Positions 1 to 64,000 of a stretch of DNA of 64,000 bases are shown here, one piece after another (position 1 is the stretch's first letter; every line of letters starts with the position of its first letter). The translations under genes and the position numbers were made by a program. Under the pieces are notes generated by a model that made no database searches, was not told where the DNA came from, and was given only the letters and a program-made list of their open reading frames with translations. This DNA comes from an uncultured bacterium (lineage in GTDB: Bacteria; Patescibacteriota; JACMRA01): the NCBI GenBank assembly GCA_963704645.1, contig OY969926.1, positions 864,001 to 928,000 of the forward strand, in the 5' to 3' direction.

Positions 1-488
1 TTAGAAACGGTGCCTGGAACTTTTAAAACAATTACCAAAGTGTTTACTATAGCATAAGCTGAAAAAACCAATATTACTGCCACAATTGAATCTCTTAAAT
101 TACCTAAAGCTTTTGTACTTTGGTTGCCATCTAAAGCACCGTAACTGTATTGGATTCCCGAGAATATAACTATGAAACCAAACAAGTAAACTACTAAACC
201 AGATAAAAAGCCATAAGCTCTTACCAAAATATATGGAACAGATTCAAAACTAAGAGGTCTGGCTTTTCCATTTGCATCTGTGGAGCATTCATTCTGTATA
301 ATAGGAACAAATTTGGTTGGAATAAAAATGTCGCCAATTGTAATTTTGCTTTGTGTACAGTTTACACCAGCTGCTTGTGCCATAGCGGTTGTCGTCGGTA
401 ACAATATATTCAGCATCAAAAACAATGCTCCTACAGTTTTCAAAGCCCTAAAAGTTTTGCTAAGCAGTTTTGTTAAATATCTATCCAT
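1..488 (-). CDS. Pilin-like (TrbC/VirB2-type T4SS pilin-like) membrane protein, 3' end runs off the window
   Basis: Not in the ORF track. The minus strand reads MDRYLTKLL...AMAQAAGVNC...YILVRAYGFLSGLVVYLFGFIVIFSGIQYSYGALDGNQSTKALGNLRDSIVAVILVFSAYAIVNTLV..., a signal-like N-terminus plus the two-helix pilin pattern. A near-consensus promoter lies upstream. Confidence 0.7.
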   Translation of the reverse strand, partial: MDRYLTKLLSKTFRALKTVGALFLMLNILLPTTTAMAQAAGVNCTQSKITIGDIFIPTKFVPIIQNECSTDANGKARPLSFESVPYILVRAYGFLSGLVVYLFGFIVIFSGIQYSYGALDGNQSTKALGNLRDSIVAVILVFSAYAIVNTLVIVLKVPGTVS

Positions 489-507
489 ATTTTTGTTTGT
501 CTTTAGC

Positions 508-536
508 ATTATACCTTATAATTTTGGCTTGGTCAA
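508..536 (-). promoter_or_regulatory. Sigma70 promoter of the pilin-like gene (TTGACC-17 bp-TATAAT)
   Basis: Minus strand reads ttgacc aagccaaaattataagg tataat. Confidence 0.75.
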
Positions 537-541
537 AACAT

Positions 542-1680
542 TGTACCCGTTCACTACATATGATACTTAGGATGGTATTGTTGTAGGTATTTCATTGGTG
601 GTATAAATTGTCCAATATCTCTTTTTAAACCCAGATGTGGTCTTTGGTTATTGTAGAAGTCTAGGTACATGATTAATTTTAGATTAAAAGCTTGTATATC
701 ATCTCTTAGTATCCATAGATTATAATTAGCAAACTCTTCTTCCACACTTCTATTGAATCTTTCTATGTAAGCATTCATTTTAGGAGATTTAGGATAGTTC
801 CAGAAATGAGTAATATCTTTAAATTTTAACAGTTCATCAAAGTTCTTATGATTTTCTTGTCCATTGTCTGTCTGAACTCTTTTAATCTGGTAAGGGAATA
901 CATCTTGCATTCTTAAGAAGAAGTCTTTTGTACTATTACTACTTAATGTTTTGTAAGCATATACGAAAGAATATCTACTAACTAGATCTACAGCACAGAT
1001 TAAATATCTTTTTACTCCATTAAGATAAAAGGTTATTGCGTCTAATTGAATTAGATCTCCTGGGCTATTAGGCTGGTATTCTTTTCTTCTGGTTTTAACT
1101 TGCTTCCTAGGTTTTAGTAGTCTTTGTTTAATACTTCCTGTTCTACCGTCTAAATAGACTTGCTTTGAGTATTTGTAGACTGGTATTATTCTTTGATCTT
1201 TAAAAGTAGATATTATTCTGCCGATAGTTGAAATTGAAATAGTTTTTAGTGTTTTACTTGTTTCTTTTAGATTTTGTTCTGCACAGTAATCATCTAACAA
1301 TACTTTAAGTTTGTCTTTACCTAGATTAGGATATTGCAATCTAGTTTGTTGAATAAACTCAAGTATTCTCCCTTGTACATTTGACTGTCTAAATTTATTA
1401 GGTCTTTTGCTTTTATCCTTTAAATCGTATTTGTTACCAGCTCCATAATTAAGTTCACAACTTTTTCTCCATTTCTTCCTCCACCTAATTAAAGTTATTC
1501 TGGAAAGTTTACGATTTGAATCTAGAGATAATGCTTCTAATGTAGAATTAATACCATGCTTAAATGAGTATTCAATTATTTTAAATTTATCTTCCAAAGT
1601 GTAAGACATGATCATATGATAGTAGATTTAGGATTATTAATCTACCACCCTTTGGTATCATATGTGTTTGGACTTGTTCA
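542..1680 (-). mobile_element. Insertion sequence, IS481/IS3-like (rve integrase core), ~1.14 kb
   Basis: Imperfect ~25-bp terminal inverted repeats (TGTACCCGTTCACTACATATGATAC vs reverse-complemented right end TGAACAAGTCCAAACACATATGATAC). 5-bp direct repeat AACAT at 537-541 and 1681-1685. Single transposase ORF inside. Confidence 0.85.
554..1615 (-). CDS. DDE transposase, integrase core domain (IS481-like)
   Basis: N-terminal HTH region; DDE motifs PGDLIQLD, VQTDNGQE, NAYIERFNRSVEEEF, FYNNQRPHLGL. Confidence 0.92.
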   Translation of the reverse strand: MIMSYTLEDKFKIIEYSFKHGINSTLEALSLDSNRKLSRITLIRWRKKWRKSCELNYGAGNKYDLKDKSKRPNKFRQSNVQGRILEFIQQTRLQYPNLGKDKLKVLLDDYCAEQNLKETSKTLKTISISTIGRIISTFKDQRIIPVYKYSKQVYLDGRTGSIKQRLLKPRKQVKTRRKEYQPNSPGDLIQLDAITFYLNGVKRYLICAVDLVSRYSFVYAYKTLSSNSTKDFFLRMQDVFPYQIKRVQTDNGQENHKNFDELLKFKDITHFWNYPKSPKMNAYIERFNRSVEEEFANYNLWILRDDIQAFNLKLIMYLDFYNNQRPHLGLKRDIGQFIPPMKYLQQYHPKYHM

Positions 1681-1728
1681 AACATTGACAAATCTGGCAG
1701 GCTATTCCATTTTCAAAAAACCTTAAGC

Positions 1729-2814
1729 ATAAAATTTATACCTATTTCAATTATTTTTCTTGCCATTTTATTTTCCTTAGCATCTTTTGTTCTAAGTCTG
1801 GCTTTTCTTCCGTTAGTTTATAAATTATCTGTTAAATTTGGCTTTCAAGACGACCCTAATTCTGCTCCAAACCGTAAATTGCAGAACAGGCCAATTCCTT
1901 TAATGGGAGCTACCAGCTTTGTTTTAACCTCTGTTTTTTTAATGGGTTGTTTGTGGCTAATAAATAAATATGATTGGTTCAGTTTACGTATTTATTTACA
2001 GAATAACTTGGAATCTTTTCTTTTAGTTTGGGTATTTGTATCCATTATTTTATTGGGAATAGCTGGCGCTTTGGATGATTTAAATAAAATTTCTACAAAG
2101 TTTAGGTTTTTAATAGTTGGTTTGGCAATTCTGGTTGCAATTTTTTTAGGGGGCTTGAAAATTGATGCTTTGTCTTTCCCTTTTAATTATTTGCCCTTAA
2201 ATTTCTTCCTACTTCCTCAAGCCTTAGCGTTCTTGTGGTTAGGGTTTTGCTTGTTCGCAACTAAATTACTAGATGGTTTAGATGGTTTAGTTAGCAGTGT
2301 AGGTTTGGTGGCTTTTTTAACAATTGCTTCTATTTCAGCTTCGACTAGTGTGTATCAGCCATTAATTTTTATTTTCGCTTTAATTTGGGCAGCTGGAAGT
2401 GCTGGTTTTCTATCGTATAATTTTCCTAACGCTAAAATGTACCTAGGTGATGGTGGTTCAATGATTATAGGGTTTATGGTTGGTGTGCTTTCAATATTAT
2501 CTGGGGCGAAAATTGCTACAGCGGTAACAGTTTTGGGCTGGTTTATTTTAGATATTTTTGTGGTTTGGACAATACGTTTGTTACAAAAAACTAACCCGCT
2601 TACTACGGGGGATAGGAACCATTGGCATCACCGTTTACTTTCTTTGGGGATGAACAAAAGGCAAGTTTTGGTTCTTACTGTAATTTTATTAATTATTACT
2701 TCCCAACTAGGTATTTTGCTAAGCACAAAAGAAAAAGTACTAATTCCAATTTTCCAACTTATTTTTATATTGGCTACGCTTTATTTGGCCTATAAAAGAA
2801 AGGGTAGGAGTTAA
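1729..2814 (+). CDS. MraY/WecA-family undecaprenyl-phosphate sugar-1-phosphate transferase
   Basis: Polytopic membrane protein with GALDD, LDGLDGL, YNFPNAKMYLGDGGS and DRNHWHH motifs. The frame is open upstream of the track start (1879) and encodes TM1 plus DDP..RK. The start is probably ATA at 1729 (uncertain). Confidence 0.88.
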   Translation: MKFIPISIIFLAILFSLASFVLSLAFLPLVYKLSVKFGFQDDPNSAPNRKLQNRPIPLMGATSFVLTSVFLMGCLWLINKYDWFSLRIYLQNNLESFLLVWVFVSIILLGIAGALDDLNKISTKFRFLIVGLAILVAIFLGGLKIDALSFPFNYLPLNFFLLPQALAFLWLGFCLFATKLLDGLDGLVSSVGLVAFLTIASISASTSVYQPLIFIFALIWAAGSAGFLSYNFPNAKMYLGDGGSMIIGFMVGVLSILSGAKIATAVTVLGWFILDIFVVWTIRLLQKTNPLTTGDRNHWHHRLLSLGMNKRQVLVLTVILLIITSQLGILLSTKEKVLIPIFQLIFILATLYLAYKRKGRS

Positions 2815-3648
2815 TTATTTAGTCAATAAACCTGCTAGCTGACCTTGAATTTTTTGCACTCCTATAACCGCACCAGTATTAGTAGTTATCAATTGTTTTC
2901 TGTGAGGGAGTATATCAATATCAGGAGTTGTAATTGTGGGTTGCGGTACAGCTGAGATGATAGGCGTTGTTGTTTGAGGCTGTATATTTGTAGATTCGGG
3001 CCCTCCTCCTGGTGTTGCAGGTCTACTATCTCTCGTATGAGGCTGCGGTTGATTTTCTCCTACAAAATTTTCTGGTTTAGGAGGTTGATCGATTGCTGCT
3101 GGCAGGGAATAGGAATTAATATTGTCTTGAGGCTTACTACTCGCTTGAATCTCAGGATTTATATTACCTAGACCTACGCTTGGCATGAAGTCTAGGTTAT
3201 TATTCAAAATTGACTCTGAAATAGATTGCTCTTCTTGCGGCGGTGCAGTAATGCTAAGTGGCTTAGAGAAATCGATACTAAAATCAGTCTCTTTGGCGTC
3301 ACTCAAAAGTGGTGGAGTAGTTTGGCTGGCTGGTTCGACGCTTTTTGGAGTTTGAAAAGAAATTGGCTCTGCAGGGAAAAGTGGAGTTGTAGGAAGAGCG
3401 CCAATTGGTTTAGGGGCAATGCTACCTTCAGATGATGGCGGTACCTGTGGAATAGTACGAGCCTCTCTTAATTTTTTCAGTTTTTCAGCTAATGAAGTTG
3501 AGTATGTTGATTGCTCAGGCAGGAAAGTTTTAGGAAGGGGAGATACTGGAGCCTCATTAATTTTAACTGGTGCAATAGAGCCAGAACCAGGTGTAGATGG
3601 AAGTGTAATTGGCAATGTAAATAATGGGGCTTGTTCTTGAGGTTGCAT
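2815..3648 (-). CDS. Pro/Ser/Thr-rich low-complexity hypothetical protein
   Basis: 277-aa ORF with ATG start and disordered composition, converging on the mraY-like gene. Confidence 0.65.
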   Translation of the reverse strand: MQPQEQAPLFTLPITLPSTPGSGSIAPVKINEAPVSPLPKTFLPEQSTYSTSLAEKLKKLREARTIPQVPPSSEGSIAPKPIGALPTTPLFPAEPISFQTPKSVEPASQTTPPLLSDAKETDFSIDFSKPLSITAPPQEEQSISESILNNNLDFMPSVGLGNINPEIQASSKPQDNINSYSLPAAIDQPPKPENFVGENQPQPHTRDSRPATPGGGPESTNIQPQTTTPIISAVPQPTITTPDIDILPHRKQLITTNTGAVIGVQKIQGQLAGLLTK

Positions 3649-3735
3649 AAGTAGGTTTCTAACAAAGCAATTTGTTGAATTTTTATTTATTATACCTTTA
3701 ATATCACAAATTTACAAGCTTTGCAAGTGCTGCAA

Positions 3736-4734
3736 TTAATCTACCACAGATTGTAGGCCTTCCAAAATTTCTTTTTCGTTTAAGCCTTTCCCAATTAAAA
3801 CAAGTCTTGTTGTTGTCATATCTATATTTTTCTTAGGCTCAAACACATCTAAAGTTCTTTTGGCTCCAACCATTTGGAACAGAAACATTTCGTTTTTATT
3901 ATTTGAAACTTTAATGTTAATTAAGCCTTTAGCTCTTATAGCATTTTTGGGCATAGAGTTCATTAACCAACTATCTAATTTGTGCGGATTTAATGGTTTG
4001 CTGCTGGTAAAAACAACTTCATCTACATCGTGATGGTCGTGATGGTCGTGATGGTCGTGATGGTCGTGATGGTCGTGATGGTCGTGATGGTCGTGATGGT
4101 CGTTGGAACTTTCCACTGTTTCTAATTTTAAATTAGTCAACCTATCCAAACTCCATTTATTAGCATCAATTAATATAGAAGAATCCAAACCTCCTTCCTT
4201 GTTTTCAATAACAGTTGCTTCTGGGTTAATTTGGCTAATTAACTTGTAGAAGTTGGCAATTGTCTCAGCATCTAAATTATCTATTTTGTTCAAAACAATA
4301 ATATCGGCGAACTCAATTTGTTCAACAGCAACTTGGTAAGTTTCTTTGGTTAGTGCATAGTTTTGGCAATCTAATATTGCAACTACGCTGTCTAAACTAA
4401 CTTTGCCGTTCAAGTTTTCCATAGCAAAAGTTTCAGCAATTGGTTTTGGTTCAGCCAGACCAGATGCTTCAATAATTATATAATCAATTTTCTGTTCAGC
4501 TAGTTTAAGCACAGCATCTTGTAAGTCTTTTCTTACAATGCAGCATAAACATCCGTTAGACATTTCGACAAGCTCTTCTCCACTGGTTTCCACTAATTGT
4601 CCGTCTATGCCTTCACTTCCAAATTCATTAATAATTAGGCCAAATTTAAGTTGAGGATTTTTTTGAATTATTTGATTGACTAATGTGGTTTTTCCACTTC
4701 CAAGAAAGCCAGTTAGAATTGTGATTGGAATCAT
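3736..4734 (-). CDS. CobW/COG0523 family metallochaperone GTPase with His-rich linker
   Basis: ITILTGFLGSGKTT, NEFG, SNGCLCC, IEASG, NKID and (DHH)8 motifs. Likely start is ATG 4734. Confidence 0.93.
   Translation of the reverse strand: MIPITILTGFLGSGKTTLVNQIIQKNPQLKFGLIINEFGSEGIDGQLVETSGEELVEMSNGCLCCIVRKDLQDAVLKLAEQKIDYIIIEASGLAEPKPIAETFAMENLNGKVSLDSVVAILDCQNYALTKETYQVAVEQIEFADIIVLNKIDNLDAETIANFYKLISQINPEATVIENKEGGLDSSILIDANKWSLDRLTNLKLETVESSNDHHDHHDHHDHHDHHDHHDHHDHHDVDEVVFTSSKPLNPHKLDSWLMNSMPKNAIRAKGLINIKVSNNKNEMFLFQMVGAKRTLDVFEPKKNIDMTTTRLVLIGKGLNEKEILEGLQSVVD
4028..4103. repeat. Perfect 9-bp tandem repeat (TCGTGATGG) x8 encoding DHH repeats
   Basis: Read directly: 8 identical units plus a partial unit. 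Confidence 0.97.
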
Positions 4735-4877
4735 ATATTTAAAGTTTATATAAAAGGATTTTTTTAGCAAGGTAGAGTGGAGTGGGCAGATATTAAATAC
4801 GGGGCATCCAGCTCTCGTTCTTTAGTATGTGTTTTAATTTTGTTCAAAGATAAAGAACATCTTTTTTTAAAATTCCC

Positions 4878-4903
4878 AAGGCGGTGGTAAACATCGCTCC
4901 TTC
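4878..4903 (-). repeat. Degenerate GTAG-type REP-like palindrome
   Basis: Reverse complement GAAGGAGCGATGTTTACCACCGCCTT resembles the copy at 22097 (GTAGGGGCGATGTTTAGCATCGCCTT). Confidence 0.55.
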
Positions 4904-4940
4904 AATTATTTATAAAAAATAATAAATTTATTCTCCAACT

Positions 4941-4966
4941 TAGACCCTGAAACAAGTTCAGGGTGA
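4941..4966. repeat. REP-like palindrome family A, TAGACCCTGAAACAAGTTCAGGGTGA (copy 1)
   Basis: Identical 26-mer at 4941, 11076, 16685 and 55732; stem ACCCTGAA/TTCAGGGT. Confidence 0.95.
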
Positions 4967-5067
4967 TATGCTCGACACTCAATGTTAATGTATGAAAAGG
5001 CTAAAAACTTTAGACTCAATACTCAGATCAATATAATTTCTCTAGTGACATGCTGACGCTGGCAATG

Positions 5068-6189
5068 TTATATCATTTTCCTAAGTACAATCTCAGCTTT
5101 TTTTATTGCAGATTGCATGTTTACAAAGGCTTCGTATGGGGAAACGAAGTTTTTAATTTCAGAATTGTAGTTTTCTGGTCTTAGATGTAATAAAAAATCT
5201 GCATTTTGTAGAGCTGCGAAGTTATAGAACAGTTCTTGACTTGAGGGTGTTGGTTTTAAAGCATGCTCTGTTAATATAACATTGGATCCATATCCCCAAA
5301 GACGAATAATTGCTCTTTCCATTGGTTTAAACAAAGCTAAAGAATAGTTATCGTTAATTCTAGGCTCCTTGTTTCCATCGAGCTTAATAATTTTTGGTTT
5401 AAGAATAGCGTTTGTGCTGGCAAGTCCAACTTTCATATTTAAACTTTTTATTATAAGCGGAATTGCTTTTTTACCTAAACTAAGTTGATTTATATCAAAA
5501 AACTGATTGTTTGGTTCAAAATAAAAATTACAGGCAGTATCGTTATCGATGTTTATCCAACTGGCTTTTTTCCCCTCAAAGCGTCTAAGTTCAGACAATT
5601 GCAAATTAAATTCTAGCTGTTTATCACTTTTGTGCCTGCATAAAAACGTTGTAATATTAGTTTTATGAATAATTCTTTCTAATTCTAAATTACGGTAAAG
5701 TTGAGGAATGTAAACAACTTTAGGGGTAGTTTTTAAATGGTAATTTATTGTTTTGATAGAATTAGCAACGGTTGTAGCCCACCAATCTATGTTGTATAAG
5801 CTTGTTAGAGAGTTTCCGTAAAAAGCATTGGCTACTAAAGTGATTTGGTTGGTATCAACTAGCTTCTTTATTTTCTTCAAAAGGCTTGGCATAATTTCAG
5901 CGGCAGATTGAACAAAATTACCCGTAATAATTAAATTAGCCTCAACTTCTTGCTGTATTAGAAAATCAATAATTGGTTCAAATTTTTCTTCAAGATCTTT
6001 TTTAAACAGTTTTTTACTGGCTTCAACATCAATGAACTGGCTATCAGGGTGACTTAGAATATCAATTAATGGCTCAATTTTGTAATAATCTAATTTGGAA
6101 AAATATAAGCTAATACTTTTAATATTAAAATTTTCCGGTTTGTTGCTTGTACTTAGCAACTCGGCTTGAAATGTATTTGAGCTGTTCAT
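5068..6189 (-). CDS. GH57 alpha-amylase-like protein, degenerate
   Basis: C-terminal SPYEAFVN motif and GH57-like layout; coupled to a GT4 gene; catalytic motifs not recognisable. Confidence 0.6.
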   Translation of the reverse strand: MNSSNTFQAELLSTSNKPENFNIKSISLYFSKLDYYKIEPLIDILSHPDSQFIDVEASKKLFKKDLEEKFEPIIDFLIQQEVEANLIITGNFVQSAAEIMPSLLKKIKKLVDTNQITLVANAFYGNSLTSLYNIDWWATTVANSIKTINYHLKTTPKVVYIPQLYRNLELERIIHKTNITTFLCRHKSDKQLEFNLQLSELRRFEGKKASWINIDNDTACNFYFEPNNQFFDINQLSLGKKAIPLIIKSLNMKVGLASTNAILKPKIIKLDGNKEPRINDNYSLALFKPMERAIIRLWGYGSNVILTEHALKPTPSSQELFYNFAALQNADFLLHLRPENYNSEIKNFVSPYEAFVNMQSAIKKAEIVLRKMI

Positions 6190-6191
6190 AT

Positions 6192-7454
6192 TTATTTTGA
6201 ATCAATGGTTTTTTGAATAAAATCTACTAATTTTTCAACCTGCGCCTTCCAAGAATGAAGTTTAAGTTCTTTAGTTTGCTTTTCAAGTAATTCTAAGGCT
6301 GCATTTTTATTGTTTAAATAGAATAAAATATGTTGGGCAAAAGCTTGAGTATCGTGATAATTGAAGGTTGGTGTGGAAGGAATAACTCCAATAAAACCTG
6401 AAGTATTGCTTGCTATTACAGGAACTTTAGATCTGATTGCTTCTAATGCTGTTAAACCAAAAGGTTCACTTGGACTTGGCATTACAAATAAATCACAACT
6501 GGAATAAAGTCTTTTCTTTTCCTCGGAATTTAGCCAGCCAGTAAATAAAATATTTTTTTCTAACTCTTTTTCTGCAACAGCCTCTATTGTACTAGCCATT
6601 TTTCCACCATCACCAGCTATAATAAATTTAATTTGTGGATCAATTTTAATTGCTTTTACTGCTGTTTCTAACAAAAAAGAAATTCCTTTTTGGGTTTCTA
6701 ATCTTCCTATAAATAAAACATTTTTGCCCTTTTGCAAGTCTGGAATATCTAGTTCAATTGGTGTGAAATCTACATCGTCGTATACAACTTCAATTTTTTC
6801 ATTGGGAATATTACAAAAGTTATGTAACATTTGTTTGGATATTTCAGAAATAGCCACTATTCCATCTGCTTTTAAATAATAATCACGCTCCATGTTGGCA
6901 ATTATTCTGGCTGCTCCGCCAAATTTTCCGGTATTTCTATCAAATTCAGTGGCGTTGATGTAAAAAATGAATGGAATGTTAGACTTGCTTTTTAAATGCA
7001 TGAAGGTTGGAATAGATTCCCAATCTACACCTAAAATTACATCGAAACTTTGCTCATGGGTTAGTTCTTCAACGGCCATAGCAAAAGCTTTAGTAATCAT
7101 TGGTGTATTGTTTGGGTACAAATTAGTTTTTTTCTCTTGAGCGTGATAAATTGAATATAATTCGGGCCAAGTTTTTTTAGATTTCTTAACAGAGGGGTCT
7201 CTAAAATAGTCTAATTTAAAATCTAGCCCTTCAATTTGAATATCTGGTCTTAAATACTTCTTTAGTTGTTTGCTTAAGTCTATAGTGTTGGTAGGCTCAA
7301 ACGGTTTGGGAACATTAGGGCAAGCTACTGTAACGGTATGGCCTTGGTTGGTTAGCTCTGTAACAACATGCTTTATTAAAAATCCTAAACCTCCTGCAAT
7401 CATAGGGTACATTTCCCAACTTAAAATAAGAATGTTAAGTGTTTTTTGCTTCAT
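6192..7454 (-). CDS. GT4 glycosyltransferase (glycogen synthase-like)
   Basis: ILSWEMYPMIAGGLG, FIGRLETQKG and MPSPSEPFGLTALEA motifs. Confidence 0.9.
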   Translation of the reverse strand: MKQKTLNILILSWEMYPMIAGGLGFLIKHVVTELTNQGHTVTVACPNVPKPFEPTNTIDLSKQLKKYLRPDIQIEGLDFKLDYFRDPSVKKSKKTWPELYSIYHAQEKKTNLYPNNTPMITKAFAMAVEELTHEQSFDVILGVDWESIPTFMHLKSKSNIPFIFYINATEFDRNTGKFGGAARIIANMERDYYLKADGIVAISEISKQMLHNFCNIPNEKIEVVYDDVDFTPIELDIPDLQKGKNVLFIGRLETQKGISFLLETAVKAIKIDPQIKFIIAGDGGKMASTIEAVAEKELEKNILFTGWLNSEEKKRLYSSCDLFVMPSPSEPFGLTALEAIRSKVPVIASNTSGFIGVIPSTPTFNYHDTQAFAQHILFYLNNKNAALELLEKQTKELKLHSWKAQVEKLVDFIQKTIDSK

Positions 7455-7656
7455 GGTGAGCAAATTATAACTTGCTGTTTAGCTTATAGTCAAGGGGTTT
7501 TTAGGTTCAAATTCCAGTCAGTGTTTGATTTACTTAAAATATCCAATTTTATCTAAATAATAAATTATAAACACCATATAGCAATATCAAATTGCCTCAT
7601 CAAATGGTTACAGCTTACTATGGCACAAAGGTATAATTACCCAAAACTCAATAATT

Positions 7657-8235
7657 CTAATTTACTTTTGTAATTTTGGTACTTCTAAAAAATAACCACA
7701 ATTCTGCTGCAAATACTGTAATTGCTGTAAAATGTATGAATAAAAAGTAAGTTTGCTGGTTGTAGTTTATCCATTCTGTTTGATATAACAAAGCCGTAGT
7801 AACCCAATAAAAAATTGTTGCGTACAACGCAGATTTACCTAATTGTCTTGTAGGAAGTGCAAAACTTTGAATGTAAAAAGTTGTACTAGCTATGGCCAAA
7901 CAAAATAAAGCTGTAAAAGGGTAGGCTAGTTGGGTTAAAGATTGAATGGCTATAAAAATTAGCCAAATTTGGCTGGCAAAAAAAATAATATCTAGAAAGA
8001 CTAGAAAGCTTTTTTTCAAGTTTATTACTTCTTGTAAGCTTCTAAAAGAATAAATATAGCTTTTAAAGAGAAATAAAAGGCTTGCTGCAGCCAAAATTAT
8101 TGAGTACTTATCGTAATTATTTTTAAATGACTGCGCTAGCCAACCAATTTGAAAAACTGTGAAAGTAACAAAAAGCAACAAGCTAGATGTAAAGGCTTCT
8201 GGGTTTTTTAAAAACTGGTTTATTTTGGAAAACAT
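7657..8235 (-). CDS. Hypothetical polytopic membrane protein
   Basis: 192 aa with about six hydrophobic segments. Confidence 0.7.
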   Translation of the reverse strand: MFSKINQFLKNPEAFTSSLLLFVTFTVFQIGWLAQSFKNNYDKYSIILAAASLLFLFKSYIYSFRSLQEVINLKKSFLVFLDIIFFASQIWLIFIAIQSLTQLAYPFTALFCLAIASTTFYIQSFALPTRQLGKSALYATIFYWVTTALLYQTEWINYNQQTYFLFIHFTAITVFAAELWLFFRSTKITKVN

Positions 8236-8293
8236 ATTTACTTGACTAAATTACGGTTGTTTACGATTTTTGAATTGTCAATTTATTGATTTT

Positions 8294-8368
8294 GGCGACG
8301 TGGCCGAATGGTTTAGGCAGAGGTCTGCAAAACCTTGCACGCCGGTTCGATTCCGGCCGTTGCCTCCA
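8294..8368 (+). tRNA. tRNA-Cys (GCA) with encoded CCA
   Basis: Acceptor stem GGCGACG/CGTTGCC, D arm TGGCCGAATGGTTTAGGC, anticodon arm GAGGT-CTGCAAA-ACCTT, T loop GGTTCGATTCC, 3' TCCA. Confidence 0.97.
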
Positions 8369-8471
8369 AATAAATTTTTTAGCTCCTAACCAGGAGTTTA
8401 GTTTTTAGCTAAATCCTTTTAGACATAAAAAAAACGAGGAGTTTCCTCCACGTATAACCTGTTTTTTTATT

Positions 8472-10031
8472 TTATATAGAGCTGACCCAAATAATTATTT
8501 TAACATCTGTCTGAGCTGTTGGTAGAACCCATTCTGCGGGACAAACATCTAATATTGTATAAGTAAAATCTGGCTTTTTGTCTAAGCCGTTAAACAAAGT
8601 TTTAATTTTTTCATCTTTAATACAAATTTCGGTTTTTTCTGTGCTTTTAGCTGTGGCGGATTTTATTCTAGACCAGCTGTTATTGCTGTATAAATTACTA
8701 AATCCAGTTTTTTCTAAGGCAGTTGCTGCTTTTACTGTATCATTGCTTTGATTGCCTAAAATAGCCACCGGTGCTTCAAATAACTGAGTAGATTGCGTTT
8801 GAACAAGAATGTCTTGAACAAAAGATTTAGCTTTGTTTCGTGCGGCCGAAGTAGTGTTTCTTCCAGCTATAGCCCCTCCGCAATAAGTTATAATGTAAGC
8901 CCCATCATCAGAATCTCCTACACATAAAATTCCGTTCCCTGTTGCCCAAGTTACCCTAATAAAATTATTCTTAATTTCATCAATGTTCACATTTTTAAAA
9001 ATTTCATAGGCAGAAAGCATTTCGTCTAGTTTTACTGATGTTTTCATATTTTTACCTAAGATATCTAAGTAGGCATTAATTTTTGAAGCATTTACAGCTA
9101 AGTTCTCGGCTTTAATTTTTGTAATTACAGCTTGAATAATTTGCTGCTGTCTTCTACCTCTTTCAAAATCTGATCCTTGTCCGTTGTTGCCATATCTACT
9201 TCTAGCGTAAATTAAAGAAGTTCTAGCGTCCATTTTATTTATACCTTTAGTAAAAGTAGGGCAAGGTCGAACATAACCAGAATAGTTGTCTGTTGGGTAA
9301 TTACAGTCTGTGAAGGGTTGGTCTACATCAACTTCCACACCACCAAGTTGTTCAATAACTGCTTTAAAACCTTCAAAATTAATACTAACCCAATAGTGCA
9401 TTTGAATTCCAAATTCTTTCCCTAAAAAGTCTGATAGAAATTGTTCTCCTCCAACATCGCTGTATCCTGCTGTTTTTCTACCCTCTGCATAAGCTGCAGC
9501 ACCATTTATTTTATAGCTCCCAAAACCATCATATATATAAAAATCTCGCGGAATATTTAAAGTTACAACCTTTTTTTCTTTATGATAATAAGAAGCAATA
9601 ATTATAGTATCTGTTAAGCCAGCTACTGAATCTTTCCCAATCATTAAAACATTTGTTCTACCTTCTTCTTCGCCTTTCAAAGGAGTTCTTGTTTTTAACG
9701 GGTTTAAAGCTCCACCTAATTGACCAAGTTGATCTAGAAAACTGGTACTGCCACCTCCAAATATATCACTGGTTGCACTTAGCGTGGTAAATCCAAAATA
9801 TGTTCCCCCAGCAATTAATGACAAAGAAGCTAAAATTAAAATTAGGGAAATCATCTTTCTAAAACCGAATCTTTTCTTTTTTGGAGTTTTAAAATGATTG
9901 GTTTCCACTTTCTCTACTTCTTGACTATTTGTAGGTACAACAACACTTTCTGCGGTTATATTGTCTTCAGGTAATAAATTATTGTGAAATCTTTCTGTTG
10001 TATCGTCAGTTTTTTTAAAAATTGTAGGCAT
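8472..10031 (-). CDS. LCP (LytR-CpsA-Psr) family glycopolymer transferase
   Basis: N-terminal TM; TDTIIIAS, IPRDFY, KIN, YARSRY, SDFERGRRQQQII motifs. Confidence 0.93.
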   Translation of the reverse strand: MPTIFKKTDDTTERFHNNLLPEDNITAESVVVPTNSQEVEKVETNHFKTPKKKRFGFRKMISLILILASLSLIAGGTYFGFTTLSATSDIFGGGSTSFLDQLGQLGGALNPLKTRTPLKGEEEGRTNVLMIGKDSVAGLTDTIIIASYYHKEKKVVTLNIPRDFYIYDGFGSYKINGAAAYAEGRKTAGYSDVGGEQFLSDFLGKEFGIQMHYWVSINFEGFKAVIEQLGGVEVDVDQPFTDCNYPTDNYSGYVRPCPTFTKGINKMDARTSLIYARSRYGNNGQGSDFERGRRQQQIIQAVITKIKAENLAVNASKINAYLDILGKNMKTSVKLDEMLSAYEIFKNVNIDEIKNNFIRVTWATGNGILCVGDSDDGAYIITYCGGAIAGRNTTSAARNKAKSFVQDILVQTQSTQLFEAPVAILGNQSNDTVKAATALEKTGFSNLYSNNSWSRIKSATAKSTEKTEICIKDEKIKTLFNGLDKKPDFTYTILDVCPAEWVLPTAQTDVKIIIWVSSI

Positions 10032-10063
10032 GATTTTATTGTGTTAATTTGTTAATTTAGAAT

Positions 10064-10438
10064 TTACATCCTGTTCTCATTGTCGTTTGGGAAGGCAGAA
10101 TTACCTATTGCTTGGCCTATAGAAAGTGAAACGGAAATAATTAATAATGTAATAAATTGACCAAAACCAGAGCCGGAAATTGTAACACCTTGTGGTATAT
10201 TTAAGCTAACCCAGAGTACAAACAGGTTTATTAAAAAACCTAAAAACCCAAAACTTAGAAAGTTTAAAGGAAGCGTGAAAAGCTTTAAAATAGCTCCTAA
10301 TGTAAAATTCAACAAAGTTAAAATTAAAACTAAAAATACGGCAGAAGTTACCGAAGCTACTTTAAATTCTGGAAGAATAAAACTTAAGAATAATATTACC
10401 AGTACATTTATTACGAAGAAAACTAAACTGCGAAACAT
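10064..10438 (-). CDS. Phage holin family 4 (YvlD/DUF360-like) membrane protein
   Basis: LKLFTLPLNFLSFGFLGFLIN motif and four TM segments. Confidence 0.8.
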   Translation of the reverse strand: MFRSLVFFVINVLVILFLSFILPEFKVASVTSAVFLVLILTLLNFTLGAILKLFTLPLNFLSFGFLGFLINLFVLWVSLNIPQGVTISGSGFGQFITLLIISVSLSIGQAIGNSAFPNDNENRM

Positions 10439-10584
10439 ATTTGTTAAAATTGGCAGTAGCTTGTTAAGATGTCAAACCAGCTGAAACTTAGAACAGAGTT
10501 GACATACTTTTTTGAATGTGAGGATATATATTTAGTTTGGAGTAGAAATTGTATTTTTATCAAAAATCAAGGAGCTTTCATAGA

Positions 10585-10929
10585 ATGTGTAAAGTAAATA
10601 GAAATATTGGCACGGACGGCTCAATTTTAGCAGAACTAGAAACTGGTTCAGAAAATCCTATCTTAGAGTTACATTTTCCTCAATCTCTAGGTCAATCTCG
10701 CACCGATGTAATTTCAGTACTTTCTCAGCTGTCAGATTTTTTTCAATTTTCAGTTGAATATTTTATTCGTGAAGGTTTGGCGGTTGCAGACGATGACAGT
10801 TCCAATGTTTATGATCTTTCTTCTGCTAGAATAGCCATCACTCCAACACCAGCTGGACGACGTTTATTGAACTGTATTGAAAGTTTTTTTTCAACTTTAG
10901 AATCTGCTTTTATTCCAGTTACAGTTTAG
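10585..10929 (+). CDS. ORFan cassette protein (acidic)
   Basis: Own TTGACA promoter (~10499), AAGGAG SD before ATG 10585, hairpin-U terminator at ~10953-10983. Confidence 0.6.
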   Translation: MCKVNRNIGTDGSILAELETGSENPILELHFPQSLGQSRTDVISVLSQLSDFFQFSVEYFIREGLAVADDDSSNVYDLSSARIAITPTPAGRRLLNCIESFFSTLESAFIPVTV

Positions 10930-11075
10930 ATGGTAAAACTTTTTCCAAATTGAAAGGCTAGGTTCTATAATCTAGTCTTTTTTCTTTGGCTGAAAAGTTT
11001 TCGAAGTAGGGAATCTATAGTAAGGAGATACTTTGTACTTCAGGTTGGCTCGATAATTTTTTGCTACTCCACACC

Positions 11076-11101
11076 TAGACCCTGAAACAAGTTCAGGGTG
11101 A
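11076..11101. repeat. REP-like palindrome family A (copy 2)
   Basis: Identical 26-mer. Confidence 0.95.
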
Positions 11102-11294
11102 CAGTACTCGTGAATTTAGTCTGACAATGCTGATTAACTCTGGGTTACTCTGCTACTACACTTCATTGATAGTTTTTTAGGCTATATTTTTGACAAAAAC
11201 CTTAAAAAAGAGCAGGTTTGGCATAATTAAATTTGGCTTACTATTAATAAAGTTCAAATTAATTACTTACATTAAATAACAAATTACACACTAT

Positions 11295-11768
11295 ATGAAA
11301 ATAAACATAGGCTTAACCCCAGATCAATTAAAAGGTTCAGTTGCAATTTTAAACCAATTATTATCAGATGAATTTGCTTTGTATGTTAAAGCTAGAAAAT
11401 ACCACTGGAATGTAACAGGAATGCAATTCCACGATTTACATAAGTTTTTTGAAAGCATTTACGAAGATCTAGACGTTATTGTTGATGATATAGCAGAAAG
11501 AACAAGAGCTTTAGGTGCTTTCGCCCCAGGAACTTTAAGTGAGTTTCTTAAAACAACTAAAATCAAAGAAAACCCAGGAGAAGTTCCAGCCCATGCTGAA
11601 ATGGTTAAAGATTTGCTAGAAGACCACGAACAAATAATTCAAGATACTGATTTATATATTAAAAAAGTTACTGAAGAGTTGGAAGACGTAGGTACAGCCG
11701 ATTTTCTAACTGGAATTATGGAAAGGCAAACCAAAACAGCCTGGATGCTTAGAAGCATGATATCATAA
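11295..11768 (+). CDS. dps: Dps ferritin-like DNA-protecting protein
   Basis: KYHWNVTGMQFHDLHKFFE, DDIAER, DVGTAD and WML motifs. Confidence 0.95.
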   Translation: MKINIGLTPDQLKGSVAILNQLLSDEFALYVKARKYHWNVTGMQFHDLHKFFESIYEDLDVIVDDIAERTRALGAFAPGTLSEFLKTTKIKENPGEVPAHAEMVKDLLEDHEQIIQDTDLYIKKVTEELEDVGTADFLTGIMERQTKTAWMLRSMIS

Positions 11769-11868
11769 GTTCAGATATTTCTTTCATAAATTGTTTTGAC
11801 AAAATAGAGCTATACTTGCTTCATTAAGAAGTATTGATTTTTGGACATAAATTTAGAGGGGATGTGCT

Positions 11869-12252
11869 ATGCTTCAATTGCATTATGATGATGACAGATT
11901 GATAGGAAGTCTGGAAGGTGGGAACAAAATTTCTGCTGTTCATGACCTTGAAAATGATAACATTTTGATTCAAATTGATTTAGTTGATGTTCATAGCATT
12001 TCAGATTTTGAAGTATTTATTGATCAGGTCATCTTCAATATAGAACATTTTAAAACCGTTGCCTATGAATTTAGCAATGGTGTAAATGGACAAATTATTG
12101 TTGATTCCGATGGTGAAGTAAATAGACTTAGCCTTGCGTTCTCAGCTCAAATTACTGATACCGAGTATGCCAACCATTTGGACAAAGCTATTTATATCTC
12201 AAATGTTCTGGCAGGATTATTTGGCAATTTAGTTCAACAAGCTTATGCTTAA
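11869..12252 (+). CDS. ORFan cassette protein (acidic)
   Basis: Own TTGACA promoter, AGAGGGG SD, terminator CAGGTGGCAC-CAA-GTGCCACTTG-T7 at ~12257-12286. Confidence 0.65.
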   Translation: MLQLHYDDDRLIGSLEGGNKISAVHDLENDNILIQIDLVDVHSISDFEVFIDQVIFNIEHFKTVAYEFSNGVNGQIIVDSDGEVNRLSLAFSAQITDTEYANHLDKAIYISNVLAGLFGNLVQQAYA

Positions 12253-12320
12253 ACCTCAGGTGGCACCAAGTGCCACTTGTTTTTTTGACAAATTTTTGGG
12301 CAGGTGGTTCAAATAAGTAA

Positions 12321-13274
12321 ATGTCTAATGTTGAAATTCAGTCTGATTTTGTTGTACTTTTGTTTTATAAATATGTGGAAATTACCAACCCTGAAGAGCT
12401 TAGACAAAGCCAGTGGGATTTTTGTGTGGAATATAATTTAAAAGGTAGGGTAATTATTGCCAATGAAGGAATAAACGGTACTTTGGCAGGTAAAAAAGAA
12501 GATGTAGAAAAGTATCAACAGTTTATGGATTCTCAGGAATTGTTCCAAAATATTCATTGGAAAAAAAGTGCTGGTAAACAAGATAATCCTGGCTCAGATT
12601 TTCCTAAATTATCTATTAAAGTAAGAAAAGAAGTGGTTTCAGCTCATTTAGGTTCCGAAGATTTAAACCCGAATATTGTTACAGGTAAATATCTTCAACC
12701 AGAAGAATTGAACCAATGGTTTTTACAGGGAAAGAAGTTTTATATTGTAGATATGCGTAACGATTACGAACAAATTGTTGGAACTTTTGAAAACGCAATT
12801 CTTTCGCAGTTTAGTAATTTTAGAGACCTGCCGCAAATTTTACCTAAAATTGATCATTTAAAAAACGAGACAATTTTAACAGTTTGCACTGGTGGGATAA
12901 GATGTGAAAAAGCTTCTGGGTTCTTGGTAAAAAATGGTTTTACCGATGTTTATCAACTTTATGGTGGAATTGTAAGTTACATGGAAAAATATCCTAATCG
13001 AAACTTTTTAGGTAAGCTCTATGTTTTTGATCAGCGTGTGGTAATGGGTTTTAACCTTGATTCTCCAGAACATGTGGTTATTGGAAAATGCCAGAAATGT
13101 GGAAATACATCTGAAGACTATATTAATTGTAGTTTACCAACCTGTCACAAGCACTTCATTTGCTGCCAAAATTGTTTAAGTAAAAAATCTATTTTTAACG
13201 GTGTAGGTTTTTGTAATTTGGAATGTGAAGCGGAAATGGAAGAGAAGGTGAATGCTGAGGTTATAAAGGTTTAG
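12321..13274 (+). CDS. trhO: Rhodanese-related tRNA uridine(34) hydroxylase (TrhO/YceA/UPF0176)
   Basis: LFYKY, LKGRVIIANEGINGT, DMRNDYE, CTGGIRCEKA, FDQR motifs and Cys-rich C-terminus. Confidence 0.92.
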   Translation: MSNVEIQSDFVVLLFYKYVEITNPEELRQSQWDFCVEYNLKGRVIIANEGINGTLAGKKEDVEKYQQFMDSQELFQNIHWKKSAGKQDNPGSDFPKLSIKVRKEVVSAHLGSEDLNPNIVTGKYLQPEELNQWFLQGKKFYIVDMRNDYEQIVGTFENAILSQFSNFRDLPQILPKIDHLKNETILTVCTGGIRCEKASGFLVKNGFTDVYQLYGGIVSYMEKYPNRNFLGKLYVFDQRVVMGFNLDSPEHVVIGKCQKCGNTSEDYINCSLPTCHKHFICCQNCLSKKSIFNGVGFCNLECEAEMEEKVNAEVIKV

Positions 13275-13446
13275 GGTTATTTGAGGTTCGATGTTTATGT
13301 TGAGAGTTCAAAAGTGGTGCCCCATCTATGCTTATTCTATAACAAAAGACCCTGAGTTTTGTTCGTCTTGAGATAATTTAAAATGAATTTTGTTTGAACT
13401 TGGAAAACATCCGTATGAGAATTAAAGATGCGTGTTACAAGAATTT

Positions 13447-13470
13447 GTGGCTCGCCAGCTTCGCCGCTAC
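13447..13470 (-). repeat. GTAG-tagged REP-like family B (GTAGCGGCGAAGCTGGCGAGCCAC)
   Basis: Near-identical copies at 16595, 49024, 56971 and 60163. Confidence 0.85.
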
Positions 13471-13575
13471 GGATTTTTTCTTCCGTTTTTGGGTTTGAGT
13501 GTACTTTTTAAATCACAACGTTTTCATATTAAACGTGAGAAGTCGATGGTAAACATTGTCCCTACAAAATTTATT

Positions 13576-14127
13576 CTATTTTTTTGGGGGTGGCGTTGGC
13601 GGGGTGGCACCTGGTAAGCCGAAAACGTTACTGCCTACTTCACTTATACCTTTTCCAAAACCAGCGATTGTGTCCTCTACAAATTTGGTTATTGTGTCTC
13701 CGGGCTTACCCATAATTTTGCTTAAGAAAGGAATATCGGGAAGGTCGAACACGAAAATTTTACAAACGTAAAAGGCTACAGCAAACCAACCAACAATAAT
13801 TGCGTATTCGGTAGAAGAATTTTTATAAATCAAATATAATATAACTGCTGTTAAGTAAGACCACCACATCCAGGCTGCGTCGGCTATGGCTTTAGCCCCT
13901 TTTTTTTCGTTTTCAACTTCTCCGTCGCCAAATTTCACCCAGTAATAATAAAAATTACCTAGTAAAAGTAAGCTATAAAAAATGCACCAAGCAAAAGTAA
14001 ACATGTTAAGCCAGTAAAGCCAAGAACTTAAGTCTATATTAGAAATAAAGTCTAAACCGCCAGTGTTAGTGCTTGTAGAAACTGTGTTGCTAGACGAAGG
14101 GCCAGATTGATATAAATTATCGGACAT
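13576..14127 (-). CDS. Membrane protein, pilin-like hairpin with Pro-rich tail
   Basis: Three TM segments around an EKKGAKAIADA motif; TTGACA 38 nt upstream. Confidence 0.6.
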   Translation of the reverse strand: MSDNLYQSGPSSSNTVSTSTNTGGLDFISNIDLSSWLYWLNMFTFAWCIFYSLLLLGNFYYYWVKFGDGEVENEKKGAKAIADAAWMWWSYLTAVILYLIYKNSSTEYAIIVGWFAVAFYVCKIFVFDLPDIPFLSKIMGKPGDTITKFVEDTIAGFGKGISEVGSNVFGLPGATPPTPPPKK

Positions 14128-14193
14128 TATGCTATATATTTAAGCTGGGAAATGGGAATTGTCAAAAAAAGTTATACTGGCTAGAATCTGTCA

Positions 14194-14314
14194 GTAGACC
14201 TTTTGCTTTTCTGCCTTGCATCTCAATTGTCAATTATTAAACAACAATGTAGAGGAAGCCCGGTGGTTCCAAAGGTAGCTGTAAAAGGGTGGCGCAATCT
14301 TGAGTTAGACTTCT
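14194..14314 (+). ncRNA. Structured RNA / 5' leader upstream of gapA (6S-like candidate)
   Basis: Promoter TTGTCA-17-TAGAAT (14159-14187). Helices 14199-14206/14281-14288, 14211-14217/14272-14278 and 14226-14230/14244-14248; hairpin 14254-14270. G-U pairs favour the + strand. Confidence 0.5.
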
Positions 14315-14334
14315 ATAAACAAAAATAACAAAAT

Positions 14335-15372
14335 ATGAACAAAATTAAATTAGGAATTAACGGTTTTGGCAGAATTGGCAGACTAGCTACTAGAATTATT
14401 CTAACTAAATATTTAGATAAAATTGAAATTGTAGGAATTAACGATCTAACTTCTCCAGAAAACTTAGCCTATTTATTTGAATTTGATAGTACTTACCGTC
14501 GTTTTGAATATCCAGTAAAAACAGAAGGTGGAAAAATTATTATCCCTAGTTTGCAAGTTTCCATTCCTGTATTTAGTCAGCCTGATCCAAAATTAATACC
14601 ATGGAAAAGTGTTCGTGCTGAAATTATTTTAGAATGTACAGGAAGATTTTTAACTGAAGAACTGGCTTCGTTGCATTTGCAAGAAGGAATTGAAAAAATT
14701 ATTTTATCTGCACCAGCTAAGGATAAACAAACCCCAACTTTGGTAATTGGCGTAAATACATCCAACCCACAGATATCCGAAATAGCAACTTCCAAAATAA
14801 TTTCTAATGCCTCGTGTACTACTAATTGTATAGCGCCAGCTTTAAAGGTTTTAACTCAAAACTTTAAGTTTCAAAACATTATGGCTTTAACTGCCCACGC
14901 ATATACAGCTACCCAGTTTTTGCAAGACAGCCCAACCAAAAAAGATTTCCGTGACGGCAGAGCAGCTGCAGTAAATGCTATTCCAAGTACAACGGGTGCG
15001 GCCAAAGCTGTGGAATTAGTTTTGCCCGAATTAAAAGGCAAGGTTAATTTAAGTTCTTTAAGAATTCCTGTTGTTACTGGTTCCTATATATATTTAGTGG
15101 CTAACTTAGAACCTGGTTCGATAATTCCAACAAAAGAAGAACTGAACAAGGTTTTTGCGGAAGCTTCAAGCACATATCTTAAAAATATCTTAGAATATTC
15201 TGAAGCAAATTTAGTTTCTGGTGATGCTATTGGAAACCCTCACTCTTGTATTTTTGATGCAAGCTTAACCGAGATAAATGCCAATTCTATTAAGGTTGTT
15301 TTGTGGTATGATAATGAATGGGGCTATGCCAATAGGTTAGTTGAATTAGTTAGTTTATTAAAAAATAAGTAG
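14335..15372 (+). CDS. gapA: Glyceraldehyde-3-phosphate dehydrogenase, type I
   Basis: GINGFGRIGR, SNASCTTNC, STTGAAKA and WYDNEWGY motifs. Confidence 0.97.
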   Translation: MNKIKLGINGFGRIGRLATRIILTKYLDKIEIVGINDLTSPENLAYLFEFDSTYRRFEYPVKTEGGKIIIPSLQVSIPVFSQPDPKLIPWKSVRAEIILECTGRFLTEELASLHLQEGIEKIILSAPAKDKQTPTLVIGVNTSNPQISEIATSKIISNASCTTNCIAPALKVLTQNFKFQNIMALTAHAYTATQFLQDSPTKKDFRDGRAAAVNAIPSTTGAAKAVELVLPELKGKVNLSSLRIPVVTGSYIYLVANLEPGSIIPTKEELNKVFAEASSTYLKNILEYSEANLVSGDAIGNPHSCIFDASLTEINANSIKVVLWYDNEWGYANRLVELVSLLKNK

Positions 15373-15375
15373 TAT

Positions 15376-15879
15376 ATGGCCATTAATCTAGTTTCCAATG
15401 TTTTTGCATTTATTGCAGTTTTGTTGTATGCAGCAACCCTTATACCAGGGCTAATAAACTATATTAATGTTGAATGGAAAACTTCAAAACTAACTCATTT
15501 TTTACATAGGCATAGAAGAGAAATTGGCATTATGTCTTTTGTTTTTGCATTTCTACACGCAGCAAGTATAGCTATTATTAGACAAATTAATTTAACTGAT
15601 CCTCTTTCTTATGTTAAATATTTTCAGGGTATTTTATTGCTAAGTATATTTTTTGCCTTGGCTGTAACTTCTAATAATTTCAGTGTTCATCATTTAAAAA
15701 AGAACTGGAAACGATTACATAGTTTAACTTTTGTGGCTTTATTTGTTTTGGTGTGGCATGTTGTAGACAAAATGTATGGTCATTGGACTTGGTTTACTCC
15801 ATTTGTATTGGGTATTTGTTTCACTTTAATTATATTTTTTATTAAACGAAAGAGGGTTGAACATTTAGGTAAAGGATAG
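15376..15879 (+). CDS. Ferric reductase-like heme membrane protein (MsrQ/YedZ-like)
   Basis: HRREIG, LAVTSN and WKRLHSL motifs with His heme ligands. Confidence 0.85.
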   Translation: MAINLVSNVFAFIAVLLYAATLIPGLINYINVEWKTSKLTHFLHRHRREIGIMSFVFAFLHAASIAIIRQINLTDPLSYVKYFQGILLLSIFFALAVTSNNFSVHHLKKNWKRLHSLTFVALFVLVWHVVDKMYGHWTWFTPFVLGICFTLIIFFIKRKRVEHLGKG

Positions 15880-15977
15880 GTGCGATTTATTGTAAGCGTA
15901 GAAATTACCATCCTAATTTTGAATTAAGCAAAAAAATAACTACTTCAGCGGGGTTGCGTAAAGTAGTTAAAATTAGT

Positions 15978-16478
15978 TTAAGCGTTACACCGTTTCATTG
16001 TGTCTTCCATTTCTTGCTCTAATAATTCATAGAGTTCAGAATCATCCCAAGGAACTTCCAAAGCTGCTTGTTGATCACACCAATCGTCGATGTGTGTTCT
16101 GTCACAATAACCTGCAGTTATATCATCAAATTCGAGTATCCACATTAGGTTGAACTTACCTTGGGAATTTGGTGTTCTTACATCAGCAGGGTAATTAATT
16201 ACTAATGGAAAGACATATTGCTCCAAAAAAGGCTTGATCAATATTTTTCTCAAGTCTTGCTCATCTGGAACATTCTCATTCCACTCCCACCAGAACCATT
16301 CATCACAAGCTAGATATACTTCGGTTAGAATCGCTCCATTACTGGCAATTTTTTCTAATTCGTTCCTTAAACATTCTGCTAACCTGTCTTCTGTTGCTAA
16401 AGAAAGACACAATCTAACTTTGTTATTTTCCAAAAAAGTTAGAGCATTTTCTTCAGAAAATTCAGAGTTATAACTCAC
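15978..16478 (-). CDS. ORFan cassette protein (acidic, Trp-rich)
   Basis: TTGACC promoter at 16546-16551, AGGAG SD, GTG start, terminator at 15930-15969; flanks homologous to the cassette at 60247-60784. Confidence 0.7.
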   Translation of the reverse strand: MSYNSEFSEENALTFLENNKVRLCLSLATEDRLAECLRNELEKIASNGAILTEVYLACDEWFWWEWNENVPDEQDLRKILIKPFLEQYVFPLVINYPADVRTPNSQGKFNLMWILEFDDITAGYCDRTHIDDWCDQQAALEVPWDDSELYELLEQEMEDTMKRCNA

Positions 16479-16594
16479 AATTTTCTCCTATTTCTGTTTG
16501 TAAAGATTTACAGAATAATTTGGGTTTAGCATAGAAATTGTTGTGGGTCAATGTTTGTATTTTTTGAATTAGGTTTCTTCTGCTTTTAAAATGT

Positions 16595-16618
16595 GTGACT
16601 GGCAAGCTTCGCCGCTAC
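16595..16618 (-). repeat. REP-like family B copy
   Basis: GTGACTGGCAAGCTTCGCCGCTAC. Confidence 0.8.
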
Positions 16619-16684
16619 TGGTTTTTATAATAATTTGACACTTGTTTTAGTGTTTGGAAAGGTATGGGTTATATTTATCTAGCT

Positions 16685-16710
16685 TAGACCCTGAAACAAG
16701 TTCAGGGTGA
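16685..16710. repeat. REP-like palindrome family A (copy 3)
   Basis: Identical 26-mer. Confidence 0.95.
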
Positions 16711-16744
16711 CATGACTCTCTTGCTCTCAAATTAATTTATAAAT

Positions 16745-17977
16745 ATGACTTTTCCTTCCACCTCAAAAAAACCTAGAATTGCTATTGTTCATGACTATTT
16801 TGGCCAATATGGTGGGGCTGAAAAGGTGGTGGAAACTTGGTTGGAAATGTTCCCGGATGCTGTTCTTTATACTTCTTACTTCATTCCAGAAAAATTTCTT
16901 TCGTCTAAAACTATAACTAAAATATGGCAACAGGGTAGGGTGGTTACAACCCCAGTTCAAAGTTTGTTTAAAATAAAGTTCTTCCAAAAATTTCAAAAGC
17001 ATTTGTTTTGGCTGTATCCCGTTTTAATGTCTTTTGTAACTGTAAAAAACGCTGATGTAGTTTTAGTTTCTTCAACCTATTGCGGTAAAAATGTTAAAGT
17101 AGAGGGGTCCGGTAGCTCAAATAATTCATCGCCAAACGATCAAGTTGAATTTCTTCCAAAAATAATTCACTATTGCCACTCTCCAACCCGTTTTTTGCAT
17201 GGTTTAGTTACCGAAACTGACCACCAATCTCTCTCCAAAATTTTTCAATTGGCTATTCCACTTTTCACTTTCTGGCTGAAATGGATGGATTTGAAAGCTG
17301 CTAATTATTTAACCAGTAAAGGTACAATTTGGGTGGGGAATTCTAAGTTTATTTGTGGTTTAATTAAACAAGTTTATAATATAGATTCCAAATTAATTTA
17401 CCCACCTGTAGAAATTAACAATTTCCTTGAAATTCAAAATACACCTGAAAGTTTTTATTTGTGTCATGGCCGAGTTAGTTTCCACAAACGCCTAGATTTG
17501 GCAATTCAAGCTTGTTTGGAATTGGGTAGACCATTAAAAATTGGTGGAACCTCAGCTTTACCTAAAGAGATGGATGATCTTAAACTTATAGTTTCTAGTT
17601 ATGAAAGCAAACATCCTGAAAGTGCTGGTTTAATTGAATTTTTAGGCAGAACTACAGATCAGCAATATTTCAATTTATTATCTAAAACCAAAGGTTTTTT
17701 GTTTCCAGGAAAGGAAGATGCCGGCATTACCCCAATAGAAGTATTTGCGGCTGGTGTGCCAGTAATTGCATATCAAGCTGGTGGTGCTTTAGAATATTTA
17801 GAAAATGGTGTTAACGGATTATTCTTTGCAGAACAAACAGTGGAAAGTTTGAAAGAAGCTATTTTAAAATATGAAAACATCCAAGAGGTCCAATTTAACT
17901 CTGAAAAAATAAAGAGTACAGTGAAGCCTTTTAGTAGCGAGGTTTTTCAGGAAAAAATTTTGGGTATAATAAGCTAG
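16745..17977 (+). CDS. GT4 glycosyltransferase
   Basis: IAIVHDY..QYGGAEKV, YCHSPTR and EDAGITPIE motifs. Confidence 0.92.
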   Translation: MTFPSTSKKPRIAIVHDYFGQYGGAEKVVETWLEMFPDAVLYTSYFIPEKFLSSKTITKIWQQGRVVTTPVQSLFKIKFFQKFQKHLFWLYPVLMSFVTVKNADVVLVSSTYCGKNVKVEGSGSSNNSSPNDQVEFLPKIIHYCHSPTRFLHGLVTETDHQSLSKIFQLAIPLFTFWLKWMDLKAANYLTSKGTIWVGNSKFICGLIKQVYNIDSKLIYPPVEINNFLEIQNTPESFYLCHGRVSFHKRLDLAIQACLELGRPLKIGGTSALPKEMDDLKLIVSSYESKHPESAGLIEFLGRTTDQQYFNLLSKTKGFLFPGKEDAGITPIEVFAAGVPVIAYQAGGALEYLENGVNGLFFAEQTVESLKEAILKYENIQEVQFNSEKIKSTVKPFSSEVFQEKILGIIS

Positions 17978-18059
17978 TACTTTACCTGTATGCTACACAA
18001 ATTGACAAACAATCTAGTCTGTTTAAACATTACACAACGACTTTTTTAGTCTATATATT

Positions 18060-19205
18060 ATGAACTTTAAAGAACAGTTGATTGAATTTAAAACCAATTT
18101 TGATTATCAACTTAGCCAATACCTATTAAACAAAATTGAAGAAGCTGGAAAAATAAATAGCGTGGCTAAAACTAACTTGGAAGAAATTTACAGAGTTATT
18201 TTAGAAGTAAAATCGGCTGGAAAAAGAATTAGACCCGCCTTAACATATTTTGGGTTTTTAGCCACAGGGAAAACTCCTAACGAGCAAGATTTAAACAATA
18301 TTACCCAAGTTGGAATTGCTTTAGAATTATTCCACACTTTTGCTTTAATTCACGATGATATTATAGACGAAAGCTTAACTAGACGAGGTTCACCAACTGT
18401 TCAGGCTTTTTACCAAAATTATTTTCAAAATGAAGCCCAAAATCATATCGAGACTGATTCTTTAAACAGTCAAAACTCTGCTCAAGATGTAACTAGAAGT
18501 AACCATCTTGCTTTAGGGGCTACAATTTTAGCTGGAGATTTTGCCTACATGCTTTCTCAAGAAGTAATTGGAAAATTGCCAAGTTCTCCTAAAATTGAGA
18601 AGATGAAGGATCTATTTTACCAAATGCAGTTTGAACTTATTTCTGGTCAACTAGACGATTGTTACGGAGTTGGAATGGCAAATTTTGATAATTTAAAACC
18701 AAAAGATATTGAGCATATGTTGAAGTTGAAATCTGGTAACTATTCCATTCAAAAACCACTTTTGTTAGGTGCAAGTTTGGCAGAGGCTAGTTCTTCCCAG
18801 TTAGAAGCTTTAGATAAGGCCGGTGAAAAAATTGGCTTAGTCTACCAACTAACCGACGATATTATTAGTTTATTTGGTGATGAAGAAAAAACTGGAAAGC
18901 CTAGCAAGGCAGATATTGTTGAAGGAAAGCGTACTTTATTGATGTCTTCCTATTACAATTCCTTAGACGGTGAAAACAGAAATTCACTTAAGAATATTTT
19001 GGGGAACGCTGAAACTAGCAATGATGAAATTCAAACTTTAAAACAGAAAATGCTTAACAGTGGGGTTGTTGATTCATTGAAAAAGCGTTGTGATGAAGAA
19101 AATAATAGGGCTTGGGTAATTTTGTCTGAAATTTTTGACCCGTTAAACGTGGGCATTAAATTCATAAAAGACATGTCTGAGTATTTGGTTCTAAGAGACA
19201 GCTAG
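18060..19205 (+). CDS. Polyprenyl/geranylgeranyl diphosphate synthase
   Basis: GKRIRP, LIHDDIID..RRG, GQLDD and YQLTDD..TGK motifs. Confidence 0.93.
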   Translation: MNFKEQLIEFKTNFDYQLSQYLLNKIEEAGKINSVAKTNLEEIYRVILEVKSAGKRIRPALTYFGFLATGKTPNEQDLNNITQVGIALELFHTFALIHDDIIDESLTRRGSPTVQAFYQNYFQNEAQNHIETDSLNSQNSAQDVTRSNHLALGATILAGDFAYMLSQEVIGKLPSSPKIEKMKDLFYQMQFELISGQLDDCYGVGMANFDNLKPKDIEHMLKLKSGNYSIQKPLLLGASLAEASSSQLEALDKAGEKIGLVYQLTDDIISLFGDEEKTGKPSKADIVEGKRTLLMSSYYNSLDGENRNSLKNILGNAETSNDEIQTLKQKMLNSGVVDSLKKRCDEENNRAWVILSEIFDPLNVGIKFIKDMSEYLVLRDS

Positions 19206-19291
19206 AAGTATTTTGAACTAAATAATTCAGGTTTTTAGGCAAATGAACCTGAATTTTAAAATTAAATTGTTTGTAAAAAGCTAGAAAGTTG

Positions 19292-19320
19292 TTGACATTT
19301 ATACGAAGTCATTTTAATTT
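19292..19320 (+). promoter_or_regulatory. xer promoter (TTGACA-17-TAATTT) with a dif-like half-site TTATACGAAGT (19299-19309) in the spacer
   Basis: Read directly; the half-site differs by one base from the right arm of the site at 50130-50140. Confidence 0.55.
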
Positions 19321-19329
19321 CTACTTATT

Positions 19330-20475
19330 ATGTCATTTCAACGAGATATGGAAGATTTTCTTCTGTATTGTGAACTAACCAAGCAGTATTCTGAAAACAC
19401 TGTGCGTAATTATAGGGCTACTATGGAGCGCTTTGGAAAGTTTTTGGAGGTTAGGCAAATAGCTAGAACTAACCAAATTGATATTGATATTGTGAACCAA
19501 TACCGTGTTCATTTAAACAAGCAAGAAAGCATTAGGGGAGATAAAATTAGTTTGAAAACTCAGGCTTATCAAATTGTAGTGTTAAGGTCCTTCTTAAAAT
19601 TTTTAATTAAAAATGGGGCTTTGGTTCTTTCTCCAGATAGATTGGAATTGCCTAAAACTAGAATGCGAAAAATTGAATTTTTAAATGAAACTGAGGTTCA
19701 AAAGCTAATTCATGTAATTATTCAAGATTCGGCTAAAGTTGCAGATGTTCAAAAGAAACGTAATCAGGCCATAGTTTTAATTTTGTTTGGTTCAGGTTTG
19801 CGTTTGTCTGAATTGCTAAGTTTGAAAAAAGCCCAAATTCCATTGTGGAAAGGAGAGGTTGAATTGGAGGAAGAAAATGCTAGTGTTGATAGTAACCCTC
19901 AAGAAAATGGAAGGAGCGTAGAAATTGTGAATGGTGATTTAAATCAAACTCTAAGTTTAGAGTCTGGACTTCCACAAAGTTCAACACTAGAAAAAGATAT
20001 TCCTATACAAAATACACCTAGAAATGAAACTACAAGCCCAGAAATGAGCGACAATCAGCTATTAATTCAAGGTAAAGGTGGAAAAGTCCGCTCGGCTTTT
20101 TTGGCTCCGGCTTCATTAGAAGCAATTCATGAGTATTTAAAAATTCGTGGGGAAGACGAAAACCCTTGGCTGTTCATTTCTTTTAGTAAAAACAGAACTA
20201 AAGATTTAAAAAAACAAAAACCATTAACTCCAAGAATGGTTCAGTTAATGTTACAAAGTTATGCCAACAGATTGGGTATTTATAAGCACGTTACGCCACA
20301 CACACTTCGTCATAGTTTTGCCACAAAGGTTTTAACTGAAGGAGGAGATTTGCGTTCGGTGCAGACTTTGCTTGGCCATTCTAATATTTCTACCACTCAA
20401 ATTTATACACATGTTAGTGACTGGCAAATTAGAGATTTACATTCCAAAGTGTTTGGCAAGAAAGAGGGGAAATAA
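19330..20475 (+). CDS. XerC/XerD-type tyrosine recombinase with a large acidic insertion
   Basis: SAM-like N-domain (YSENTVRNY); catalytic residues in GLRLSE, GKGGK, HTLRH, LGH and TQIY all intact. Confidence 0.93.
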   Translation: MSFQRDMEDFLLYCELTKQYSENTVRNYRATMERFGKFLEVRQIARTNQIDIDIVNQYRVHLNKQESIRGDKISLKTQAYQIVVLRSFLKFLIKNGALVLSPDRLELPKTRMRKIEFLNETEVQKLIHVIIQDSAKVADVQKKRNQAIVLILFGSGLRLSELLSLKKAQIPLWKGEVELEEENASVDSNPQENGRSVEIVNGDLNQTLSLESGLPQSSTLEKDIPIQNTPRNETTSPEMSDNQLLIQGKGGKVRSAFLAPASLEAIHEYLKIRGEDENPWLFISFSKNRTKDLKKQKPLTPRMVQLMLQSYANRLGIYKHVTPHTLRHSFATKVLTEGGDLRSVQTLLGHSNISTTQIYTHVSDWQIRDLHSKVFGKKEGK

Positions 20476-20544
20476 TTAAAAACTACAGTTTTATGGGCAC
20501 TATTGACTAAAACGTGAATCAGCTTAAAAATTTATAAATAGCTT

Positions 20545-22080
20545 ATGTTAAATATTCTTACAAATCAACCCTCAACCGATATAATTCTTTGGAAGCTAAG
20601 TTTAATCTCCGTTTCTGAGCTCAGTTCTTTGGAAACTTCGTTAAAAGATATTTTAGGACTTGTAAAATTTACAGGAAAGTTTGGCCAAGTTTCCATTCTT
20701 GCTGAAAGAAAAGAAATTTTTGTAGGCTTAACCTTCCAACCAGAACAAAAAACCGCCGACCCTTATCACGTTTTTAATTTTTACCAATTGGGCGCTAAAA
20801 TAGTTCGAAGTATAGCTCCATTCAAAATTGAAAATTTGGAGTTGCAAAACCATTCTATTTTTTTGGAATCTAAACACAATAATTTTGGTGAATTTTCCAA
20901 ATATTTGTTAGATTTATTATTGGGAATTAGCCAAGCTAGCTGGAATTTAGACACATATTTACCAGAGTCTGAAGCAAAATCTAGAAATATAAATTTAAGT
21001 TTTGGCTCAAGTTTGTCTAACTTACTTACTCCAGATTTAGTTTCTACTTTTAATGCTTTAAATAACGGTGTTACTCTAACCAGAAGTTTGGTAGATGACA
21101 TTCCTGAAAACATTAACCCAACAACATTGCCAAAATTGGTTGAAAAAGAATTAGGCCATAAAGCAAATATAACATTAAAAGTTATAGATTATTCTAAAAT
21201 TGTAGAAATGGGTATGGAAGGAATATATTTTGTAGGCAGAGCAAGTATTCACGACCCTGTAATGGTTCACGTTGTTCTAAGCCCGAAGGGTGAAGTTAAA
21301 AATAGAGTTTGCTTGGTAGGTAAAGGTGTAACCTACGATTCTGGAGGTTTAGATATTAAAACAGCTGGTAGCATGAAAACTATGAAAGTGGATATGGCAG
21401 GAAGCGCTACAATGTTTGGTGTAATGAAAGTTTTATCTGAAATGGAACTAGAAAATACAGAAGTTCACTGGATTTCGGCTTGGGTAGAAAATATGGTTGC
21501 AGGAAATAGCTACAAAACCGATGACGTTCTAACAACATATTCTGGCCAAACTGTAGAAATTTGGAACACTGATGCTGAGGGAAGATTAACTTTAGCCGAC
21601 GCTTTGGCCTATGCTACATTACAAAACCCAGATTATATTATTGACGCAGCTACTTTAACAGGTGCAGCTGTAAGATCTGTTTCTGAATATTACACAGCCA
21701 TGATGAGTAACGATTTCAACTTGGTTCACGGTCTAGAAAAAACTTTCATTCAAGAAGGTGAAAAAACAACTCACACACCACTTCCAGAAGTTTTACGCTC
21801 TAAAGTAAAGGGAGATGTTGGCCAGTTACTAAACGTTAGCACAATTGGGGCATATGCAGGTCATTTAACAGCCGGTCTATTTTTAAGCTACTTCGTAGAT
21901 CAGAAAAACTTTAGAAACCCAAAATTAGATATTAAAGAACCAAAAGCATACGCTTGGGCTCACTTAGATATTGCAGGAAGTTGCTGGAACAAAAAACAAA
22001 ATGACTTGGAAGCAAACGGTGCTACAGGGCAAAGTGTTAGAAGTTTAGCCGCCTGGGTTATAGGGTTAGATGGAAAATAA
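20545..22080 (+). CDS. pepA: M17 leucyl aminopeptidase
   Basis: VGKGVTYDSGGLDIK, MKVDMAG, NTDAEGRL and WAHLDIAG motifs. Confidence 0.93.
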   Translation: MLNILTNQPSTDIILWKLSLISVSELSSLETSLKDILGLVKFTGKFGQVSILAERKEIFVGLTFQPEQKTADPYHVFNFYQLGAKIVRSIAPFKIENLELQNHSIFLESKHNNFGEFSKYLLDLLLGISQASWNLDTYLPESEAKSRNINLSFGSSLSNLLTPDLVSTFNALNNGVTLTRSLVDDIPENINPTTLPKLVEKELGHKANITLKVIDYSKIVEMGMEGIYFVGRASIHDPVMVHVVLSPKGEVKNRVCLVGKGVTYDSGGLDIKTAGSMKTMKVDMAGSATMFGVMKVLSEMELENTEVHWISAWVENMVAGNSYKTDDVLTTYSGQTVEIWNTDAEGRLTLADALAYATLQNPDYIIDAATLTGAAVRSVSEYYTAMMSNDFNLVHGLEKTFIQEGEKTTHTPLPEVLRSKVKGDVGQLLNVSTIGAYAGHLTAGLFLSYFVDQKNFRNPKLDIKEPKAYAWAHLDIAGSCWNKKQNDLEANGATGQSVRSLAAWVIGLDGK

Positions 22081-22096
22081 AAATAAAAAAACCAAT

Positions 22097-22120
22097 GTAG
22101 GGGCGATGTTTAGCATCGCC
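22097..22120 (+). repeat. GTAG-tagged REP palindrome (GTAG-G-GGCGATG-TTTAG-CATCGCC)
   Basis: GTAG tag followed by a perfect 7-bp stem, downstream of pepA. Confidence 0.75.
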
Positions 22121-22217
22121 TTTGTTCATGCTGCAAAAAATAACGGCCACAGCGAAATAGCTGGCCAACAATCAGAAAGTGTGCAATACTCAGTACAAAG
22201 TTAGAATTGATACAAAT

Positions 22218-22967
22218 ATGTTAACTAAAAGCACAGGCTTAGAAGCACCAGTTACTTTAGCCAGTATTCCAGCAAGAAGAGTAGTTACAGCGGAAGAAAT
22301 TCTTAGTAAACCAGAAGATTTGAAGTTGCAGAAAGTAATGACAGATAGACTGTTTTCAATTCTTAGAGATACTTCAGCAATAAGAAATATAATTTACCAA
22401 TCTGTTAAAAGAAGCAGTAATTTAAATAGAGAAAACATTGGTGAAATTTGGTATATTGCATTATTTTTCAGTAAAAAAGAAACACATGAAAGAATTAATA
22501 TAATCAGAGAATTGTCTTTAACAGATCGAGTCTTAAGTTTTCAAACTCTTGTTTCAAAATTAAAAAATTCTAAATATGGTAGTGAAGTTTTTGAAGTCGA
22601 AAAAAACTGGTATCAGCCAACAGCTGCTGAAAGAATTATAAATACTCCTTCTGCCCAAAGCGGTCTTACTGCTGGGCCAAGTATCCAAAATACATATACA
22701 AACGAAGATGGAGAACTTGTGAAGATGGACTTTGTAAAATCTTCTATAATTTCATATAACAGCGACTTAGAAGCTCAACAAATAGCCACATATCAAGCAT
22801 CTAAATATCAGAATTTAAAACGCAGAGATCCTGCTGAAATAGGTAGTAAATTAAATGAGTTACGTAAAAATTCTTCTAGCCCGAAATCAGAGAAAGTAAA
22901 TACTTCACCAGTTTCAAAAATGTTTAACGGGGTGAAAAATTGGTTCGGCAAAATGTTGAATAGATAA
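22218..22967 (+). CDS. Hypothetical protein
   Basis: Long ORF with host-like codon usage; likely start ATG 22218. Confidence 0.65.
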   Translation: MLTKSTGLEAPVTLASIPARRVVTAEEILSKPEDLKLQKVMTDRLFSILRDTSAIRNIIYQSVKRSSNLNRENIGEIWYIALFFSKKETHERINIIRELSLTDRVLSFQTLVSKLKNSKYGSEVFEVEKNWYQPTAAERIINTPSAQSGLTAGPSIQNTYTNEDGELVKMDFVKSSIISYNSDLEAQQIATYQASKYQNLKRRDPAEIGSKLNELRKNSSSPKSEKVNTSPVSKMFNGVKNWFGKMLNR

Positions 22968-23033
22968 TCTGAAAATGGTTTTATAATTATCAATTAATTA
23001 CTTTGGTTACAAGTAGGCAAGGCCGAACTACGC

Positions 23034-24179
23034 TTAGCCCCTCTTCTTAAACCATTGGCTTAATCTGGTTAAAAAATAATCTGGCTCTTTTAAAATTACA
23101 TCAAAAGCACCAGGATATGTTACAATTTCGCCTTTGTACCCTTCTTTAAATTTGCTAAATCCTTTTCCTTCTTCCCAGCCCCCAAGATCGTAACTGTTGC
23201 AATTGTAGGCTTTGCCAATATAAATAGCAGTTAAATGTATTAAATACTGACCGTAGTTATTGAAACTAGATGGATTGTTTCCTCCGTGTAAATAAACTAT
23301 TGTATCGTTAAAAACTCCACCAAGCCAACATGACTGTGGTATATTGTGCTGATCTTTTAAAATTATTGAATGGGCAAAATCTTGGTGAAATAATTCTTTC
23401 AAATAGCTTTTTGGATGAGTTGCAAAATCTTGTCTTTTGGTGGTGGCGTGATGAACTGCGTACCAATCGTCAAAGCTTGGATTATTTATTTCCACAGTCC
23501 AACCCATTTCCAAGCTTTTTTTAGTGTATCTTCTAATGTTCTGATTAGTTTTACTCCAAAACTCCGTGTTATTCTGAAAGAAATGTTTAAGATCTGAAAG
23601 GGATGGCGAAAAAGAGATTTTACTTTTACTGTCATTTAAAATTTCAGACTCATCCAAAAACTTATCTACAATACTGGTTGTATTTCTAACAGGTAGCTCG
23701 TACTTACTAGCTTTTATATCAGATATATTTAAAATTATGGTAGAAAGAAAGTTTATTTGGCGTAAACTTGGTACAATTTCTTCAGAAATTAGGTGAGCTA
23801 AATATTTTGAATGGCTATGTTCTCCGCTATGATTTATGCTGTCACCGTTTAATAAAGAGCTGTAAAATTCAGGGTCAAAATCAATTTTTAATAAAGTTGC
23901 TCCAACATTTTTCCCAGTAGAAATAATTTCTTCAACAAGTTTTTGAAATAGTGCGGTTGCTTCTTTTTTACTTTTTTTGCCAAAACCAGAACCAAGCCTT
24001 GGAACATATAACCAAACCTGATTAAACTTCCAAGGATATTGGTAAACGGCAACAGAATATTCTTCTAAACCAAAACTGGTTTTAATTTCTGTTTTGGCTA
24101 AATGTATTTTGTGGCTAATACCGTTAGCCTTAATCCAAAAATTGTACCAGCACTGGGTTTGTAAAAAATTGGTAGACAC
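23034..24179 (-). CDS. FemABX/MurM family peptidoglycan bridge peptidyltransferase
   Basis: NFLQT..W, LYVPR, NIRRYTKKS, YLHGG, YDLGG and FKEGY motifs. Confidence 0.88.
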   Translation of the reverse strand: MSTNFLQTQCWYNFWIKANGISHKIHLAKTEIKTSFGLEEYSVAVYQYPWKFNQVWLYVPRLGSGFGKKSKKEATALFQKLVEEIISTGKNVGATLLKIDFDPEFYSSLLNGDSINHSGEHSHSKYLAHLISEEIVPSLRQINFLSTIILNISDIKASKYELPVRNTTSIVDKFLDESEILNDSKSKISFSPSLSDLKHFFQNNTEFWSKTNQNIRRYTKKSLEMGWTVEINNPSFDDWYAVHHATTKRQDFATHPKSYLKELFHQDFAHSIILKDQHNIPQSCWLGGVFNDTIVYLHGGNNPSSFNNYGQYLIHLTAIYIGKAYNCNSYDLGGWEEGKGFSKFKEGYKGEIVTYPGAFDVILKEPDYFLTRLSQWFKKRG

Positions 24180-24197
24180 AATTGGTGAATTTTTAAA

Positions 24198-27140
24198 CTA
24201 CTTAAATAGTTTCTTCAAATACTGTCCAGTGTAACTACCTTTAACTTTACTTACTTTTTCTGGTGTTCCTTCGGCTACTATAATTCCCCCGTTTATTCCC
24301 CCTTCTGGACCTAAATCTATTACCCAATCTGCAGTTTTTATAACATCTAAATTGTGTTCAATAACTAAAACTGAATTACCTTTTCCTACTAATTGGTGTA
24401 AAACTTTAAGAAGTAATTTAACATCCAACGGGTGTAAACCTGTAGTTGGCTCATCAAGAATGTACAAAGTGTTTCCAGTTCCAACCTTAGAAAGCTCGGT
24501 GGCTAGTTTAATTCTTTGAGCTTCTCCACCAGACAAAGTGGTTGCAGATTGTCCCAAATGAATATAGCCTAAACCAACTTCTAACAATGTTTTCAATTTT
24601 CTGTTGGCCAGGGTGTGGTTTTGGAAGAACTCGAAGGCTTCCTCTACGCTCATATCCAAAATATCTGCAATGTTCTTGCCATTATAGGTAATTTCTAAAG
24701 TTTCACGGTTGTATCTTCTTCCTCCGCAGTCTTCGCAAACAACGTATACATCTGGTAAGAAGTTCATTTCTACTTTAATTAAACCGTCACCTTGGCAAGT
24801 TTCGCATCTTCCACCTGGAACGTTAAAACTAAATCTTCCTTGTAAATAACCTCTAGCTTTAGATTCTGGTAAATTAGAAAACAGTTCACGAATTGGAGAG
24901 AACAAACCAGTGTAAGTTGCTGGGTTACTTCTTGGTGTTCTACCAATTGGGCTTTGATCAATAATAATAGCTTTATCAATACCGTTCAAACCTGTAATTT
25001 CTTCAAACTTTCCTGTAGGTAACCTAGAATCGTAGAAATAATTCATTAAATGGTTAGAAAGAATATCGTTAATTAAGGTGCTTTTTCCACTACCAGAAAC
25101 ACCAGTTACACAAACAAAACGTTGCAACGGGAAATGAGTAGTTAGGTTTTGAAGGTTGTTTTCGTTAGCATTCCAAATAGAAATAATTGGTACTTCGCCT
25201 TTGCCCAACTTTACCTTAAATTTAGGATCGGTAGCTTCCAACATATCTGGAACTTTGTATTTAACTTCACGTCTTTCTGTAGGAATTTCAATAATGTCTG
25301 TTCCAGCCAAAAATCTACCGGTTGGCGATTCTGGGTTGGCTGCAACTTCTTCAGGAGTACCAACGGCAATTACTTCTCCACCGTGCTTTCCTGCTTTTGG
25401 ACCAATATCAACCAAAAAGTCGCTGTCTCTAATTGTTTCTTCGTCGTGTTCTACAACTAAAACGGAGTTTCCTAAATCTCTTAGGCGTTTTAAAGTTTCT
25501 AGCAATCTGCTGTTGTCACGTTGATGTAAACCAATGGAAGGTTCGTCTAAAATATATAAAACACCAGTTAAACCAGAACCAATTTGGGTGGCAAGACGTA
25601 TTCTTTGAGCTTCTCCACCAGACAAAGTTTCGCTGCTTCTAGATAAACTTAAGTATTCTAAACCAACATTCACCAAAAATCTTACTCTAGAAGTAATTTC
25701 GCGCAAAATCATTTTGGCAATTTCGTTTTCTTTTTGTGGAAGCAAGGCTAGTTTAGGGTCTTGCATGTTTTCAAAATGAGACAAAGCCTGGTTAATTGGC
25801 ATGCTGGAAATGTCGGCAATATTTTTGTCTAAAATAGTTACAGCTAATGTAGAGGGCTTAAGTCTGCAACCTTTACATTCTGGGCAAACTCCTTTAGTCA
25901 TGTAGCTTTCAATATCGCGTCTGCTGGCATCGGAAGTGGTTTCTTTATATCTTCGTTGCAAATTTGGAATGACACCTTCAAAACCGTCTCCACCGAATAA
26001 AATTAACTTTCTGTGTTTTTCAGATAAATCACGCCATGCTGTGTCTAAACTAAATTTGTGTTTCTTAGATAATGTTTGGAAAACCTGGGTAAGCCATCCT
26101 CCGCTTAAACTTAAACGACTTAATGGGCGAACACAACCTTCGGAAATAGATAAACTGTGGTTTGGTACAACTAATTCAGAATCAATTTCTGTAACAACAC
26201 CTAAACCAGTGCAAGCTGTACAAGCACCGTGTGGAGAGTTAAAACTAAACTGCCTTGGCTCTAATTCGCCAGGTGATCCGTGGCCATTTGGGCAGGAACG
26301 GTTTTTAGATAGAACAATTTTGCGCTCCTCTTCATCTGGTTTTATAATTAAAACGAAACATTTTTCATTGCCAAATTTTAAGGAAGTTTCAACAGAATCT
26401 GTAATTCTTAAGCGGTTTTCTGGAATAACATCAATTCTATCTACTACAATTTCTAAGCTATGCTTTTGTTGCTTGTTTAAATCTTCTTTTTCGGCAGCAT
26501 CAATTAACATTATTTTGCCATCAATTCTAATTCTTCTAAAACCATTTTTCTTGGCTTCAATTATATGTTGTCTGTGCCACCCTTTCATATCTTCAACAAC
26601 TGGGGCTAGAACTATTAATTGAGTTTCTGGTGGGTTACTCATTAATCTGTCTACCATTTTGGTCACGCTTTCCCCTGTAATTTCAGCATTACAAACAGGA
26701 CAGTGCTGAATACCAATTTTAGCGTATAAAAGTCTTAAATAATCGTAAATTTCGGTAACTGTTCCAACAGTAGAACGAGGGTTTTGGGAAGTAGATTTTT
26801 GATCGATGGAAATTGCAGGTGAAAGACCGTCAATGGAATCTAGATCTGGTTTTTCTTTTAAACCTAAAAATTGCCTAGCATAGCTGCTTAAACTTTCTAC
26901 ATAGCGGCGTTGCCCTTCGGCATAAATGGTGTCGAACACCAAACTAGACTTACCTGAACCAGACAAACCAGAAAACACAACAAGTTGATTTTTAGGAATA
27001 ACTAAAGATACATTTTTAAGGTTGTTTTCTCTTCCTCCACGAATTGTTATAAAGTCATGTGGGTTTGGAATTAAGCTGTTGTTGGCTAAATATTCAGGTG
27101 TATTGAAGTTTTTAATTTGCGTTGCTAAACTATCTGACAT
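24198..27140 (-). CDS. uvrA: Excinuclease ABC subunit A
   Basis: Two ABC domains (GLSGSGKSS, GVSGSGKST, LSGGEAQR twice) and Zn fingers; likely start ATG 27140. Confidence 0.98.
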   Translation of the reverse strand: MSDSLATQIKNFNTPEYLANNSLIPNPHDFITIRGGRENNLKNVSLVIPKNQLVVFSGLSGSGKSSLVFDTIYAEGQRRYVESLSSYARQFLGLKEKPDLDSIDGLSPAISIDQKSTSQNPRSTVGTVTEIYDYLRLLYAKIGIQHCPVCNAEITGESVTKMVDRLMSNPPETQLIVLAPVVEDMKGWHRQHIIEAKKNGFRRIRIDGKIMLIDAAEKEDLNKQQKHSLEIVVDRIDVIPENRLRITDSVETSLKFGNEKCFVLIIKPDEEERKIVLSKNRSCPNGHGSPGELEPRQFSFNSPHGACTACTGLGVVTEIDSELVVPNHSLSISEGCVRPLSRLSLSGGWLTQVFQTLSKKHKFSLDTAWRDLSEKHRKLILFGGDGFEGVIPNLQRRYKETTSDASRRDIESYMTKGVCPECKGCRLKPSTLAVTILDKNIADISSMPINQALSHFENMQDPKLALLPQKENEIAKMILREITSRVRFLVNVGLEYLSLSRSSETLSGGEAQRIRLATQIGSGLTGVLYILDEPSIGLHQRDNSRLLETLKRLRDLGNSVLVVEHDEETIRDSDFLVDIGPKAGKHGGEVIAVGTPEEVAANPESPTGRFLAGTDIIEIPTERREVKYKVPDMLEATDPKFKVKLGKGEVPIISIWNANENNLQNLTTHFPLQRFVCVTGVSGSGKSTLINDILSNHLMNYFYDSRLPTGKFEEITGLNGIDKAIIIDQSPIGRTPRSNPATYTGLFSPIRELFSNLPESKARGYLQGRFSFNVPGGRCETCQGDGLIKVEMNFLPDVYVVCEDCGGRRYNRETLEITYNGKNIADILDMSVEEAFEFFQNHTLANRKLKTLLEVGLGYIHLGQSATTLSGGEAQRIKLATELSKVGTGNTLYILDEPTTGLHPLDVKLLLKVLHQLVGKGNSVLVIEHNLDVIKTADWVIDLGPEGGINGGIIVAEGTPEKVSKVKGSYTGQYLKKLFK

Positions 27141-27372
27141 ACTATAAAGCTGGATACAAGTTGGGGCTTTTGTCAAAGTTTATGGTGTTCAGGGGAAATA
27201 GGGGGGGTGACTTAGGGTAAATTTACGTTGAATTTAGGGAATGTTTTATGGAAGTATATTTTGGAGAGGTGATAGATGATTCTTGTAGAAATAAATTTTG
27301 ACTTTAGTATTTTTATGTGCTCTAATAAGTAGGTAGCAATTTTGTATACAATTTACTTTTAACGAGGTTAAT

Positions 27373-27852
27373 GTGGAGATTTTCTTTGTTCTTTTTAACG
27401 CTTTTATTGATGAGGTCAGGAATCACCCTATTTCATTTTTGGCTTGGCTACTTGTTTTCCTATCAGTAATTGTTAGAAATTACAAAGTTAGAAAGGCACT
27501 AGCTCTTATTGGTCTTGGTCTGATTGCACTTACGGTTGTGCTTGTTATTAGCGGGCAAATGTCTTGGTACTACCAAGTCAGGCTTGTTAATTACTTCACA
27601 TTTATGAACGCTTTAGTATATGGCTTTATCCGTTTTGTGTTAGCGTTATGCAAAATGGCAATCACTTGGGAGCTTGCTAATGAGAGTGCACCACTTATTT
27701 GCCTTGTCGTATGCACATACTCAGTTTTTACAAACTATGCATTGCCAATAGATGTAACGCTTGTAAATTGGGATATAGCCAAGTTTTATTTAGGCGGATG
27801 GGTGCTATTGATATTTGGTCATTTTAGCAATTTATTTCTAAACAACAAATAA
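27373..27852 (+). CDS. ORFan cassette membrane protein
   Basis: TTGACT promoter, GAGG SD, GTG start, terminator AAAAAGAGTTCTTG...CAAGAGCTCTTTTT. Confidence 0.7.
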   Translation: MEIFFVLFNAFIDEVRNHPISFLAWLLVFLSVIVRNYKVRKALALIGLGLIALTVVLVISGQMSWYYQVRLVNYFTFMNALVYGFIRFVLALCKMAITWELANESAPLICLVVCTYSVFTNYALPIDVTLVNWDIAKFYLGGWVLLIFGHFSNLFLNNK

Positions 27853-28026
27853 ACTTAAAAAGAGTTCTTGCAAAATTTTAAACCAAGAGCTCTTTTTCTT
27901 TGGGCGAAAATTTTTGGGAGTGTGGTTCTATGTGTTTAAAATAATGTAATTGCATAATGGTTTCTTACTGCTTTTGACCATATGGTCTTATTAAAATATA
28001 CTTTGGTTATTAACGACCAATAAATT

Positions 28027-28050
28027 ATGGCGAGACAGGCTCGCCTCTAC
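28027..28050 (-). repeat. GTAG-tagged REP palindrome (GTAG-A-GGCGAG-CCTGT-CTCGCC)
   Basis: Read directly. Confidence 0.75.
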
Positions 28051-28063
28051 ACAAATTTAATAT

Positions 28064-28378
28064 ATGTTTCAATCAATTTTAAAATACTATAAACAAAATG
28101 ATCAGGTTATTTTTGTAATGCTTGGGCAATTGGCCGTGTTTGGTTTAATAATTGCAGCTATAATCTATGCAGTTTTGCAAATTTCAACTTGGCGTGGTTT
28201 TCAGTTTGATCCGTTTTTAACCATTTCTTTGGTGTATATAGTTTACTTGCAAAATAAGGTTTTAAAATCTATTCAATTTCAAAATCAGCAAAATATTCAA
28301 ATTCTTTCCAAGTTAGTAGAAAAACAAACGGCCGAGAAAGCTTCTACAAAATTGGCGGTGAAGAAAGCTGTGAAGTAG
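28064..28378 (+). CDS. Small membrane protein
   Basis: Two TM segments and a basic tail. Confidence 0.65.
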   Translation: MFQSILKYYKQNDQVIFVMLGQLAVFGLIIAAIIYAVLQISTWRGFQFDPFLTISLVYIVYLQNKVLKSIQFQNQQNIQILSKLVEKQTAEKASTKLAVKKAVK

Positions 28379-28438
28379 TTTACTATATAGTTTAAGTTTT
28401 TTGTGTAAGAAAATAGCAGCTTCAGAGCTGCTTGAGTT

Positions 28439-28678
28439 TTATTTTTGAAGGTACAAACCAACAGCGAAAGCTATAATTGGTCTTCCGTAAGTTGCTAAAT
28501 CTGTGTCAGAATAAAGACAGGTCATTATATCCTCGGCTGCCAGATTTTTGGATGAGGCTATGGCATCAATTTTGCCATAAAGCTTTTCCGATAAAAATCT
28601 ACCATTATGTGGGTCTTTGAATTGATTATACTTCTCACCCAGGTTTTCAATAAAGTCATTAATATACATATTACCCAT
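28439..28678 (-). CDS. Small ORFan cassette protein
   Basis: GGAG upstream; terminator AGCAGCTTCAGAGCTGCT at ~28415-28432. Confidence 0.5.
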   Translation of the reverse strand: MGNMYINDFIENLGEKYNQFKDPHNGRFLSEKLYGKIDAIASSKNLAAEDIMTCLYSDTDLATYGRPIIAFAVGLYLQK

Positions 28679-28726
28679 TCTCCAAAAACGAGAGTTCTTT
28701 ACATTAAAAGCACAAACTATAGTTTT

Positions 28727-30394
28727 CTACAAGTCCTTTTCTTGAATAAACTTCCTTGAACCGTAACCTTGATATAAAATGACTAAGTTTTTCTTTCCTT
28801 TCAGGTTTTTAAATAACTCTAATTTTCGCTTAATTTCCTTATTTGGAAGGGCGGAAACTATAATTTTTTCTTTTTCTAAGCCTAATTTTAAAAGCTCGTT
28901 TTGAACCATTTTAGAGTAATTTGGTCCTACTAAAACTATGAAATCTATGTTTGCCTCGCCTAGGCTTTTGGCTACTAATTGATGAGTGTTAACAGACTGG
29001 ATTCCAAGTTCGGCAATATCGTCTAAAAATATAATTTTCTTACCATCAAAATTCTTCAATAGTTCAATAGCATTTAAAACTCCGTCTAAGTTGGCGTTAT
29101 AGGAATCGTTAATTTTATAGCCGTACTCTGTTACTTCAACATTCAAAGTTCCTTCTGATGACGGCAAATTTAACAAGCTTTTACTTAAATTTTCTAATTT
29201 AAAACCGTATGCGGTGCAACAGGCCATGCTAGCTAAAATATTTTGAATACTACCTTTGCCAATTAAATTAGTTCTAAAATTGTACATCTGACCTTCCCAG
29301 AAAACGTTAAATTCTGTTCCTTCCAAATCGCTACTAATAATTTCTGCACGAATGTCTGCATCCTCTGAAAAACCGTATTTAATAAGTTTTACATCTTTTG
29401 GAACTACAATTTCTTGACACCAAGGACTGTCCCAATTAATTATCGCTAAGTTTTCAGGCTTCAAAAACTGTAAAGATTCACTTTCGGCTGAAATAATTTG
29501 TTCTTTTCCGCCAAACAAACTGTAATGTTGGTTATTTAAACCCGTAATAATACTAGTATTTGGAAAGCTGAACTTACATTGATCAATTCCATCACCTTGT
29601 TTATAGGCTCCAATTTCGCTAATAAAAATGTCTGTTTTAGAATCTAAACTTAAAATTTTTCTGGCTACAGCTAACGTGGAATTATGGTTTTTAAAAGTTT
29701 TTTCAACATTGAATTTGGTTGCAAGTAAGCTGGCCAAAATTTCTTTAGTAGAGCTTTTACCGTAACTGCCAGAAATGCCAACCACTTTTAAATTAAGCAA
29801 AGTTAGTCGGTGATGTTTGGCTTTAAGTGTAATTCTGTATTTTAAGAAGGTATCTAGTGGCCATAGAAGTAAAATTGAAAATCCAATAATTAAAGGTTGT
29901 ATTAAAGACAACATCAACAAACTAATTGGAATTGTGGAAATTAAAAATGAACAATTCGGACAGCTAAATATTTTATCTAAAAAAGAATACAACACTAAGT
30001 TGGCTACAATTGCAGTTACCGACAGCCCTAAAATTTTAAAAGAAAATTTAGGAAGCAAGGCTCGCTTTTGAATAATTTGCCTTGTAAAAATGGCTATCTC
30101 TATAAGCGAAGTTAGAATAATGAATAAATAGACAAACGGAGAATAAAGCCTTGAAAAAACATAATCTAAAATTAATGCAAACAGTGCCAAAATTCTAAAT
30201 GTAGTAAACCAATCTAAAAATACCCGGGGAAACTTTGGAGAACTTACTAAATCTAGGAATTTGTCTAAACGGTATTCTTTCCACTGCCAAATGTATAAAA
30301 AGTAAATAAGCTTTTTTATAAGTACTAAAACCGTTATTAGAATTGAAAAATAAAAAGCTAAAACAGTAAGTGCAATAAGTTCAAAAACCGACAT
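28727..30394 (-). CDS. murF: UDP-N-acetylmuramoyl-tripeptide--D-Ala-D-Ala ligase with N-terminal TM segments
   Basis: GISGSYGKSSTKE, EIGAY and INDSYNAN motifs. Confidence 0.88.
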   Translation of the reverse strand: MSVFELIALTVLAFYFSILITVLVLIKKLIYFLYIWQWKEYRLDKFLDLVSSPKFPRVFLDWFTTFRILALFALILDYVFSRLYSPFVYLFIILTSLIEIAIFTRQIIQKRALLPKFSFKILGLSVTAIVANLVLYSFLDKIFSCPNCSFLISTIPISLLMLSLIQPLIIGFSILLLWPLDTFLKYRITLKAKHHRLTLLNLKVVGISGSYGKSSTKEILASLLATKFNVEKTFKNHNSTLAVARKILSLDSKTDIFISEIGAYKQGDGIDQCKFSFPNTSIITGLNNQHYSLFGGKEQIISAESESLQFLKPENLAIINWDSPWCQEIVVPKDVKLIKYGFSEDADIRAEIISSDLEGTEFNVFWEGQMYNFRTNLIGKGSIQNILASMACCTAYGFKLENLSKSLLNLPSSEGTLNVEVTEYGYKINDSYNANLDGVLNAIELLKNFDGKKIIFLDDIAELGIQSVNTHQLVAKSLGEANIDFIVLVGPNYSKMVQNELLKLGLEKEKIIVSALPNKEIKRKLELFKNLKGKKNLVILYQGYGSRKFIQEKDL

Positions 30395-30522
30395 TATATA
30401 TAAATTTGTTGGGAAGAGCGGGTTTGGTCAAGGTAAGAAATGTGAAGTTTAAATTTAACTTGATAAATGTTGAAAAAAGTGATTATAGATAAGTCGGCAT
30501 TTAGCATAGCGAGTATTAAAAA

Positions 30523-30804
30523 ATGAGACAATTCCAAACTTTGACTGGATCAGTTTATAAAATTCTAAAAGGCGACCCAGACGATCAAGTTCAAAAAGGC
30601 GATGAAAATCCTTTGCCTTTTGTGGGTGGGTGGAACGGTAGTATTGAAAGCTTTAAAGCTAACACCACCCCTCTGCGTATTTCTTCAGAATTTGTCTCAC
30701 CCGAGAGAATTGCTGAAGGAGAAGAACCAAAATGCGTCTTAATAGGAGGTGACTTGTTTGGCAGGATTTTCATTCGAGAGGTTCATATGTGGTCAATGAA
30801 TTGA
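30523..30804 (+). CDS. Small ORFan cassette protein
   Basis: Own promoter-like region and a hairpin-U terminator at ~30809-30852. Confidence 0.55.
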   Translation: MRQFQTLTGSVYKILKGDPDDQVQKGDENPLPFVGGWNGSIESFKANTTPLRISSEFVSPERIAEGEEPKCVLIGGDLFGRIFIREVHMWSMN

Positions 30805-30927
30805 ACTAAAATTACCCAAGTAGCTTTCCTTAAAGTGAACGGGTGATTTTTTATTGGACTAAAGCTTTTGTAAGTTTGTTAAAAACCAAAATATGGTTAA
30901 TTCTTTGTAATAACAATAGAAAAATAT

Positions 30928-31722
30928 ATGCACCCAAGCTTAATAGAAATTGAACAAAAGTTTTATCAGAAACAGAAAGTTTTAAACGGATCAGATTTAT
31001 TTAAAGTGGCCAGTCATTATTACTTACAGTTTCAAAATAGCACAGACTACAAAGATAAGCTGGCACATATTAAGAAGGCAGGGTTTTTTGTTGATGGGGC
31101 TTTTAAAGCTGGGTTAGAAAGTGTGGATGAATTATGTTTGGCTAGAGATATATTAACCAAAGCTGTAAGCTATGCGTCTTTTCCTCAGACTTTATCTACT
31201 GTTTTGTCTAAAATTACTTTGAAATGGTTAACTAATTCAGGCCATGCTAATAGTGAAATAATTCAAACCAAAAAAATTAAGTTAGATGTTGAAACAGGAA
31301 TGTTAGTTGCTTTTTCTAAAACTGACGAAAATATAGACAGTGCTTATAGCCACGATAAATATATTAATTTGTTTAATGAAGGGGCTTTGTTTGCCTGTGG
31401 TTTGGGTGCTGATTTTCAGTTAAATCTGGAGGTGAGAGAAATTGAATCGGGCGAACCTGTGCTTCTAGCTAAAGAGTATTCCAAGTTAGAGCAGTCAACG
31501 CCAGTATTTAATATTTTAGTTGGTAATTATGGTTTGCAGGTGGGTGATAGTCTTAGCAGCCTTTACTTAGAAGACAAATACAACATTAAATTGAACAGTG
31601 GAGTATACAAATTAGGCCTATTTTGCTTGAAAAACGGCAAATTTGTATTAGTATTTTGTTATACGAAGTCAGTAGATTTTTATAAAAATAAAATTACAAC
31701 TATACCAAGTATAGAGGCTTAG
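30928..31722 (+). CDS. Hypothetical protein
   Basis: 264-aa ORF with ATG start; no motif recognised. Confidence 0.65.
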   Translation: MHPSLIEIEQKFYQKQKVLNGSDLFKVASHYYLQFQNSTDYKDKLAHIKKAGFFVDGAFKAGLESVDELCLARDILTKAVSYASFPQTLSTVLSKITLKWLTNSGHANSEIIQTKKIKLDVETGMLVAFSKTDENIDSAYSHDKYINLFNEGALFACGLGADFQLNLEVREIESGEPVLLAKEYSKLEQSTPVFNILVGNYGLQVGDSLSSLYLEDKYNIKLNSGVYKLGLFCLKNGKFVLVFCYTKSVDFYKNKITTIPSIEA

Positions 31723-31785
31723 AGGGTGTATTAAGTTGCCATATATATTGACATTCAATATTTTTTGGGTATCTATAAAACTATT

Positions 31786-32376
31786 ATGGTAAATTCTACA
31801 AAGCTTCACAGTCAAAATAAAATATTAATTTTATGCGGTCCTAGTGGAAGCGGCAAAGGCACTTTGGTTAGGCATTTACTAGAAACCCATCCGCTTTTTA
31901 GCTTATCTGTATCGTGTACAACTAGAAAGCCAAGAGTAGGGGAAGAAGAGGGGAGGGAATACTATTTTGTTAATACCGACGAATTTAAAAGAAGGATCTC
32001 TTTAAGTGAATTCGCTGAATATGAAGAAGTTTACGAAGGTAAATTTTACGGAACTTTAAAAGCAGAAATTGCTAGAATTCACAATTTAGGCAAAATCCCA
32101 GTTTTTGATATAGATTACGTGGGCGGTTTAAGTTTAAAAAAGTTGTATCCACAGGCCATTGATATATTTTTACTTCCACCAAGCCAAGCAATTTTAGAAC
32201 AACGTTTAAGGGGCAGGGGAACAGAAACCGAGCAAGAAATTCAAACCCGTTTAGCTAAGGCCAACCTAGAAATTCAGCATCAAAATGAGTTTACTCACAA
32301 ATTAGTTAATAATGAGTGGGAGGAAACTATTGTTGAATTGGATGAGATTTTGAGGAACAAGGAATTGTTGGTTTAA
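31786..32376 (+). CDS. gmk: Guanylate kinase
   Basis: GPSGSGKGT, SCTTRKPR, EGREYYF and YGT motifs. Confidence 0.96.
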   Translation: MVNSTKLHSQNKILILCGPSGSGKGTLVRHLLETHPLFSLSVSCTTRKPRVGEEEGREYYFVNTDEFKRRISLSEFAEYEEVYEGKFYGTLKAEIARIHNLGKIPVFDIDYVGGLSLKKLYPQAIDIFLLPPSQAILEQRLRGRGTETEQEIQTRLAKANLEIQHQNEFTHKLVNNEWEETIVELDEILRNKELLV

Positions 32377-32433
32377 AAATTATTCCATAAATTAAGGCCT
32401 GTCTTTCAACAGGCTTTGTAGGGCTTAAGTTTT

Positions 32434-32667
32434 TTATGTGACCCAGTTTAGATCAATTACTTCAGTTAGAAAAACTGGTGTTGGAGAGTTTATACTTGAT
32501 TCAATAAGAACACCTCCCTCACAAACAAAATTTCTATTTCTAGCCTCATAATCCAAGAAAACCTCTTCACCAACTTCAGGAGGCTCTCCATATTTTGGAA
32601 TGTCAAAGAATACAGGCTGATTATCTGGTGTTACGGTATTAACTTTGATTATATATTGAATAGACAT
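32434..32667 (-). CDS. Small ORFan protein
   Basis: Likely ATG start (MSIQY...); terminator AGGCCTGT...ACAGGCTT at ~32395-32417. Confidence 0.5.
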   Translation of the reverse strand: MSIQYIIKVNTVTPDNQPVFFDIPKYGEPPEVGEEVFLDYEARNRNFVCEGGVLIESSINSPTPVFLTEVIDLNWVT

Positions 32668-32954
32668 TATATTTTTGTCCAAAAAAACAACATACTAATC
32701 AACTCACAGATTTACACATTTGTAAAATATAATTTGAAACCAGTGTATTAACATACATTTTTAAGAATAAAAGAAATTGGAACTTAAAGGCTAGATAAAA
32801 TTTTGTGCAAAAGCGGGTGGCTAAACAAAATCTTTTTAGAAAAAAGTAAGACAAGCAAATTATGAGGCAGATCTTTGACTTTGTATTTCTTTTGTGCTTA
32901 GTTGTAGAGGTATTCTTTGATTTCAATCATTAAAATATATAAGGACAAAGGGTT

Positions 32955-33323
32955 ATGGGTAAAGCTAAGGTTGAAAAAACACTAAGACTAGTTACAACGG
33001 TAGAAGTACAAAATTGCTTGTCTGAAGACACTTTGTTGGCGGAATTCCAAAAGCTAGACAAAGAAGGATTGGAACAGCTACAGCTTTTGAGAGATTCACT
33101 ATTAGGAGCATTGAGTATTAATAAAAATTTTACTCTACTTTCTGCTTCAGGAATTGTTTTCTATCAGAACATGGAATTCAATTTCAAACTTTTTGAAGAG
33201 TGCTGCCTGAAAATCTCTGGTTTTGAAGAGGAAATCGAAATTCCAATCAAAGCAGGTTTCACATCCACAATTCAATGTCAGCGGGCTAACGGAAGCTACA
33301 CAGCTTATTTAGTTTCCGACTAA
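32955..33323 (+). CDS. ORFan cassette protein, paralog of 34022..34375
   Basis: Shared GFEE.I.IPI...QR.N motif and a 39/41-bp identical terminator. Confidence 0.7.
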   Translation: MGKAKVEKTLRLVTTVEVQNCLSEDTLLAEFQKLDKEGLEQLQLLRDSLLGALSINKNFTLLSASGIVFYQNMEFNFKLFEECCLKISGFEEEIEIPIKAGFTSTIQCQRANGSYTAYLVSD

Positions 33324-33343
33324 TTAGATCTTTAAGCACTACA

Positions 33344-33384
33344 TTTTAGTCTCTTTCCATCTGGACGGAGACTATTTTAATTTA
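33344..33384 (+). terminator. Intrinsic terminator, duplicated at 34381-34421
   Basis: TTTTAGTCTCTTTCCATCTGGACGGAGACTATTTTAATTTA; two mismatches with the second copy. Confidence 0.8.
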
Positions 33385-33497
33385 TAAAGAATTAAGATTT
33401 AAATTACTTGAAATATGCTCTGCATTTAGGTTTTTATAACGTTTTATATTATTTCCTGTAATTTCTTGACCTCTTCCAGCTTTTTTTAAATGGTTAA

Positions 33498-33956
33498 TTA
33501 GCTTTTTCGGCTTTTATTTTTAATTCTAAGGGGGAATTATTGCTGCAACAACGCAGCCTATCTAAAAAAACTTGGCCTGGGGTTTGGTCGAATTCTTGCT
33601 GCGGTCACCCTACATTGGAAGAAAGTAATGAACAGGCTGCCAAAAGAAGATTGCAATTTGAATTAGGCCTGAATGTAGAAAACCTAAAAGAAGTTGCCTA
33701 TTACAAATACTGTTTTACCAGATTTGGTATTATGGAAAACGAAATTTGCCCAATAGTGGTAGGTTTTACAGACACTTTACCAACACCAAACCCAGACGAG
33801 GTAGAAAGTGTTAAATATATTGCCTGGTCAGAGTTTTTAAAAGAAATTAAAACCAACCCACAAAACTGGTCGGAATGGTGCATAGAAGAAGCCCAAATTT
33901 TGGAAGGGAATAAAGAGTTTTTGGCACAGTACAATGGGTTTGTGGAAGCAAATTAA
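33498..33956 (+). pseudogene. idi: Type 1 isopentenyl-diphosphate isomerase, 5'-truncated
   Basis: LAFSAFIFNSKGELLLQQRS, WPGVWSNSCCGHP, RRLQFELG and ENEICP motifs. An in-frame stop lies immediately upstream, and the N-terminal His-containing segment and start are missing. Confidence 0.75.
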
Positions 33957-34021
33957 ATAAATTTTGACCTTAAGGCTTTTTTATGAATTAATTAATTGTG
34001 TTTTAGATGTAGGTAAATTAA

Positions 34022-34375
34022 ATGGCAGAAAGTTACAAACTAACAAAAAAAGGAAATATTGAGGTTTCGTATCATTTGACTATATACCAAGATGCTATGA
34101 AAGTAGATAAAAATAAGCTTGAAGAGCTTGTTAACTTAATTTATAGTAATCTGAATTGCGATTCTGAAAATTTAAATATTATGTCTGCAGTCGGAATAAT
34201 TTTCTTAGAGGGTAAACCATGGCACTCATTCGAGGCTTTTGGTAATTTCGATATTGTGATTACCGGCTTCGAAGAGGTAATTAAAATTCCAATTAGAAAC
34301 TCCGAAGTTTCATCTTTGATAGTTCAGCGTATTAATGATAATTGTATTGCATTCTTTACTACAACTTACAATTAA
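34022..34375 (+). CDS. ORFan cassette protein, paralog of 32955..33323
   Basis: Shared motif and terminator; TTGACC promoter. Confidence 0.7.
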   Translation: MAESYKLTKKGNIEVSYHLTIYQDAMKVDKNKLEELVNLIYSNLNCDSENLNIMSAVGIIFLEGKPWHSFEAFGNFDIVITGFEEVIKIPIRNSEVSSLIVQRINDNCIAFFTTTYN

Positions 34376-34556
34376 AAAGTTTTTAGTCTCTTTCCATCTG
34401 GAGGGAGGCTATTTTAATTTAAGAAATTTTGGGATTAATTGAGGGTTGGGGGTTATATTTTATTTTTTATAATGAGGCATATTTTATACCCGAAATGCGC
34501 CTCTTTCCTTGGACTTTTGTCAAAATTAACTTTTAAAACGCTGCACATAGAATACT

Positions 34557-34585
34557 TTGACATATTGTATAATATTGTATACAAT
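34557..34585 (+). promoter_or_regulatory. TA operon promoter TTGACA-17-TACAAT with operator palindrome ATTGTATACAAT
   Basis: Perfect 12-bp palindrome at 34574-34585 overlapping the -10; ATATTGTATA occurs twice in tandem. Confidence 0.7.
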
Positions 34586-34614
34586 TTAAGCATATTTAAT
34601 AAATTTATATTTTT

Positions 34615-34893
34615 ATGCAAAAAACTACAATTAAAGCTGCGGGTAGGTGGCAAGTTACCCTTCCAAAAAATACTGCTTTAGATAACCGTATTAATAGCCT
34701 TTTAAAAAGATATGAAGGCATGAACTTAACCGAAATTACTAAACTTGCCCTTATTGAACTAGATAAAAAAGAAGCTGAAGAAAATTATCCAATAGATAAA
34801 GTTTTAGATGACTATTACGCTGGAAAACTTAAAACAACCAAAGTTAATTCTAGCAAAGAGCTTGAAGCATTATTAGCTAAAATGGCTGAATAA
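34615..34893 (+). CDS. Putative antitoxin
   Basis: Small ORF 2 nt upstream of a RelE-like toxin; WQVTLP N-terminus and SSKELEALL tail. Confidence 0.65.
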   Translation: MQKTTIKAAGRWQVTLPKNTALDNRINSLLKRYEGMNLTEITKLALIELDKKEAEENYPIDKVLDDYYAGKLKTTKVNSSKELEALLAKMAE

Positions 34894-34895
34894 TT

Positions 34896-35138
34896 ATGTA
34901 TAGTATAGAATTTTTAAATGATTTCTGGAAAGTATACAATAAACTTGCAAAAGGAAACTCTGTTCTGCAAAAAAAGTTTTTTAATTGTTTAGATAAAATG
35001 GCAGTCGATCCGTTTTATAGTTCTTTAAAAACCCATAAAGTAGATAGTAAAAAATACAAAAATGTATATTCAAGCTGGGTAAGTAGCTATGTTAGAATAA
35101 AATATGGTTTATGGGAAGAAGATTGGCTGAAGTGTTAA
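34896..35138 (+). CDS. RelE/YafQ-like toxin, probably C-terminally truncated
   Basis: F.K.Y.KL, DPFYSSLKTHKV and YSSWV..VRI motifs; lacks the usual final strand/IG.H end. Confidence 0.65.
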   Translation: MYSIEFLNDFWKVYNKLAKGNSVLQKKFFNCLDKMAVDPFYSSLKTHKVDSKKYKNVYSSWVSSYVRIKYGLWEEDWLKC

Positions 35139-35141
35139 AAT

Positions 35142-35558
35142 CTACCGCACCAAACCTGGTTTCTTTTCAGCTTCCAATAAAACTTTTTTCAACACATCCA
35201 AATTTACACCTTCCAAGCTTTTAATATTTATACAACTTTTGCCAACCTTCACCTTTCCAAGTTCTTTAGCGTGCATTTCGGCAGTATATTCACCATTATT
35301 TAAAGCACAAACATATAAGCTAATATAGTTTTTCTGATTGGCAAGTGAAATTACAGGCCAAGAAAGAACTTGTTTTTTGGAATTAGTATAAGGAAAAGAC
35401 CCATAACCAATCATATTAATGGCAAAATGTGGCTGTAGAGTAGGTACAGTTTGAATTATGAAATTGTGCAAAAATTCAAAATCCGCCTTGCGTTCAGTAG
35501 GCACACCGGCGATGTAATCTGGGATGTTTGTGGCTTTGGAGGGTTTGAACATGTTCAT
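35142..35558 (-). CDS. DUF1801 (YdhG-like) protein
   Basis: MIGYG, LANQKNYISLY and LGKVKVGKSCI motifs. Confidence 0.85.
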   Translation of the reverse strand: MNMFKPSKATNIPDYIAGVPTERKADFEFLHNFIIQTVPTLQPHFAINMIGYGSFPYTNSKKQVLSWPVISLANQKNYISLYVCALNNGEYTAEMHAKELGKVKVGKSCINIKSLEGVNLDVLKKVLLEAEKKPGLVR

Positions 35559-35570
35559 AGCGAAGAAGGG

Positions 35571-36119
35571 TTACTCAAAATTTAAACAAAACAATTCGAG
35601 TAAAATTTTGAATTCTGTGTTTGCAAATAAATGCTTATTTGAATTTATCAACTTCTTTGAAAGTTTTTCATCATAGAAATCTTCGAGAGGAGTGTTATTA
35701 AGTAATTTTTTGAATTTTTCTTTCAGCCTACCACAGTTTTTTCTTTCAAATCCAGATGTATCACCGAAAAATAAGGCCAAATTGATAGCCTCAATGCAAG
35801 GTTCATTTATTACCAGGATTAATTCATGATTTAGACCTTTTTTCTTTTCATTTACAATTTTATCGAAGTCTTCTCTTCTAGCTATCTTGTCACCATCAAG
35901 AACACAATATCGAACATCAAAATCGCCATCTTCACTCAGACAATTATTTAAAATAACTTCAGGCGTAGAACCATTCCCCTGTCTTATGCTAAAACTAGTT
36001 TGATAAACTCTCTGGATCGTTTTTAACAAAACACTCTCACATTTACCCTCAGTAAAAATAAGTATTCGTGGTTTAAATTCAACTCTATGTTCGATTCTAT
36101 ATTCGTGGCTTGGCTCCAT
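35571..36119 (-). CDS. RloB-like (TOPRIM-fold, AbiLii-type) protein
   Basis: ILIFTEGKCE, CVLDGD and INEPCIE motifs; overlaps the end of the AAA ATPase; likely start ATG 36119. Confidence 0.8.
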   Translation of the reverse strand: MEPSHEYRIEHRVEFKPRILIFTEGKCESVLLKTIQRVYQTSFSIRQGNGSTPEVILNNCLSEDGDFDVRYCVLDGDKIARREDFDKIVNEKKKGLNHELILVINEPCIEAINLALFFGDTSGFERKNCGRLKEKFKKLLNNTPLEDFYDEKLSKKLINSNKHLFANTEFKILLELFCLNFE

Positions 36120-37278
36120 ATGCACCTGCAATATATTTATTATAAAAATTATCATCAGTACGAACCCCCTCAATATCGTTTAGTTTAAAAACTTCTGTTG
36201 ATCCATTAATAATGTTTTTCTCAGCAAAAAATATTTGATTTTTATCTAACTTCTTCATGATTGCTAATGAATGTGAACTAAAAATTAATTGACTTTCTAC
36301 TTCAGAATCAATAAACATATCTATAATTTCTCTTAGAATATCAGGATGTAAAAAAGCCTCTAATTCGTCCATAATTAACGGTGATTTGCTTTTTATTGAA
36401 GCCAATATATACCTCATGACTAAAAGAAGTCTTTTTGTTCCGTTGGAAGAGTAGTTAATATCATTACTGTATATTTTGTCACCAAAATTATGATTTTCAA
36501 CAACATCCTGTATAGTAACACTGTTATCCTGTTCTTCAGTTTTAAATTTAATACTATCAAATCCTAAATCAAACCTTCTCAGCATTTTCTCAACATTTAC
36601 TTTCTCATCAGGAAAAATATGAAAAGAAGCTAAGCTTTCCATAATTTCTAAAGGATTATTACCGCCATAGCCTGTTTCTTGGATATTGGTATTTAAATTA
36701 TTCCAATAATTAAAGATCTCAATTGATTTAGAGTCATTAAACTGCCTACCAATAGCAAGCAAAGAGACGTTTGTTCGATCTAATACTTCAGGCTTGTACG
36801 AAGTAAAACTAAGGTTTGAATCTTTATAAATATATTTTCCTTTATTATAATCCAAGTTCCTACTAAAAATAATTTTTGTTGTCCTTCTTTCATTTACTAG
36901 ACTTTTAGATAATAATTCTTCGCTTATAATTTTTTTCCGTGTAAGCTCAACTTTGTAAGTATACAGCGTTTCCTTAATTGCAAAAGCTACTTCAAAAATT
37001 GTATTTTCATTATTTTCAAAAAAATTTTTAAACGGTAGTAAAGCATCAGGTTCAATATCAAAAGATTTACATATTAGCCATTTAATAAATGCAAAAGACT
37101 TGAGGAAGTTAGTCTTCCCAGATGCATTTGAACCCACAAACATATTTACTTTGGAAATTTTCTCCTGTGCAGACTCAAGATAACTGTTGTTGTAAGGCTC
37201 AGAACGGTCAGATATAAAGCTAACTGCCTGCTCATCTCTTATTGAATAAAAATTTTTAACTTTTAAATAATGAATCAT
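36097..37278 (-). CDS. AAA_21/AbiEii-like ABC ATPase (RloA/AbiLi-type)
   Basis: VKNFYSI, GSNASGKTN, SNGTKR, MDELEAFLHP, QLIFSSH and YIAGAYGAKP motifs. Confidence 0.9.
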   Translation of the reverse strand: MIHYLKVKNFYSIRDEQAVSFISDRSEPYNNSYLESAQEKISKVNMFVGSNASGKTNFLKSFAFIKWLICKSFDIEPDALLPFKNFFENNENTIFEVAFAIKETLYTYKVELTRKKIISEELLSKSLVNERRTTKIIFSRNLDYNKGKYIYKDSNLSFTSYKPEVLDRTNVSLLAIGRQFNDSKSIEIFNYWNNLNTNIQETGYGGNNPLEIMESLASFHIFPDEKVNVEKMLRRFDLGFDSIKFKTEEQDNSVTIQDVVENHNFGDKIYSNDINYSSNGTKRLLLVMRYILASIKSKSPLIMDELEAFLHPDILREIIDMFIDSEVESQLIFSSHSLAIMKKLDKNQIFFAEKNIINGSTEVFKLNDIEGVRTDDNFYNKYIAGAYGAKPRI

Positions 37279-37414
37279 AAATTAATAATAACATTTTTTT
37301 AAAATAAGGTCAATATTTTACAAATGATTGGTTTATTTTACTTTTAAATCTAAAAGAATTATGATTTAAGTTTAATCAACCCTCTTGCATTGCACTTCAT
37401 TTAATGATCATATT

Positions 37415-38095
37415 TTATGACATCATCCCTACATTTTTCATACTAGTATAACCATTTATAGAAACCACAATATGATCTGCAACTGTAATTCCTAAAATCC
37501 TCCCAGCTTCAACAAGCCTTCTTGTGGTTAAAATATCATCATTTGAAGGTGTATGATCCCCTGATGGGTGGTTGTGTGCAACTATTATATGCGAAGAATT
37601 ATACAGAATTGCCTTTTGGAAAACCTCTCTGGGGTGAACTAAACTGGCATTTAGTGTACCAACTGATATTTCATCAACAATAAGTTTATTTTTGGTGTCC
37701 AAATACAGAATTACAAAATTTTCTTTTTTTGAGTTACCAATCTTTGCTTTTAAATAGGCATATACTGCTTCTGGTGAATCTAATAGTGTACTATCTTTGA
37801 TTGCTTCTTTGTTGTATCTAATTAATAATTCATGAAAAAGAATAATAGCAAAAGCATTTGAAGGGCCTATTCCATCCACTTGTTGTAGCTCTTCATTTGA
37901 GGCGCTCAAAACATTTGTTAAGCCTTCAAACTTTGAAATTGCAGCTTTTGCAATTTGTTTGCAATCTTTTCTTGGTGTACCTAAAATTAAAAGTAGTTCA
38001 ACAATTTCATAATCTAAAAAACCTTCTAATCCAGATTGTAAAAGTCTGTCTTTAAGTCTTTGTCTATGTCCTATATTTTTGTTTAATTCATCCAT
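37415..38095 (-). CDS. radC: RadC family protein (HhH + JAB domain)
   Basis: GHRQRLK, GIGPS, VHPREVF, HNHPSG and DHI motifs. Confidence 0.95.
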   Translation of the reverse strand: MDELNKNIGHRQRLKDRLLQSGLEGFLDYEIVELLLILGTPRKDCKQIAKAAISKFEGLTNVLSASNEELQQVDGIGPSNAFAIILFHELLIRYNKEAIKDSTLLDSPEAVYAYLKAKIGNSKKENFVILYLDTKNKLIVDEISVGTLNASLVHPREVFQKAILYNSSHIIVAHNHPSGDHTPSNDDILTTRRLVEAGRILGITVADHIVVSINGYTSMKNVGMMS

Positions 38096-38096
38096 A

Positions 38097-40007
38097 TTAG
38101 TTAATTATGGAAATACCATCTGGTATATCTGAATAATTGCTAACAACTTTTGAGTTATTTTTCAAGTTATTTTTGAAATACTCCCTTGTTTCCTCATCAG
38201 TACAATAAATATAGCAACCCTTCATTCCTCTTGTCATTAAAGTTCTATAGGTATTTTTAATAATCATATCTGCCGTTTCTTTGGCTATTTCTGGGTTTTC
38301 TTTAAGCATCTTTTTATAACCAAAAATAGATTTATCCGTGCTTGCTCGTTTTGAAGCATCAGTAAGTATTTTACCATTTCTAACCATTAAATCTGGCCCA
38401 ATGATAACACCTGCATAATCTAGCTCTAAACCTTGGCAAGTGTGAATGCAACCAACTTCATTAACTGAATTTTTATGTACAATCCAAGCTTGTCCGTGCT
38501 CATTTAAATTCCATTTTGCAGAATAATCATCTATAATAATATCTTTTAATTCTGGTTGGGTTTTGCTAACCCATTTCCAACAATAGCCAGCCAAAATTCT
38601 AGATTTATTATTAAATTCATTTTTTTGAATAATTTTTTCATGAACTGATGAAGGGTTATCAATTACTTGGAAATCATAGTTTACTTCTTCAAGTGTATTA
38701 TTTGCTGTTGGCCTTATTTGTAAAACGTTATCAATCCAAGCTAAATAACCATCTGAACCATTACACCTAAACTGTGAAGCTAACTCAAGGGTATGTACTT
38801 TTGCACCTAAAATTTTTGCCCAACTTACAATTTCAGACTTTTGACCAATATCATTTAGCGTAACCCTTTGATCTTCATCTACGAAGAAAATGCTTAATTT
38901 AGCCGATTTAATAAGCTCCTTCACTTGATTCTCTCCAAGATGATTAAAAAGGCCAGATTTGGCATTTAGCCTGTGTGCTTCATCAACAATTAATGAATCA
39001 AAAGTATTTGGCTCTAAACTATGAAATGATCCAGAAGAACTAAATAAATTCTGAATTCTTGTTTTGGTAAATTTACCAGTTAATTTTACTTGATAAACCT
39101 CCCTAGGTGCTGAATTTTTTGTAACATACTGAGTCGCATCTCCTCTTTTTGTTAATTCTGTAAGTAAATTTATTGCTACAACAGATTTACCTGTTCCGGG
39201 CCCACCTTCAACAATTAAAACATTTTTATTATCTTCAGTTGATTCTTTTGCTAGTTTTAAAGCAGTTTCATAAACCAGTTTTTGCTCATCAATAAGAGTA
39301 AATTCAGCATTGCCATCTAACATTGAAGCAAGGTTGTCTGCCAAGGCTTTAGATGGTCGAATTTTGCCATGTTCTATTAAATAAATTGCATCGCCATTAT
39401 CTCCTTTTTTTACAAACTTCTTTATAAAATCTCTAAGCTTGATTGCGTCAGGCTTTAAAAAAATTGGGGCTCTATCCAGGTACTCTTTATAAAACTTGTT
39501 TGTTATTACTTCATCTGGTTCATAATTATGTAAATATGCACAAGGTGAAAGTAAAATTTCTTCTGTTTGTACATTACTATTATAATCTTCAATAAGACTT
39601 GCGTAAGACCAAACCTGATAAGATGGGTGGCAAACTTCACGAACATTTCCACCAACAAAGGTTTTAACCATGCCGTCTAAATCTGTTATATCCGCTGTCT
39701 CCCACTGTTTTAATTCTACTAATACAACTGACTTTTGCTTATTCTCATTTGTACCTGTTATTATAAAGTCTATCCTTTTGGAGTTTTGAGGAACCTTATA
39801 TTCAATTGCAATCCCTGCATTATCAGGAATTTGAGAATCGGAAATAATCTTGTCCATGTACATCATTGAGTTTTTCCACGAAGCAATCTCTGCCCTTCCA
39901 GTTGCATAACCCATTTCACGAACAAAAGAAGTTAAAATTTCCGTCTCAATTCTATTATTCAGCACATCTTCCATGAATAACTTTTTTGTAGATGAATAAA
40001 TAATCAT
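38097..40007 (-). CDS. DUF2075 (Schlafen group 3-like) helicase with N-terminal PD-(D/E)xK-like domain
   Basis: IEY..RIDF..VELKQW, GGPGTGKS, DEAHR, QFRC, QGLELDY and LMTRG motifs. Confidence 0.9.
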   Translation of the reverse strand: MIIYSSTKKLFMEDVLNNRIETEILTSFVREMGYATGRAEIASWKNSMMYMDKIISDSQIPDNAGIAIEYKVPQNSKRIDFIITGTNENKQKSVVLVELKQWETADITDLDGMVKTFVGGNVREVCHPSYQVWSYASLIEDYNSNVQTEEILLSPCAYLHNYEPDEVITNKFYKEYLDRAPIFLKPDAIKLRDFIKKFVKKGDNGDAIYLIEHGKIRPSKALADNLASMLDGNAEFTLIDEQKLVYETALKLAKESTEDNKNVLIVEGGPGTGKSVVAINLLTELTKRGDATQYVTKNSAPREVYQVKLTGKFTKTRIQNLFSSSGSFHSLEPNTFDSLIVDEAHRLNAKSGLFNHLGENQVKELIKSAKLSIFFVDEDQRVTLNDIGQKSEIVSWAKILGAKVHTLELASQFRCNGSDGYLAWIDNVLQIRPTANNTLEEVNYDFQVIDNPSSVHEKIIQKNEFNNKSRILAGYCWKWVSKTQPELKDIIIDDYSAKWNLNEHGQAWIVHKNSVNEVGCIHTCQGLELDYAGVIIGPDLMVRNGKILTDASKRASTDKSIFGYKKMLKENPEIAKETADMIIKNTYRTLMTRGMKGCYIYCTDEETREYFKNNLKNNSKVVSNYSDIPDGISIIN

Positions 40008-40009
40008 AT

Positions 40010-40390
40010 TTAATTTAGTTCTGTATATTTTTTTGAAGAACCTACAGTCTTTTCAACTGGATATTTAACTGAATTTTTTTCAATTTTATTTTTAGCAATA
40101 TCAAGTAAATTAACATTTAGAACATCCGCTAAATTGATTAAATAAATCAAAATATCTGCCATCTCTTCCTTTATTCCTGTTATTTTGTCAGTTTTTATTA
40201 AATTTTCAACGTCTTGAGATTTCACCCATTGAAAACACTCCATCAATTCTGCAGCTTCAATTGATATTGAAATTGCTAAATCTTTTGGATTATGAAATTG
40301 TTTCCAATCTCGATCATCACGAAATTTGATGATTTTTTTAACTAATTCGTCATAAGAACTAGCATTAGTATTATTTGAATTTATAGACAT
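40010..40390 (-). CDS. MazG-like nucleotide pyrophosphohydrolase
   Basis: RDWKQFHNPKDLA, EAAELME, EEMAD and KYPV motifs. Confidence 0.93.
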   Translation of the reverse strand: MSINSNNTNASSYDELVKKIIKFRDDRDWKQFHNPKDLAISISIEAAELMECFQWVKSQDVENLIKTDKITGIKEEMADILIYLINLADVLNVNLLDIAKNKIEKNSVKYPVEKTVGSSKKYTELN

Positions 40391-40396
40391 TTAGAG

Positions 40397-40489
40397 CAAC
40401 TAAATTAATACCCTAAAATTACACTTAAACCCTTCCTTTTGGCAAATATGGGTAGTACAAGCTTTGGTCTGAAAATAAACGGTTAAAAG
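40397..40489. repeat. ~93-bp direct repeat (copy 1) containing a minus-strand TTGCCA promoter
   Basis: Second copy at 42126-42218; the first ~59 bp differ by one base. Confidence 0.92.
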
Positions 40490-40513
40490 ATCTAAACTCT
40501 ATAATACTTAATT

Positions 40514-40954
40514 CTAGCTTTCTTTGCTTAAGGCTTTAAATAATTTAAACAGCCACTCATCGTCAGTATCAGTTTCAGTTATAATTCTTAAAATGAACTC
40601 TTGTAAAAGCTCTTTGTCTATTTTATTTTCAGCCACTTCTACTACAATATTTTCCATTTCAATAAGAAACTTTTCTGCTAGGTTTTTACTAAAATTTAAA
40701 CTAATAAAGTAGGTTCCAAGGGCTAAAGCTGTTCTTTTGTTGCCATCATTAAAACAGTGAAATTTAACCAGTGCAAAAAATAAATGGGTAATTTTATCTA
40801 AAAAATTGGGATAATATATATCGTTTTGGATATGCGTTAAAATGCTTTCTATTTGCCCCAAATCTTTCACACCTTTTAGTCCAGACTCTTTTTCTAAAAT
40901 TCTTGTATGAACAAAAATGGCTTTTTCCAAACTAATATAAACAATTCTTTCCAT
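40514..40954 (-). CDS. Fic/Doc (death-on-curing) family toxin
   Basis: HCFNDGNKRTA motif. Confidence 0.92.
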   Translation of the reverse strand: MERIVYISLEKAIFVHTRILEKESGLKGVKDLGQIESILTHIQNDIYYPNFLDKITHLFFALVKFHCFNDGNKRTALALGTYFISLNFSKNLAEKFLIEMENIVVEVAENKIDKELLQEFILRIITETDTDDEWLFKLFKALSKES

Positions 40955-40956
40955 AT

Positions 40957-42069
40957 TTATCTATCTTTTAGTCTTTTAAAAATATCTTCGTGGTTATCTA
41001 TTAGCTTAATAAATTCTTCAGTTTTTTGCTCTATTTGTTCACTTTCTTCAGACAAAAACTTTTGATATTCTTCTTCAGACAGTGATGACAAATATGGCTC
41101 TAGGGCTTCGTGTAAAATATCTCTAAAAGCTTTATCACGGCTGGCCATTAACATTCTTGCGGTGTCTTTAATTGGTTTTAAAAAGGGAGAATTGAAACAA
41201 AATTTAAAAACTTCCTCGGCCTCGTCTTGTAATAAAGGTCTTTTCTGGTCTTCATATTTTTGCTTTAAAGCTTCAGTTATGCCATTTTCATAACCGGAAA
41301 CTACATCTAATATCTCTCTGTAAAGTGTGTGCCTAAGGTTATCTCTTGCCCCTAATTTAAGCAGTTGTCTATATTCTCTGGCGTTTTCACCGAATAAGTC
41401 TTTATATATTAAATCTGTAAAATATGGATACTTAAAATTTCCCAGCTCTGGTGAAAGATAGTCTTTTAAACCATCTGTAAAAGCTTTTCTATAGTCTTTG
41501 TTTTGCAAATAGCTTTGTGTAAAAGTTTCGTCTCGCTGATTAATATATTTGGTTTTACCACCTGTTTTAGATCTCATCACATCTACTACAATATCTAATA
41601 TCTTAGATCTTAATTCTTGTGCTACTAAACTATTTTTAAGAAGCATTCCAACGTTTAGAAAAGCTCTAAAATCAAAAACACCCAAGACAGTAGTTTTGGT
41701 ACCTGCAGGTTTGCGGTTCACATCTGGGTTTGTGTCTATTTCATCAGCTTTTGACGTAAAATTAGAATTATCACTTTTGGTACCGACATTGTTGTCGCTC
41801 ACATACTTATTTTTGGCTATTTTAAGGCGTTTTCCCGTAAGAATTTCGTAGCCATTTTTTCGTAGTTCTTGCTCGTTTTCTTCTATCATCCTTTCCAAAG
41901 TTCTCTCATCAACTTGATAAAAATCTGCTACATCTTGTTTTAGAATATAAATTTTACCTTCCATTTCAAAATAAGGAAAATTTTTCACTTCTTCCTGAAT
42001 TTTAGACAAAGCAAAGGGGTTATTTAGTATATTTTGCCGGTCAATGTTAGATTGTGTTATATCTGGCAT
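40957..42069 (-). CDS. DNA-binding protein of the type usually paired with Doc
   Basis: IDRQNILNN, VADFYQVDERT, FLNVGMLL and GGKTKYINQRD motifs; 2 nt upstream of doc. Confidence 0.75.
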   Translation of the reverse strand: MPDITQSNIDRQNILNNPFALSKIQEEVKNFPYFEMEGKIYILKQDVADFYQVDERTLERMIEENEQELRKNGYEILTGKRLKIAKNKYVSDNNVGTKSDNSNFTSKADEIDTNPDVNRKPAGTKTTVLGVFDFRAFLNVGMLLKNSLVAQELRSKILDIVVDVMRSKTGGKTKYINQRDETFTQSYLQNKDYRKAFTDGLKDYLSPELGNFKYPYFTDLIYKDLFGENAREYRQLLKLGARDNLRHTLYREILDVVSGYENGITEALKQKYEDQKRPLLQDEAEEVFKFCFNSPFLKPIKDTARMLMASRDKAFRDILHEALEPYLSSLSEEEYQKFLSEESEQIEQKTEEFIKLIDNHEDIFKRLKDR

Positions 42070-42125
42070 AGCTTGAAGGTTTTATTTTGTTTATAGCTTA
42101 ATCTTTCATTATATATAGAAATGTA

Positions 42126-42218
42126 CAACTAAATTAATACCCTAAAATTACACTTAAACCCTACCTTTTGGCAAATATGGGTAGCCAAAGCTTCAGTCTG
42201 AAAATATATGCTTAAAAA
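42126..42218. repeat. ~93-bp direct repeat (copy 2)
   Basis: Matches 40397-40489. Confidence 0.92.
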
Positions 42219-42317
42219 GGTTAGAGTAGGGCAGTGTAACTTTCATTGCCAAACCCTAAAAACTGTGCTTTTCTATAAGTATTGTTTCAATTTTGAACAA
42301 TTTAAGGAGTAAAAGTA

Positions 42318-42569
42318 ATGGATCCCAGATTTGAAAAGTATAGAAATGAAACTTATTTTCTAGCTGTAGTTTGCGGCGTAACAATAACCTTAACAAAAAA
42401 TGAGGTAAGACCCATTGCCAAGAAAATTACAGGACTTTCTGACAAGCCCTTCTTTCCAGAGACCATTGTGGATATCGCTCCAACTGACGTTGCTTACGGT
42501 GGTTTAATAGTTTTAGTTTCAACGCTAGTCTTTGCTTTCGGTGTGCTAACTTTTGGAAAGAGGGGGTGA
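42318..42569 (+). CDS. Cassette 1: small 2-TM protein, paralog of 44906..45142
   Basis: RPI.K.ITGLSDK...V.IAPTD.AY.G shared; promoter at 42246, AAGGAG SD, terminator at 42595-42623. Confidence 0.8.
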   Translation: MDPRFEKYRNETYFLAVVCGVTITLTKNEVRPIAKKITGLSDKPFFPETIVDIAPTDVAYGGLIVLVSTLVFAFGVLTFGKRG

Positions 42570-42594
42570 GTTTTTTTGTTCAGTACAAATATTT

Positions 42595-42623
42595 AAATAG
42601 CTTGAGTGACACAGGCTATTTTT
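42595..42623 (+). terminator. Conserved cassette terminator AATAGCTTG-N5-7-CAGGCTATTTTT (also at 43970-43995 and 44763-44790)
   Basis: Three copies downstream of three non-homologous ORFs. Confidence 0.85.
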
Positions 42624-42656
42624 CTTTGCTCTAAAATCTCTCATTTCTTGGGCTAA

Positions 42657-43626
42657 TTAAGTAAAAAACCTATCAAAGGCCAAATCAATTTGCTTTCTAA
42701 ACTCTGGAAATTCGCTTTTCGACATTATTTGTATGGCAAACAACAGCTTAATTTCGTTTTCAAAGTTTTCATCCCAAAGTTCTGGATATTGGTTTATAAA
42801 CACATCAAAAACGTGTGGCATTTGTGTGGTATAAAACTTTTTAAGCTGTGCTGGAACAACGGCCGTGGGTAGGAAAGTAAATAAAAATACTGCAAGTAAT
42901 TCTCTAAATCTTGGGGCAAAGTGTGAATAATCAAAATCTATAAAAATTTAAGTTTAAGTTTTCATCAATCAAAATATTTTCTAGGTGAACATCGCAGTGA
43001 ATTAAAAATATTTCTTGGCTAATTAATTTTTCAGAGGTATTTTTTCTAATTTCTTGGAAGGTTTGTCTTATATTTTCAGGCAAATGTTTGCCGTCTTTAG
43101 CTATTGTTCTATCAAATTCATCTAAAATTCGCTTGGTGGAATATTCAAAGTTAAATATTGGCTGGTGAAAATCTTTTAATTTATCAATAACTTTTACAAT
43201 TGTTTTAATTTGGTCTTCGGAATTTAATTTGTAGAAAAAATCAACTAGCGGTTTAGACTTAGTGTAATACTCACTCACTACCACAGCAGTTCCTAATGCT
43301 TCATCATATTCAGTAAAAAACAGAATTCCTAAACTTGTTAACGAAATTTTAGATTCAGCTAAATCTGTATAATTTTGAATTAGTCTTTGCTTATAAACCC
43401 CCTCATTTCTTAGCTGGTTTTTATATTTAGGAACAAAAATTTTCACAATTATTTCTTGCCCAATAAGAACGGTTAGGGTGGTTTGTCCACCTTCCATAAT
43501 TTTAATTGGCTCATTAACTAATTTAGGGTAATTTTGTGAAATCCAATGCGGTAATACTTCCAGTTTCTCTAAAGAAATTTCCGATAAAGATAGTAAAAAC
43601 TGAGGATTAACAATATTTTTTAGCAT
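42657..43626 (-). pseudogene. Aminoglycoside/choline phosphotransferase (APH-like kinase), frameshifted
   Basis: HCDVHLENIL (Brenner motif) is in the first frame. IDFD and ~90 further codons are in another frame after a T5 run (42942-42946), ending at TAA 42657-42659. Confidence 0.8.
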
Positions 43627-43756
43627 ATTTTCTTATCATTTAAAAGCGGTATAAAGCCAAGCTTGTCAAAACGTTGTGGTAAAAGAAATTGGTGGGTTAC
43701 AATTGCCAAATGCCAAAAACTGTGCTTTTATGTAAGTAGAACTTTTGGATTAAATA

Positions 43757-43960
43757 ATGTTGTATAAAAACATTTACCGCTATGGTTTGGGTTTGACATC
43801 GATCATCGTAGTTTTACTGTTAGCTATTCTTTTCATCCCAGAGCTTGGAACTAAGACAAGTAAAGATCCTAAGAATGATAACATAATTTACATACTTATT
43901 TGGACTGGAAGTGCATCAGCCTTAGCCACATTTTGGGCAAGGGGGAAACTAGAAGGATGA
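43757..43960 (+). CDS. Cassette 2: small 2-TM protein
   Basis: Promoter TTGCCA at 43703; terminator at 43970-43995. Confidence 0.7.
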   Translation: MLYKNIYRYGLGLTSIIVVLLLAILFIPELGTKTSKDPKNDNIIYILIWTGSASALATFWARGKLEG

Positions 43961-44076
43961 CTTATAAAGAATAGCTTGAACCACAGGCTATTTTTCTATG
44001 GGAGTCTTAAATTGCCAAATGCCAAAAAGCATGCCTTAATTAGTTGTTATTCTATTTTAGAACAAACTGAGGAAAA

Positions 44077-44328
44077 ATGTCTCAAAAGAATACGGATTAT
44101 TTATTGCCAGCTATATATCTTCTAGTTGTGTGGATGTTTGTAAACTCCACTTGGAGGTTTTTTGGAGATCTAATTTCAAACATGTTTGGGTTATCCAACC
44201 AACCCAATTTTTACGAAGTAGGTAATATTTTTAGAATAATATTGCCATCGCAGGCTGCATTACCATATGTTTTTATGGTTGGAATGTTGTCCGGGTGGGT
44301 ATATTATAAATATATAGATAGAATTTAA
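44077..44328 (+). CDS. Cassette 3: small 2-TM protein
   Basis: Promoter TTGCCA at 44012, GAGG SD, terminator TTGCCCTG-CAAGC-CAGGGTGA. Confidence 0.7.
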   Translation: MSQKNTDYLLPAIYLLVVWMFVNSTWRFFGDLISNMFGLSNQPNFYEVGNIFRIILPSQAALPYVFMVGMLSGWVYYKYIDRI

Positions 44329-44437
44329 TTTTAATTGCCCTGCAAGCCAGGGTGATATTTTTTTAGAAAAGGTTTGCTAAAATTATTAAACTGTGCCTAA
44401 ATAAGAAAGTTGCTGAAATTATAACAATGGAGATAAA

Positions 44438-44755
44438 ATGATTCTAATTCAATTTGTGGTAGGCATTCTGATATCAATATTTGCAGAATATCTTCTGAAG
44501 AATATTATAACTTCAACTAGCGAAACAACCTTTGTTTTATTGTTTGCCATTTTTTTTCTAGTAGGTTTGGCAGTTACTTTTATTTGTGTACCACGTAAAA
44601 TGCTGTTCAATTTTTTCGCATCAGCATTTCTAGGGTATGTTTTTAGTATCAGTTATTTTGCACTGATAGGCTCAGTGCTTACGCTAGATAAGACATTTCT
44701 TTTACTTTTTTACTTCGTAATTTTATATATATACGTGCTGGGCGTGACAGCCTAA
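44438..44755 (+). CDS. Cassette 4: small 4-TM protein
   Basis: Promoter TTGCTA at 44374, GGAG SD, terminator at 44763-44790. Confidence 0.7.
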   Translation: MILIQFVVGILISIFAEYLLKNIITSTSETTFVLLFAIFFLVGLAVTFICVPRKMLFNFFASAFLGYVFSISYFALIGSVLTLDKTFLLLFYFVILYIYVLGVTA

Positions 44756-44905
44756 TTTTAATAATAGCTTGAGTTACACAGGCTATTTTTCTTATTCTAA
44801 ATTTTTTGCACATTATTTTTTCTTGTTTTTAAAAATATTTGCCAAACATTAAAATATTTAGCTTCTTATTTACATAGTTCAATTTGAAACAATTTAGAGG
44901 AAATA

Positions 44906-45142
44906 ATGAATTTGAGACTAAGGAACTATGAAAAAAAAGTAAATTTAACAGCTCTGTTTTTCGGAGTCTTCGCCACTCTTACCAGGGAAGCAGCAAGACC
45001 AATTGTTAAAAGTATAACAGGTTTGTCTGATAAAATTTATGAAGGTTTGGTTGTTGAAATTGCGCCAACTGATATTGCGTATATTGGTGTAATTGCGCTT
45101 ATTGTTTGCAGTGCTTTATTTCTGCTCAACCAGCGCAAGTAG
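44906..45142 (+). CDS. Cassette 5: small 2-TM protein, paralog of 42318..42569
   Basis: Shared protein motif; promoter TTGCCA at 44839; GAGG SD. Confidence 0.8.
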   Translation: MNLRLRNYEKKVNLTALFFGVFATLTREAARPIVKSITGLSDKIYEGLVVEIAPTDIAYIGVIALIVCSALFLLNQRK

Positions 45143-45215
45143 TGAAGCTAAACTAATTCAATTTGTGTTGTAAATAATATTCTGCACCCTAAATAATAGG
45201 GTGTTTTTCTTTGCC

Positions 45216-46184
45216 CTAAAACCTTTTTGCCCAACCCTGCCTGTTTATTTTTATAAATCTTAAAATGTTAATAATTATAAGTAATTCTTTCACAATGTCT
45301 AAAATTTGCTTGTAGTCTGTGGCTTTTAAATAAATTTTAGGGTCGAACAAATTAACTGGTTCTGGTGAAATTTTGTTTGTGCTTACTGGTTTCCAGCTAA
45401 AAAATATTTTTCGATCATTCACTATTAAGGTAATTTTCTGGTTGAATCTTTGGTGCAAATCTAGCAAATAATCCATAACCGCAGGGTTTAAAATGAACCT
45501 GGCAAATACTTCATCGTTACTGTAAAAATCGTATATTTCAGCTAATCTTGGGCTTTCTAAGTTAATTTTTAGCAATTCAGGAAACTTTCTAAACTTGGTT
45601 TTTTCAACCACATGCAAAATTCCACCATAAGTAGAATAATTTAAGTCCATAAAACCCAATAAACCTTTAAATGTAGTTGTTTTTGTTAAATTAAAATTGG
45701 CATGTGTCGTATTTTCGCTTATAAAAATTTCAGACATTTCAAAAGGCATGCCATCAATATTTGTAATTACCAAGTCTTCCCCAGAAATAATTGTGTCTGG
45801 TGTATAGTTTAAATCTAAAATTCTAGAAGACAATATTGCATCTATTTCCAAGTGTCTTTCCGGGTAATAAGACATATTGGGGAAAATTGCCTGAAATAAT
45901 GGTTGAATAATTTCGTTTTTGTATCTTTTTTTGTATGGTTTTTGCCCAAGAAATACCATAGCCAAACTTCCAAAGATAAAATATGAACAAGCAAAAGCCA
46001 AATCAAAGTCACGCTCGAACGGAGCCACAAAAAGTAAAAGCAAAGTGAAAATTAAGGCTATTCCAGCTGCAATTCTAGTTGTACTCCAAATAATCTTTCT
46101 AAGCTTTTCAAGCTCAACTAATTTGTGTTCTAAGTTTTGTGCAACAAAGTCCTCCACCTGCTTAAAATATTCGTCCGAGTTCAT
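45216..46184 (-). CDS. DUF3137-like membrane-anchored protein
   Basis: Two N-terminal TMs; GEDL, TTFKGL, LESP and ARFILNPAVM motifs. Confidence 0.8.
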   Translation of the reverse strand: MNSDEYFKQVEDFVAQNLEHKLVELEKLRKIIWSTTRIAAGIALIFTLLLLFVAPFERDFDLAFACSYFIFGSLAMVFLGQKPYKKRYKNEIIQPLFQAIFPNMSYYPERHLEIDAILSSRILDLNYTPDTIISGEDLVITNIDGMPFEMSEIFISENTTHANFNLTKTTTFKGLLGFMDLNYSTYGGILHVVEKTKFRKFPELLKINLESPRLAEIYDFYSNDEVFARFILNPAVMDYLLDLHQRFNQKITLIVNDRKIFFSWKPVSTNKISPEPVNLFDPKIYLKATDYKQILDIVKELLIIINILRFIKINRQGWAKRF

Positions 46185-46349
46185 ACTTAGTATTAAAACA
46201 AATGTTTTGGGTTTAGCCTAATTCGAAATATCTTTTAATAACCGAACAAGGTTTTTAAATCTTCATTTAAATTGCATAAAAAAAGAGCCTAAAAAATTCT
46301 AAACTCTAGTTTGTATTTTATTTGTTTCTACCGGCGTATTGTTGCCAAA

Positions 46350-46800
46350 TTAGTTTGAATAACCAATAGCTTCCGATAGATCAGCACCATTGAGATTTAC
46401 CCGATCAAGTATTGCACCAGTTAGATTAGCATCAGATAGATCAGCATCTGTTAAATCTGTGTTTTGCAAACATGCCCAACTTAATGTTGAATTAGTCATG
46501 ATTGCTCTACACAGAATAGCCCCTGATAGATCCGCATTATTCAGAACAAGAAAGGATTCTGAAGTAATATCAGAAAAGTTTGCTCCTGTTAAATTTCCAT
46601 ATTGCAGGTTTGTTCTAGTCAGAATAGCTCTAGAAAGATCAGCTCTATTCAAATTAGCTCCGCCTGATATGTCTGCCCTCGAGAGATCTGCTTCCGAAAG
46701 ATTCGCGCCTTCCAAATTTGCTTTAAACAACTTTGCATTTGTCAGATTCGTGCGTTGAAGATTCGCACCAGAAAAATTAACACCATTCAGAAAAGCTTCA
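46350..46800 (-). pseudogene. Pentapeptide repeat protein, 5'-truncated
   Basis: A(N/D)LxX repeats continue upstream of the track start to ~46800, where a 30-bp repeat and an in-frame stop occur without a start codon. Confidence 0.75.
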
Positions 46801-46935
46801 GTTTTTAAAACAAATGTTTGGGTTTAAGCTAATTTTGTTGATTCACATAAATAAATCTTAGGATGTTAAGAATTGTTCACAATTAATTTAATGGCTGGTT
46901 AATAAATTCAATCTAAGTTATAATTTGCTCATTCT

Positions 46936-47745
46936 ATGATAGAAGACTCGTATAACCAAAGAAGTGAATTTGAGCTGAGAAGCACTATAGAATACTTTGA
47001 AAACAGAAAAGAGCAAATAACCATGCAAGAACTTTCTGATTTTTTTGGAGTAATTTTAGTCCATTCGCTTCCCGATGACACCGAAGATCAGGTGCTAAAT
47101 GATAAAATTAAAGACTATACTAGCTATCAATTGTTAGAAATCGCTTTAGATAAATGTTTAAATAATCCAATTGAAAATTTGGCTTTCTGCTCTGTGCAAA
47201 GAGGTGATGATTACAACCGATGGTTTGGCAGATTTTTTGGTGTAGTTACCTTGAGCGGAAAAATTGTACAGACTTCTGTAAGCGACGCAAATTCTTGGCA
47301 TAAAGAGCATGGGCATTATGAAGAGACATCAACCAATAAAGACATTTTAGCCGCCATTAGACCAGGTAAAAGTTCCAAAAAAAATGAAATAAATATTAGA
47401 ACTGAGCCAAATCTTCTTCTACCTTTTTTAGACTTAGACCATGTTTTAGGAAGCCTAAAGTGGGGTGCTCAAACAAAAGAACGCCTTACAAATTTATCTG
47501 TAGTTGATCAATTCTTTAGGTTTAAAAAACTTATGGATGAACGGAATCTTCCTTATATTGGCTTATACAAAGGGAGTGTGGTTGAATTTGTACCTGAAGT
47601 AATGGCTGAAGAAATTAGTGGTTTTGAAGAAATAACTGAAGAAAATTATCAAAAATGGAGAAGCAATATGGCTATGCTAAAGGTTAAGATGAATTATTTA
47701 AAACCATTAACTTTTGACCAGCTCACTAACTTTACAAAGCTTTAG
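46936..47745 (+). CDS. Hypothetical protein
   Basis: 269-aa ORF with ATG start. Confidence 0.65.
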   Translation: MIEDSYNQRSEFELRSTIEYFENRKEQITMQELSDFFGVILVHSLPDDTEDQVLNDKIKDYTSYQLLEIALDKCLNNPIENLAFCSVQRGDDYNRWFGRFFGVVTLSGKIVQTSVSDANSWHKEHGHYEETSTNKDILAAIRPGKSSKKNEINIRTEPNLLLPFLDLDHVLGSLKWGAQTKERLTNLSVVDQFFRFKKLMDERNLPYIGLYKGSVVEFVPEVMAEEISGFEEITEENYQKWRSNMAMLKVKMNYLKPLTFDQLTNFTKL

Positions 47746-47771
47746 CAAATTTTTTGTGTGAATCATTCAAG

Positions 47772-48935
47772 CTAAAACAAATGCTTAGGGTTTAGCCTAA
47801 CTTGCAGGCGTTTTTGTAAAGCTAAAGTTCCTATAGTTTGCCTTAGTGTACTAAATTTAGTGTATCCTTTAGGGTATCTTATCAATATATGGAAGGAATA
47901 CATGTTTTTTCGTCTTAAAAAACGTGCAGGGTAGGGTGAACCTACTTCAATTTCTGGCATTTCTGCTTTAACTGTGAAAATATAGTTTTTCAAATCTTGC
48001 AGAACGTTTAAGGCCACACTTTTGTCTTTTTCTTGGGAAGTAATTAGTAGAAGATTATAAAATGGAGGAAACTTAAATTTTTCACGCAAACGTTTTTCTT
48101 CTTCCAAAAAAGTATTGTACCAATTTAAAATGGTTTGATATTGCGGGTGAATTCTGTTCAACCTTAAAACTTCTTTAAAAAAACTATTCTCTGGGTTGGT
48201 TGTATCAAAATATATATGACAAGCTGGGTTTACCTGGTTTAAAACCTCGGCCAACTGCTTGTGCACGTCTTCTTGAACCAGATAATCTGGGCTGGCTAAC
48301 AAATTATCGGCTTGAACAAAAACAATTTTATTGAAAATAGAATAATTAATTTGTGGGTCATAAACCCTTACACTTACAGCATTTTGGCCATCTACAAGGG
48401 CTTCTAAAGTATCACTTAAAATGTTAGATTTTCTTTTATTTTCGCTAATTTGTATTATAAAACTGTCTTGTTTCTGTAAAAATTCTATATTTTCCTCATC
48501 AATTACACCATTAGGCATTGCTGAAAGTAGTGTTTCAAAATTTGCCCCCTCATCTGATTTTTCATCTTTTGGAAGATTATCGATCGTATTCTTGTCTTTT
48601 CTTTTGGAAACTTTTTCTGTTTTTAACCAATCTGGAGTAGGGGACTTTCCTGCAAAATTATATGTTTTAGTTTCGCTTAAATTGTCTAAAACGTTAATAA
48701 GCTCATCAATTCCGGCAAAAATAGAAGAAAAGTTTTGGCCATGACAACTTGGACACTTGTTTGGATAGTTATAAAAAGTTTGGCATTGGTGACAAACCAA
48801 CTCTAATTTATAAGGCGAAGTTCTATAAGTTACTAAATTAGCATCACAATTTTGACATTGAAAATTATGCCCACAATCTTGGCAACGTGTTAACTGAAAA
48901 AGCCCTCTTCGGGGGTGAATGTATAAGGTTGGCAT
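47772..48935 (-). CDS. priA: PriA C-terminal half (Cys-rich Zn region, degenerate helicase lobe 2, CTD)
   Basis: HPRRG, CQDC..CQNC..CHQC..CPSC, FPPF and PYPA motifs. Confidence 0.85.
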   Translation of the reverse strand: MPTLYIHPRRGLFQLTRCQDCGHNFQCQNCDANLVTYRTSPYKLELVCHQCQTFYNYPNKCPSCHGQNFSSIFAGIDELINVLDNLSETKTYNFAGKSPTPDWLKTEKVSKRKDKNTIDNLPKDEKSDEGANFETLLSAMPNGVIDEENIEFLQKQDSFIIQISENKRKSNILSDTLEALVDGQNAVSVRVYDPQINYSIFNKIVFVQADNLLASPDYLVQEDVHKQLAEVLNQVNPACHIYFDTTNPENSFFKEVLRLNRIHPQYQTILNWYNTFLEEEKRLREKFKFPPFYNLLLITSQEKDKSVALNVLQDLKNYIFTVKAEMPEIEVGSPYPARFLRRKNMYSFHILIRYPKGYTKFSTLRQTIGTLALQKRLQVRLNPKHLF

Positions 48936-48970
48936 TTTGAATTACTTTGGTGTCTTCTAAACTTTGAGCC

Positions 48971-48999
48971 TGTCATACCGATCTTGTTTCAGAGTCTAA
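48971..48999. repeat. Degenerate inverted copy of REP-like family A
   Basis: TGTCATACCGATCTTGTTTCAGAGTCTAA vs consensus reverse complement TGTCACCCTGAACTTGTTTCAGGGTCTAA. Confidence 0.7.
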
Positions 49000-49023
49000 A
49001 ACTTAATCTTGTCTCATTCATGT

Positions 49024-49047
49024 ATGGCTCGCAAGCTTCGCTGCTAC
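49024..49047 (-). repeat. REP-like family B copy
   Basis: ATGGCTCGCAAGCTTCGCTGCTAC. Confidence 0.8.
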
Positions 49048-49148
49048 TTTATATGTTCTCAATCAAGCAAATACTGGTCAAATTGACTTTTGGGATAAAG
49101 TGTGATTCCAATGTATAAGGAAAAAGTTTAATCTGAGGCATAATTATT

Positions 49149-49544
49149 TTGGAAAAAATTGAAGTTGGAGCTGATGGTATTATTGCATATTTGTTGAAGA
49201 GCAGGAAAGCAGGGAAATATATATTTTTTAACAATACTCCAGTGTCGGTATTTATTTCTAGGTGGGAAGACAACGAAGGCCAAGTTTTAAAAGATATTGA
49301 AATTTTACCTCGTGAATTTGGCTTAGAACCAATTGATTTCACTTCAGAAAATGAAATTTCTTCTCTATTTGATAACTCGACATTAAATATTTATATACTA
49401 CAACTATTTGTAGTGGTCGATGATCCATCTTGTAATAAACTAGTAAAAAAGTTTTACCGTTCTTGTCAGTTTGGTGACGTTCTAGTAAGTTATTTCTCAC
49501 CTATAGACTTCTACGAACATTTTCAATTTAATGATGATCTGTAA
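49149..49544 (+). CDS. ORFan cassette protein between the priA halves
   Basis: TTGACT promoter, GAGG SD, terminator CTCTCAA...TTGAGAG-T tract. Confidence 0.6.
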   Translation: MEKIEVGADGIIAYLLKSRKAGKYIFFNNTPVSVFISRWEDNEGQVLKDIEILPREFGLEPIDFTSENEISSLFDNSTLNIYILQLFVVVDDPSCNKLVKKFYRSCQFGDVLVSYFSPIDFYEHFQFNDDL

Positions 49545-49692
49545 TTTGGATATGTAAGATTAGCTCTCAACACCTTGCTTGAGAGTTTTTTTGTTGCAAG
49601 ATGAAAGTAATATAATATGGAAGCCATATCATCTATCTTAAAAAGCATATATTTTATTTGAAATAGGAGATAATCTCCACTCGCTGTTTTAT

Positions 49693-50745
49693 TTAATGGT
49701 TTGTTGTAGAAGACTTTGCCAAATCTGAAAACCTAACTGAGGGGAAATTACTTTGATAATATAAATCCGAACCAAATTGCGAAGCTAAAATATAAGAAGT
49801 TTCACGTACATCAAAATATAATCCACCTTGTTCTTGAATATGCATTGAATTACTTTCGTCTATAACAAAAATTGCTGAAATTTGGTTATAAGGTAAAAAT
49901 AATCCAGCTCTGGTTGTAAAATATACATTTTTCTTTATATTTTTTGAATCTGGAAGCAAAAGGCTTTTTATTGTAGCTTTAGAGGCTTTATCTTTCCCAG
50001 AGGTAAAACTATATAGATGAACATCTGAAAACTCCTTTAAATTGATTTGTGAAAGCCATTTTTTTAAAAGTTTAATTTCTGGAAAGATAATTAGGGTATT
50101 TTTATACTGTACGTTTCGTATAAGGTACATTATACGTAGTATACTTTCTATATCCCCGTTTTTATCTTTATCTGTAATATTTTCATTATTAAAGTGTAAA
50201 TATTCAGTTTTACCAATTTTAATGGAATCAGGTTTTTGTGAAACTCCAAAATTATTATTTGGGCTGGAATTTTCATTTTTTGCTAAAATTTTATTATTGT
50301 AATTTTCTGTGATAATTTTCCAATCGGCTTTTATTAACAAATTAAAACTTTCAAGGCCGGCAGATAAAACTCTGTTCATGCTACTGAAATTGTTAAAAGC
50401 AACACTTTGCCAAAAATTCATTAAGTTGGATGAAAAAATGTATGGTAAAATATTTTCAATTGGTTTAACTTCGTATTTAGACTTCGCTATTTCCTCTGAA
50501 GGCAACGTTTGGGCAGATTCAACTTCTTTAGGGAAATTACCAATCAACTCTGAAGTTTCATCGTTATCTACAATTTTAGTCGTTTCCTTGCTCTCCACCC
50601 TACTCTGTTTGAAAATAACCCCTTTTTCTAAAGTATTTCTTATAGAGACTTCAACTAGCTGGCCAATTGCTAAATCTTCCTGTGAAGAATAGGTTAAAAA
50701 GCTGATAGGTAAAAGCTTTTCGGTTAAAACAGCATAATGATACAT
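49693..50745 (-). CDS. priA: PriA N-terminal half (3'-DNA-binding domain plus degenerate helicase lobe 1)
   Basis: LTY..L.IGQLVEV..R....GVI, LIIFPE, TTRAGLFLP, VIDE, FDVRE and SNFPS motifs; no intact Walker A. Confidence 0.8.
   Translation of the reverse strand: MYHYAVLTEKLLPISFLTYSSQEDLAIGQLVEVSIRNTLEKGVIFKQSRVESKETTKIVDNDETSELIGNFPKEVESAQTLPSEEIAKSKYEVKPIENILPYIFSSNLMNFWQSVAFNNFSSMNRVLSAGLESFNLLIKADWKIITENYNNKILAKNENSSPNNNFGVSQKPDSIKIGKTEYLHFNNENITDKDKNGDIESILRIMYLIRNVQYKNTLIIFPEIKLLKKWLSQINLKEFSDVHLYSFTSGKDKASKATIKSLLLPDSKNIKKNVYFTTRAGLFLPYNQISAIFVIDESNSMHIQEQGGLYFDVRETSYILASQFGSDLYYQSNFPSVRFSDLAKSSTTNH
50113..50140. other. Putative dif (Xer recombination) site GTTTCGTATAA-GGTACA-TTATACGTAGT
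   Basis: 11-6-11 architecture with inverted CGTATAA/TTATACG arms; KOPS-like octamers converge on it. Confidence 0.75.
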
Positions 50746-50796
50746 TACCCAAATTGTCTATTTTTAGGCGTTATTTGTCAAAGCTAATTTAAAATT

Positions 50797-51372
50797 TTAT
50801 TTTGCATTTTTCAGTATTAAATCAGCAAATTTGGGCGTAACGTCCGTAAGTTCAAAACTGTTTTCTGATATTTTAACCGAAGACACAAGTAAATCTTGTA
50901 TAGACTTTTTTAACTTATTACTCAAAAACTTTATTCCTAGTTGTTTTCCATCTTTATAATTAGTTATGAAGTATTCAGAGATGAAACTTTCAGTTATTAT
51001 TTGCAAATTATCCTTTGAAAGCTTAGAATCTATCCACTCTCCATAATAATCAAGTACAATAACTGCAATTCTGTTGGCAATTTCTTTCTCTGTTTCAGTA
51101 TTATCAAGTTTTTTATCTTTTAGGTTTGTAATTTCTTCCAAAATATAATCCTCTTCGAAATCTTCTAAGCTAAAGCCAATTTTAGCAGCTGTACTATAAG
51201 CATATTTTAAAATATCTTCATCATTACTAAAATTATATTCAACTGCCTCTGGAATATATTCAACTAAATCGCCTTCCTCGCCATCAACCGCCACAAAACC
51301 TGGAATTTGTTCTATATCTTCATCGTTATGATTCGTTTCAGCCTGATCAACTATTTTTTTTAGAGATGCCAC
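50797..51372 (-). CDS. Acidic hypothetical protein
   Basis: Overlaps the end of the upstream giant ORF, consistent with an operon. Confidence 0.7.
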   Translation of the reverse strand: MASLKKIVDQAETNHNDEDIEQIPGFVAVDGEEGDLVEYIPEAVEYNFSNDEDILKYAYSTAAKIGFSLEDFEEDYILEEITNLKDKKLDNTETEKEIANRIAVIVLDYYGEWIDSKLSKDNLQIITESFISEYFITNYKDGKQLGIKFLSNKLKKSIQDLLVSSVKISENSFELTDVTPKFADLILKNAK

Positions 51373-54300
51373 TGTCTAATTCCTTAAACAAGTTTGCTAT
51401 TGCTTCAATTTTTTGCCTACTTTCTGTTAGTTTAAAAACAAAGTTACCAGTTGGGTCAGTTAGTACAGTTGTTGCAACTAACATATTTCCTAGTGATACT
51501 TGTTCTGACGGGCTTAAAGCGAAGTTATTTTTAAGAAATTCATTTGCAGCATTAGGACTTTGTTCTGGTTTTACATCGTTAGTATTTAAGTAATCAATGA
51601 ACTTTTGGGCAATAATTTCCGCAGAAACATTATACATTGTATTTTCAATTTCTTCGTTACTTAAATTAATTTTTAATACAGACACACCCTGAATATTTTT
51701 TTCAAATAAACTATCTGTAGTCTTTTCAATTTTTTCTTTGTCTGCAGATTCAATAAATTTTCTATTATTTACAAATTTAGTAAAGAAATCATACGCTAAG
51801 TCATCAATCTTATCAGCATATGTATATCTTAGTTGTTCCTTACTTATATCTTCTGTAGAAGTTGTTATACCTACATTTTTGATTGCTGAAATTAACAAAA
51901 AATGGGAGGGTTTTGTCTCTTTATTCTGTTGAGTTAGTTGTGCAATTTCTAGTAAAGCTGATTGTATTGGTATTATACTTTGCTGGTTAAAATTGTTCTT
52001 ACAAAATTCAGCAACAATATCATTAATAGCCTCTTTTTCTGTAGTTGGCTTTACTACTTCTTTTAAACTTATAATTATATCTTCCACTACTATATTTAGT
52101 GTAGTTTGGTTAATACCATCAGATTCTGACATTGCATTACTTTCATCTATCTGTCTGTTAAAACGAAGAATAAATTCTGATTCCTGAAGTTTGGGTTTAT
52201 ATCCAATTTTGTTTACTAAACCAGCAAAAACTTTCAAAGCTTCATCTGTAGCAGCATTTTCCCATGGGGCTGGCAACGGAACTACGTCTGACTGATAATT
52301 TTGTAGGAATTCATGAGCTAAATCAGTATTGAAAACTATATATTTACCATCACCTTCCAATACAGAAAGAGCGAGTATTGTTTTAAGACTCGATGCGTTA
52401 ATATTCGTTAAATTTGTACGTTCCCTTATAAACATCTCTGCGGCAACATTTACATTTAAAGCTGCGGTACTATTATCATTTAGATATTCTGTAAACTTTG
52501 CTAGCAATTCTGTACTCGCTAAATCTAAAGAAGCTTCATCAATATTGCTAACTAATTTATCGTCAATCAAGTCCAATGCTTTGGCACTAAGATTTGTTTC
52601 TTCATCACCTTGTAGAACATATCCAATAGAACTTAGAATGTTTTTTGATTTTTCTGAAAGATCGCTGGAATTAATAGACTCTGCTGATGACAAGTTTAAA
52701 TTCATATTTGGATTCGAAATTTCAACTTTAGGTTCAATTACAATAGCTGGATTAGGCAATACTGGCTCTAAACCATCTACTAAACCTTCGCTTTTAGGTT
52801 TTGGTTTAACTTCTAAACTATTATCAATATCAATAATTGGTTTTACTGGAGATGGTGTTGTTTCTGAAGAATTAACTACTGGTTTTTTTTCTTCATTAGA
52901 AGTTGATTGAGCTGCACTGCCCTCAAACTGTTCTTTTAATTTTGAAGTTATAAATTTTTTGTAGTCATCTTCTAGACCAACAACAGTATCATCGCCGAAT
53001 TTAGATCCAATAATTAAATCTGTAAAAGCATTTCTTGTTTGAACATCTTTAATATTAGTGCAAAATTGTGACATAAAACCACGAACGATCGCTTGCCTCT
53101 GAACAGTGGTGTTGTTTGTTGAGTTATAAATAACTTCAGCATTTACCTTAATTTTATTGTCAATAAATAATCTTCCTTGAAGTGCTAGTTCCTCTGTTAA
53201 TGTTTTCAAAAGAACATCGTTCATTTTTTCTACATTATAATTACCATTATTATCAATAATTACTTCCTGCATCCATTTTCCATTTTTATATTTATCGCTT
53301 ACTAAGTTAGGGTCTAAACCAATTTGCTTTAGCCTATCACTAAACATGTTATTGTATAGTTCTTTAACTTCTTTTTGTTTTTCTAAACCTTTCTTAATTT
53401 CATCTTGCTTTTTTTCGATTGCATATTGTGCTAACTCCTTATTTTGGAGCATATCATAATATTTTTCTTGAACCTTTTTGCCCACATCAGCAGATGTTAA
53501 TTGTTCTGTTGAATTAACCATTTCGTAAATAAAAGGGGCAAATTTAATCTCTTTATTTTGATCTAGCCAATCTTTTGTGAATATCTTCCTATCGCCTCCA
53601 ATTGAAAATAGTTCAGCTTCTGCTTGATCTATTATACCTTCTTTCAACCACTCTTTAACCCAAGCTTCTTTTAATTTATCTTTCATGTTTTTAATTTCAT
53701 TACCCAGCCTATGATTAAGTTGCTCTTGAGTTCTCACATTTAGGTTATTTTCAGAATATATCATCTTGAAGCGAGGTGAAACATCGGTATGGGTTAAACC
53801 AAGCACTTTATCTAAAATATCATAGGGGTCTACATTTTCATCTAAATCTCCTTTTGATTCAATACTATCTTTTAAATCTCGATATCTTTCTTTGATTGCA
53901 TCTTCCTTGCTTTGAGGCGCTTTGGGAATTAATATGGCTTTTGGTAAATCTGCGTCAGCGTTTTCTGGCACATCAATTAAATTTTGAGGATTATCAACGA
54001 TTTCTGTTTTAATATCTTCCTTAATTTCTACCACAACAGTTTCAGATGTCTCAGTATCTTTTGTTTCTGGTATAATAACATCAAGCGTCTCTATAGTTTT
54101 TTTGTTTATTAATTCTAAATCTAAATTTTCAGCTGGTGGTATAAGTGTTTCCGCAATACTAGATCCAATTTCATTGATAACTGGAGGTGCAACAACTAAA
54201 TCTTCCTCAATTTGTTGGGGTGGTTGTGCCACTTCTGGTATTTTGTATTTAGCTATTGTATAACTTCCATCATTTGCAGCACATAAAATTCTATTTCCTT

Positions 54301-55456
54301 GCAATGGTAAAAGTGCGTAGAAATCTTTACCTTCTTTACTAAAGGCAAATTGACCTGGAGTTAAAATACCACCATTTTCAACTTTGACTCTTTTACCCTC
54401 TAAAGCTTTAACTGCATTAGAAAGATATTCTCTAACTGTGTCTGGATTTGCTCTTTCACCTATAAAATAACGCTCTTTTTCTGAGTCAATAAACAGTGGA
54501 TTTCCGTTATCAAAATGAGTTAAATTTATTAAATTTGGGTTAGCTGCAATTTTTTCTAAAACATCAAAAGCTTTTGCAGTAGGTGGTAATTCTCTTGTAT
54601 ATTCTAAGCCTGTTAAAAATAGATCTGCATATTGCTGCATTTCTAGAGCCGATCTATTAAGCTTCTTAAATTCCTTTAAAACCAGTAATAAAATTTTAGG
54701 ATCAGCTTGAATGTTGTGTTGTTTGAAATATTTTGACACTTGGTCAACAGTATCTAAATAAAAAAGTGATTGATTTTTTTCAATAATTTTAGTTTGTTCT
54801 ACCATTGCTTTACGGTCGAAACCTATATTTTTTAGGGCTGAATAAAAATTAGTACATGAATTATTATACTTTTCTATAACAAGCTCTTTTGCTGCTTCAG
54901 CTTGTTGCCTTTTTTTTAAATTCTTAGTATCTTCACTTTCATAACCAAATCTAGAGGCGACTGCATTATACGCATTACCTACCATCTTATCAAATTTACC
55001 TTTTTTTGGTTCAGGTTTTGCAACAAAAGATATTTCTATTTTTAATTGTTCTGGGTTATTAACAAAATTTTCTGGTGTGTTATTTTCTGGTGATGTTGTA
55101 GGCCTGATATCTTTGTTAATATTTACTCCTTGTTTCTGTGAATTTTGTCCGTCAGCAATTAGTTTATCAAGATAAGATAATTGTGCATAAGGAATCTCTG
55201 CGGAATTTGGTCTTTCTATTTGAACACTTTCACTTGCCACTGCTCCAGCACTTTCAACACCAATATGTTCTGGAACTTCATTTTCTTCAATAATTCCAAT
55301 CTGACTAGATTTTTCTGCTTTGGAATTTCGCGCTTCTGTAGCTCTCTCAATAATTTTTTCAAGTTCGGGATTTGGCTCTGTTTTACCTACCACACTTGAA
55401 CCAACTACCTTTGTATCTACTGTGTTGTAAATTTGTGGTTCTCTTGGCTCTGGCAT
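51347..55456 (-). CDS. Large (1369 aa) acidic hypothetical protein with repeated helical C-terminal domains
   Basis: Long uninterrupted ORF; internal similarity KFTEYLNDN/KFIDYLNTN. Confidence 0.8.
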   Translation of the reverse strand: MPEPREPQIYNTVDTKVVGSSVVGKTEPNPELEKIIERATEARNSKAEKSSQIGIIEENEVPEHIGVESAGAVASESVQIERPNSAEIPYAQLSYLDKLIADGQNSQKQGVNINKDIRPTTSPENNTPENFVNNPEQLKIEISFVAKPEPKKGKFDKMVGNAYNAVASRFGYESEDTKNLKKRQQAEAAKELVIEKYNNSCTNFYSALKNIGFDRKAMVEQTKIIEKNQSLFYLDTVDQVSKYFKQHNIQADPKILLLVLKEFKKLNRSALEMQQYADLFLTGLEYTRELPPTAKAFDVLEKIAANPNLINLTHFDNGNPLFIDSEKERYFIGERANPDTVREYLSNAVKALEGKRVKVENGGILTPGQFAFSKEGKDFYALLPLQGNRILCAANDGSYTIAKYKIPEVAQPPQQIEEDLVVAPPVINEIGSSIAETLIPPAENLDLELINKKTIETLDVIIPETKDTETSETVVVEIKEDIKTEIVDNPQNLIDVPENADADLPKAILIPKAPQSKEDAIKERYRDLKDSIESKGDLDENVDPYDILDKVLGLTHTDVSPRFKMIYSENNLNVRTQEQLNHRLGNEIKNMKDKLKEAWVKEWLKEGIIDQAEAELFSIGGDRKIFTKDWLDQNKEIKFAPFIYEMVNSTEQLTSADVGKKVQEKYYDMLQNKELAQYAIEKKQDEIKKGLEKQKEVKELYNNMFSDRLKQIGLDPNLVSDKYKNGKWMQEVIIDNNGNYNVEKMNDVLLKTLTEELALQGRLFIDNKIKVNAEVIYNSTNNTTVQRQAIVRGFMSQFCTNIKDVQTRNAFTDLIIGSKFGDDTVVGLEDDYKKFITSKLKEQFEGSAAQSTSNEEKKPVVNSSETTPSPVKPIIDIDNSLEVKPKPKSEGLVDGLEPVLPNPAIVIEPKVEISNPNMNLNLSSAESINSSDLSEKSKNILSSIGYVLQGDEETNLSAKALDLIDDKLVSNIDEASLDLASTELLAKFTEYLNDNSTAALNVNVAAEMFIRERTNLTNINASSLKTILALSVLEGDGKYIVFNTDLAHEFLQNYQSDVVPLPAPWENAATDEALKVFAGLVNKIGYKPKLQESEFILRFNRQIDESNAMSESDGINQTTLNIVVEDIIISLKEVVKPTTEKEAINDIVAEFCKNNFNQQSIIPIQSALLEIAQLTQQNKETKPSHFLLISAIKNVGITTSTEDISKEQLRYTYADKIDDLAYDFFTKFVNNRKFIESADKEKIEKTTDSLFEKNIQGVSVLKINLSNEEIENTMYNVSAEIIAQKFIDYLNTNDVKPEQSPNAANEFLKNNFALSPSEQVSLGNMLVATTVLTDPTGNFVFKLTESRQKIEAIANLFKELDSGISKKNS

Positions 55457-55731
55457 ATTTTAAATAACTGGTTAATTTTTTATTAATTATATTTGCATTG
55501 TAGCACAGGGTTTTGAAGTTGACAAACATATTTGGCGGCGTAATATTTAGGCTTGTAAGAAAGGTTGTGAACTTGTGATTAGTTTTATATTCTAGAACAA
55601 ATTATGCAGGTTAGAATGTTTGTCTTTTTTTTGGGATCAAAGTATGCTTATGTAAGGTTTAAAGCTTTTCTGTAGCAATTAGAACTTAGTAGTTTTAAAA
55701 AAAATTTACGATTGTCACCAGCTCTGAGGTT

Positions 55732-55757
55732 TAGACCCTGAAACAAGTTCAGGGTGA
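55732..55757. repeat. REP-like palindrome family A (copy 4)
   Basis: Identical 26-mer; TGTCACC at 55713 forms an outer inverted repeat. Confidence 0.95.
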
Positions 55758-55905
55758 CAGTTCTCAAAAGTTCGGTTATATAAATTCAAGAATTGAAATT
55801 TATTTTTATCTCATTAAAATTCAAGATGACTGCTGGAGCTCTAACTTTCAGATTAACCCTTTTTACTAATCAAAATTTTCATTCCACTTTCCCAAACACA
55901 ACCAT

Positions 55906-56958
55906 ATGCCTGAAATTCAAGAGAATATCATTTTAGCTCCGTATACAACTTGGGGAATTGGGGGAGCTGCTGAATATTTTTTGGAAGCTAAAACTTCGTA
56001 CGAAATAATTGAAGCCTTAAATTGGGCTAAGCAGAAAAACTTAAAATACTATATTTTAGGGAATGGTTCTAATGTTTTAATTCCAGACGAAGGTTTAAAA
56101 GGCTTGGTAATTGTGAACAAAACAAAGGAGATTATTATTTTGGGAGAGAACATTTTAAAACAAAATGACGAGGTAGGAGTGGATGCTATCAACATGGAAA
56201 TGACAAATGCCAGTACGTCTGGAGGAGTGCAGGTTCCACATAGACATAATGAAACAGGAGATGAAAACTTTTTAAAATTTGCCGATTTAGATTATGAAGA
56301 AAGTGGTAATATTGTTCAAGTTCACTTCGATTCTGGGGTGGACATTGGTTTTGCCATAGCCTGGTGCTTAAAAAATAATTTATCTGGTTTACAGTGGTAC
56401 GCTGGTATTCCAAGTACAATGGGCGGCGCTTTGTTTAACAATATTCATGGAGGAACACATCATCTTTCGGAAAGATTTGAGTGCGCAATAATCATAGATG
56501 AAAATGGAGAAGTTAGAGAAGTTAAGGCAGATTTTTTTAATTTTGGTTACGATCAAAGCGTTTTAAGGGAAAACTCAAAAATTGTGGTACTTTCTGTAAC
56601 TTTAAATTTGTTTGAAGGCGATGTAGAAAGATCTAAACTTGTTGCTATGGACTGGCTTAGACGTAAAAAAGTTCAGCCAAGAAAAAGTTGTGGTAGCGTG
56701 TTTAAAAACTTAACTGAAGAGAACAGAGCAAAATTAAACTTGCCTACACCAAGCGCAGGGTATGTTATAGATAAACTTTTGGGTTTGCGCGGATACCAAG
56801 TGGGAAATATGCAAATACCAGAAACCCATGGTAATTTTATTGTGAACTTGGGTGGAGGAACAGCCAAAGAAACCTTGGAAATTATTAATAAGGTTAAGAG
56901 TGATGCCTTAGAAAAGTTAGGTCTAGTTATGGTGGAGGAGGTTAAGATTATGGGGTAA
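55906..56958 (+). CDS. murB: UDP-N-acetylmuramate dehydrogenase
   Basis: TTWGIGG, GNGSNVL, GIPSTMGGA, SCGSVFKN, HGNF and EV motifs. Confidence 0.95.
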   Translation: MPEIQENIILAPYTTWGIGGAAEYFLEAKTSYEIIEALNWAKQKNLKYYILGNGSNVLIPDEGLKGLVIVNKTKEIIILGENILKQNDEVGVDAINMEMTNASTSGGVQVPHRHNETGDENFLKFADLDYEESGNIVQVHFDSGVDIGFAIAWCLKNNLSGLQWYAGIPSTMGGALFNNIHGGTHHLSERFECAIIIDENGEVREVKADFFNFGYDQSVLRENSKIVVLSVTLNLFEGDVERSKLVAMDWLRRKKVQPRKSCGSVFKNLTEENRAKLNLPTPSAGYVIDKLLGLRGYQVGNMQIPETHGNFIVNLGGGTAKETLEIINKVKSDALEKLGLVMVEEVKIMG

Positions 56959-56970
56959 AGCGATTATATT

Positions 56971-56994
56971 GTAGCGGCGAAGTTTACGAGCCAC
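56971..56994 (+). repeat. REP-like family B copy
   Basis: GTAGCGGCGAAGTTTACGAGCCAC. Confidence 0.8.
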
Positions 56995-57286
56995 AATGCA
57001 TGAGTAGAGTTCACGAGCCAAATTATGGGGTAAATTGTGGCATAAAAAAAGTAGGCAACCAATGCGCCTACTCTGAATCCTTTAATTTTTCAGTATCAAA
57101 ATCAAAGGCTGCAAGCATTGCAAATAGAGAGGGGAAGGTTTTCAGACTAAGAATTTCGATTAAACAGACTGAAATAATGTTTAAAGCTTTGGACGCAGGG
57201 ATTCTGTATAGTCCAATAGAGACTTTTTGTCCTGCACTGGCATAAGTAAGTCCAACATGAGCGTATGTTTGGCAAATATAATTTCC

Positions 57287-58996
57287 CTACCCCTGTTTCC
57301 ATTTTAAATAATAATCTTGTAATTCTGGGTTTTGGAAGAAAATTATGGTATTGTTATCTATAAAACTGGAAATGGATTCTAACCATAGTTGTGATGTTTG
57401 CTGGCTTTGTTTAATATTTTCTGTAATTAATTCTAGTTCATTTTGATTTCGTATAATATATTCCTCTATATTATTGTCTATTAAATCTTCTGGTAGCACT
57501 ACTTTTAGCAATTTATAAAGTACATCCAATTTATTTTCAGTGTAATTATTTAAATACAGGGCAATTAAATTCTGCCATGAAACAAGTATTCTTTGGTATT
57601 TTTCAGTCTTAGATTTGTTAACAAAACTAGAAATTTCAGGAACAGCTTCTTCCTCAGGAAAATTATTATTGGAAATACTTTTGGTTATCTTTTCTAGCTG
57701 GGAAGACAACGAAGCTACAGAAAGCTTTGTAATGTTGCTAAGTTTAATTAAATATTGTTCCTTACTAATATCGTCTAAACTTGAGGCTAGGTCTAAAATA
57801 TACAATATTGTTTGCTTTTGAATTTCTGCGTGCTTGCTTAATAAATTGGCTGATTGAGCACTTAGAATATAGTCTAAATAGAGTTTGGTTTCTAAATTAA
57901 TATTAGCAGCTGGCACTCCAGCAAATTCAGATTTTAAATATTCGTCTAAATCTTTGTAATTTTGAGGAATTATTACTTTTTGAACAGACAAATTATTCTG
58001 ACTGGCTAATTTGAAAAACTTATCTGAGCTTAATTTTCCAGCTTCATCGTTATCGAAGGCTAACCAAACAGTTTTGGTTATTGTAGAAAGCATTTTTACC
58101 TGAGCTGGTGTAAAAGAGGTTCCCTGAGAAGCCATTGTGTATTGCAAACCAGCTTGAAAACTTGCTACTACATCCATGTTTCCTTCAACAACAATAGCTT
58201 TCTTTTCTTGCAAAATGTGGGTTCTGGCCAAATGCCAACCGTACCAAATTTGGCTTTTATTAAACCAATTGTTTTGTGGAGAGTTTAAATATTTAGGTCT
58301 TTCAACTTTATCTGGCGGAATTGATCTACCTGTAAAACCAATCACCCTACCCGTTTTATCCCAAATTGGAAGCATTAAACGGTCTGTAAATTTGTCTTTA
58401 ATATTTTTAGCATCTGTTTTAACATCTGCTGTTTCTACTTCTTTTAATAGCCCAATATCTAATAATATTTGATTATCTAGTCCGTGTTTCTGCCCTAATT
58501 TTAACAAAAAATTATTTGTAGGTGCATAGCCTATTTGAAATTGGTTAATAATTTCCATAGTCAGTCCACGGGATAAACAATATTGGGTAATTCTGTTATC
58601 TTTGTCTTGCAAAAGCTTAAGCAAAATTTTATGATAAGTGGTTGCTCCAAATTCTAAATATTTAAAACCTTGTTCTTGTTGGTTAATTTGTTGCGGCGAA
58701 ATTTGCTTACGCTCTATTTTTTCTAGTTCTACACCTGCTTTTTTGGCTAAAATTTGAAGTGCTTCAGACTTAGTAATATGCTCGAACTCTTCCACAAATT
58801 TAAAAATATCTCCACCAACCCCACAGCCGAAACAATGCCAAATTCCTTTTTGCGGACTAATAATTAATGACGGGCTTTTTTCTTTATGAAACGGACAAAC
58901 ACAGCGGTAATTACCACCATTACTTTGTATAGGTATGTAAGCCGAAATAACCTCGTCTACGCTTAGCCTATTTTTAACATTTTCCCAGATGTTCAC
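57287..58996 (-). CDS. dnaG: DNA primase
   Basis: CPFHKEKSPS..CFGC, KYLNSP, VEGNMD, FDNDEAG and KDLDE motifs. Confidence 0.97.
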   Translation of the reverse strand: MNIWENVKNRLSVDEVISAYIPIQSNGGNYRCVCPFHKEKSPSLIISPQKGIWHCFGCGVGGDIFKFVEEFEHITKSEALQILAKKAGVELEKIERKQISPQQINQQEQGFKYLEFGATTYHKILLKLLQDKDNRITQYCLSRGLTMEIINQFQIGYAPTNNFLLKLGQKHGLDNQILLDIGLLKEVETADVKTDAKNIKDKFTDRLMLPIWDKTGRVIGFTGRSIPPDKVERPKYLNSPQNNWFNKSQIWYGWHLARTHILQEKKAIVVEGNMDVVASFQAGLQYTMASQGTSFTPAQVKMLSTITKTVWLAFDNDEAGKLSSDKFFKLASQNNLSVQKVIIPQNYKDLDEYLKSEFAGVPAANINLETKLYLDYILSAQSANLLSKHAEIQKQTILYILDLASSLDDISKEQYLIKLSNITKLSVASLSSQLEKITKSISNNNFPEEEAVPEISSFVNKSKTEKYQRILVSWQNLIALYLNNYTENKLDVLYKLLKVVLPEDLIDNNIEEYIIRNQNELELITENIKQSQQTSQLWLESISSFIDNNTIIFFQNPELQDYYLKWKQG

Positions 58997-59051
58997 AATT
59001 AAATAGAGCTTGAAACAAGCTAAATGTCAATATTTTGCCAATCTTAATTTG

Positions 59052-60131
59052 ATGGGTTACACTGTAAACAACATGATAAAGTTTGAAGGAATTAAATTTA
59101 GGCTTACAGCTTTAGCACTAATTATAACCAGTTTGTTTAATTGGTCTGTTTCTGTGTCTGCCCAAACTGCTAGCCAGCTAAGCTCTTTAGCCATACCTGC
59201 AACTGGTGGTAACAACCCCACAACCAATATTAATGAGCTTGAACTTAGAGACAGCTTGTTAGAGCTAGGCGGCAAATTTTTGCTATATTTCGCCTTGGTT
59301 TTTAGCTATTGGCTAATTTTAAAACTAATTAATTGGGCAGTTAATAAAACTATAAAAAGTGTAGTTGTAGTTAAATTAATAAAAGTACTTACTACTTCCA
59401 TATTTATTATTTCGGCTTTGGTTACAATTTTATTTGCTTTCGTAGGAAACTTAACCTTTCTAATTACCTCTTTTGGTGTTCTTTCTGCAGCTTTGGTTGT
59501 GGCTTTACAAGATTTTGTATCGTCTTTTTTTGCTTGGATGATGATAAAAATTAAGCAGCAATATAAGGTTGGCGATATTATAGAATTGAATAGTTCCAAA
59601 GGAGCTTTTACTGGAAGAGTAATAGAAATTGGTATTTTTAGAACAACTTTAAAAGAGAAAATTGGTGGAGAAGATATTGATAAAGAATTTTACACCGGGA
59701 AAATTAACTCTTTCCCCAACAACTTAATTTTAAAAGAGGGTGTTGTTAACCATACCTTAGACAACAAAATTTTGTGGAACGCCATAGATATAACAGTTAC
59801 TTTTGAATCTGATTACGAAAAAGCCAAAATAATTTTAGAAGAAATTGCCAACAAACAATTTTTATACGCCCTGGACCATAAAGACACCATGCTGGACGAT
59901 GTTTTTAATTTGAAAACACTGTACAAACCAAAAATTTACATGAGCATCGGGCTGGACGGAGTTGAATTTACAATATGGTTTGCCACCAGAATTGGCCAAT
60001 ACCGTGACAGTTTAGAAGAATATTCCAGACAAATTATGCATAAATTTAAAGCTGCAGATGTTCACCTGGCTTACAAAACCCACAGGGTTATATCTTCCCC
60101 AATGCACCAGCCTGTAGCCAGTGGCGGGTAA
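59052..60131 (+). CDS. Small-conductance mechanosensitive channel (MscS family)
   Basis: ALQD, YKVGDII, GRVIEIGIFRT and PNN motifs; start uncertain (59052 or 59073). Confidence 0.88.
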   Translation: MGYTVNNMIKFEGIKFRLTALALIITSLFNWSVSVSAQTASQLSSLAIPATGGNNPTTNINELELRDSLLELGGKFLLYFALVFSYWLILKLINWAVNKTIKSVVVVKLIKVLTTSIFIISALVTILFAFVGNLTFLITSFGVLSAALVVALQDFVSSFFAWMMIKIKQQYKVGDIIELNSSKGAFTGRVIEIGIFRTTLKEKIGGEDIDKEFYTGKINSFPNNLILKEGVVNHTLDNKILWNAIDITVTFESDYEKAKIILEEIANKQFLYALDHKDTMLDDVFNLKTLYKPKIYMSIGLDGVEFTIWFATRIGQYRDSLEEYSRQIMHKFKAADVHLAYKTHRVISSPMHQPVASGG

Positions 60132-60162
60132 ATTACCCAAAATAAATCTGTTCAGTTGAACT

Positions 60163-60186
60163 GTAGAGGCGAAGCTTGCGAGCAAA
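60163..60186 (+). repeat. REP-like family B copy
   Basis: GTAGAGGCGAAGCTTGCGAGC. Confidence 0.75.
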
Positions 60187-60320
60187 AGTCTTTGAAATTC
60201 AATTAGTGCAAACATCAGGCAGGCATTTTTTCCGCAAATTGAATTGTTGACCCAACCAAAATTTTGTGCTATAAATAAAGAATTCTGTACCTTTATACAA
60301 ACAGAATTTTGGAGGAAATT

Positions 60321-60731
60321 TTGAGTACTTTAGTCTTTAACCCGCAAAAAAATGATGAGCTGGAGAATGTTGAAGAAGATGAAATGGGCATCTCGATAAA
60401 AATAAGCAAATTCGCTATTCAGGATTTCACAGACTCAAAAGTTGCTAAATATATAACTCCTGATGACGAAACTATTTCTGATTTAATTTACCAAAATCTT
60501 ACTGAAGATGAGGTAAAATTTGTTGTTGTTCCATTTGCCACTGAACCTTGTGAAATAATAGCAATTATGGAGGCTTGGCCCAGCATCAGAATTCTAAGTT
60601 TCTCACATCCATCTACTGTTAGATATGAAAATTTGCTCTACGAAGTAAGAGGTGAAGGGTACTCATTTCTTCAAGAATGGCTACCAAACACAATTACTGG
60701 CGGAGTTAAACTTTCTAGTTTCATCCCTTAA
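60321..60731 (+). CDS. ORFan cassette protein (acidic)
   Basis: TTGACC promoter at 60247, GGAGG SD before TTG 60321, terminator at 60741-60784. Confidence 0.7.
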   Translation: MSTLVFNPQKNDELENVEEDEMGISIKISKFAIQDFTDSKVAKYITPDDETISDLIYQNLTEDEVKFVVVPFATEPCEIIAIMEAWPSIRILSFSHPSTVRYENLLYEVRGEGYSFLQEWLPNTITGGVKLSSFIP

Positions 60732-60902
60732 AAAAATAGTAATAACTACTCAAAGCAAATCTCGCTGGGGTAATTATTTTTTTTGGGGAATTAAGACTTA
60801 TTAAACTTCCCAACCCGCCAGCTCCTAAGCTGGTTTTTAATAACATAAATAAATGGTTTATTTAGTATTAAGACATGTTTGGAGTAATCCACTAGCAGCC
60901 GC

Positions 60903-62717
60903 CTAACTAGGCGGTATGTTTTTTTCCTTATTATTTAAAACTACCTGACACAATAACAAAATTATATGAAATAGCATATTTGATGCCTTATAATTAAAAA
61001 ATTGTTCTTTATTTATCCCATGTGCAAAATCATTTCTTAAATTAAAGCCAAAATTTTCAGTTAAAACTAACTTAAAGTAAAATGATGCTTCATTATCTAC
61101 AATTGCAAAAACGTAATCTATAATCTTATCGTATTCCTCTAGCAAGACACTCAAAGATTTAACTTGATACCCTCCATTTTTAGAAATAAAAGATAAATAG
61201 TGACCGCCATTTAATTTCACAAGTTTTCGAATTCCAGTTTCAATGATTGGTATAAAGAGATGAGAAGAAACTATAAAATCATTTTCCCAAAAAGCCCTTA
61301 TAGCTCTATTTAAATACTCAATATTTTCTTTTTCAAAAAGTACTGTAGATCTAATTATATTAACCAGCTCTTGCGCTGTAAAATGTTTTTTGAATCTAAT
61401 AATTGCCATTTCTAAGAAAAATGATCTGACACTCAAATCTTGAGACGAATTTTTAACAAAATGATGTTTTTTTGACTTTTCATTATCTATGCCTAGTATA
61501 GTACCACTTATAAATCCCTCATCTGAAATTATTTGAGTTGGAAACATAAACAACAGGGAGTGTTTTGCAACGATATCATTAAATTGTTTTTCTAATTCCT
61601 CTTTTTTTGGCATAAAATTAATGGCCAACTTCATAATCACCAGTTTTAACTTTTCTTCTTCAGCAACACCCTCCGTATTAAAAAGTGAATTTAAAAAATT
61701 CTCTATATCTTTAGTTGGGATTTCTAATTTTGTTTCAATTTTCTGCATGCTGTTACTCCAATCTAAATCTAAATTATTAATTTCTTTTGTTATCCTATCT
61801 ACATCATGCTTGAACACACTAAAACCTTTGTCTTGATATAATTTATAAATTTCCCTTATCTTATCATAAGAATTGTTTTGTAATATTGGTTCAGAACTTA
61901 ATCTTTTATCTAGTTTATATGAATCCTCCAAAGTTTTTAGAACCCTTGTTAAATTTATCTCATCTTTAATACTTGCATAAAACTCCGCAAGTAAACCTAC
62001 AGCATGTTGAGTTAGATGTGGATCCACACTTATTCTTTGAAGTCTTAACTCTAAATTTTCAATTATTTTGATTTTAATTGCCTTATCTAAAACTAAAGTA
62101 TTGTTTTTTTCCAAAATCAGCCAATCGAAAGCAAAACCCCATAATCCTGGCAAGCCATCTTCTCCTATTTTTTCTTCTAGGACAATAATCTTATTAATTA
62201 TATTGGTTAGATCTATTTTTTTGTTATCTTTAAAACTTAATGCTAAATCTAAGCACCTTTTTATTTTTGTTTTACAATGGATCTGATCTAATAATAACTT
62301 ATCGCATATTTCTAAATTTGAGTTTATTACTGTTAAAATTAGATCAATAATGTTTTCTGGATTTCTTCCTGTTATTTTTTTATAAAAATCTATTACCAAA
62401 TCAGCATATCGTGCAGATAGAACTGGATTCTTCACTTCTTGTGATCTTTGTCTCCAGTAATTAAGTGTTTCTAATGTTATTTTTTGAATACTTGGGTATT
62501 GCCCATAATAACAGCCCCAGCCCGTTTCTTTATTACTATAATTTTCTATAAATTCAAATGCTATCTGCTCATACATCTCTTCCGAAGTCGGTTCGTAATC
62601 ATTTAAGTTTTTTAGTATTCTATTAATATTACTTGATATTTGATACTCCGCTAGAAATTCATTATTACTTTGAGAGCCTAAATCATTAAGAAATTCAGAC
62701 AAATTTTCATGAATCAT
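60903..62717 (-). CDS. DUF4209-like protein with C-terminal HEPN-type RxxxxH motif
   Basis: ARYAD, GLWG, IETGIRKL and GFNLRNDFAHG motifs. Confidence 0.75.
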   Translation of the reverse strand: MIHENLSEFLNDLGSQSNNEFLAEYQISSNINRILKNLNDYEPTSEEMYEQIAFEFIENYSNKETGWGCYYGQYPSIQKITLETLNYWRQRSQEVKNPVLSARYADLVIDFYKKITGRNPENIIDLILTVINSNLEICDKLLLDQIHCKTKIKRCLDLALSFKDNKKIDLTNIINKIIVLEEKIGEDGLPGLWGFAFDWLILEKNNTLVLDKAIKIKIIENLELRLQRISVDPHLTQHAVGLLAEFYASIKDEINLTRVLKTLEDSYKLDKRLSSEPILQNNSYDKIREIYKLYQDKGFSVFKHDVDRITKEINNLDLDWSNSMQKIETKLEIPTKDIENFLNSLFNTEGVAEEEKLKLVIMKLAINFMPKKEELEKQFNDIVAKHSLLFMFPTQIISDEGFISGTILGIDNEKSKKHHFVKNSSQDLSVRSFFLEMAIIRFKKHFTAQELVNIIRSTVLFEKENIEYLNRAIRAFWENDFIVSSHLFIPIIETGIRKLVKLNGGHYLSFISKNGGYQVKSLSVLLEEYDKIIDYVFAIVDNEASFYFKLVLTENFGFNLRNDFAHGINKEQFFNYKASNMLFHIILLLCQVVLNNKEKNIPPS

Positions 62718-62722
62718 AATAT

Positions 62723-62998
62723 CTATTTGTTTTCCCTTACGTTATCCTCAAAATTCCATTTTATAATAAAATTTGAAGTTGCACCATTGTTCATATTTAC
62801 TTCAAAAACAGCTAATTTATCATCAGAATCAATAAAATTTTCTAAATGATTAGCTACTTCAAACGGAGTTAAATTCGTATTTATAAGCCAGCTCGAACTT
62901 AGAAGTTTTGTAGGTGTAAGTTTCTCTATTTCTTGAATTAATCTTGTATAATCTTTGGTTTTAATTAGGTCGTATTCGACCATTAATGTTTTGTTCAT
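62723..62998 (-). CDS. Small Cas2/VapD-like ferredoxin-fold protein
   Basis: LMVEYDL...DY..L, SSWLI and IDSDDKL.V motifs. Confidence 0.65.
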   Translation of the reverse strand: MNKTLMVEYDLIKTKDYTRLIQEIEKLTPTKLLSSSWLINTNLTPFEVANHLENFIDSDDKLAVFEVNMNNGATSNFIIKWNFEDNVRENK

Positions 62999-63124
62999 AA
63001 TGAATTATTTGATTTTTGTTTAGAATTGGACTAAACTCTTTTAATTAAATGAACCAAAATTAATTTGTCAAGTCATTTATGCTATATTATATAATAAATA
63101 ATAGTATTAAAACTTTATATTATT

Positions 63125-63763
63125 CTATTTAAGGATAAAATCGTCACTTATATCTTCTTGGGTTAACGCACTTAATTTAATCAGACCTTTTTCAAAACTA
63201 AGTAAATCTTTAAGTTGTGAATTTGAATATTTTACTTTATCATTAAGAACAGAATCTATAATCTCCATGTCTGATCTAGAAACATCAGCAAAATATAACT
63301 CATCAGTTGAAATTGGTGCTAGACCAAAAGACTTAAATTTATTAAAAACTTCGATATGAATTGGGCCAAACTCAGAAATCTTAAAGTCGTTACTAAACAA
63401 TTGTTTTTTATTTTTAAGACCTTCTTTGTATACAAAATATAAAATACGGTTTAGTTTTAAGTTACTAATATCAAACTCATTATTCAAAATTTGCTTGCTT
63501 TTATCTAGAATATAGTTTGCTACTTGAAAAGTTTTATCAGATTTTTGATCAACTAGTTTAATTGTAATGTTTAGTGTCTTAAATAATCTTTCCATTGTAC
63601 TAGCCGAAGGTGACATCTCGCCCTTTTCAAGCCTTGCAACAGTTGACTGTGGTACATTCATTTTGGCCGCCAGTTCATACTGAGACATTCCTAAAGATTC
63701 TCTTTTTTGCTTTACTGTATCTGAAATTAGTTTAACCAATGCCGTTGTGTTTGTGTTATCCAT
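63125..63763 (-). CDS. XRE HTH fused to a Panacea (DUF4065/SocA) antitoxin domain
   Basis: RESLGMSQYELA..VARLEKG, then VANYIL..ISNLKLNRILYF..LF...FGP; likely start ATG 63763. Confidence 0.8.
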   Translation of the reverse strand: MDNTNTTALVKLISDTVKQKRESLGMSQYELAAKMNVPQSTVARLEKGEMSPSASTMERLFKTLNITIKLVDQKSDKTFQVANYILDKSKQILNNEFDISNLKLNRILYFVYKEGLKNKKQLFSNDFKISEFGPIHIEVFNKFKSFGLAPISTDELYFADVSRSDMEIIDSVLNDKVKYSNSQLKDLLSFEKGLIKLSALTQEDISDDFILK

Positions 63764-63937
63764 ATTTCCTAAAATTAATTTACTTGTTAAACGTTGCACC
63801 AATTTTCTTTAAAGTCAATGAATATACTTAATTAAATAAGAATTAAATATTTTTACGTATTCGTAAATTCTAATGTCCAAACTCCTGACCCACCCACCCT
63901 ATTGACAAAGCAAACCCATAAAAGAAGGCTGAATACA

Positions 63938-64000
63938 ATGACTAACAAAAAAATTACTAAACTTAAATTGAATCAAGCCAGGCAATGGCCTAGTTGGTTT
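63938..64000 (+). CDS. Start of an ORF running off the window (MTNKKITKLKL...)
   Basis: ATG 36 nt after TTGACA (63902), matching the window-wide pattern. Confidence 0.5.
   Translation, partial: MTNKKITKLKLNQARQWPSWF

What the first reader, a model, noticed from the sequence alone, without database searches (positions are those of the whole stretch)
15930..16551. Same cassette frame reused 44 kb away with a different cargo ORF (partner 60247-60784)
Seen: upstream of the minus-strand ORF 16478 is TTGACCCACAACAATTTCTATGC...ATTCTGTAAATCTTTACAAACAGAAATAGGAGAAAATT-GTG. Upstream of ORF 60321 is TTGACCCAACCAAAATTTTGTGC...ATTCTGTACCTTTATACAAACAGAATTTTGGAGGAAATT-TTG. The terminators also align: TAACTACTTTACGCAACCCCGCTGAAGTAGTTATTTTTTT vs TAACTACTCAAAGCAAATCTCGCTGGGGTAATTATTTTTTTT. 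The two acidic proteins show no similarity I can see. Inference: a dispersed family of expression shells with a conserved leader hairpin (TTCTGTA..TACAAACAGAA, possibly a regulatory RNA or protein-binding element) carrying exchangeable or very fast-evolving cargo.
Basis: partly seen in the sequence, partly recalled or inferred. Interest (0 to 1): 0.75.

Follow-up and report, generated by a model that had tools for sequence, protein, structure and literature searches.

The report
Shared expression shell, unrelated orphan genes
Two small acidic orphan genes 44 kb apart in a tiny AT-rich bacterial genome sit inside clearly related promoter-leader and terminator sequences although their coding parts show no similarity, and the same genome holds a second, cleaner pair like this, which hints that regulatory flanks and gene cargo evolve or move separately here.

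Summary
Locus A (minus strand, ORF 15978-16478) and locus B (plus strand, ORF 60321-60731) share a -35/extended -10 promoter, a 25-nt leader inverted repeat, the ribosome-binding site and its spacing, and an intrinsic terminator. Each is the other's best match among 1136 gene flanks, upstream and downstream. The coding regions are unrelated by BLASTP, tblastx, blastn and hhalign.

This shell has only two copies in the genome and none in relatives or public collections. The upstream GTAG...GGCGAAGCTTGC box is not part of it. It is a separate dispersed repeat with 27 copies.

A second pair outside the window shows the same pattern more sharply: 89% and 98% identical flanks around unrelated 136- and 134-aa ORFs. 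A tandem array also keeps its intergenic modules far better than synonymous sites.

The structural-paralog test failed because both models had low confidence (pLDDT 45 and 35). Cargo replacement and very old duplication therefore both remain open, and I favour replacement slightly. An RNA-hairpin role for the leader is not supported by folding, and a LexA box is excluded. The closest analogue is the phage PeSL promoter/stem-loop cassette.

The parts
16597..16618 (-). GTAG box upstream of cassette A (GTAGCGGCGAAGCTTGC...). It is a copy of a genome-wide dispersed repeat and is probably not part of the shared shell.
   Evidence: 27 copies in the genome at up to 2 mismatches. A's copy resembles another copy (94% over 35 nt) more than it resembles B's copy.
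16523..16551 (-). Promoter of cassette A: -35 TTGACC (16546-16551), 17-nt spacer, TG-extended -10 TAAACC (16523-16528).
   Evidence: Read from the sequence and aligned to B. The consensus scan did not call it, because the -10 lacks T at position 6.
16492..16516 (-). Leader inverted repeat of A: ATTCTGTA-N6-TACAAACAGAA. It holds the arms TTCTGT/ACAGAA and an inner palindrome TGTAAA-TC-TTTACA.
   Evidence: 2 copies in the genome. RNA fold is weak.
16476..16488 (-). Shine-Dalgarno GGAG (16485-16488), AAATT spacer and GTG start codon (16476-16478).
15978..16478 (-). ORF A: 166 aa, pI 4.1, 7 Trp, 6 Cys. It is an orphan with one remote homologue, P0003.
   Evidence: Native codon usage. No hit in Pfam, PHROGs, PADLOC, NCBIfam or PDB sequences.
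15930..15969 (-). Intrinsic terminator of A: hairpin 15937-15969 plus T-tract.
   Evidence: RNA fold -13.4 kcal/mol, z -3.88. Aligned to the B terminator.
60163..60184 (+). GTAG box upstream of cassette B, 32 nt after the MscS-like gene ends. It is a copy of the same genome-wide repeat.
   Evidence: Its closest relatives are other copies (94% over 34 nt and 100% over 25 nt).
60247..60275 (+). Promoter of cassette B: -35 TTGACC (60247-60252), 17-nt spacer, TG-extended -10 TATAAA (60270-60275).
   Evidence: Not called by the consensus scan.
60282..60306 (+). Leader inverted repeat of B: ATTCTGTA-N6-TACAAACAGAA, with arms extendable to AATTCTGT/ACAGAATT.
60311..60323 (+). Shine-Dalgarno GGAGG (60311-60315), AAATT spacer and TTG start codon (60321-60323).
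   Evidence: The start is chosen by register with A. The ORF listing begins at an upstream TTG (60309) that lies inside the SD.
60321..60731 (+). ORF B: 136 aa, pI 4.3. It is an orphan with no homologue found.
   Evidence: Native codon usage.
60736..60786 (+). Intrinsic terminator of B.
   Evidence: RNA fold -18.5 kcal/mol, z -3.96. Profile hit at 60736-60786.

Best explanation
A and B are two self-contained one-gene transcription units. Each has a sigma-70-type promoter with a TG-extended -10, a roughly 45-nt leader holding a 25-nt inverted repeat, a ribosome-binding site followed by a non-ATG start, an ORF and an intrinsic terminator.

Their non-coding flanks descend from one ancestral unit. 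Their ORFs are not homologous. I think the ORF inside one copy was replaced, or the flanks were copied onto another ORF, by recombination within the conserved regulatory blocks. This is the logic described for promoter/stem-loop (PeSL) cassettes of T4-type phages.

The shared inverted repeat starts a few bases after the -10. It most likely acts at the DNA level as an operator for an unidentified dimeric regulator, or as a 5'-end element, so that both genes are expressed under the same conditions.

Shown: flank homology on both sides, the absence of detectable ORF similarity, and the recurrence of the pattern in this genome. Inferred: the replacement mechanism, the operator role and co-regulation.
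For: 1. Flank homology on both sides, with each locus the other's rank-1 match of 1136 upstream and downstream.
2. No coding similarity in any frame or strand. BLASTP gives no alignment. tblastx gives nothing below E 4.5 and blastn-short only scattered 6-11-nt matches. hhalign probability is 0.1%.
3. The boundaries of similarity coincide with the ORF ends.
4. The terminator is about 80% identical by my count from the alignment, including loop bases. That is hard to reconcile with coding DNA from the same duplication being unalignable.
5. A precedent in the same genome. Pair C/D (G000 1044970-1045380 minus strand; 1081903-1082307 plus strand) has a 5' flank 89% identical over 46 nt and a 3' flank 98% identical over 49 nt. 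Its 136- and 134-aa ORFs are unrelated by BLASTP, tblastx and blastn. Old duplication cannot explain that pair.
6. Among about 645,000 gene pairs, only a handful with unrelated proteins combine an upstream score of at least 27 with a downstream score of at least 20.
7. All four ORFs have native GC content and codon usage. A has a real homologue at 31% identity (E 2.6e-15). These are genuine genes.
8. PeSL mechanism: the abstract and sections 13 and 16 of PMC2839356 were read.
Against: 1. Outside its conserved blocks the A/B 5' shell is at random-level identity (13 of 38). This fits a very old duplication in which only functional motifs survive, and then unrecognisable paralogous proteins would not be surprising.
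2. In the tandem array at G000 809292-811356, two ORFs are still recognisable paralogues (35% identity) and the others are not, while all share intergenic modules. That shows fast ORF divergence beside conserved flanks without any swap.
3. No pool of alternative cargo, no empty shell and no third copy was found anywhere.
4. The longest identical run between A and B is 11 nt, too short for present-day homologous exchange.
5. A and B share general character: both are acidic, cytoplasmic and 136-166 aa long.
6. The fold test is missing.
Confidence: 0.45

Rival explanations
1. Old duplication of the whole cassette. A and B are true paralogues whose small, weakly constrained or diversifying proteins have diverged beyond sequence recognition. 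Only the promoter, operator, SD and terminator blocks were kept by purifying selection.
For: Identity outside the conserved 5' blocks is at random level (13 of 38 against 29% expected). The tandem array gives an intermediate case: 35% protein identity, pS 0.61, coding DNA 55% identical, intergenic 83% identical. A and B have similar size, charge and codon usage. This is the simplest history for two units that share both ends.
Against: There is no colinear similarity at protein, profile or DNA level. The one local protein alignment (score 44; 6 of 1000 shuffles reach it) is not colinear and is acid-rich. The terminator is about 80% identical, loop included, which is not saturated. Pair C/D, with 89-98% identical flanks and unrelated ORFs, cannot be explained this way.
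Confidence: 0.37
2. The flanks have no common descent. Two unrelated genes acquired the same regulator site and strong generic promoter, SD and terminator features independently because they belong to one regulon.
For: 5' similarity is concentrated in recognisable functional blocks. A sequence-only model of the shell gives 15-19-bit hits to ordinary promoter+SD regions in relatives and to the C leader. ATTC[TG]GTA-N6-TAC is also present in the C and D leaders.
Against: The terminators are each other's best match among 1136 and share loop sequence. Block spacing is the same to within 1 nt over 84 nt. The motif is not enriched elsewhere: at up to 1 mismatch in 1137 upstream windows there are 4 hits (A, B, C, D), against a shuffle mean of 1.9 and a maximum of 6. 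TGTA-N6-TACA has 41 sites, 8 of them intergenic, which is the chance level. No regulator was identified.
Confidence: 0.1
3. Chance resemblance of AT-rich intergenic DNA.
For: The terminator alone has nhmmer E 1.2. Downstream scores of 20 or more are common. blastn-short did not list A-B among the ten best hits printed.
Against: The 5' nhmmer E is 0.0067, with the next hit at E 22. Rank 1 of 1136 on both sides, reciprocally, in the right order and orientation around one ORF.
Confidence: 0.02

Closest known systems
PeSL (promoter-early stem-loop) mobile regulatory cassettes of T4-type phages (Arbiol et al. 2010, PMC2839356: abstract and sections 13 and 16 read; Comeau et al. 2014, PMC4122927: seen in the search listing only)
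   Same: Conserved blocks made of a sigma-70-type promoter, a stem-loop or terminator, and the SD and start. They flank small orphan ORFs that are unrelated to each other. The conserved blocks are proposed to serve as recombination handles that also bring their own expression signals.
   Different: PeSLs occur about 50 times per phage genome, in hyperplastic regions. Exchange there was shown by comparing near-identical phages and by detecting mini-circles. Here the shell has 2 copies, lies in a cellular genome, is now only 70% identical, and no exchange event or circle has been seen.
Phage morons (autonomous promoter-ORF-terminator units inserted between genes; recalled from the literature, no call)
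   Same: One-gene transcription units with their own promoter and terminator, sitting between unrelated housekeeping genes. Locus B is absent from the syntenic DnaG-MscS site of the same-genus genome.
   Different: There is no prophage context, no phage homologues, and composition and codon usage are native.
Integron gene cassettes
   Same: Small, mostly orphan ORFs as exchangeable cargo bounded by a conserved imperfect palindrome at the 3' end.
   Different: Each unit here has its own promoter. The units are 44 kb apart and not in an array. By eye the terminators do not show the attC core sites. No adjacent integrase was seen; a Xer-like tyrosine recombinase lies 3 kb from A (19330-20475).
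REP/BIME-type dispersed intergenic repeats (for the GTAG box only; the REP features are recalled)
   Same: A short GC-rich intergenic repeat that begins with GTAG. It has 27 copies, in both orientations, often just after gene ends.
   Different: No RAYT/Y1 transposase (PF01797) in the genome. The fold is weak. It is almost confined to this genome: 3 variant copies in the same-genus genome and 2 in one other of the 25 relatives.

Membership tests
PeSL-type mobile regulatory cassette | Repeated composite motif of a sigma-70-like promoter plus a stable stem-loop, ending at the SD and start codon of an orphan ORF | tested here: inconclusive
   The promoter, leader inverted repeat and SD are shared. 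The terminator hairpins are stable (z about -3.9). The leader stem-loop is not (z +0.64 and -0.60), and the consensus scan called neither promoter.
PeSL-type mobile regulatory cassette | Many copies per genome, concentrated in plastic regions | tested here: not met
   There are 2 copies of this shell. Other shell types exist in the genome: pair C/D and the tandem arrays.
PeSL-type mobile regulatory cassette | Insertion, deletion or replacement of ORFs between copies, shown by comparing close genomes or by finding circles | not testable with these tools
   The only same-genus genome is 66-74% identical in the flanking proteins and lacks both ORFs. The one sequencing run found holds identical low-depth fragments only.
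Ordinary dispersed paralogues | Detectable homology of the two proteins in sequence, profile or fold | tested here: inconclusive
   Sequence and profile tests are negative. The fold was not assessable, with pLDDT 45 and 35.
LexA/SOS box (CTGT-N8-ACAG type) | A LexA repressor in the genome and the same box upstream of recA, umuDC or lexA | tested here: not met
   No PF01726 match. The S24 hits are only a UmuD-like ORF and, by my reading of its sequence, a membrane signal-peptidase-like ORF. The recA and umuD upstream regions lack the motif.
Known RNA family (Rfam) | A match to a curated covariance model | tested here: not met
   There was no hit at the loci with gathering thresholds over the window, and none at E up to 0.1 over L003, L004, L079, L080 and L081.
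Integron cassette | An attC site at the 3' end, a promoterless ORF, an array next to intI | tested here: not met
   Each unit has its own promoter, and the units are dispersed as single units. attC was judged by eye only, and intI was not searched specifically.
REP element (GTAG box only) | GTAG plus an imperfect palindrome, many intergenic copies, a cognate RAYT transposase | tested here: inconclusive
   The copies and the GTAG start are met. RAYT is absent. The palindrome is weak.

The most novel reading that the evidence does not exclude
This small, reduced bacterial genome uses conserved promoter-leader and terminator modules as recombination handles, so that orphan ORFs are swapped in and out of ready-made expression shells without an integrase. 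That would be a cellular counterpart of phage PeSL shuffling. Pair A/B would be an old product of it, pair C/D a recent one, and the tandem arrays the source.
Probability: 0.3. Interest if true: 0.8.

Novelty: new variant of a known kind. Interest (0 to 1): 0.55.

Why it matters
Genomes of this reduced type are full of small orphan genes whose origin and turnover are unexplained. If regulatory flanks persist or move independently of the ORFs they express, that offers a concrete route by which new small genes arrive already equipped for expression.

It would also explain why sequence searches find no relatives. It gives testable handles: strain comparisons at four defined loci, outward-facing PCR for circles, and reporter tests of one 25-nt element. 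If the proteins instead turn out to be hidden paralogues, the case still documents regulatory DNA that is conserved far better than the coding DNA it controls.

Tried and rejected
Homologue and family searches
- Homologues of A in the 5.8-billion-cluster set: self only. With the A+P0003 profile: only those two. The full HMMER scan found one remote relative, P0003.
- Homologues of B: self only.
- ESM Atlas: no usable hit for either protein.
- No paralogues of A or B in the own genome.
- A and B are absent from 25 family genomes. C and D are absent from 26 order genomes.
- Viral contigs and phage records: nothing.
- PDB sequences: nothing for A and one E 0.88 hit for B.
- Pfam, PHROGs, PADLOC and NCBIfam gave only above-threshold noise: PHROG E 0.032 for A and PADLOC E 0.012 for B.

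Structure
- AlphaFold2 models reached pLDDT 45 (A, two-row alignment) and 35 (B, single sequence). I did not send them to fold search, because low-confidence models give meaningless matches.

Leader motif in public collections
- 15 hits in genome contigs and 40 in metagenome contigs. None has the promoter or SD context, and the count in genome contigs is about what chance predicts.
- In 26 family genomes, matches at up to 3 mismatches were not clearly above the reversed-pattern control.

Ideas rejected
- LexA/SOS.
- A TGTA-N6-TACA regulon.
- The link between the A/B and C/D leaders is kept only as suggestive.
- RAYT for the GTAG box: absent.
- The GTAG box as part of a box+promoter module: 10 of 27 copies have a co-oriented gene within 260 nt, of 81 to 1401 aa, with no common promoter.

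Sequencing runs
- One DNA run with a 0.09 word share and no RNA holder listed. It laid as 7 identical short contigs, with no variants or joints.

Other
- Short direct repeats flank cassette A (10 of 10 and 11 of 12 nt). By my rough estimate they are only borderline above chance.
- Supplementary files of the PeSL papers were not seen.

Full report
Setting. The window is bases 864001-928000 of a single-contig genome of 1,272,640 bases. The genome has 33% GC and 87% marker completeness. By inference it is a reduced, CPR-like bacterium. The only RNA gene called in the window is a tRNA-Cys.

The observation.
- Locus A lies on the minus strand. In order it has a GTAG...GGCGAAGCTTGC box (16597-16618), TTGACC (16546-16551), a 17-nt spacer ending in TG-C, TAAACC, ATTCTGTA-N6-TACAAACAGAA (16492-16516), GGAG, AAATT and GTG (16476-16478). 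A 166-aa ORF then runs to 15978, followed by a terminator (15930-15969).
- Locus B lies on the plus strand and has the same elements in the same order: box 60163-60184, TTGACC 60247-60252, TATAAA 60270-60275, repeat 60282-60306, GGAGG 60311-60315 and TTG 60321-60323. Its ORF runs to 60731 and its terminator is at 60736-60786.
- From -35 to codon 2, 59 of 84 columns are identical, with one 1-nt gap.

Is it more than chance? Yes, when the evidence is taken jointly.
- With A's 5' core as the only query, nhmmer finds B as the best non-self hit in the genome (E 0.0067). The next hit is at E 22.
- With A's terminator as the query, B's terminator is again the best non-self hit, but at E 1.2.
- I built crude gene calls (1138 ORFs) and compared every upstream 90 nt and downstream 65 nt. 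A-B scores 36 upstream (next 18) and 21 downstream (next 15). That is rank 1 of 1136 in both, in both directions.
- Three caveats apply. Downstream scores of 20 or more between unrelated genes are frequent (267 pairs), because the genome is full of small repeats. Identity outside the identical runs is at random level (13 of 38). The simple consensus scanner called neither the promoters nor these AT-rich terminators, although RNAfold gives both terminators z near -3.9.

The coding parts.
- BLASTP finds no alignment. tblastx over all frames and strands gives nothing below E 4.5, and blastn-short gives only scattered 6-11-nt matches. hhalign of the A profile against B gives 0.1% probability.
- One local Smith-Waterman alignment scores 44, and 6 of 1000 shuffles reach that score. 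It joins A 129-162 to B 32-66, so it is not colinear, and it is acid-rich. P0003 against B scores nothing.
- Both ORFs score as native coding sequence in frame 0 only.
- A has one relative among 1.84 billion representatives: P0003, 160 aa, 31% identical over the full length, E 2.6e-15, with conserved Cys and Trp positions.
- B has none in the searches I could run.
- No library names either protein.
- The structure models were unusable, with pLDDT 45 and 35.

What is not part of the shell. The upstream box is the 5' end of a 45-50-nt repeat. The genome holds 27 copies at up to 2 mismatches, in both orientations. Most are intergenic, and many sit just after a gene end. A's and B's copies each resemble other copies more than they resemble each other. 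Only 10 of the 27 copies precede a co-oriented gene within 260 nt, and those genes range from 81 to 1401 aa. The genome has no RAYT transposase. I treat the box as an independent dispersed repeat.

How far does the shell reach? There is no third copy in the genome. A sequence-only covariance model gives 15-19-bit hits in relatives. On inspection these are ordinary promoter+SD regions, for example upstream of a umuDC-like pair in G015 (my reading of the ORFs) and upstream of a membrane protein in the same-genus genome. Two public collections gave only chance-like motif hits. In the same-genus genome the DnaG-MscS neighbourhood is kept, but ORF B and the adjacent PDC-S39/DUF4209 gene are absent. 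The neighbourhood of A is rearranged there.

The leader.
- As RNA the repeat is weak: -3.8 kcal/mol (z +0.64) in A and -8.1 kcal/mol (z -0.60) in B.
- It begins about 6 nt after the -10. It contains a nested palindrome, TGTA-N6-TACA, inside TTCTGT-N12-ACAGAA. Its 'loop' bases are conserved as well. I read this as favouring a DNA-level protein site over an RNA hairpin, but two sequences give no covariation.
- It resembles a CTGT-N8-ACAG box (consensus recalled, no call). However, the genome has no LexA DNA-binding domain, and its recA and umuD promoters lack the motif.
- TGTA-N6-TACA is not enriched in intergenic DNA.

The same pattern elsewhere in the genome. An all-against-all flank comparison gave two further results.
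- A second dispersed pair, C (1044970-1045380, minus strand, 136 aa) and D (1081903-1082307, plus strand, 134 aa), lies 37 kb apart. The 5' flank is 89% identical over 46 nt and the terminator 98% identical over 49 nt. The ORFs are unrelated. They are orphans in 27 order genomes counting the own genome and have no Pfam match. Their flanks occur nowhere else.
- The C and D leaders carry ATTCGGTA-N6-TAC after a TGTGCTA extended -10. The pattern ATTCNGTA-N6-TAC has 9 genome hits: 5 inside genes and 4 in the leaders of A, B, C and D. This link is only suggestive.
- In a four-gene tandem array (809292-811356), the best ORF pair is 35% identical, with pS 0.61 and coding DNA 55% identical. The intergenic terminator-promoter module is 83% identical overall and roughly 90% over its first 125 nt by eye.
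- So regulatory modules in this genome are repeatedly better conserved than the ORFs they bracket.

Weighing the explanations.
- For C/D, near-identical flanks around unalignable ORFs require replacement of the ORF or copying of the flanks.
- For A/B, both readings fit. One is an old event of that kind. The other is an old whole-unit duplication in which only functional motifs survived.
- I give replacement 0.45 and hidden paralogy 0.37. Replacement is ahead because of the C/D precedent, the sharp boundaries at the ORF ends, and a terminator that is about 80% identical, loop included.
- A regulon-only reading without common descent gets 0.10, and chance 0.02.

Comparison with known systems. 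The nearest described system is the PeSL cassette of T4-type phages, in which conserved promoter/stem-loop blocks beside orphan ORFs act as recombination sites (PMC2839356). The present case works like it in outline but fails the copy-number feature. It is in a cellular genome, and no exchange has been demonstrated. It is therefore not a member of that family. Morons, integron cassettes and REP elements each share some features and fail others, as set out in the membership table.

Verdict. This is a real, statistically supported pair of homologous expression shells around two orphan genes with no detectable relationship, and it belongs to a wider pattern in this genome. The mechanism is unresolved. 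Interest is moderate, at 0.55.

Noticed in passing
window 13449-13470 (-), 16597-16618 (-), 49026-49047 (-), 56971-56992 (+, GTTTAC variant), 60163-60184 (+); 27 copies genome-wide: A dispersed intergenic repeat, GTAGCGGCGAAGCTTGCGAGCC, followed by about 25 nt of looser consensus. It is nearly confined to this genome: 3 variant copies in the same-genus genome and 2 in one other of 25 relatives. No RAYT transposase is present.
   Followed up: partly
G000:C1 1044880-1045470 (L079) and 1081813-1082397 (L080), outside the window: A second shell pair. The promoter-leader is 89% identical over 46 nt and the terminator 98% identical over 49 nt, around unrelated 136- and 134-aa orphan ORFs. The leaders carry ATTCGGTA-N6-TAC, as in A and B.
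   Followed up: partly
G000:C1 809292-811356 (L081) and 36623-38100, outside the window: Tandem arrays of small ORFs in which the terminator-promoter spacers are far better conserved than the ORFs (83% overall; pS 0.61 for the best ORF pair). The conserved spacer of about 125 nt has no Rfam match and could hold a small RNA.
   Followed up: partly
window 60903-62717 (-), 62723-62998 (-), 63125-63802 (-): Next to B lies a 604-aa protein that matches the candidate defence family PDC-S39 (E 4.5e-30) and DUF4209. After it come a 91-aa orphan and an HTH_3 + SocA/Panacea antitoxin-like protein. In the same-genus genome a different, unrelated gene directly follows the DnaG-MscS pair, so this block is not at that site.
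   Followed up: partly
window 15895-15926 and 16528-16571: Cassette A is bracketed by short direct repeats: TAATTCAAAA (10 of 10) and AATTTCTAYGCT (11 of 12), read on the minus strand. A partial copy of the promoter region therefore lies just after the terminator. By my estimate this is only borderline above chance.
   Followed up: no
window 554-1615 (-) and other genome sites: There are multi-copy genes with identical upstream regions: a 353-aa gene in 4 copies (one in the window) and a 325-aa gene in 8 copies. These are presumably insertion sequences.
   Followed up: no
L075 (G015:C18) about 1040-1560, minus strand: In a relative of another genus, the weak shell-model hit lies directly upstream of what I read as a umuD-umuC-like operon and contains TGTA-N6-TAGA-CAGAA. 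The own genome's umuD promoter has nothing similar.
   Followed up: partly
G000:C1 1045516-1046579, outside the window: Next to C, the DUF1016 N-terminal domain and the YhcG PDDEXK nuclease domain lie in two overlapping ORFs (207 and 149 aa). This may be a frameshifted gene.
   Followed up: no
window 10064-10438 (-), 19330-20475 (+): A holin-like 4-TMS protein (PF04020) and a Xer/phage-integrase-family recombinase lie within a few kb of locus A. No other phage genes were seen.
   Followed up: no
several intergenic sites, e.g. after GTAG boxes at G000 779637 and 913026, upstream of recA, and in L005 of G025: Another small hairpin repeat of the form CCTGAAA-N-AAGTTCAGG recurs in intergenic DNA of this genome and of the same-genus genome.
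   Followed up: no

Follow-up and report, generated by a model that had tools for sequence, protein, structure and literature searches.

A short stretch at 42.2-45.2 kb of the window (the whole 64,000-nucleotide stretch of DNA that was analysed) raises the question of how similar promoters and terminators came to flank a row of small genes, most of them without a recognisable common ancestor. A sequence-only reading had proposed a gene-cassette capture and shuffling system anchored on these modules.

The array and its regulatory signals

The array consists of five ORFs of 67-105 aa on the same strand, each behind a -35-like block and before an intrinsic terminator. In the following list of features, given in window coordinates, P and T denote the promoter and terminator profiles, and hairpin energies are in kcal/mol.

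42112-42218, minus strand: second reused regulatory segment, carrying the promoter TTGCCAAAAGG... before a PDC-M59A/ORF6N gene
42246-42317, plus strand: cassette 1 promoter and leader; P profile E 2.8e-14
42318-42569, plus strand: o1, 83 aa, predicted small membrane protein, paralog of o5
42595-42626, plus strand: terminator T-a copy 1, 10-bp stem, loop AGTGACA, U run; -9.6, z -2.18; T profile E 2e-13
42657-43626, minus strand: broken phosphotransferase (APH-like) gene, separating cassette 1 from cassettes 2-5
43703-43756, plus strand: cassette 2 promoter and short leader, no clear SD; P profile E 4.1e-10
43757-43960, plus strand: o2, 67 aa, N-terminal helix with an unproven resemblance to TatA
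43970-43995, plus strand: T-a copy 2, loop AACCA; -12.0, z -3.6
44012-44076, plus strand: cassette 3 promoter and leader, SD GAGGA; P profile E 3.4e-12
44077-44328, plus strand: o3, 83 aa, orphan
44334-44366, plus strand: terminator T-b, in cassette 3 only; -10.9, z -2.05
44374-44437, plus strand: cassette 4 promoter and leader, TTGCTAAA ... CTGTGC, SD GGAG; P profile E 1.4e-8
44438-44755, plus strand: o4, 105 aa, very hydrophobic, orphan
44763-44790, plus strand: T-a copy 3; -8.7, z -3.07
44839-44905, plus strand: cassette 5 promoter and leader, SD GAGGA; P profile E 1.4e-8
44906-45142, plus strand: o5, 78 aa, paralog of o1
45184-45214, plus strand: terminator T-c, a unique hairpin, cassette 5; -11.4, z -3.52

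All five small ORFs that the sequence-only reading had listed (starts at 42318, 43757, 44077, 44438 and 44906) are present. Their description as transmembrane proteins is borne out for four, in which hydropathy over 19 residues reaches 1.6 or more, whereas o3 stays below that value. A strong hydrophobic segment covers residues 56-82 of o1, and o4 (GRAVY 1.69) is predicted to have about four helices.

As had been claimed, a related promoter block precedes every ORF: TTGC[C/T]AAA stands at 42246, 43703, 44012, 44374 and 44839, 54-72 nt upstream of the coding sequence. In cassette 1 the -35-like TTGCCAAA (42246-42253) is followed by an A-rich spacer ending in TGTGC (42264-42268), then by a weak -10, an AACAAT motif and the SD AAGGAG. 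The first 18 nt of the cassette 3 block are identical to the cassette 2 block, while cassette 5 retains TTGCCAAA but lacks the TGTGC element; instead of CTGTGC, cassette 3 has GCATGC and cassette 5 has TATTTAGC. The strict pattern TTGCYAAA-N5-9-AAAMTGTGC matches three of the five cassettes (c1, c2 and c4; shuffle mean 0.01 matches) and nothing else in the whole 1.27-Mb genome. An SD can be read off the sequence in four of the five cassettes, c2 being the exception, in agreement with the statement that most have one. An ACAA-containing leader hairpin had also been described; the AACAA motif is indeed found in four of five leaders, but none of the five leaders folds into a stable hairpin (z -0.02 to +1.45).

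The promoter core, which comprises a -35 TTGnCAAA, an A-rich spacer and TGTG directly before the -10, also precedes unrelated genes elsewhere in this genome and in other genomes of the family. When 25 of the latter were searched for sites resembling TTGnCAAA-N4-AAAAACTGTGC with up to 3 mismatches, eight were found in seven genomes (reversed control, 0); six of the eight have an ORF of at least 35 aa downstream, and these ORFs are diverse, one being an IF-2-like gene. Within this genome there are 41 copies of the -35 variant TTGCCAAA outside crude ORF calls (at least 90 aa), and a lipoprotein gene at a distance of 237 kb has a similar block in front of it. Judging from these sites, the core is the ordinary promoter type of the family, and it yields a usable promoter description for an uncultured small-genome lineage: a putative -35 TTGACAAA, a weak -10, an optional TGTG and many leaderless genes. 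The similarity among the cassette promoters reaches into the leader and into positions that are variable among the genome's promoters.

The terminator said to be common to three ORFs was likewise found. The T-a pattern, AATAGCTTG-N5-7-CAGGCTATTTTT, follows o1, o2 and o4; it did not occur in 100 shuffles or at any further place in the 1.27-Mb genome. Copies 1 and 3 are identical at 30 of 31 nt, loop and tail included, and all three copies have a T-G wobble in the stem, which together argue for common descent beyond shared function. When C is allowed at the wobble, at least 120 stretches from many phyla fit the hairpin pattern. The five terminator hairpins of the array (-8.7 to -12.0 kcal/mol, z -2.05 to -3.6; 8-12 predicted pairs, 5-7-nt loops) each have a U run after them. 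The region downstream of cassette 3 has no similarity to the downstream modules of the other cassettes, T-c with its tail overlaps the last codons and the stop codon of a convergent DUF3137 gene, and an Rfam search gave no match.

Scanning the whole genome with models of both modules, a check proposed together with the sequence-only reading, returned five P matches (E at most 1.4e-8; next best 0.017) and three T matches (E at most 1.3e-8; next best 0.05). All of them lie in the array.

Conflicting relationships among the parts

Different parts of a cassette have different nearest relatives. Among the upstream modules the similarities are c1-c2 (z 14), c2-c3 (z 10.5) and c1-c5 (z 7.3); among the downstream modules they are c1-c4 (z 17.2), c2-c4 (z 12.9) and c1-c2 (z 11.1); among the ORFs c1-c5 stands alone (z 5.8). 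Cassette 1 is thus closest to cassette 2 in its promoter, to cassette 4 in its terminator and to cassette 5 in its ORF. This bears out the suggestion that regulatory frames and cargo were shuffled independently; it supports separate histories for flanks and ORFs and points to recombination or gene conversion among the units. The c1-c2 upstream regions align locally over about 37 nt (45/53 identical in a gapped global alignment). Cassettes 1 and 5 share promoter, leader, ORF and a 21-nt tail after the terminator (19/21 identical by hand count of the alignment), and the hairpin in between has been replaced: T-a and T-c are completely different, so that the homologous ORFs o1 and o5 do carry unlike terminators, as had been noted. 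Flanks are also better kept than silent sites, 53/65 positions being identical in the c1-c5 promoter-leader region as against 37% of third-codon positions in o1/o5. Part of this conservation could also come from selection on the flanks with no conversion involved.

The o1 and o5 proteins are 46% identical over 67 aa (BLASTP E 6e-18), with dN 0.59 and pS 0.70 (synonymous sites saturated), values that mark them as old paralogs under purifying selection. A search of 1.84 billion representatives added a single further member to their family. The remaining nine ORF pairs gave BLASTP E values of at least 0.3. For o3 there is a hint of old paralogy with o1/o5, namely a marginal co-linear likeness with GLSxxPxFxE at the same position (hhalign E 0.027, probability 1.9%); the shuffle test gave p 0.046, which is not significant once corrected for three tests, and a search of 5.8 billion clusters returned o3 itself only. 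No resemblance of o2 or o4 to o1/o5 emerged from BLASTP, profile comparison or the shuffle test; o4 retrieved itself only in the database search and had no match in the 25 family genomes. Homology of all five ORFs, named beforehand as an outcome that would tell against shuffling, is therefore not what we observe: o1 and o5 alone are clearly homologous and o3 is marginal.

The N-terminal helix of o2 is possibly TatA-like. It is identical at 17 of 26 residues to a TatA frame of one family genome (G020; pairwise E 2e-10), although seven of the aligned residues on the G020 side precede the likelier ATG start. Against ten family TatAs hhalign gave E 5e-4 (probability 31%), but with a family TatA HMM o2 ranks only second of 8,521 genome frames, at E 0.96. 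Only one of the 12 TatA-bearing family genomes was matched by o2, and the DNA similarity between o2 and G020 is not significant. Membership of o2 in TatA/B/E (PF02416), a family with an invariant F-G hinge and an amphipathic helix behind it, is not supported: no Pfam match was found at E up to 10, and the columns invariant in the family TatAs (F19, F20, G21, K24 and P26, n=10) are not all present in o2 (...LFIPELG). If o2 did derive from tatA, at least one ORF would have a separate origin, which would fit replacement of cargo better than plain duplication.

The island and the case for a capture system

The distance from gmk to the DUF3137 gene is about 12.8 kb here versus about 1.7 kb in the only congeneric genome (G001), from which the array is absent; none of the other relatives has it either. 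The same stretch holds AbiLi/AbiLii, an AbiO/PDC-S41-like helicase, and PDC-M59A with Doc; the array sits in a variable, defence-rich island. The APH-like gene within it (Pfam APH E 3.8e-4, under the family cut-off) aligns in two frames, 43623-42913 and 42944-42663, to an intact 318-aa homolog from G024. The segment at 42112-42218, 30 nt from the array, belongs with the intergenic TTGCCAAA copies and has a duplicate at 40379-40488 in front of an unrelated MazG-like gene (81 nt at 92.6% identity; 107 nt at 86%).

A dedicated gene-capture machine is not supported: the modules occur at this locus only, the promoter core is an ordinary one, and no recombinase is adjacent. PF00589 finds a single tyrosine recombinase gene in the whole genome (window 19330-20475, with a SAM_1 N-domain), located among housekeeping genes, between a polyprenyl synthetase and an M17 peptidase, and 22 kb from the array, which had rightly been described as lacking an adjacent integrase. 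A Pfam scan of 36 distinct larger ORFs of the window, 14 of which lie at 32-47 kb, revealed no other recombinase, and nothing resembling a phage, plasmid or virus turned up.

Like an integron or CALIN, the array lines up small single-gene units, mostly unrelated, along one strand; it differs in that the units have predicted promoters of their own, the repeated elements are plain terminators and no integrase is adjacent. We rejected an integron, there being no IntI-type recombinase beside the array, and also promoterless cassettes under a common Pc, since each ORF has its own predicted -35-like block and a terminator stands before the next. Phage morons are autonomous promoter-gene-terminator units, and every array ORF is similarly self-contained, with its own predicted promoter and terminator; unlike morons, the units are in tandem, share regulatory sequences and have no prophage context. 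Putative mobile promoters, by the criterion given in the account of Nijveen, Matus-Garcia and van Passel (2012, PMC3575422), share at least 80% identity across 50 nt or more of the region from -150 to -50. The array resembles them, as that account presents them, in having near-alike upstream regions before non-paralogous genes of one genome with no known mobile element. However, its best pair (c1-c2) lies within -72 to -1 and aligns locally over about 37 nt, as given above, against 45/53 in the gapped global alignment, and terminators are reused too. The minus-strand 40379/42112 repeat (81-107 nt) has the length and identity that the same account asks for.

Possible origins of the array

The array looks like a product of ordinary duplication and recombination with no dedicated capture machine. 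We propose, and consider about evenly balanced between right and wrong, that it is a locus-restricted array formed by local duplication of a unit and later exchange of promoters and terminators through recombination or gene conversion. Each of the five units would transcribe one small membrane-protein gene autonomously. Transcription of each would start at a sigma-70-type promoter of the lineage (-35 TTGCCAAA, an A-rich 17-nt spacer ending in TGTG, a weak -10), continue through a leader of about 20-37 nt, with an SD in four of the five units, and a hydrophobic ORF of 67-105 aa, and stop at an intrinsic terminator that insulates the unit from the next. Repeated local duplication inside the island may have given rise to the array; short repeated promoter and terminator segments would later have passed from unit to unit through homologous recombination or gene conversion of short tracts, while the ORFs diverged to or beyond the detection limit or were partly replaced. 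Tandem paralog arrays are known to undergo concerted evolution of their flanks by gene conversion. The paralogy of o1 and o5, flanks that outlast silent sites and patches shared by non-adjacent units recall this behaviour, whereas three of the five ORFs are without demonstrable paralogy. As to function, an accessory envelope role of the ORF products tied to the neighbouring defence genes, for example in exclusion or immunity, is a guess that is more likely wrong than right. If local duplication and gene conversion are all there is, the array would be a neat but ordinary example of small membrane proteins evolving past recognition under regulatory signals that are reused and stay alike.

Alternatively, the modules could be portable homology anchors at which homologous recombination, with no integrase involved, adds, exchanges or removes unrelated small genes of outside origin (phage, plasmid or other strains), in the manner of PeSLs or morons. 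The PeSLs (promoter-early stem-loop cassettes) of T4-type phages (Arbiol et al. 2010, PMC2839356; Comeau et al. 2014, PMC4122927) follow, as laid out in PMC2839356, the order stop codon, stem-loop, sigma-70-like promoter, SD and small-ORFan start; they occupy hyperplastic regions, and about 50 are spread over the phage genome. PeSL shuffling is further marked by mini-circles and by insertion, deletion or replacement between close relatives that breaks within the modules. The c2/c3, c3/c4 and c4/c5 joints agree with that published layout, with a stem-loop, a sigma-70-like promoter and an SD before small ORFans. Related modules around unrelated ORFs (at least three types, with no detectable relationship) in a variable island, and the possible tatA origin of o2, also speak for this alternative. 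On the other hand, the array lies in a cellular chromosome without phage genes, its five P and three T-a copies are confined to one 3-kb locus, and its hairpins and promoters are separate, the stretches between them differing at the c2/c3 and c4/c5 joints, and do not form one composite as in the PeSLs so described. The five ORFs have no counterpart among the phage protein families (PHROG), no viral, phage or plasmid DNA was matched, and in no relative is an insertion or deletion seen at the modules. We regard it as possible but doubtful. A broader version, in which small membrane genes of Patescibacteria-type bacteria are captured, swapped and lost at the edges of defence islands through such anchors, as a chromosomal counterpart of PeSLs, is in our view unlikely, compatible as it is with the separate histories of the parts, a possibly tatA-derived ORF and the second reused promoter segment. 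If the modules did mediate the exchange of unrelated genes, a phage mechanism would be extended to cellular chromosomes, and it would suggest how the margins of defence islands gain small genes without site-specific recombinases.

A reading of o2, o3 and o4 as non-functional, either decaying frames or frames opened by chance in the AT-rich DNA that separates duplicated signals, is also quite improbable. Hydrophobic peptides are easily encoded by T-rich DNA; moreover, these three ORFs are singletons in a search among 15 billion proteins, o2 has no SD, a frameshifted gene lies within the array, and the hexamer coding scores of o3 and o4 are below those of all 482 chunks of long genes. Nevertheless, the annotated frame scores best of six for all five ORFs, even for o4, whose score is the lowest of the five. 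In addition, each of the three frames spans the gap from its promoter-SD block to its terminator, and o3 and o4 have an SD at normal spacing. By these measures all five look like real genes.

Small toxic membrane peptides, either holin-like or like those of type I toxin-antitoxin systems, are a still less probable identity for the ORFs. Type I toxin-type loci are often tandem repeats with conserved regulatory regions and fast-evolving peptides, and the toxins are hydrophobic peptides, mostly shorter than 60 aa, whose genes are overlapped by an antisense RNA. Small hydrophobic ORFs with predicted separate transcription and strong terminators in a defence island would suit such loci; the -35 box reads as -35-like in the reverse direction too (TTGGCAA), and a single promoter-like site on the minus strand overlaps with T-a copy 2. 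However, at 67-105 aa and with up to about four predicted helices the products exceed typical type I toxins, a consensus scan found no antisense promoter-terminator pair repeated across the units, and the five ORFs gave no PADLOC or PHROG match.

Finally, common regulation or functional convergence, in place of descent or exchange, is a highly improbable source of the shared signals and is largely refuted: the genome-wide TTGCCAAA copies, the core sites in 7 of 25 family genomes, the block before the lipoprotein gene and the widespread C-allowed hairpin pattern would favour it, but the similarity covers leaders and otherwise variable promoter positions, T-a copies 1 and 3 share even their loop and all three the wobble, and the profiles set the local copies apart from all others by at least six orders of magnitude in E-value.

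The array and the island that holds it

The sequence-only reading had described five ORFs (o1–o5, starting at 42318, 43757, 44077, 44438 and 44906), each with a TTGC[C/T]AAA block upstream (42246, 43703, 44012, 44374 and 44839) and a terminator downstream, and all of these elements were found where it had placed them. We refer to the promoter-leader, ORF and terminator units as cassettes c1–c5. The stretch 32400-45215, lying between gmk and the DUF3137-priA genes, is a variable hotspot; the distance from gmk to the DUF3137 gene is ~12.8 kb in the genome under study (G000) versus ~1.7 kb, with three small genes, in the only congeneric genome, which lacks the array. The features of the island and its borders are as follows.

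31765-32376: gmk
35571-37278: AbiLi/AbiLii
40379-40488 and 42112-42218: duplicated regulatory segment, ~107 nt, 86-93% identity (81 nt at 92.6%)
40957-42069, minus strand: PDC-M59A/ORF6N
42657-43626, minus strand: APH-like phosphotransferase, inside the array, with at least one frameshift near 42913-42944
45216-46184: DUF3137 gene

The island also holds NUDIX, DUF1801, RadC, MazG-like and Doc/Fic genes and an AbiO/PDC-S41-like Schlafen-type helicase. An intact 318-aa homolog of the APH-like gene, from another genome, aligns to it in two frames, and the frameshift may be a homopolymer assembly error. Because this gene stops at a TGA, a code with TGA as sense was considered and rejected: a UCA anticodon was present in none of the 41 tRNAs checked, and the long ORFs inspected are intact under code 11, which G000 uses.

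Five small ORFs and their relatives

The description of the five products as small transmembrane proteins held for o1, o2, o4 and o5, whose hydropathy over 19 residues reaches 1.6, but not for o3, where it never does. The hexamer score was highest in the annotated frame, out of six, for each of the five ORFs; the scores of o3 and o4 were lower than those of all 482 chunks from long genes. The proposed homology of o1 and o5 was confirmed (46% identity over 67 aa, E 6e-18), while the remaining nine ORF pairs showed no similarity (E ≥ 0.3) and no further paralog of o1–o5 was found in G000. As judged from a dN of 0.59 while silent sites are saturated (pS 0.70, third-position identity 37%), o1 and o5 are old paralogs under purifying selection.

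When 1.84 billion representatives were searched with an o1+o5 profile, three matches were returned: o1, o5 and P0003, a protein of 79 aa encoded on a contig of 1,219 bp. Beyond this family the five ORFs are singletons. No family in Pfam, PHROGs or PADLOC matched any of them, and word-based searches of 5.8 billion clusters with o1, o3 and o4 returned only the queries. Six-frame searches gave no match for o1 in 25 family genomes and none for o4, and a match for o3 was rejected as spurious, lying inside a restriction-modification-type ORF. The family profile of o1/o5 found a single weak match, containing a stop codon, in six-frame translations of 26 class genomes and no match in those of 400 other genomes of the phylum; patterns of the same family gave 206 matches in metagenome contigs, none of which was confirmed. 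In the ESM Atlas the best scores were 0.84 for o1 and 0.87 for o4, both under the 0.9 level. AlphaFold2 run on the three-sequence family alignment produced two helices with a mean pLDDT of 59.5, too weak for the model to serve as a search query.

Homology of all five ORFs, which would have made the array a plain tandem duplication, was not borne out: when the o1/o5/P0003 alignment was used as the query in profile comparison, o2 and o4 gave nothing. With o3 the comparison gave a weak, co-linear 40-column alignment (E 0.027, probability 1.9%) that places GLS-x-x-P-x-F-x-E at the same position in a protein of the same length. Shuffle tests against the o1/o5 family gave p values of 0.046 for o3, 0.87 for o2 and 0.92 for o4; since the value for o3 stems from three tests, its likeness is not significant.

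For o2, the only match in the six-frame search was a frame in another family genome (G020), identical to o2 residues 1-26 at 17 of 26 positions. This frame is TatA (PF02416, E 8e-15) and adjoins TatC; seven residues of the match precede the likelier ATG in G020. The positions concerned are as follows.

Window 43757-43960; L145 1378-1581 (minus strand): N-terminal helix of o2 and TatA likeness

An alignment of 10 family TatAs compared with the o2 helix gave E 5e-4 and a probability of 31%, and a family TatA HMM run on G000 ranked o2 second of 8,521 frames, at E 0.96. The o2 protein has no Pfam match and the F-G hinge is missing, the DNA of cassette 2 showed no significant likeness to five family tatA loci, and the TatA profile did not match o1/o5, o3 or o4. 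Pfam models detected neither TatA nor TatC in G000, and no TatA was found in the congeneric genome; of the 25 other genomes of the family, TatA was found in 12. We treat the link of o2 to TatA as a lead only, with the balance tilted slightly against it; o2 might be what is left of a Tat system that has since been lost.

Promoters, terminators and the origin of the array

A strict form of the promoter block matched c1, c2 and c4 and nothing else in G000 (mean in shuffles 0.01), in agreement with the relatedness claimed for these blocks. Similar blocks lie upstream of a lipoprotein gene 237 kb distant and of other genes. When up to three mismatches were allowed, 7 of the 25 other genomes of the family yielded 8 such sites and the reversed control none; six of the eight are followed by an ORF of 35 aa or more, and these ORFs vary in kind, one being an IF-2-like gene. 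Since the core of the block recurs before unrelated genes both in G000 and in family genomes, it is the promoter type usual in the lineage. Throughout G000 the very strong -35 element TTGACAAA is closely associated with gene starts: of its 138 copies, 83 stand ahead of an ORF of 90 aa or more at a distance of 120 nt or less, and a weak -10 element follows after 17 nt. The commonest distance of the ATG from the start of the -35 element is ~36-48 nt, so that many mRNAs look leaderless. Its minor variant TTGCCAAA has 41 copies outside crude ORF calls (≥90 aa), seven of them at 40.4-46.3 kb of the window. The 17-nt spacer in c1, c2 and c4 terminates in TGTGC, which in our reading is where an extended -10 element would lie. 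An AACAA motif stands directly before the SD in four of the five cassettes; the leader hairpins that had been proposed fared less well, all five folds being no more stable than those of shuffles.

Promoter reuse is seen a second time in the duplicated regulatory segment, which is separated from the array by ~30 nt. Its copies, each with a TTGCCAAAA promoter on the minus strand, precede two unrelated minus-strand genes, MazG-like and PDC-M59A/ORF6N. Such reuse before unrelated genes is documented as common in PMC3575422, which counts over 4,000 families across 1,362 genomes.

The terminator said to be shared by o1, o2 and o4 (T-a) does follow these three ORFs, was absent from 100 shuffles and occurs nowhere else in G000. 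All five cassettes end in 3' hairpins, followed by U runs, with folding energies between -8.7 and -12.0 kcal/mol and z-scores between -2.05 and -3.6. A T-G wobble is common to all T-a copies, and those of c1 and c4 are identical at 30 of 31 positions, loop included. A scan of genome contigs that allowed C at the wobble position yielded unrelated terminators, at least 120 of them, in many phyla and is therefore uninformative. The lone match of the exact terminator in metagenome contigs, which sits on a GC-rich contig inside a large ORF, was set aside as chance. An Rfam gathering search of the whole window returned nothing but a tRNA, and E-value mode at 40.3-45.4 kb gave a single chance-level match.

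Common descent of the modules is clear. A profile of the five promoter-leaders recovered its own five copies at E ≤ 1.4e-8, the best site elsewhere in G000 reaching 0.017; the profile of the three T-a copies recovered these at E ≤ 1.3e-8, with the next at 0.05. Local alignments evaluated against 300 shuffles gave conflicting relationships for the different parts of the cassettes. Upstream, the similar pairs were c1-c2 (z 14.0), c2-c3 (10.5), c1-c5 (7.3) and c1-c3 (6.2), and all pairs with c4 were weak (z ≤ 2.7); among the ORFs c1-c5 was the sole similar pair (z 5.8); downstream, c1-c4 (z 17.2), c2-c4 (12.9), c1-c2 (11.1) and, in the tail only, c1-c5 (7.4) were similar, and c3 had no similar partner among the cassettes. 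The nearest relative of cassette 1 is thus a different cassette for each of its three parts.

Cassettes c1 and c5 look like duplicates of a whole unit in which the hairpin alone differs, which agrees with the earlier remark that the homologous o1 and o5 have different terminators. The 21-nt tail after the hairpin is identical at 19 of 21 positions (alignment counted by hand). In c5 the tail extends over the stop codon and final codons of the DUF3137 gene, which is convergent with it, a hint that c5 may be the older copy. The promoter-leaders of c1 and c5 are identical at 53 of 65 positions (gapped), compared with 37% at the third positions of o1/o5; the flanks are thus better kept than silent sites, which requires gene conversion or selection acting on the flanks, or the two together.

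The best reading, which we hold with doubt and confidence in equal measure, is that the array was built by duplication, with later exchange of modules and with ORFs that diverged or were partly replaced. It would consist of insulated single-gene transcription units that arose through local duplication within the variable island. Short promoter and terminator repeats would later have swapped sequence by homologous recombination or gene conversion, while the small hydrophobic ORFs diverged or were partly replaced.

The sequence-only reading had compared the array with phage morons. An alternative along these lines is a shuffling of modules like that of morons, or of the promoter-early stem-loop (PeSL) cassettes of T4-type phages, with cargo brought from outside. 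The array layout agrees with that published for PeSL (PMC2839356), but the modules here are few and local, nothing at the array is phage-like, and no comparison could reveal breakpoints, so that we consider this origin unlikely. Viral contigs gave no match for the o1/o5 protein family, the terminator or the promoter, and phage and plasmid collections gave no match. The reporter assays in supplementary fig. S1 of PMC2839356 concern the function of PeSL and not this locus, and our literature search listed no pertinent account, either of such arrays in Patescibacteria or of small membrane genes of the moron type. Compared with this alternative, duplication followed by module exchange remains the reading that we prefer.

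Genome setting and genes beyond the array

G000 is a single contig of 1,272,640 bp with 33% G+C, of which the window covers positions 864001-928000; among its sampled relatives genome size is 0.7-1.6 Mb. Its sole tyrosine recombinase is located at 19330-20475 of the window, amid housekeeping genes.

At the DUF3137-priA junction there are a pentapeptide-repeat gene (46350-46730, minus strand) and a 269-aa ORF of no family (46936-47745, plus strand); in the congeneric genome the DUF3137 and priA genes abut, without these two. PriA is split into two minus-strand ORFs, PriA_C (47772-48935) and the N-terminal 3'BD part (49693-50745), ~750 bp apart, with a plus-strand ORF of no family (49149-49544) between them. 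The congeneric genome has the same split, with ~1.8 kb between the parts (3874-5001 and 6844-7938). At 50797-55456 (minus strand) lies a 1,369-aa ORF with no Pfam family. Ahead of it is a 191-aa ORF that gives a hint of MACPF_D3 below threshold (24.4 bits, the cut-off being 25; E 3.4e-5). The place of the 1,369-aa ORF is taken in the congeneric genome by an unrelated ORF of 870 aa.

What the first reader, a model, noticed from the sequence alone, without database searches (positions are those of the whole stretch)
50113..50140. Symmetric dif-like Xer site overprinted inside the priA N-terminal gene
Seen: GTTTCGTATAA-GGTACA-TTATACGTAGT, an 11-6-11 site with inverted CGTATAA/TTATACG arms. On the minus strand it encodes LRIMYLIRN of PriA-N. 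Established: dif sites have an 11-6-11 layout; the left arm resembles the XerC-type arm ATTTCGTATAA, and the whole site resembles loxP; organisms with a single Xer use more symmetric sites; dif is normally intergenic. Inference: this is the chromosomal dif for the Xer at 19330, written into the degenerate helicase motif-I region of a replication-restart gene.
Basis: partly seen in the sequence, partly recalled or inferred. Interest (0 to 1): 0.75.

Follow-up and report, generated by a model that had tools for sequence, protein, structure and literature searches.

The report
Chromosome-unlinking site written inside priA gene
A short palindromic DNA site inside the coding sequence of the replication-restart gene priA is kept letter for letter across a whole bacterial class, sits at the replication terminus and is copied by plasmids and phages, so it is most likely the site where the cell's single Xer recombinase unlinks chromosome dimers, a site that is normally found between genes.

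Summary
The 28-bp sequence is at window 50113-50140, inside the PriA N-terminal ORF, as described. As a palindrome it is unremarkable: the genome holds 85 perfect 7-6-7 inverted repeats, 6 of them in this window.

Comparison makes it significant. The core CGTATAA-N6-TTATACG is exact in 25 of 27 genomes of the class, against 0 of 27 for a reversed control. In 24 of the 27 it lies in frame in PriA-N orthologs that are only 25-34% identical outside the genus. Synonymous positions are frozen: Arg is CGT in 23 of 24, and Ile is ATA in 24/24 and 23/23. Other conserved Arg and Ile columns of the same protein use mixed codons. The 6-bp centre varies between genera.

The site is single-copy and lies 15 kb from the global GC-skew maximum and gene-convergence point. 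It also sits in skew-switch zones on 8 relatives' contigs. The genome has one tyrosine recombinase, which is Xer-like and present in 27 of 27 class genomes, plus RecA and FtsK with a gamma domain.

Extra intergenic copies sit on a circular ParA plasmid, a phage contig and a conjugation-like contig.

Verdict: a dif-type Xer site embedded in a conserved gene, a new variant of a known kind. No binding or recombination was shown. One discordant fact is that dnaA lies near the skew maximum.

The parts
50113..50140 (.). 28-bp dif-type site in 11-6-11 layout. The class consensus, read in the coding orientation, is T-n-CGTATAA-[TGTAYM]-TTATACG-n-A.
   Evidence: Sequence read. Unique in the genome. Consensus and flank counts over 23 in-gene sites: T at -1 in 21/23, A at +22 in 23/23.
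50117..50136 (.). Invariant core CGTATAA-N6-TTATACG: two 7-bp inverted arms and a 6-bp centre that varies between genera.
   Evidence: Exact in 25 of 27 class genomes, reversed control 0 of 27. Exact in 18 of 18 metagenome PriA-N loci that cover the region. Ten different centres among 23 sites.
49693..50745 (-). PriA N-terminal part (350 aa), the host gene. The site encodes residues 203-211 (LRIMYLIRN), an island of conservation between hypervariable, indel-rich stretches.
   Evidence: ORF. PriA matches. Ortholog alignments.
47772..48935 (-). PriA C-terminal part (387 aa: Cys-rich region and PriA_C), a separate ORF 757 bp downstream of PriA-N.
   Evidence: TIGR00595 priA E 6e-27; PriA_C 37 bits. 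The gap is full of stops in all three frames.
19330..20475 (+). The only tyrosine recombinase gene of the genome, Xer-like (381 aa). Proposed enzyme for the site, 29.6 kb away.
   Evidence: One PF00589 gene in the genome. NCBIfam XerA 205 bits (cut-off 220), XerC 200, XerD 187. Orthologs in 27 of 27 class genomes at 47-83% identity.
34894..35141 (.). Gap between convergent genes that holds the global cumulative GC-skew maximum (genome 899,134). This marks the replication terminus zone.

Best explanation
The site is the chromosomal dif of a single-recombinase Xer system, embedded in frame in the priA N-terminal coding sequence.

Proposed mechanism (inferred): two molecules of the one Xer-like tyrosine recombinase (window 19330..20475) bind the two near-identical arms. 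They exchange strands across the 6-bp centre between the two sister copies when FtsK brings them together at the septum. This resolves chromosome dimers made by RecA.

Recombination between identical sites regenerates the same sequence, so the host gene is unharmed. In return, the DNA element dictates the peptide R-I-x-x-[L/I]-I-R of PriA. Plasmids, a phage and a conjugation-like element of the same class carry look-alike sites, presumably to borrow the host Xer for multimer resolution or integration.

Shown here:
- nucleotide-level constraint on the core;
- single copy in the genome;
- terminus position;
- one universal Xer in the class;
- FtsK-gamma and RecA present;
- copies on mobile elements.

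Inferred: binding, cleavage positions, FtsK dependence, and the role of the mobile-element copies.
For: 1. DNA-level selection. Of 24 PriA-N orthologs that cover the region, 23 keep CGT ATA Axx xxx xTT ATA, and 22 of these follow it with CGN. Arg1 is CGT in 23/24. The two Ile are ATA in 24/24 and 23/23. Three other conserved Arg columns of the same alignment mix AGA/AGG/CGN (entropy 2.07-2.31 bits), and two other conserved Ile columns have ATA in 5/19 and 2/23. Residues 3 and 9 of the peptide vary chemically (M/I/K/R and N/S/T/I), yet their codons always start with A, the base that belongs to the arm. These proteins are 25-34% identical to G000's outside the genus.

2. Spread. The core is exact in 25/27 class genomes, reversed control 0/27. 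It is exact in 18/18 independent metagenome loci covering the region. The 28-mer pattern with up to 3 mismatches was found in 0/15 genomes of other families of the phylum.

3. The centre varies between genera (10 variants in 23 sites). This is the pattern described for dif in passages of PMC2731167.

4. Single copy. The site lies 15 kb from the global skew maximum, inside the 898-923 kb plateau.

5. Skew in relatives. On 8 contigs, the site is within 2 kb of the local cumulative-skew maximum in 3 (G010, G022, G020). It sits at a slope change in 2 (G019, G005) and within 28-41 kb of the maximum or in the plateau in 3 (G009, G014, G007).

6. Machinery. One tyrosine recombinase in the genome, Xer-like, found in 27/27 class genomes. 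In 5 genomes it shares a contig with the site at 6-43 kb. In G002 it lies about 20 kb from the PriA-N fragment next to the unassembled site. RecA, FtsK and FtsK_gamma are present.

7. Extra copies, all 7 intergenic. Six have an exact core and one has a single mismatch. They include a circular 12.7-kb ParA plasmid contig (98-bp terminal overlap), a phage contig (CHAP, Mu_F), a contig with an AAA_10 ATPase and an M23 peptidase, and two ParA contigs. By my own calculation, chance gives about 0.016 exact cores per genome.

8. The inner arms and spacing equal those of loxP, a proven tyrosine-recombinase site (Table 1 of PMC1479339).
Against: - No experiment or structure shows that this Xer binds or cuts the site.
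- The site is not exactly at the skew maximum. A simple +/-30 kb skew-difference test at the site is not significant in G000 (16% of random positions do as well).
- The dnaA gene lies at 856,615, only 42 kb from the skew maximum, which is where an origin would usually be expected.
- I place the origin at 250-300 kb from the sign of the skew, the divergence of coding strands at 249,820, tRNA orientation (21+/7- between 250 and 899 kb), a cluster of DnaA-box-like words at 288-299 kb, and parB at 227 kb. None of these is a replication measurement.
- Kinship: PriA's terminus position may be one inherited arrangement, so the 8 relatives are not independent.
- Two defining habits of dif are not met: a non-coding location with varying neighbours, and a G+C content lower than the genome's (site 32%, genome 33%).
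- A classical proteobacterial dif does not pick the site out (16/28).
- Exceptions: G018's PriA-N has lost the motif, and its only exact core is at the end of a mobile-looking contig. G003 shows neither PriA-N nor a site. G002's chromosomal copy falls in an assembly gap.
- No locus with two sites flanking an inserted element was found in 20 metagenome loci.
Confidence: 0.78

Rival explanations
1. The site is the operator or binding site of some other sequence-specific DNA-binding protein. Candidates are a divergent ParB-type centromere (parS), a replication-terminator protein site, or a transcription regulator. Mobile elements would copy it for that protein.
For: - It is a palindrome with an uncontacted-looking centre.
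- parS sites are known to lie inside genes (recalled, not from a call).
- Three of the seven mobile copies are on contigs with ParA, one of them 160 nt beyond the par genes.
- The genome has a ParB gene but no canonical parS within 2 mismatches.
- dnaA is 57 kb from the site.
Against: - The site is single-copy and sits where G-rich strands and genes converge. The ParB gene is 687 kb away, near the skew minimum.
- Adjacency to ParA is inconsistent. The distances are 0.4, 1.7 and 8 kb, and four copies have none nearby.
- The plasmids' partner proteins differ from the chromosomal ParB, so a shared site would be unexpected.
- The arms match loxP-type and dif-type recombinase half-sites with the same spacing.
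- A single symmetric site cannot act as a polar fork trap.
Confidence: 0.09
2. The site is only an attachment site (attB) used by mobile elements with their own recombinases, with no host function.
For: A large serine recombinase gene starts 200 nt from the copy on G021:C42. A 197-aa tyrosine-recombinase ORF lies 400 nt from the copy on G002:C21. PriA-N of G002 is broken at contig ends around the site.
Against: - A host has no reason to freeze synonymous positions for the benefit of parasites across 24 of 27 genomes and 18 metagenome loci.
- Serine recombinases are patchy, found in 11 of 27 class genomes.
- G000 has no second tyrosine recombinase.
- The centres of the mobile copies differ from their hosts' centres.
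- No integrated element flanked by two sites was seen.
Confidence: 0.06
3. The conservation is a property of the gene product: either a strongly selected PriA peptide with local codon preference, or an mRNA hairpin that tunes translation.
For: R204 and I205 are invariant, and I209 and R210 nearly invariant, in the 17-sequence protein alignment. The arms can pair as a 7-bp stem.
Against: - Other invariant Arg and Ile columns of the same protein show saturated synonymous variation.
- Variable residues keep the arm base.
- No compensatory changes appear in 41 sites.
- The fold energy is ordinary: -7.5 kcal/mol, z -0.28, and 74 of 200 shuffles fold as well.
- Seven intergenic copies exist outside priA.
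Confidence: 0.03

Closest known systems
Single-recombinase Xer/dif systems: archaeal XerA/dif, XerH/difH of epsilon-proteobacteria, XerS/difSL of streptococci, XerL/dif of Legionellales
   Same: - One Xer per genome.
- A near-palindromic site with conserved arms and a variable 6-bp centre.
- One copy at the terminus.
- The recombinase gene is in the same region as the site in several genomes.
- Look-alike sites on mobile elements.

Sources: passages of PMC5357621, PMC2958812, PMC2731167 and the preprint 10.1101/2021.09.12.459815. The best NCBIfam score here is the XerA model.
   Different: - Those sites are described as non-coding with varying neighbours. This one is in frame in the same conserved gene across a class.
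- The recombinase is below every equivalog cut-off.
- Unlike XerA hosts, this genome has FtsK with a gamma domain.
- The arm sequence is class-specific.
Classical XerCD dif (28 bp, 11-6-11)
   Same: Same layout, the inner ATAA-N6-TTAT core, terminus position and single copy. Published distances from the skew maximum of 7-90 kb bracket the 15 kb seen here (Table passages of PMC2731167).
   Different: - One recombinase and two like arms instead of XerC and XerD arms.
- Only 16/28 identity to the A. tumefaciens dif printed in that paper.
- Dif inside coding sequence was seen in only 6 of 161 (PMC2731167) and about 6% (PMC3025954) of predictions. Those cases were mostly hypothetical ORFs and none was a conserved arrangement.
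loxP / Cre of phage P1
   Same: The inner arms TTCGTATA / TATACGAA and the CGTATA-N8-TATACG spacing are the same (Table 1 of PMC1479339; class sites). Some relatives' sites match 23 of the central 28 positions by my hand count.
   Different: - loxP has 13-bp arms and belongs to a phage-plasmid with its own Cre.
- G000's own site matches about 21/34 by my hand count, and it is not among the top five genome matches to loxP.
- No Cre-like second recombinase exists in G000.
Plasmid Xer sites (cer, psi, pdif) and IMEX elements
   Same: Mobile replicons carry copies of the host's Xer site. The concept is taken from abstracts and passages seen.
   Different: No accessory sequences, no integrated form and no resolution activity were shown here. 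The mobile copies' centres differ from the host centres.

Membership tests
dif (Xer chromosome-dimer resolution site) | About 28-30 bp: two inverted recombinase-binding arms around a 6-8 bp centre | tested here: met
   11-6-11 layout with perfect 7-bp inner arms. The consensus extends to T-n-CGTATAA / TTATACG-n-A.
dif (Xer chromosome-dimer resolution site) | One copy per chromosome | tested here: met
   The next best 28-mers have 8 mismatches. There is one exact core in G000.
dif (Xer chromosome-dimer resolution site) | Close to the replication terminus (cumulative GC-skew maximum) | tested here: met
   The site is 14,979 bp from the global maximum. It lies in skew-switch zones on 8 relatives' contigs. 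Caveat: dnaA lies near the maximum.
dif (Xer chromosome-dimer resolution site) | Arms conserved between species, centre variable between species | tested here: met
   Arms are invariant in 22 of 23 in-gene sites. There are ten centre variants, and G000 and its congener G001 share the same centre.
dif (Xer chromosome-dimer resolution site) | Non-coding location with varying flanking genes | tested here: not met
   The site is in frame in PriA-N in 24 of 27 class genomes and in 18 of 18 metagenome loci that cover the region.
dif (Xer chromosome-dimer resolution site) | G+C content lower than the genome's | tested here: not met
   The site has 9/28 = 32% G+C (counted). The genome has 33.4%, so there is little room for contrast.
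dif (Xer chromosome-dimer resolution site) | Cognate Xer recombinase, and the translocase FtsK with a gamma domain in bacterial systems | tested here: met
   A single Xer-like gene, found in 27/27 class genomes. FtsK_SpoIIIE and FtsK_gamma lie in one 770-aa frame.
dif (Xer chromosome-dimer resolution site) | Bound and recombined by Xer; its loss gives a segregation defect | not testable with these tools
   Needs gel shift, an excision assay and genetics.
Xer-type tyrosine recombinase (window 19330..20475) | Phage_integrase catalytic domain plus N-terminal SAM-like domain, with scores at Xer equivalog level | tested here: inconclusive
   PF00589 125.6 bits and PF02899 45.2 bits. XerA 205.3 bits against a cut-off of 220, XerC 200 against 335, XerD 187 against 330. 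The protein carries an insertion of about 60 aa relative to its relatives. I read the catalytic R, K, H-x-x-R, H and Y by eye; they were not aligned to a reference.
PriA (host gene) | 3'-DNA-binding domain, helicase core with Walker A/B, Cys-rich region, C-terminal domain | tested here: inconclusive
   3'BD is marginal (23.2 bits, cut-off 22.7). PriA models give E 7e-8 to 7e-3 for the N part. The C part matches TIGR00595 at 6e-27 and PriA_C at 37 bits. I saw no GxGKT-type motif next to the site in any of the aligned orthologs (by eye). In G000 the gene is in two ORFs.
loxP-type site | 13-bp inverted repeats, 8-bp spacer, cognate Cre | tested here: not met
   Only the inner 8 bp of the arms and the spacing agree. 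There is no Cre-like second recombinase.

The most novel reading that the evidence does not exclude
The Xer site is not just tolerated in priA but functionally coupled to it. On this reading the DNA element, not the protein's function, has fixed a peptide of a replication-restart protein for the whole history of a bacterial class. Xer/FtsK occupancy of the site inside the transcribed gene would then gate priA expression. Alternatively, Xer-borrowing elements that insert there would switch priA off, tying replication restart to termination and dimer resolution. The split, Walker-A-less PriA of this class could be a by-product of that history.
Probability: 0.12. Interest if true: 0.85.

Novelty: new variant of a known kind. 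Interest (0 to 1): 0.64.

Why it matters
Intergenic location is treated as a key feature of dif, and some search schemes scan only non-coding DNA (methods passage of PMC2958812; passages of PMC2731167). A dif kept inside one conserved housekeeping gene across a class shows that this rule can fail, so such filters would miss whole lineages.

It is also a clean natural case of a protein segment whose sequence is dictated by an overlapping DNA element. The arm bases are fixed while the amino acids they help encode vary.

Practically, it gives a defined 28-bp site and a single small recombinase for an uncultured, small-genome lineage. It gives a marker for the terminus in fragmented assemblies, and a way to recognise that lineage's plasmids and phages by their borrowed sites.

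The arms share the loxP inner half-site and spacing. The enzyme may therefore interest those who study how Cre/Xer-type recombinases read DNA.

Tried and rejected
- **Palindromicity as evidence.** Rejected. The genome has 85 perfect 7-6-7 repeats and 3,344 positions with at least 8 of 11 pairs. The window shuffle test was not significant.
- **A better palindrome at the skew maximum.** The candidate at 898,564 has 9 of 11 pairs and is intergenic. It is exact only in G000. Three 1-mismatch hits in other genomes lie at unrelated places. Rejected.
- **Other ATAA-N6-TTAT sites between 870 and 930 kb.** Four others exist, all less palindromic at 4-7 of 11. I did not pursue them further.
- **Classical dif as a probe** (A. 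tumefaciens sequence printed in PMC2731167). The top hits (19-21 of 28) are scattered, and the site scores 16. No classical dif was found.
- **loxP as a probe.** The site is not among the top five matches.
- **Third-codon-position skew.** Locally it gives a plateau at 898-923 kb. Its global maximum is at 1,054 kb, which disagrees with the total skew. I judged it confounded by gene strand and did not use it for the position.
- **A +/-30 kb skew contrast at the site in G000.** Not significant, 0.16.
- **RNA hairpin.** Ordinary energy.
- **Circularity of mobile contigs.** Only G010:C8 of the 7 tested showed a terminal overlap.
- **Integrated elements flanked by two sites.** None in 20 metagenome loci.
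- **IMG/VR scan.** It gave 39 contigs, roughly the order expected by chance by my own estimate, with no PriA-N on them. I use it only as a side note.
- **Canonical parS.** None within 2 mismatches.
- **Literature.** Searches for dif in this kind of lineage or in priA found no paper describing it. The terms were 'dif site'/'Xer'/'Candidate Phyla Radiation', 'chromosome dimer resolution'/'dif'/'coding region'/'Patescibacteria', and 'dif site'/'priA'/'coding sequence'/'Xer'. The library lacks most subscription journals. Supplementary tables of PMC2731167 and PMC3025954, which list the in-gene dif cases, were not seen.
- **Taxon.** I did not establish it. The nearest public record carries the title 'MAG: Bdellovibrionales bacterium', which I did not verify.
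Full report
**Observation**

The sequence GTTTCGTATAA-GGTACA-TTATACGTAGT is at window 50113-50140. This equals positions 914,113-914,140 of a single-contig genome of 1,272,640 bp with 33.4% G+C.

It lies in the 350-aa ORF 49693..50745(-), where it encodes LRIMYLIRN at residues 203-211. The ORF has weak but consistent PriA N-terminal matches. A separate ORF at 47772..48935(-) carries the PriA Cys-rich and C-terminal parts.

Taken alone, the palindrome is ordinary:
- The shuffle test in the window gave 0.20 expected matches, with 19 of 100 shuffles reaching one.
- The genome holds 85 perfect 7-6-7 inverted repeats, 6 of them in this window.
- 3,344 positions have at least 8 of 11 complementary pairs in an 11-6-11 frame.

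**Comparative evidence**

A search of 41 genomes (G000 plus 40 relatives) with the 22 specified bases and up to 3 mismatches gave these results:
- 15 of 24 genomes of the same family matched.
- 1 of 1 genome of the sister family matched.
- 0 of 15 genomes from other families of the phylum matched.
- The reversed control hit twice.

With the 14-base core CGTATAA-N6-TTATACG taken exactly, 25 of the 27 genomes that make up the class match, and the reversed control matches none.

PriA-N orthologs were found in 25 of 26 family genomes, G000 included. They are only 25-34% identical to G000's outside its genus.

A codon alignment of 28 fragments had 24 covering the region:
- 23 keep CGT ATA Axx xxx xTT ATA, and 22 of these follow it with CGN. 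G022 has AGA there.
- G018 has lost the motif.
- G013's copy is on a second contig piece and reads in frame as V-R-I-R-N-I-I-R by my hand translation of the output. Its position follows.

In total, 24 of 27 class genomes have the site in frame in priA. The other three are G002 (region in an assembly gap), G003 (no PriA-N found, no site) and G018.

An independent scan of metagenome contigs with a PriA-N alignment returned 20 loci. All 18 that cover the region carry the exact core. The other two hold only the gene's 3' end.

**The constraint is on the DNA, not the protein**

Within the same alignment:

| Column | Codon use |
|---|---|
| First Arg of the motif | CGT in 23 of 24 |
| Three other conserved Arg columns | Mixed AGA, AGG and CGN; 2.07-2.31 bits |
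| Two Ile of the motif | ATA in 24/24 and 23/23 |
| Two other conserved Ile columns | ATA in 5/19 and 2/23 |

The third residue of the motif varies among M, I, K and R. The residue after the motif varies among N, S, T and I. In every case the codon begins with A, which is the base that completes the arm: +22 is A in 23 of 23 sites.

The six central bases vary, with ten versions among 23 sites. G000 and its congener G001 share the same version. Passages of PMC2731167 report the same pattern for dif centres.

On both sides of the motif the protein is hypervariable and full of indels. I saw no Walker-A-like motif there by eye.

An mRNA hairpin is not supported. The fold energy is -7.5 kcal/mol with z -0.28, and no compensatory change appears among the 41 sites.

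**Position in the chromosome**

The cumulative GC skew has one minimum at 250,921 and one maximum at 899,134. Coding strands diverge at about 249,820 and converge at about 862-899 kb. The site is 14,979 bp from the maximum. It lies inside the plateau between the last rising and the first falling stretch.

On eight relatives' contigs, each from a different species, the site sits as follows:
- 0.5-1.5 kb from the local cumulative-skew maximum in G020, G022 and G010.
- At a change of slope in G019 and G005.
- In the plateau, or 28-41 kb from the maximum, in G007, G009 and G014.

A maximum stays a maximum when a contig is reverse-complemented, so contig orientation does not matter. These relatives share ancestry, so this may be one conserved arrangement rather than eight tests.

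One fact is discordant. The dnaA gene is at 856,615, near the maximum. I nevertheless place the origin at 250-300 kb on these grounds:
- the sign of the skew;
- gene-strand bias;
- tRNA orientation, 21+ against 7- between 250 and 899 kb;
- a cluster of seven DnaA-box-like words at 288-299 kb;
- the parB gene at 227 kb.

**The machinery**

The genome has a single PF00589 gene, at window 19330..20475. It scores 205 bits on the XerA model, 200 on XerC and 187 on XerD, all below the equivalog cut-offs. It carries an insertion of about 60 aa.

Orthologs are in 27 of 27 class genomes at 47-83% identity, far better conserved than PriA-N. In G000, G001, G012, G014 and G022 the gene shares a contig with the site at 6-43 kb. 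In G002 it lies about 20 kb from the PriA-N fragment next to the unassembled site.

RecA, FtsK and the FtsK gamma domain are present. Serine recombinases are patchy, found in 11 of 27 class genomes.

**Copies outside priA**

Seven further copies exist, six exact and one with a single mismatch. All are intergenic.

| Location | Context |
|---|---|
| G010:C8 | 12.7-kb contig with a 98-bp terminal overlap (so circular), ParA and a toxin-antitoxin-like pair |
| G002:C13 | ParA |
| G002:C21 | ParA, UmuC and a short tyrosine-recombinase ORF |
| G021:C9 | Phage contig (CHAP, Mu_F) |
| G021:C42 | 6.1-kb contig with a large serine recombinase |
| G016:C108 | HTH protein |
| G018:C119 | AAA_10 ATPase and M23 peptidase, as in conjugative elements |

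This is the behaviour known for plasmid Xer sites and for elements that exploit Xer (abstracts and passages). Here it is inferred from gene content only.

**Comparison with known sites**

The layout, the ATAA-N6-TTAT core, the single copy, the terminus position and the variable centre are those of dif.

It departs from dif in three ways:
- It sits in a coding sequence. PMC2731167 reports 96.3% of 161 dif sites as non-coding, and PMC3025954 reports 93.9%.
- The same gene hosts it across the class.
- Its G+C content is no lower than the genome's.

A proteobacterial dif used as probe gives only 16 of 28.

The inner arms and the spacing equal those of loxP. Some relatives' sites match 23 of the central 28 loxP positions, and G000's own site about 21 of 34. 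Both are my hand counts, and the G000 site is not a top genome hit to loxP.

**Verdict**

I put the dif reading at about 0.78.

The main rivals are another DNA-binding protein's site (0.09), a pure mobile-element attachment site (0.06), and a property of the gene product (0.03).

The case is a new variant of a known kind: a single-Xer dif kept inside a conserved gene across a class. No binding or recombination has been shown.

As a result, no earlier notes and no read-level evidence could be used.

Noticed in passing
G000:C1:856615-857100 (just upstream of the window): The dnaA gene lies 42 kb from the cumulative GC-skew maximum, in the zone where genes converge. parB (227,277) and a cluster of DnaA-box-like words (288-299 kb) lie near the skew minimum. 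Either dnaA has moved away from the origin in this lineage, or the replication map is unusual.
   Followed up: partly
window 48936-49692: PriA is in two ORFs separated by 757 bp with stops in all three minus-strand frames and a 131-aa plus-strand ORF (49149..49544). In relatives the two parts are about 40 nt apart (G019, G002) or in one 710-aa ORF (G025). I saw no Walker-A motif in any ortholog, so the helicase may be inactive.
   Followed up: partly
window 19330-20475: G000's Xer-like recombinase carries an insertion of about 60 aa (roughly residues 170-238, rich in S, N, E and Q) inside the catalytic domain. G001 has a shorter one. Most relatives' ORFs are 320-368 aa.
   Followed up: no
window 34564-34585 (G000:C1:898564-898585): An intergenic palindrome, ATTGTATA-N6-TATACAAT, lies 570 bp from the skew maximum. 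It is not conserved in any other class genome and is probably a local operator or chance.
   Followed up: yes
L178:2098-2119; L143, L163, L164, L169; L161, L172, L179; L168 (IMG/VR loci): Phage contigs from unrelated samples carry longer lox-like palindromes around the same core. L178 has 14-bp arms identical to the loxP arm plus A. They are mostly intergenic. L143 and L164 have a tyrosine recombinase about 4 kb away. They may be lox-type sites of phage-plasmids.
   Followed up: partly
L058 and L135 (G010:C8, 12,824 bp): A circular contig (98-bp terminal overlap) with ParA, a toxin-antitoxin-like pair and a one-mismatch copy of the site. It is a candidate small plasmid of this little-known class.
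   Followed up: partly
L032 (G012:C83:1-2075): A second PriA-N-like fragment in bin G012 lacks the whole motif segment. The bin is 72% complete with 4% contamination, so it may come from another organism or be a paralog without the site.
   Followed up: no
G000:C1:73690-74142: One large serine recombinase (540-aa frame) is the only other site-specific recombinase found in the genome. It may mark an integrated element.
   Followed up: no
window 50797-55456: Directly upstream of priA-N on the minus strand lie a 191-aa ORF with a sub-threshold MACPF_D3 match (24.4 bits, cut-off 25) and a 1,369-aa low-complexity protein with no family tested.
   Followed up: no
whole genome G000: No canonical parS within 2 mismatches although a ParB gene is present. 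Third-codon-position GC skew peaks at 1,054 kb, unlike the total skew (899 kb).
   Followed up: partly
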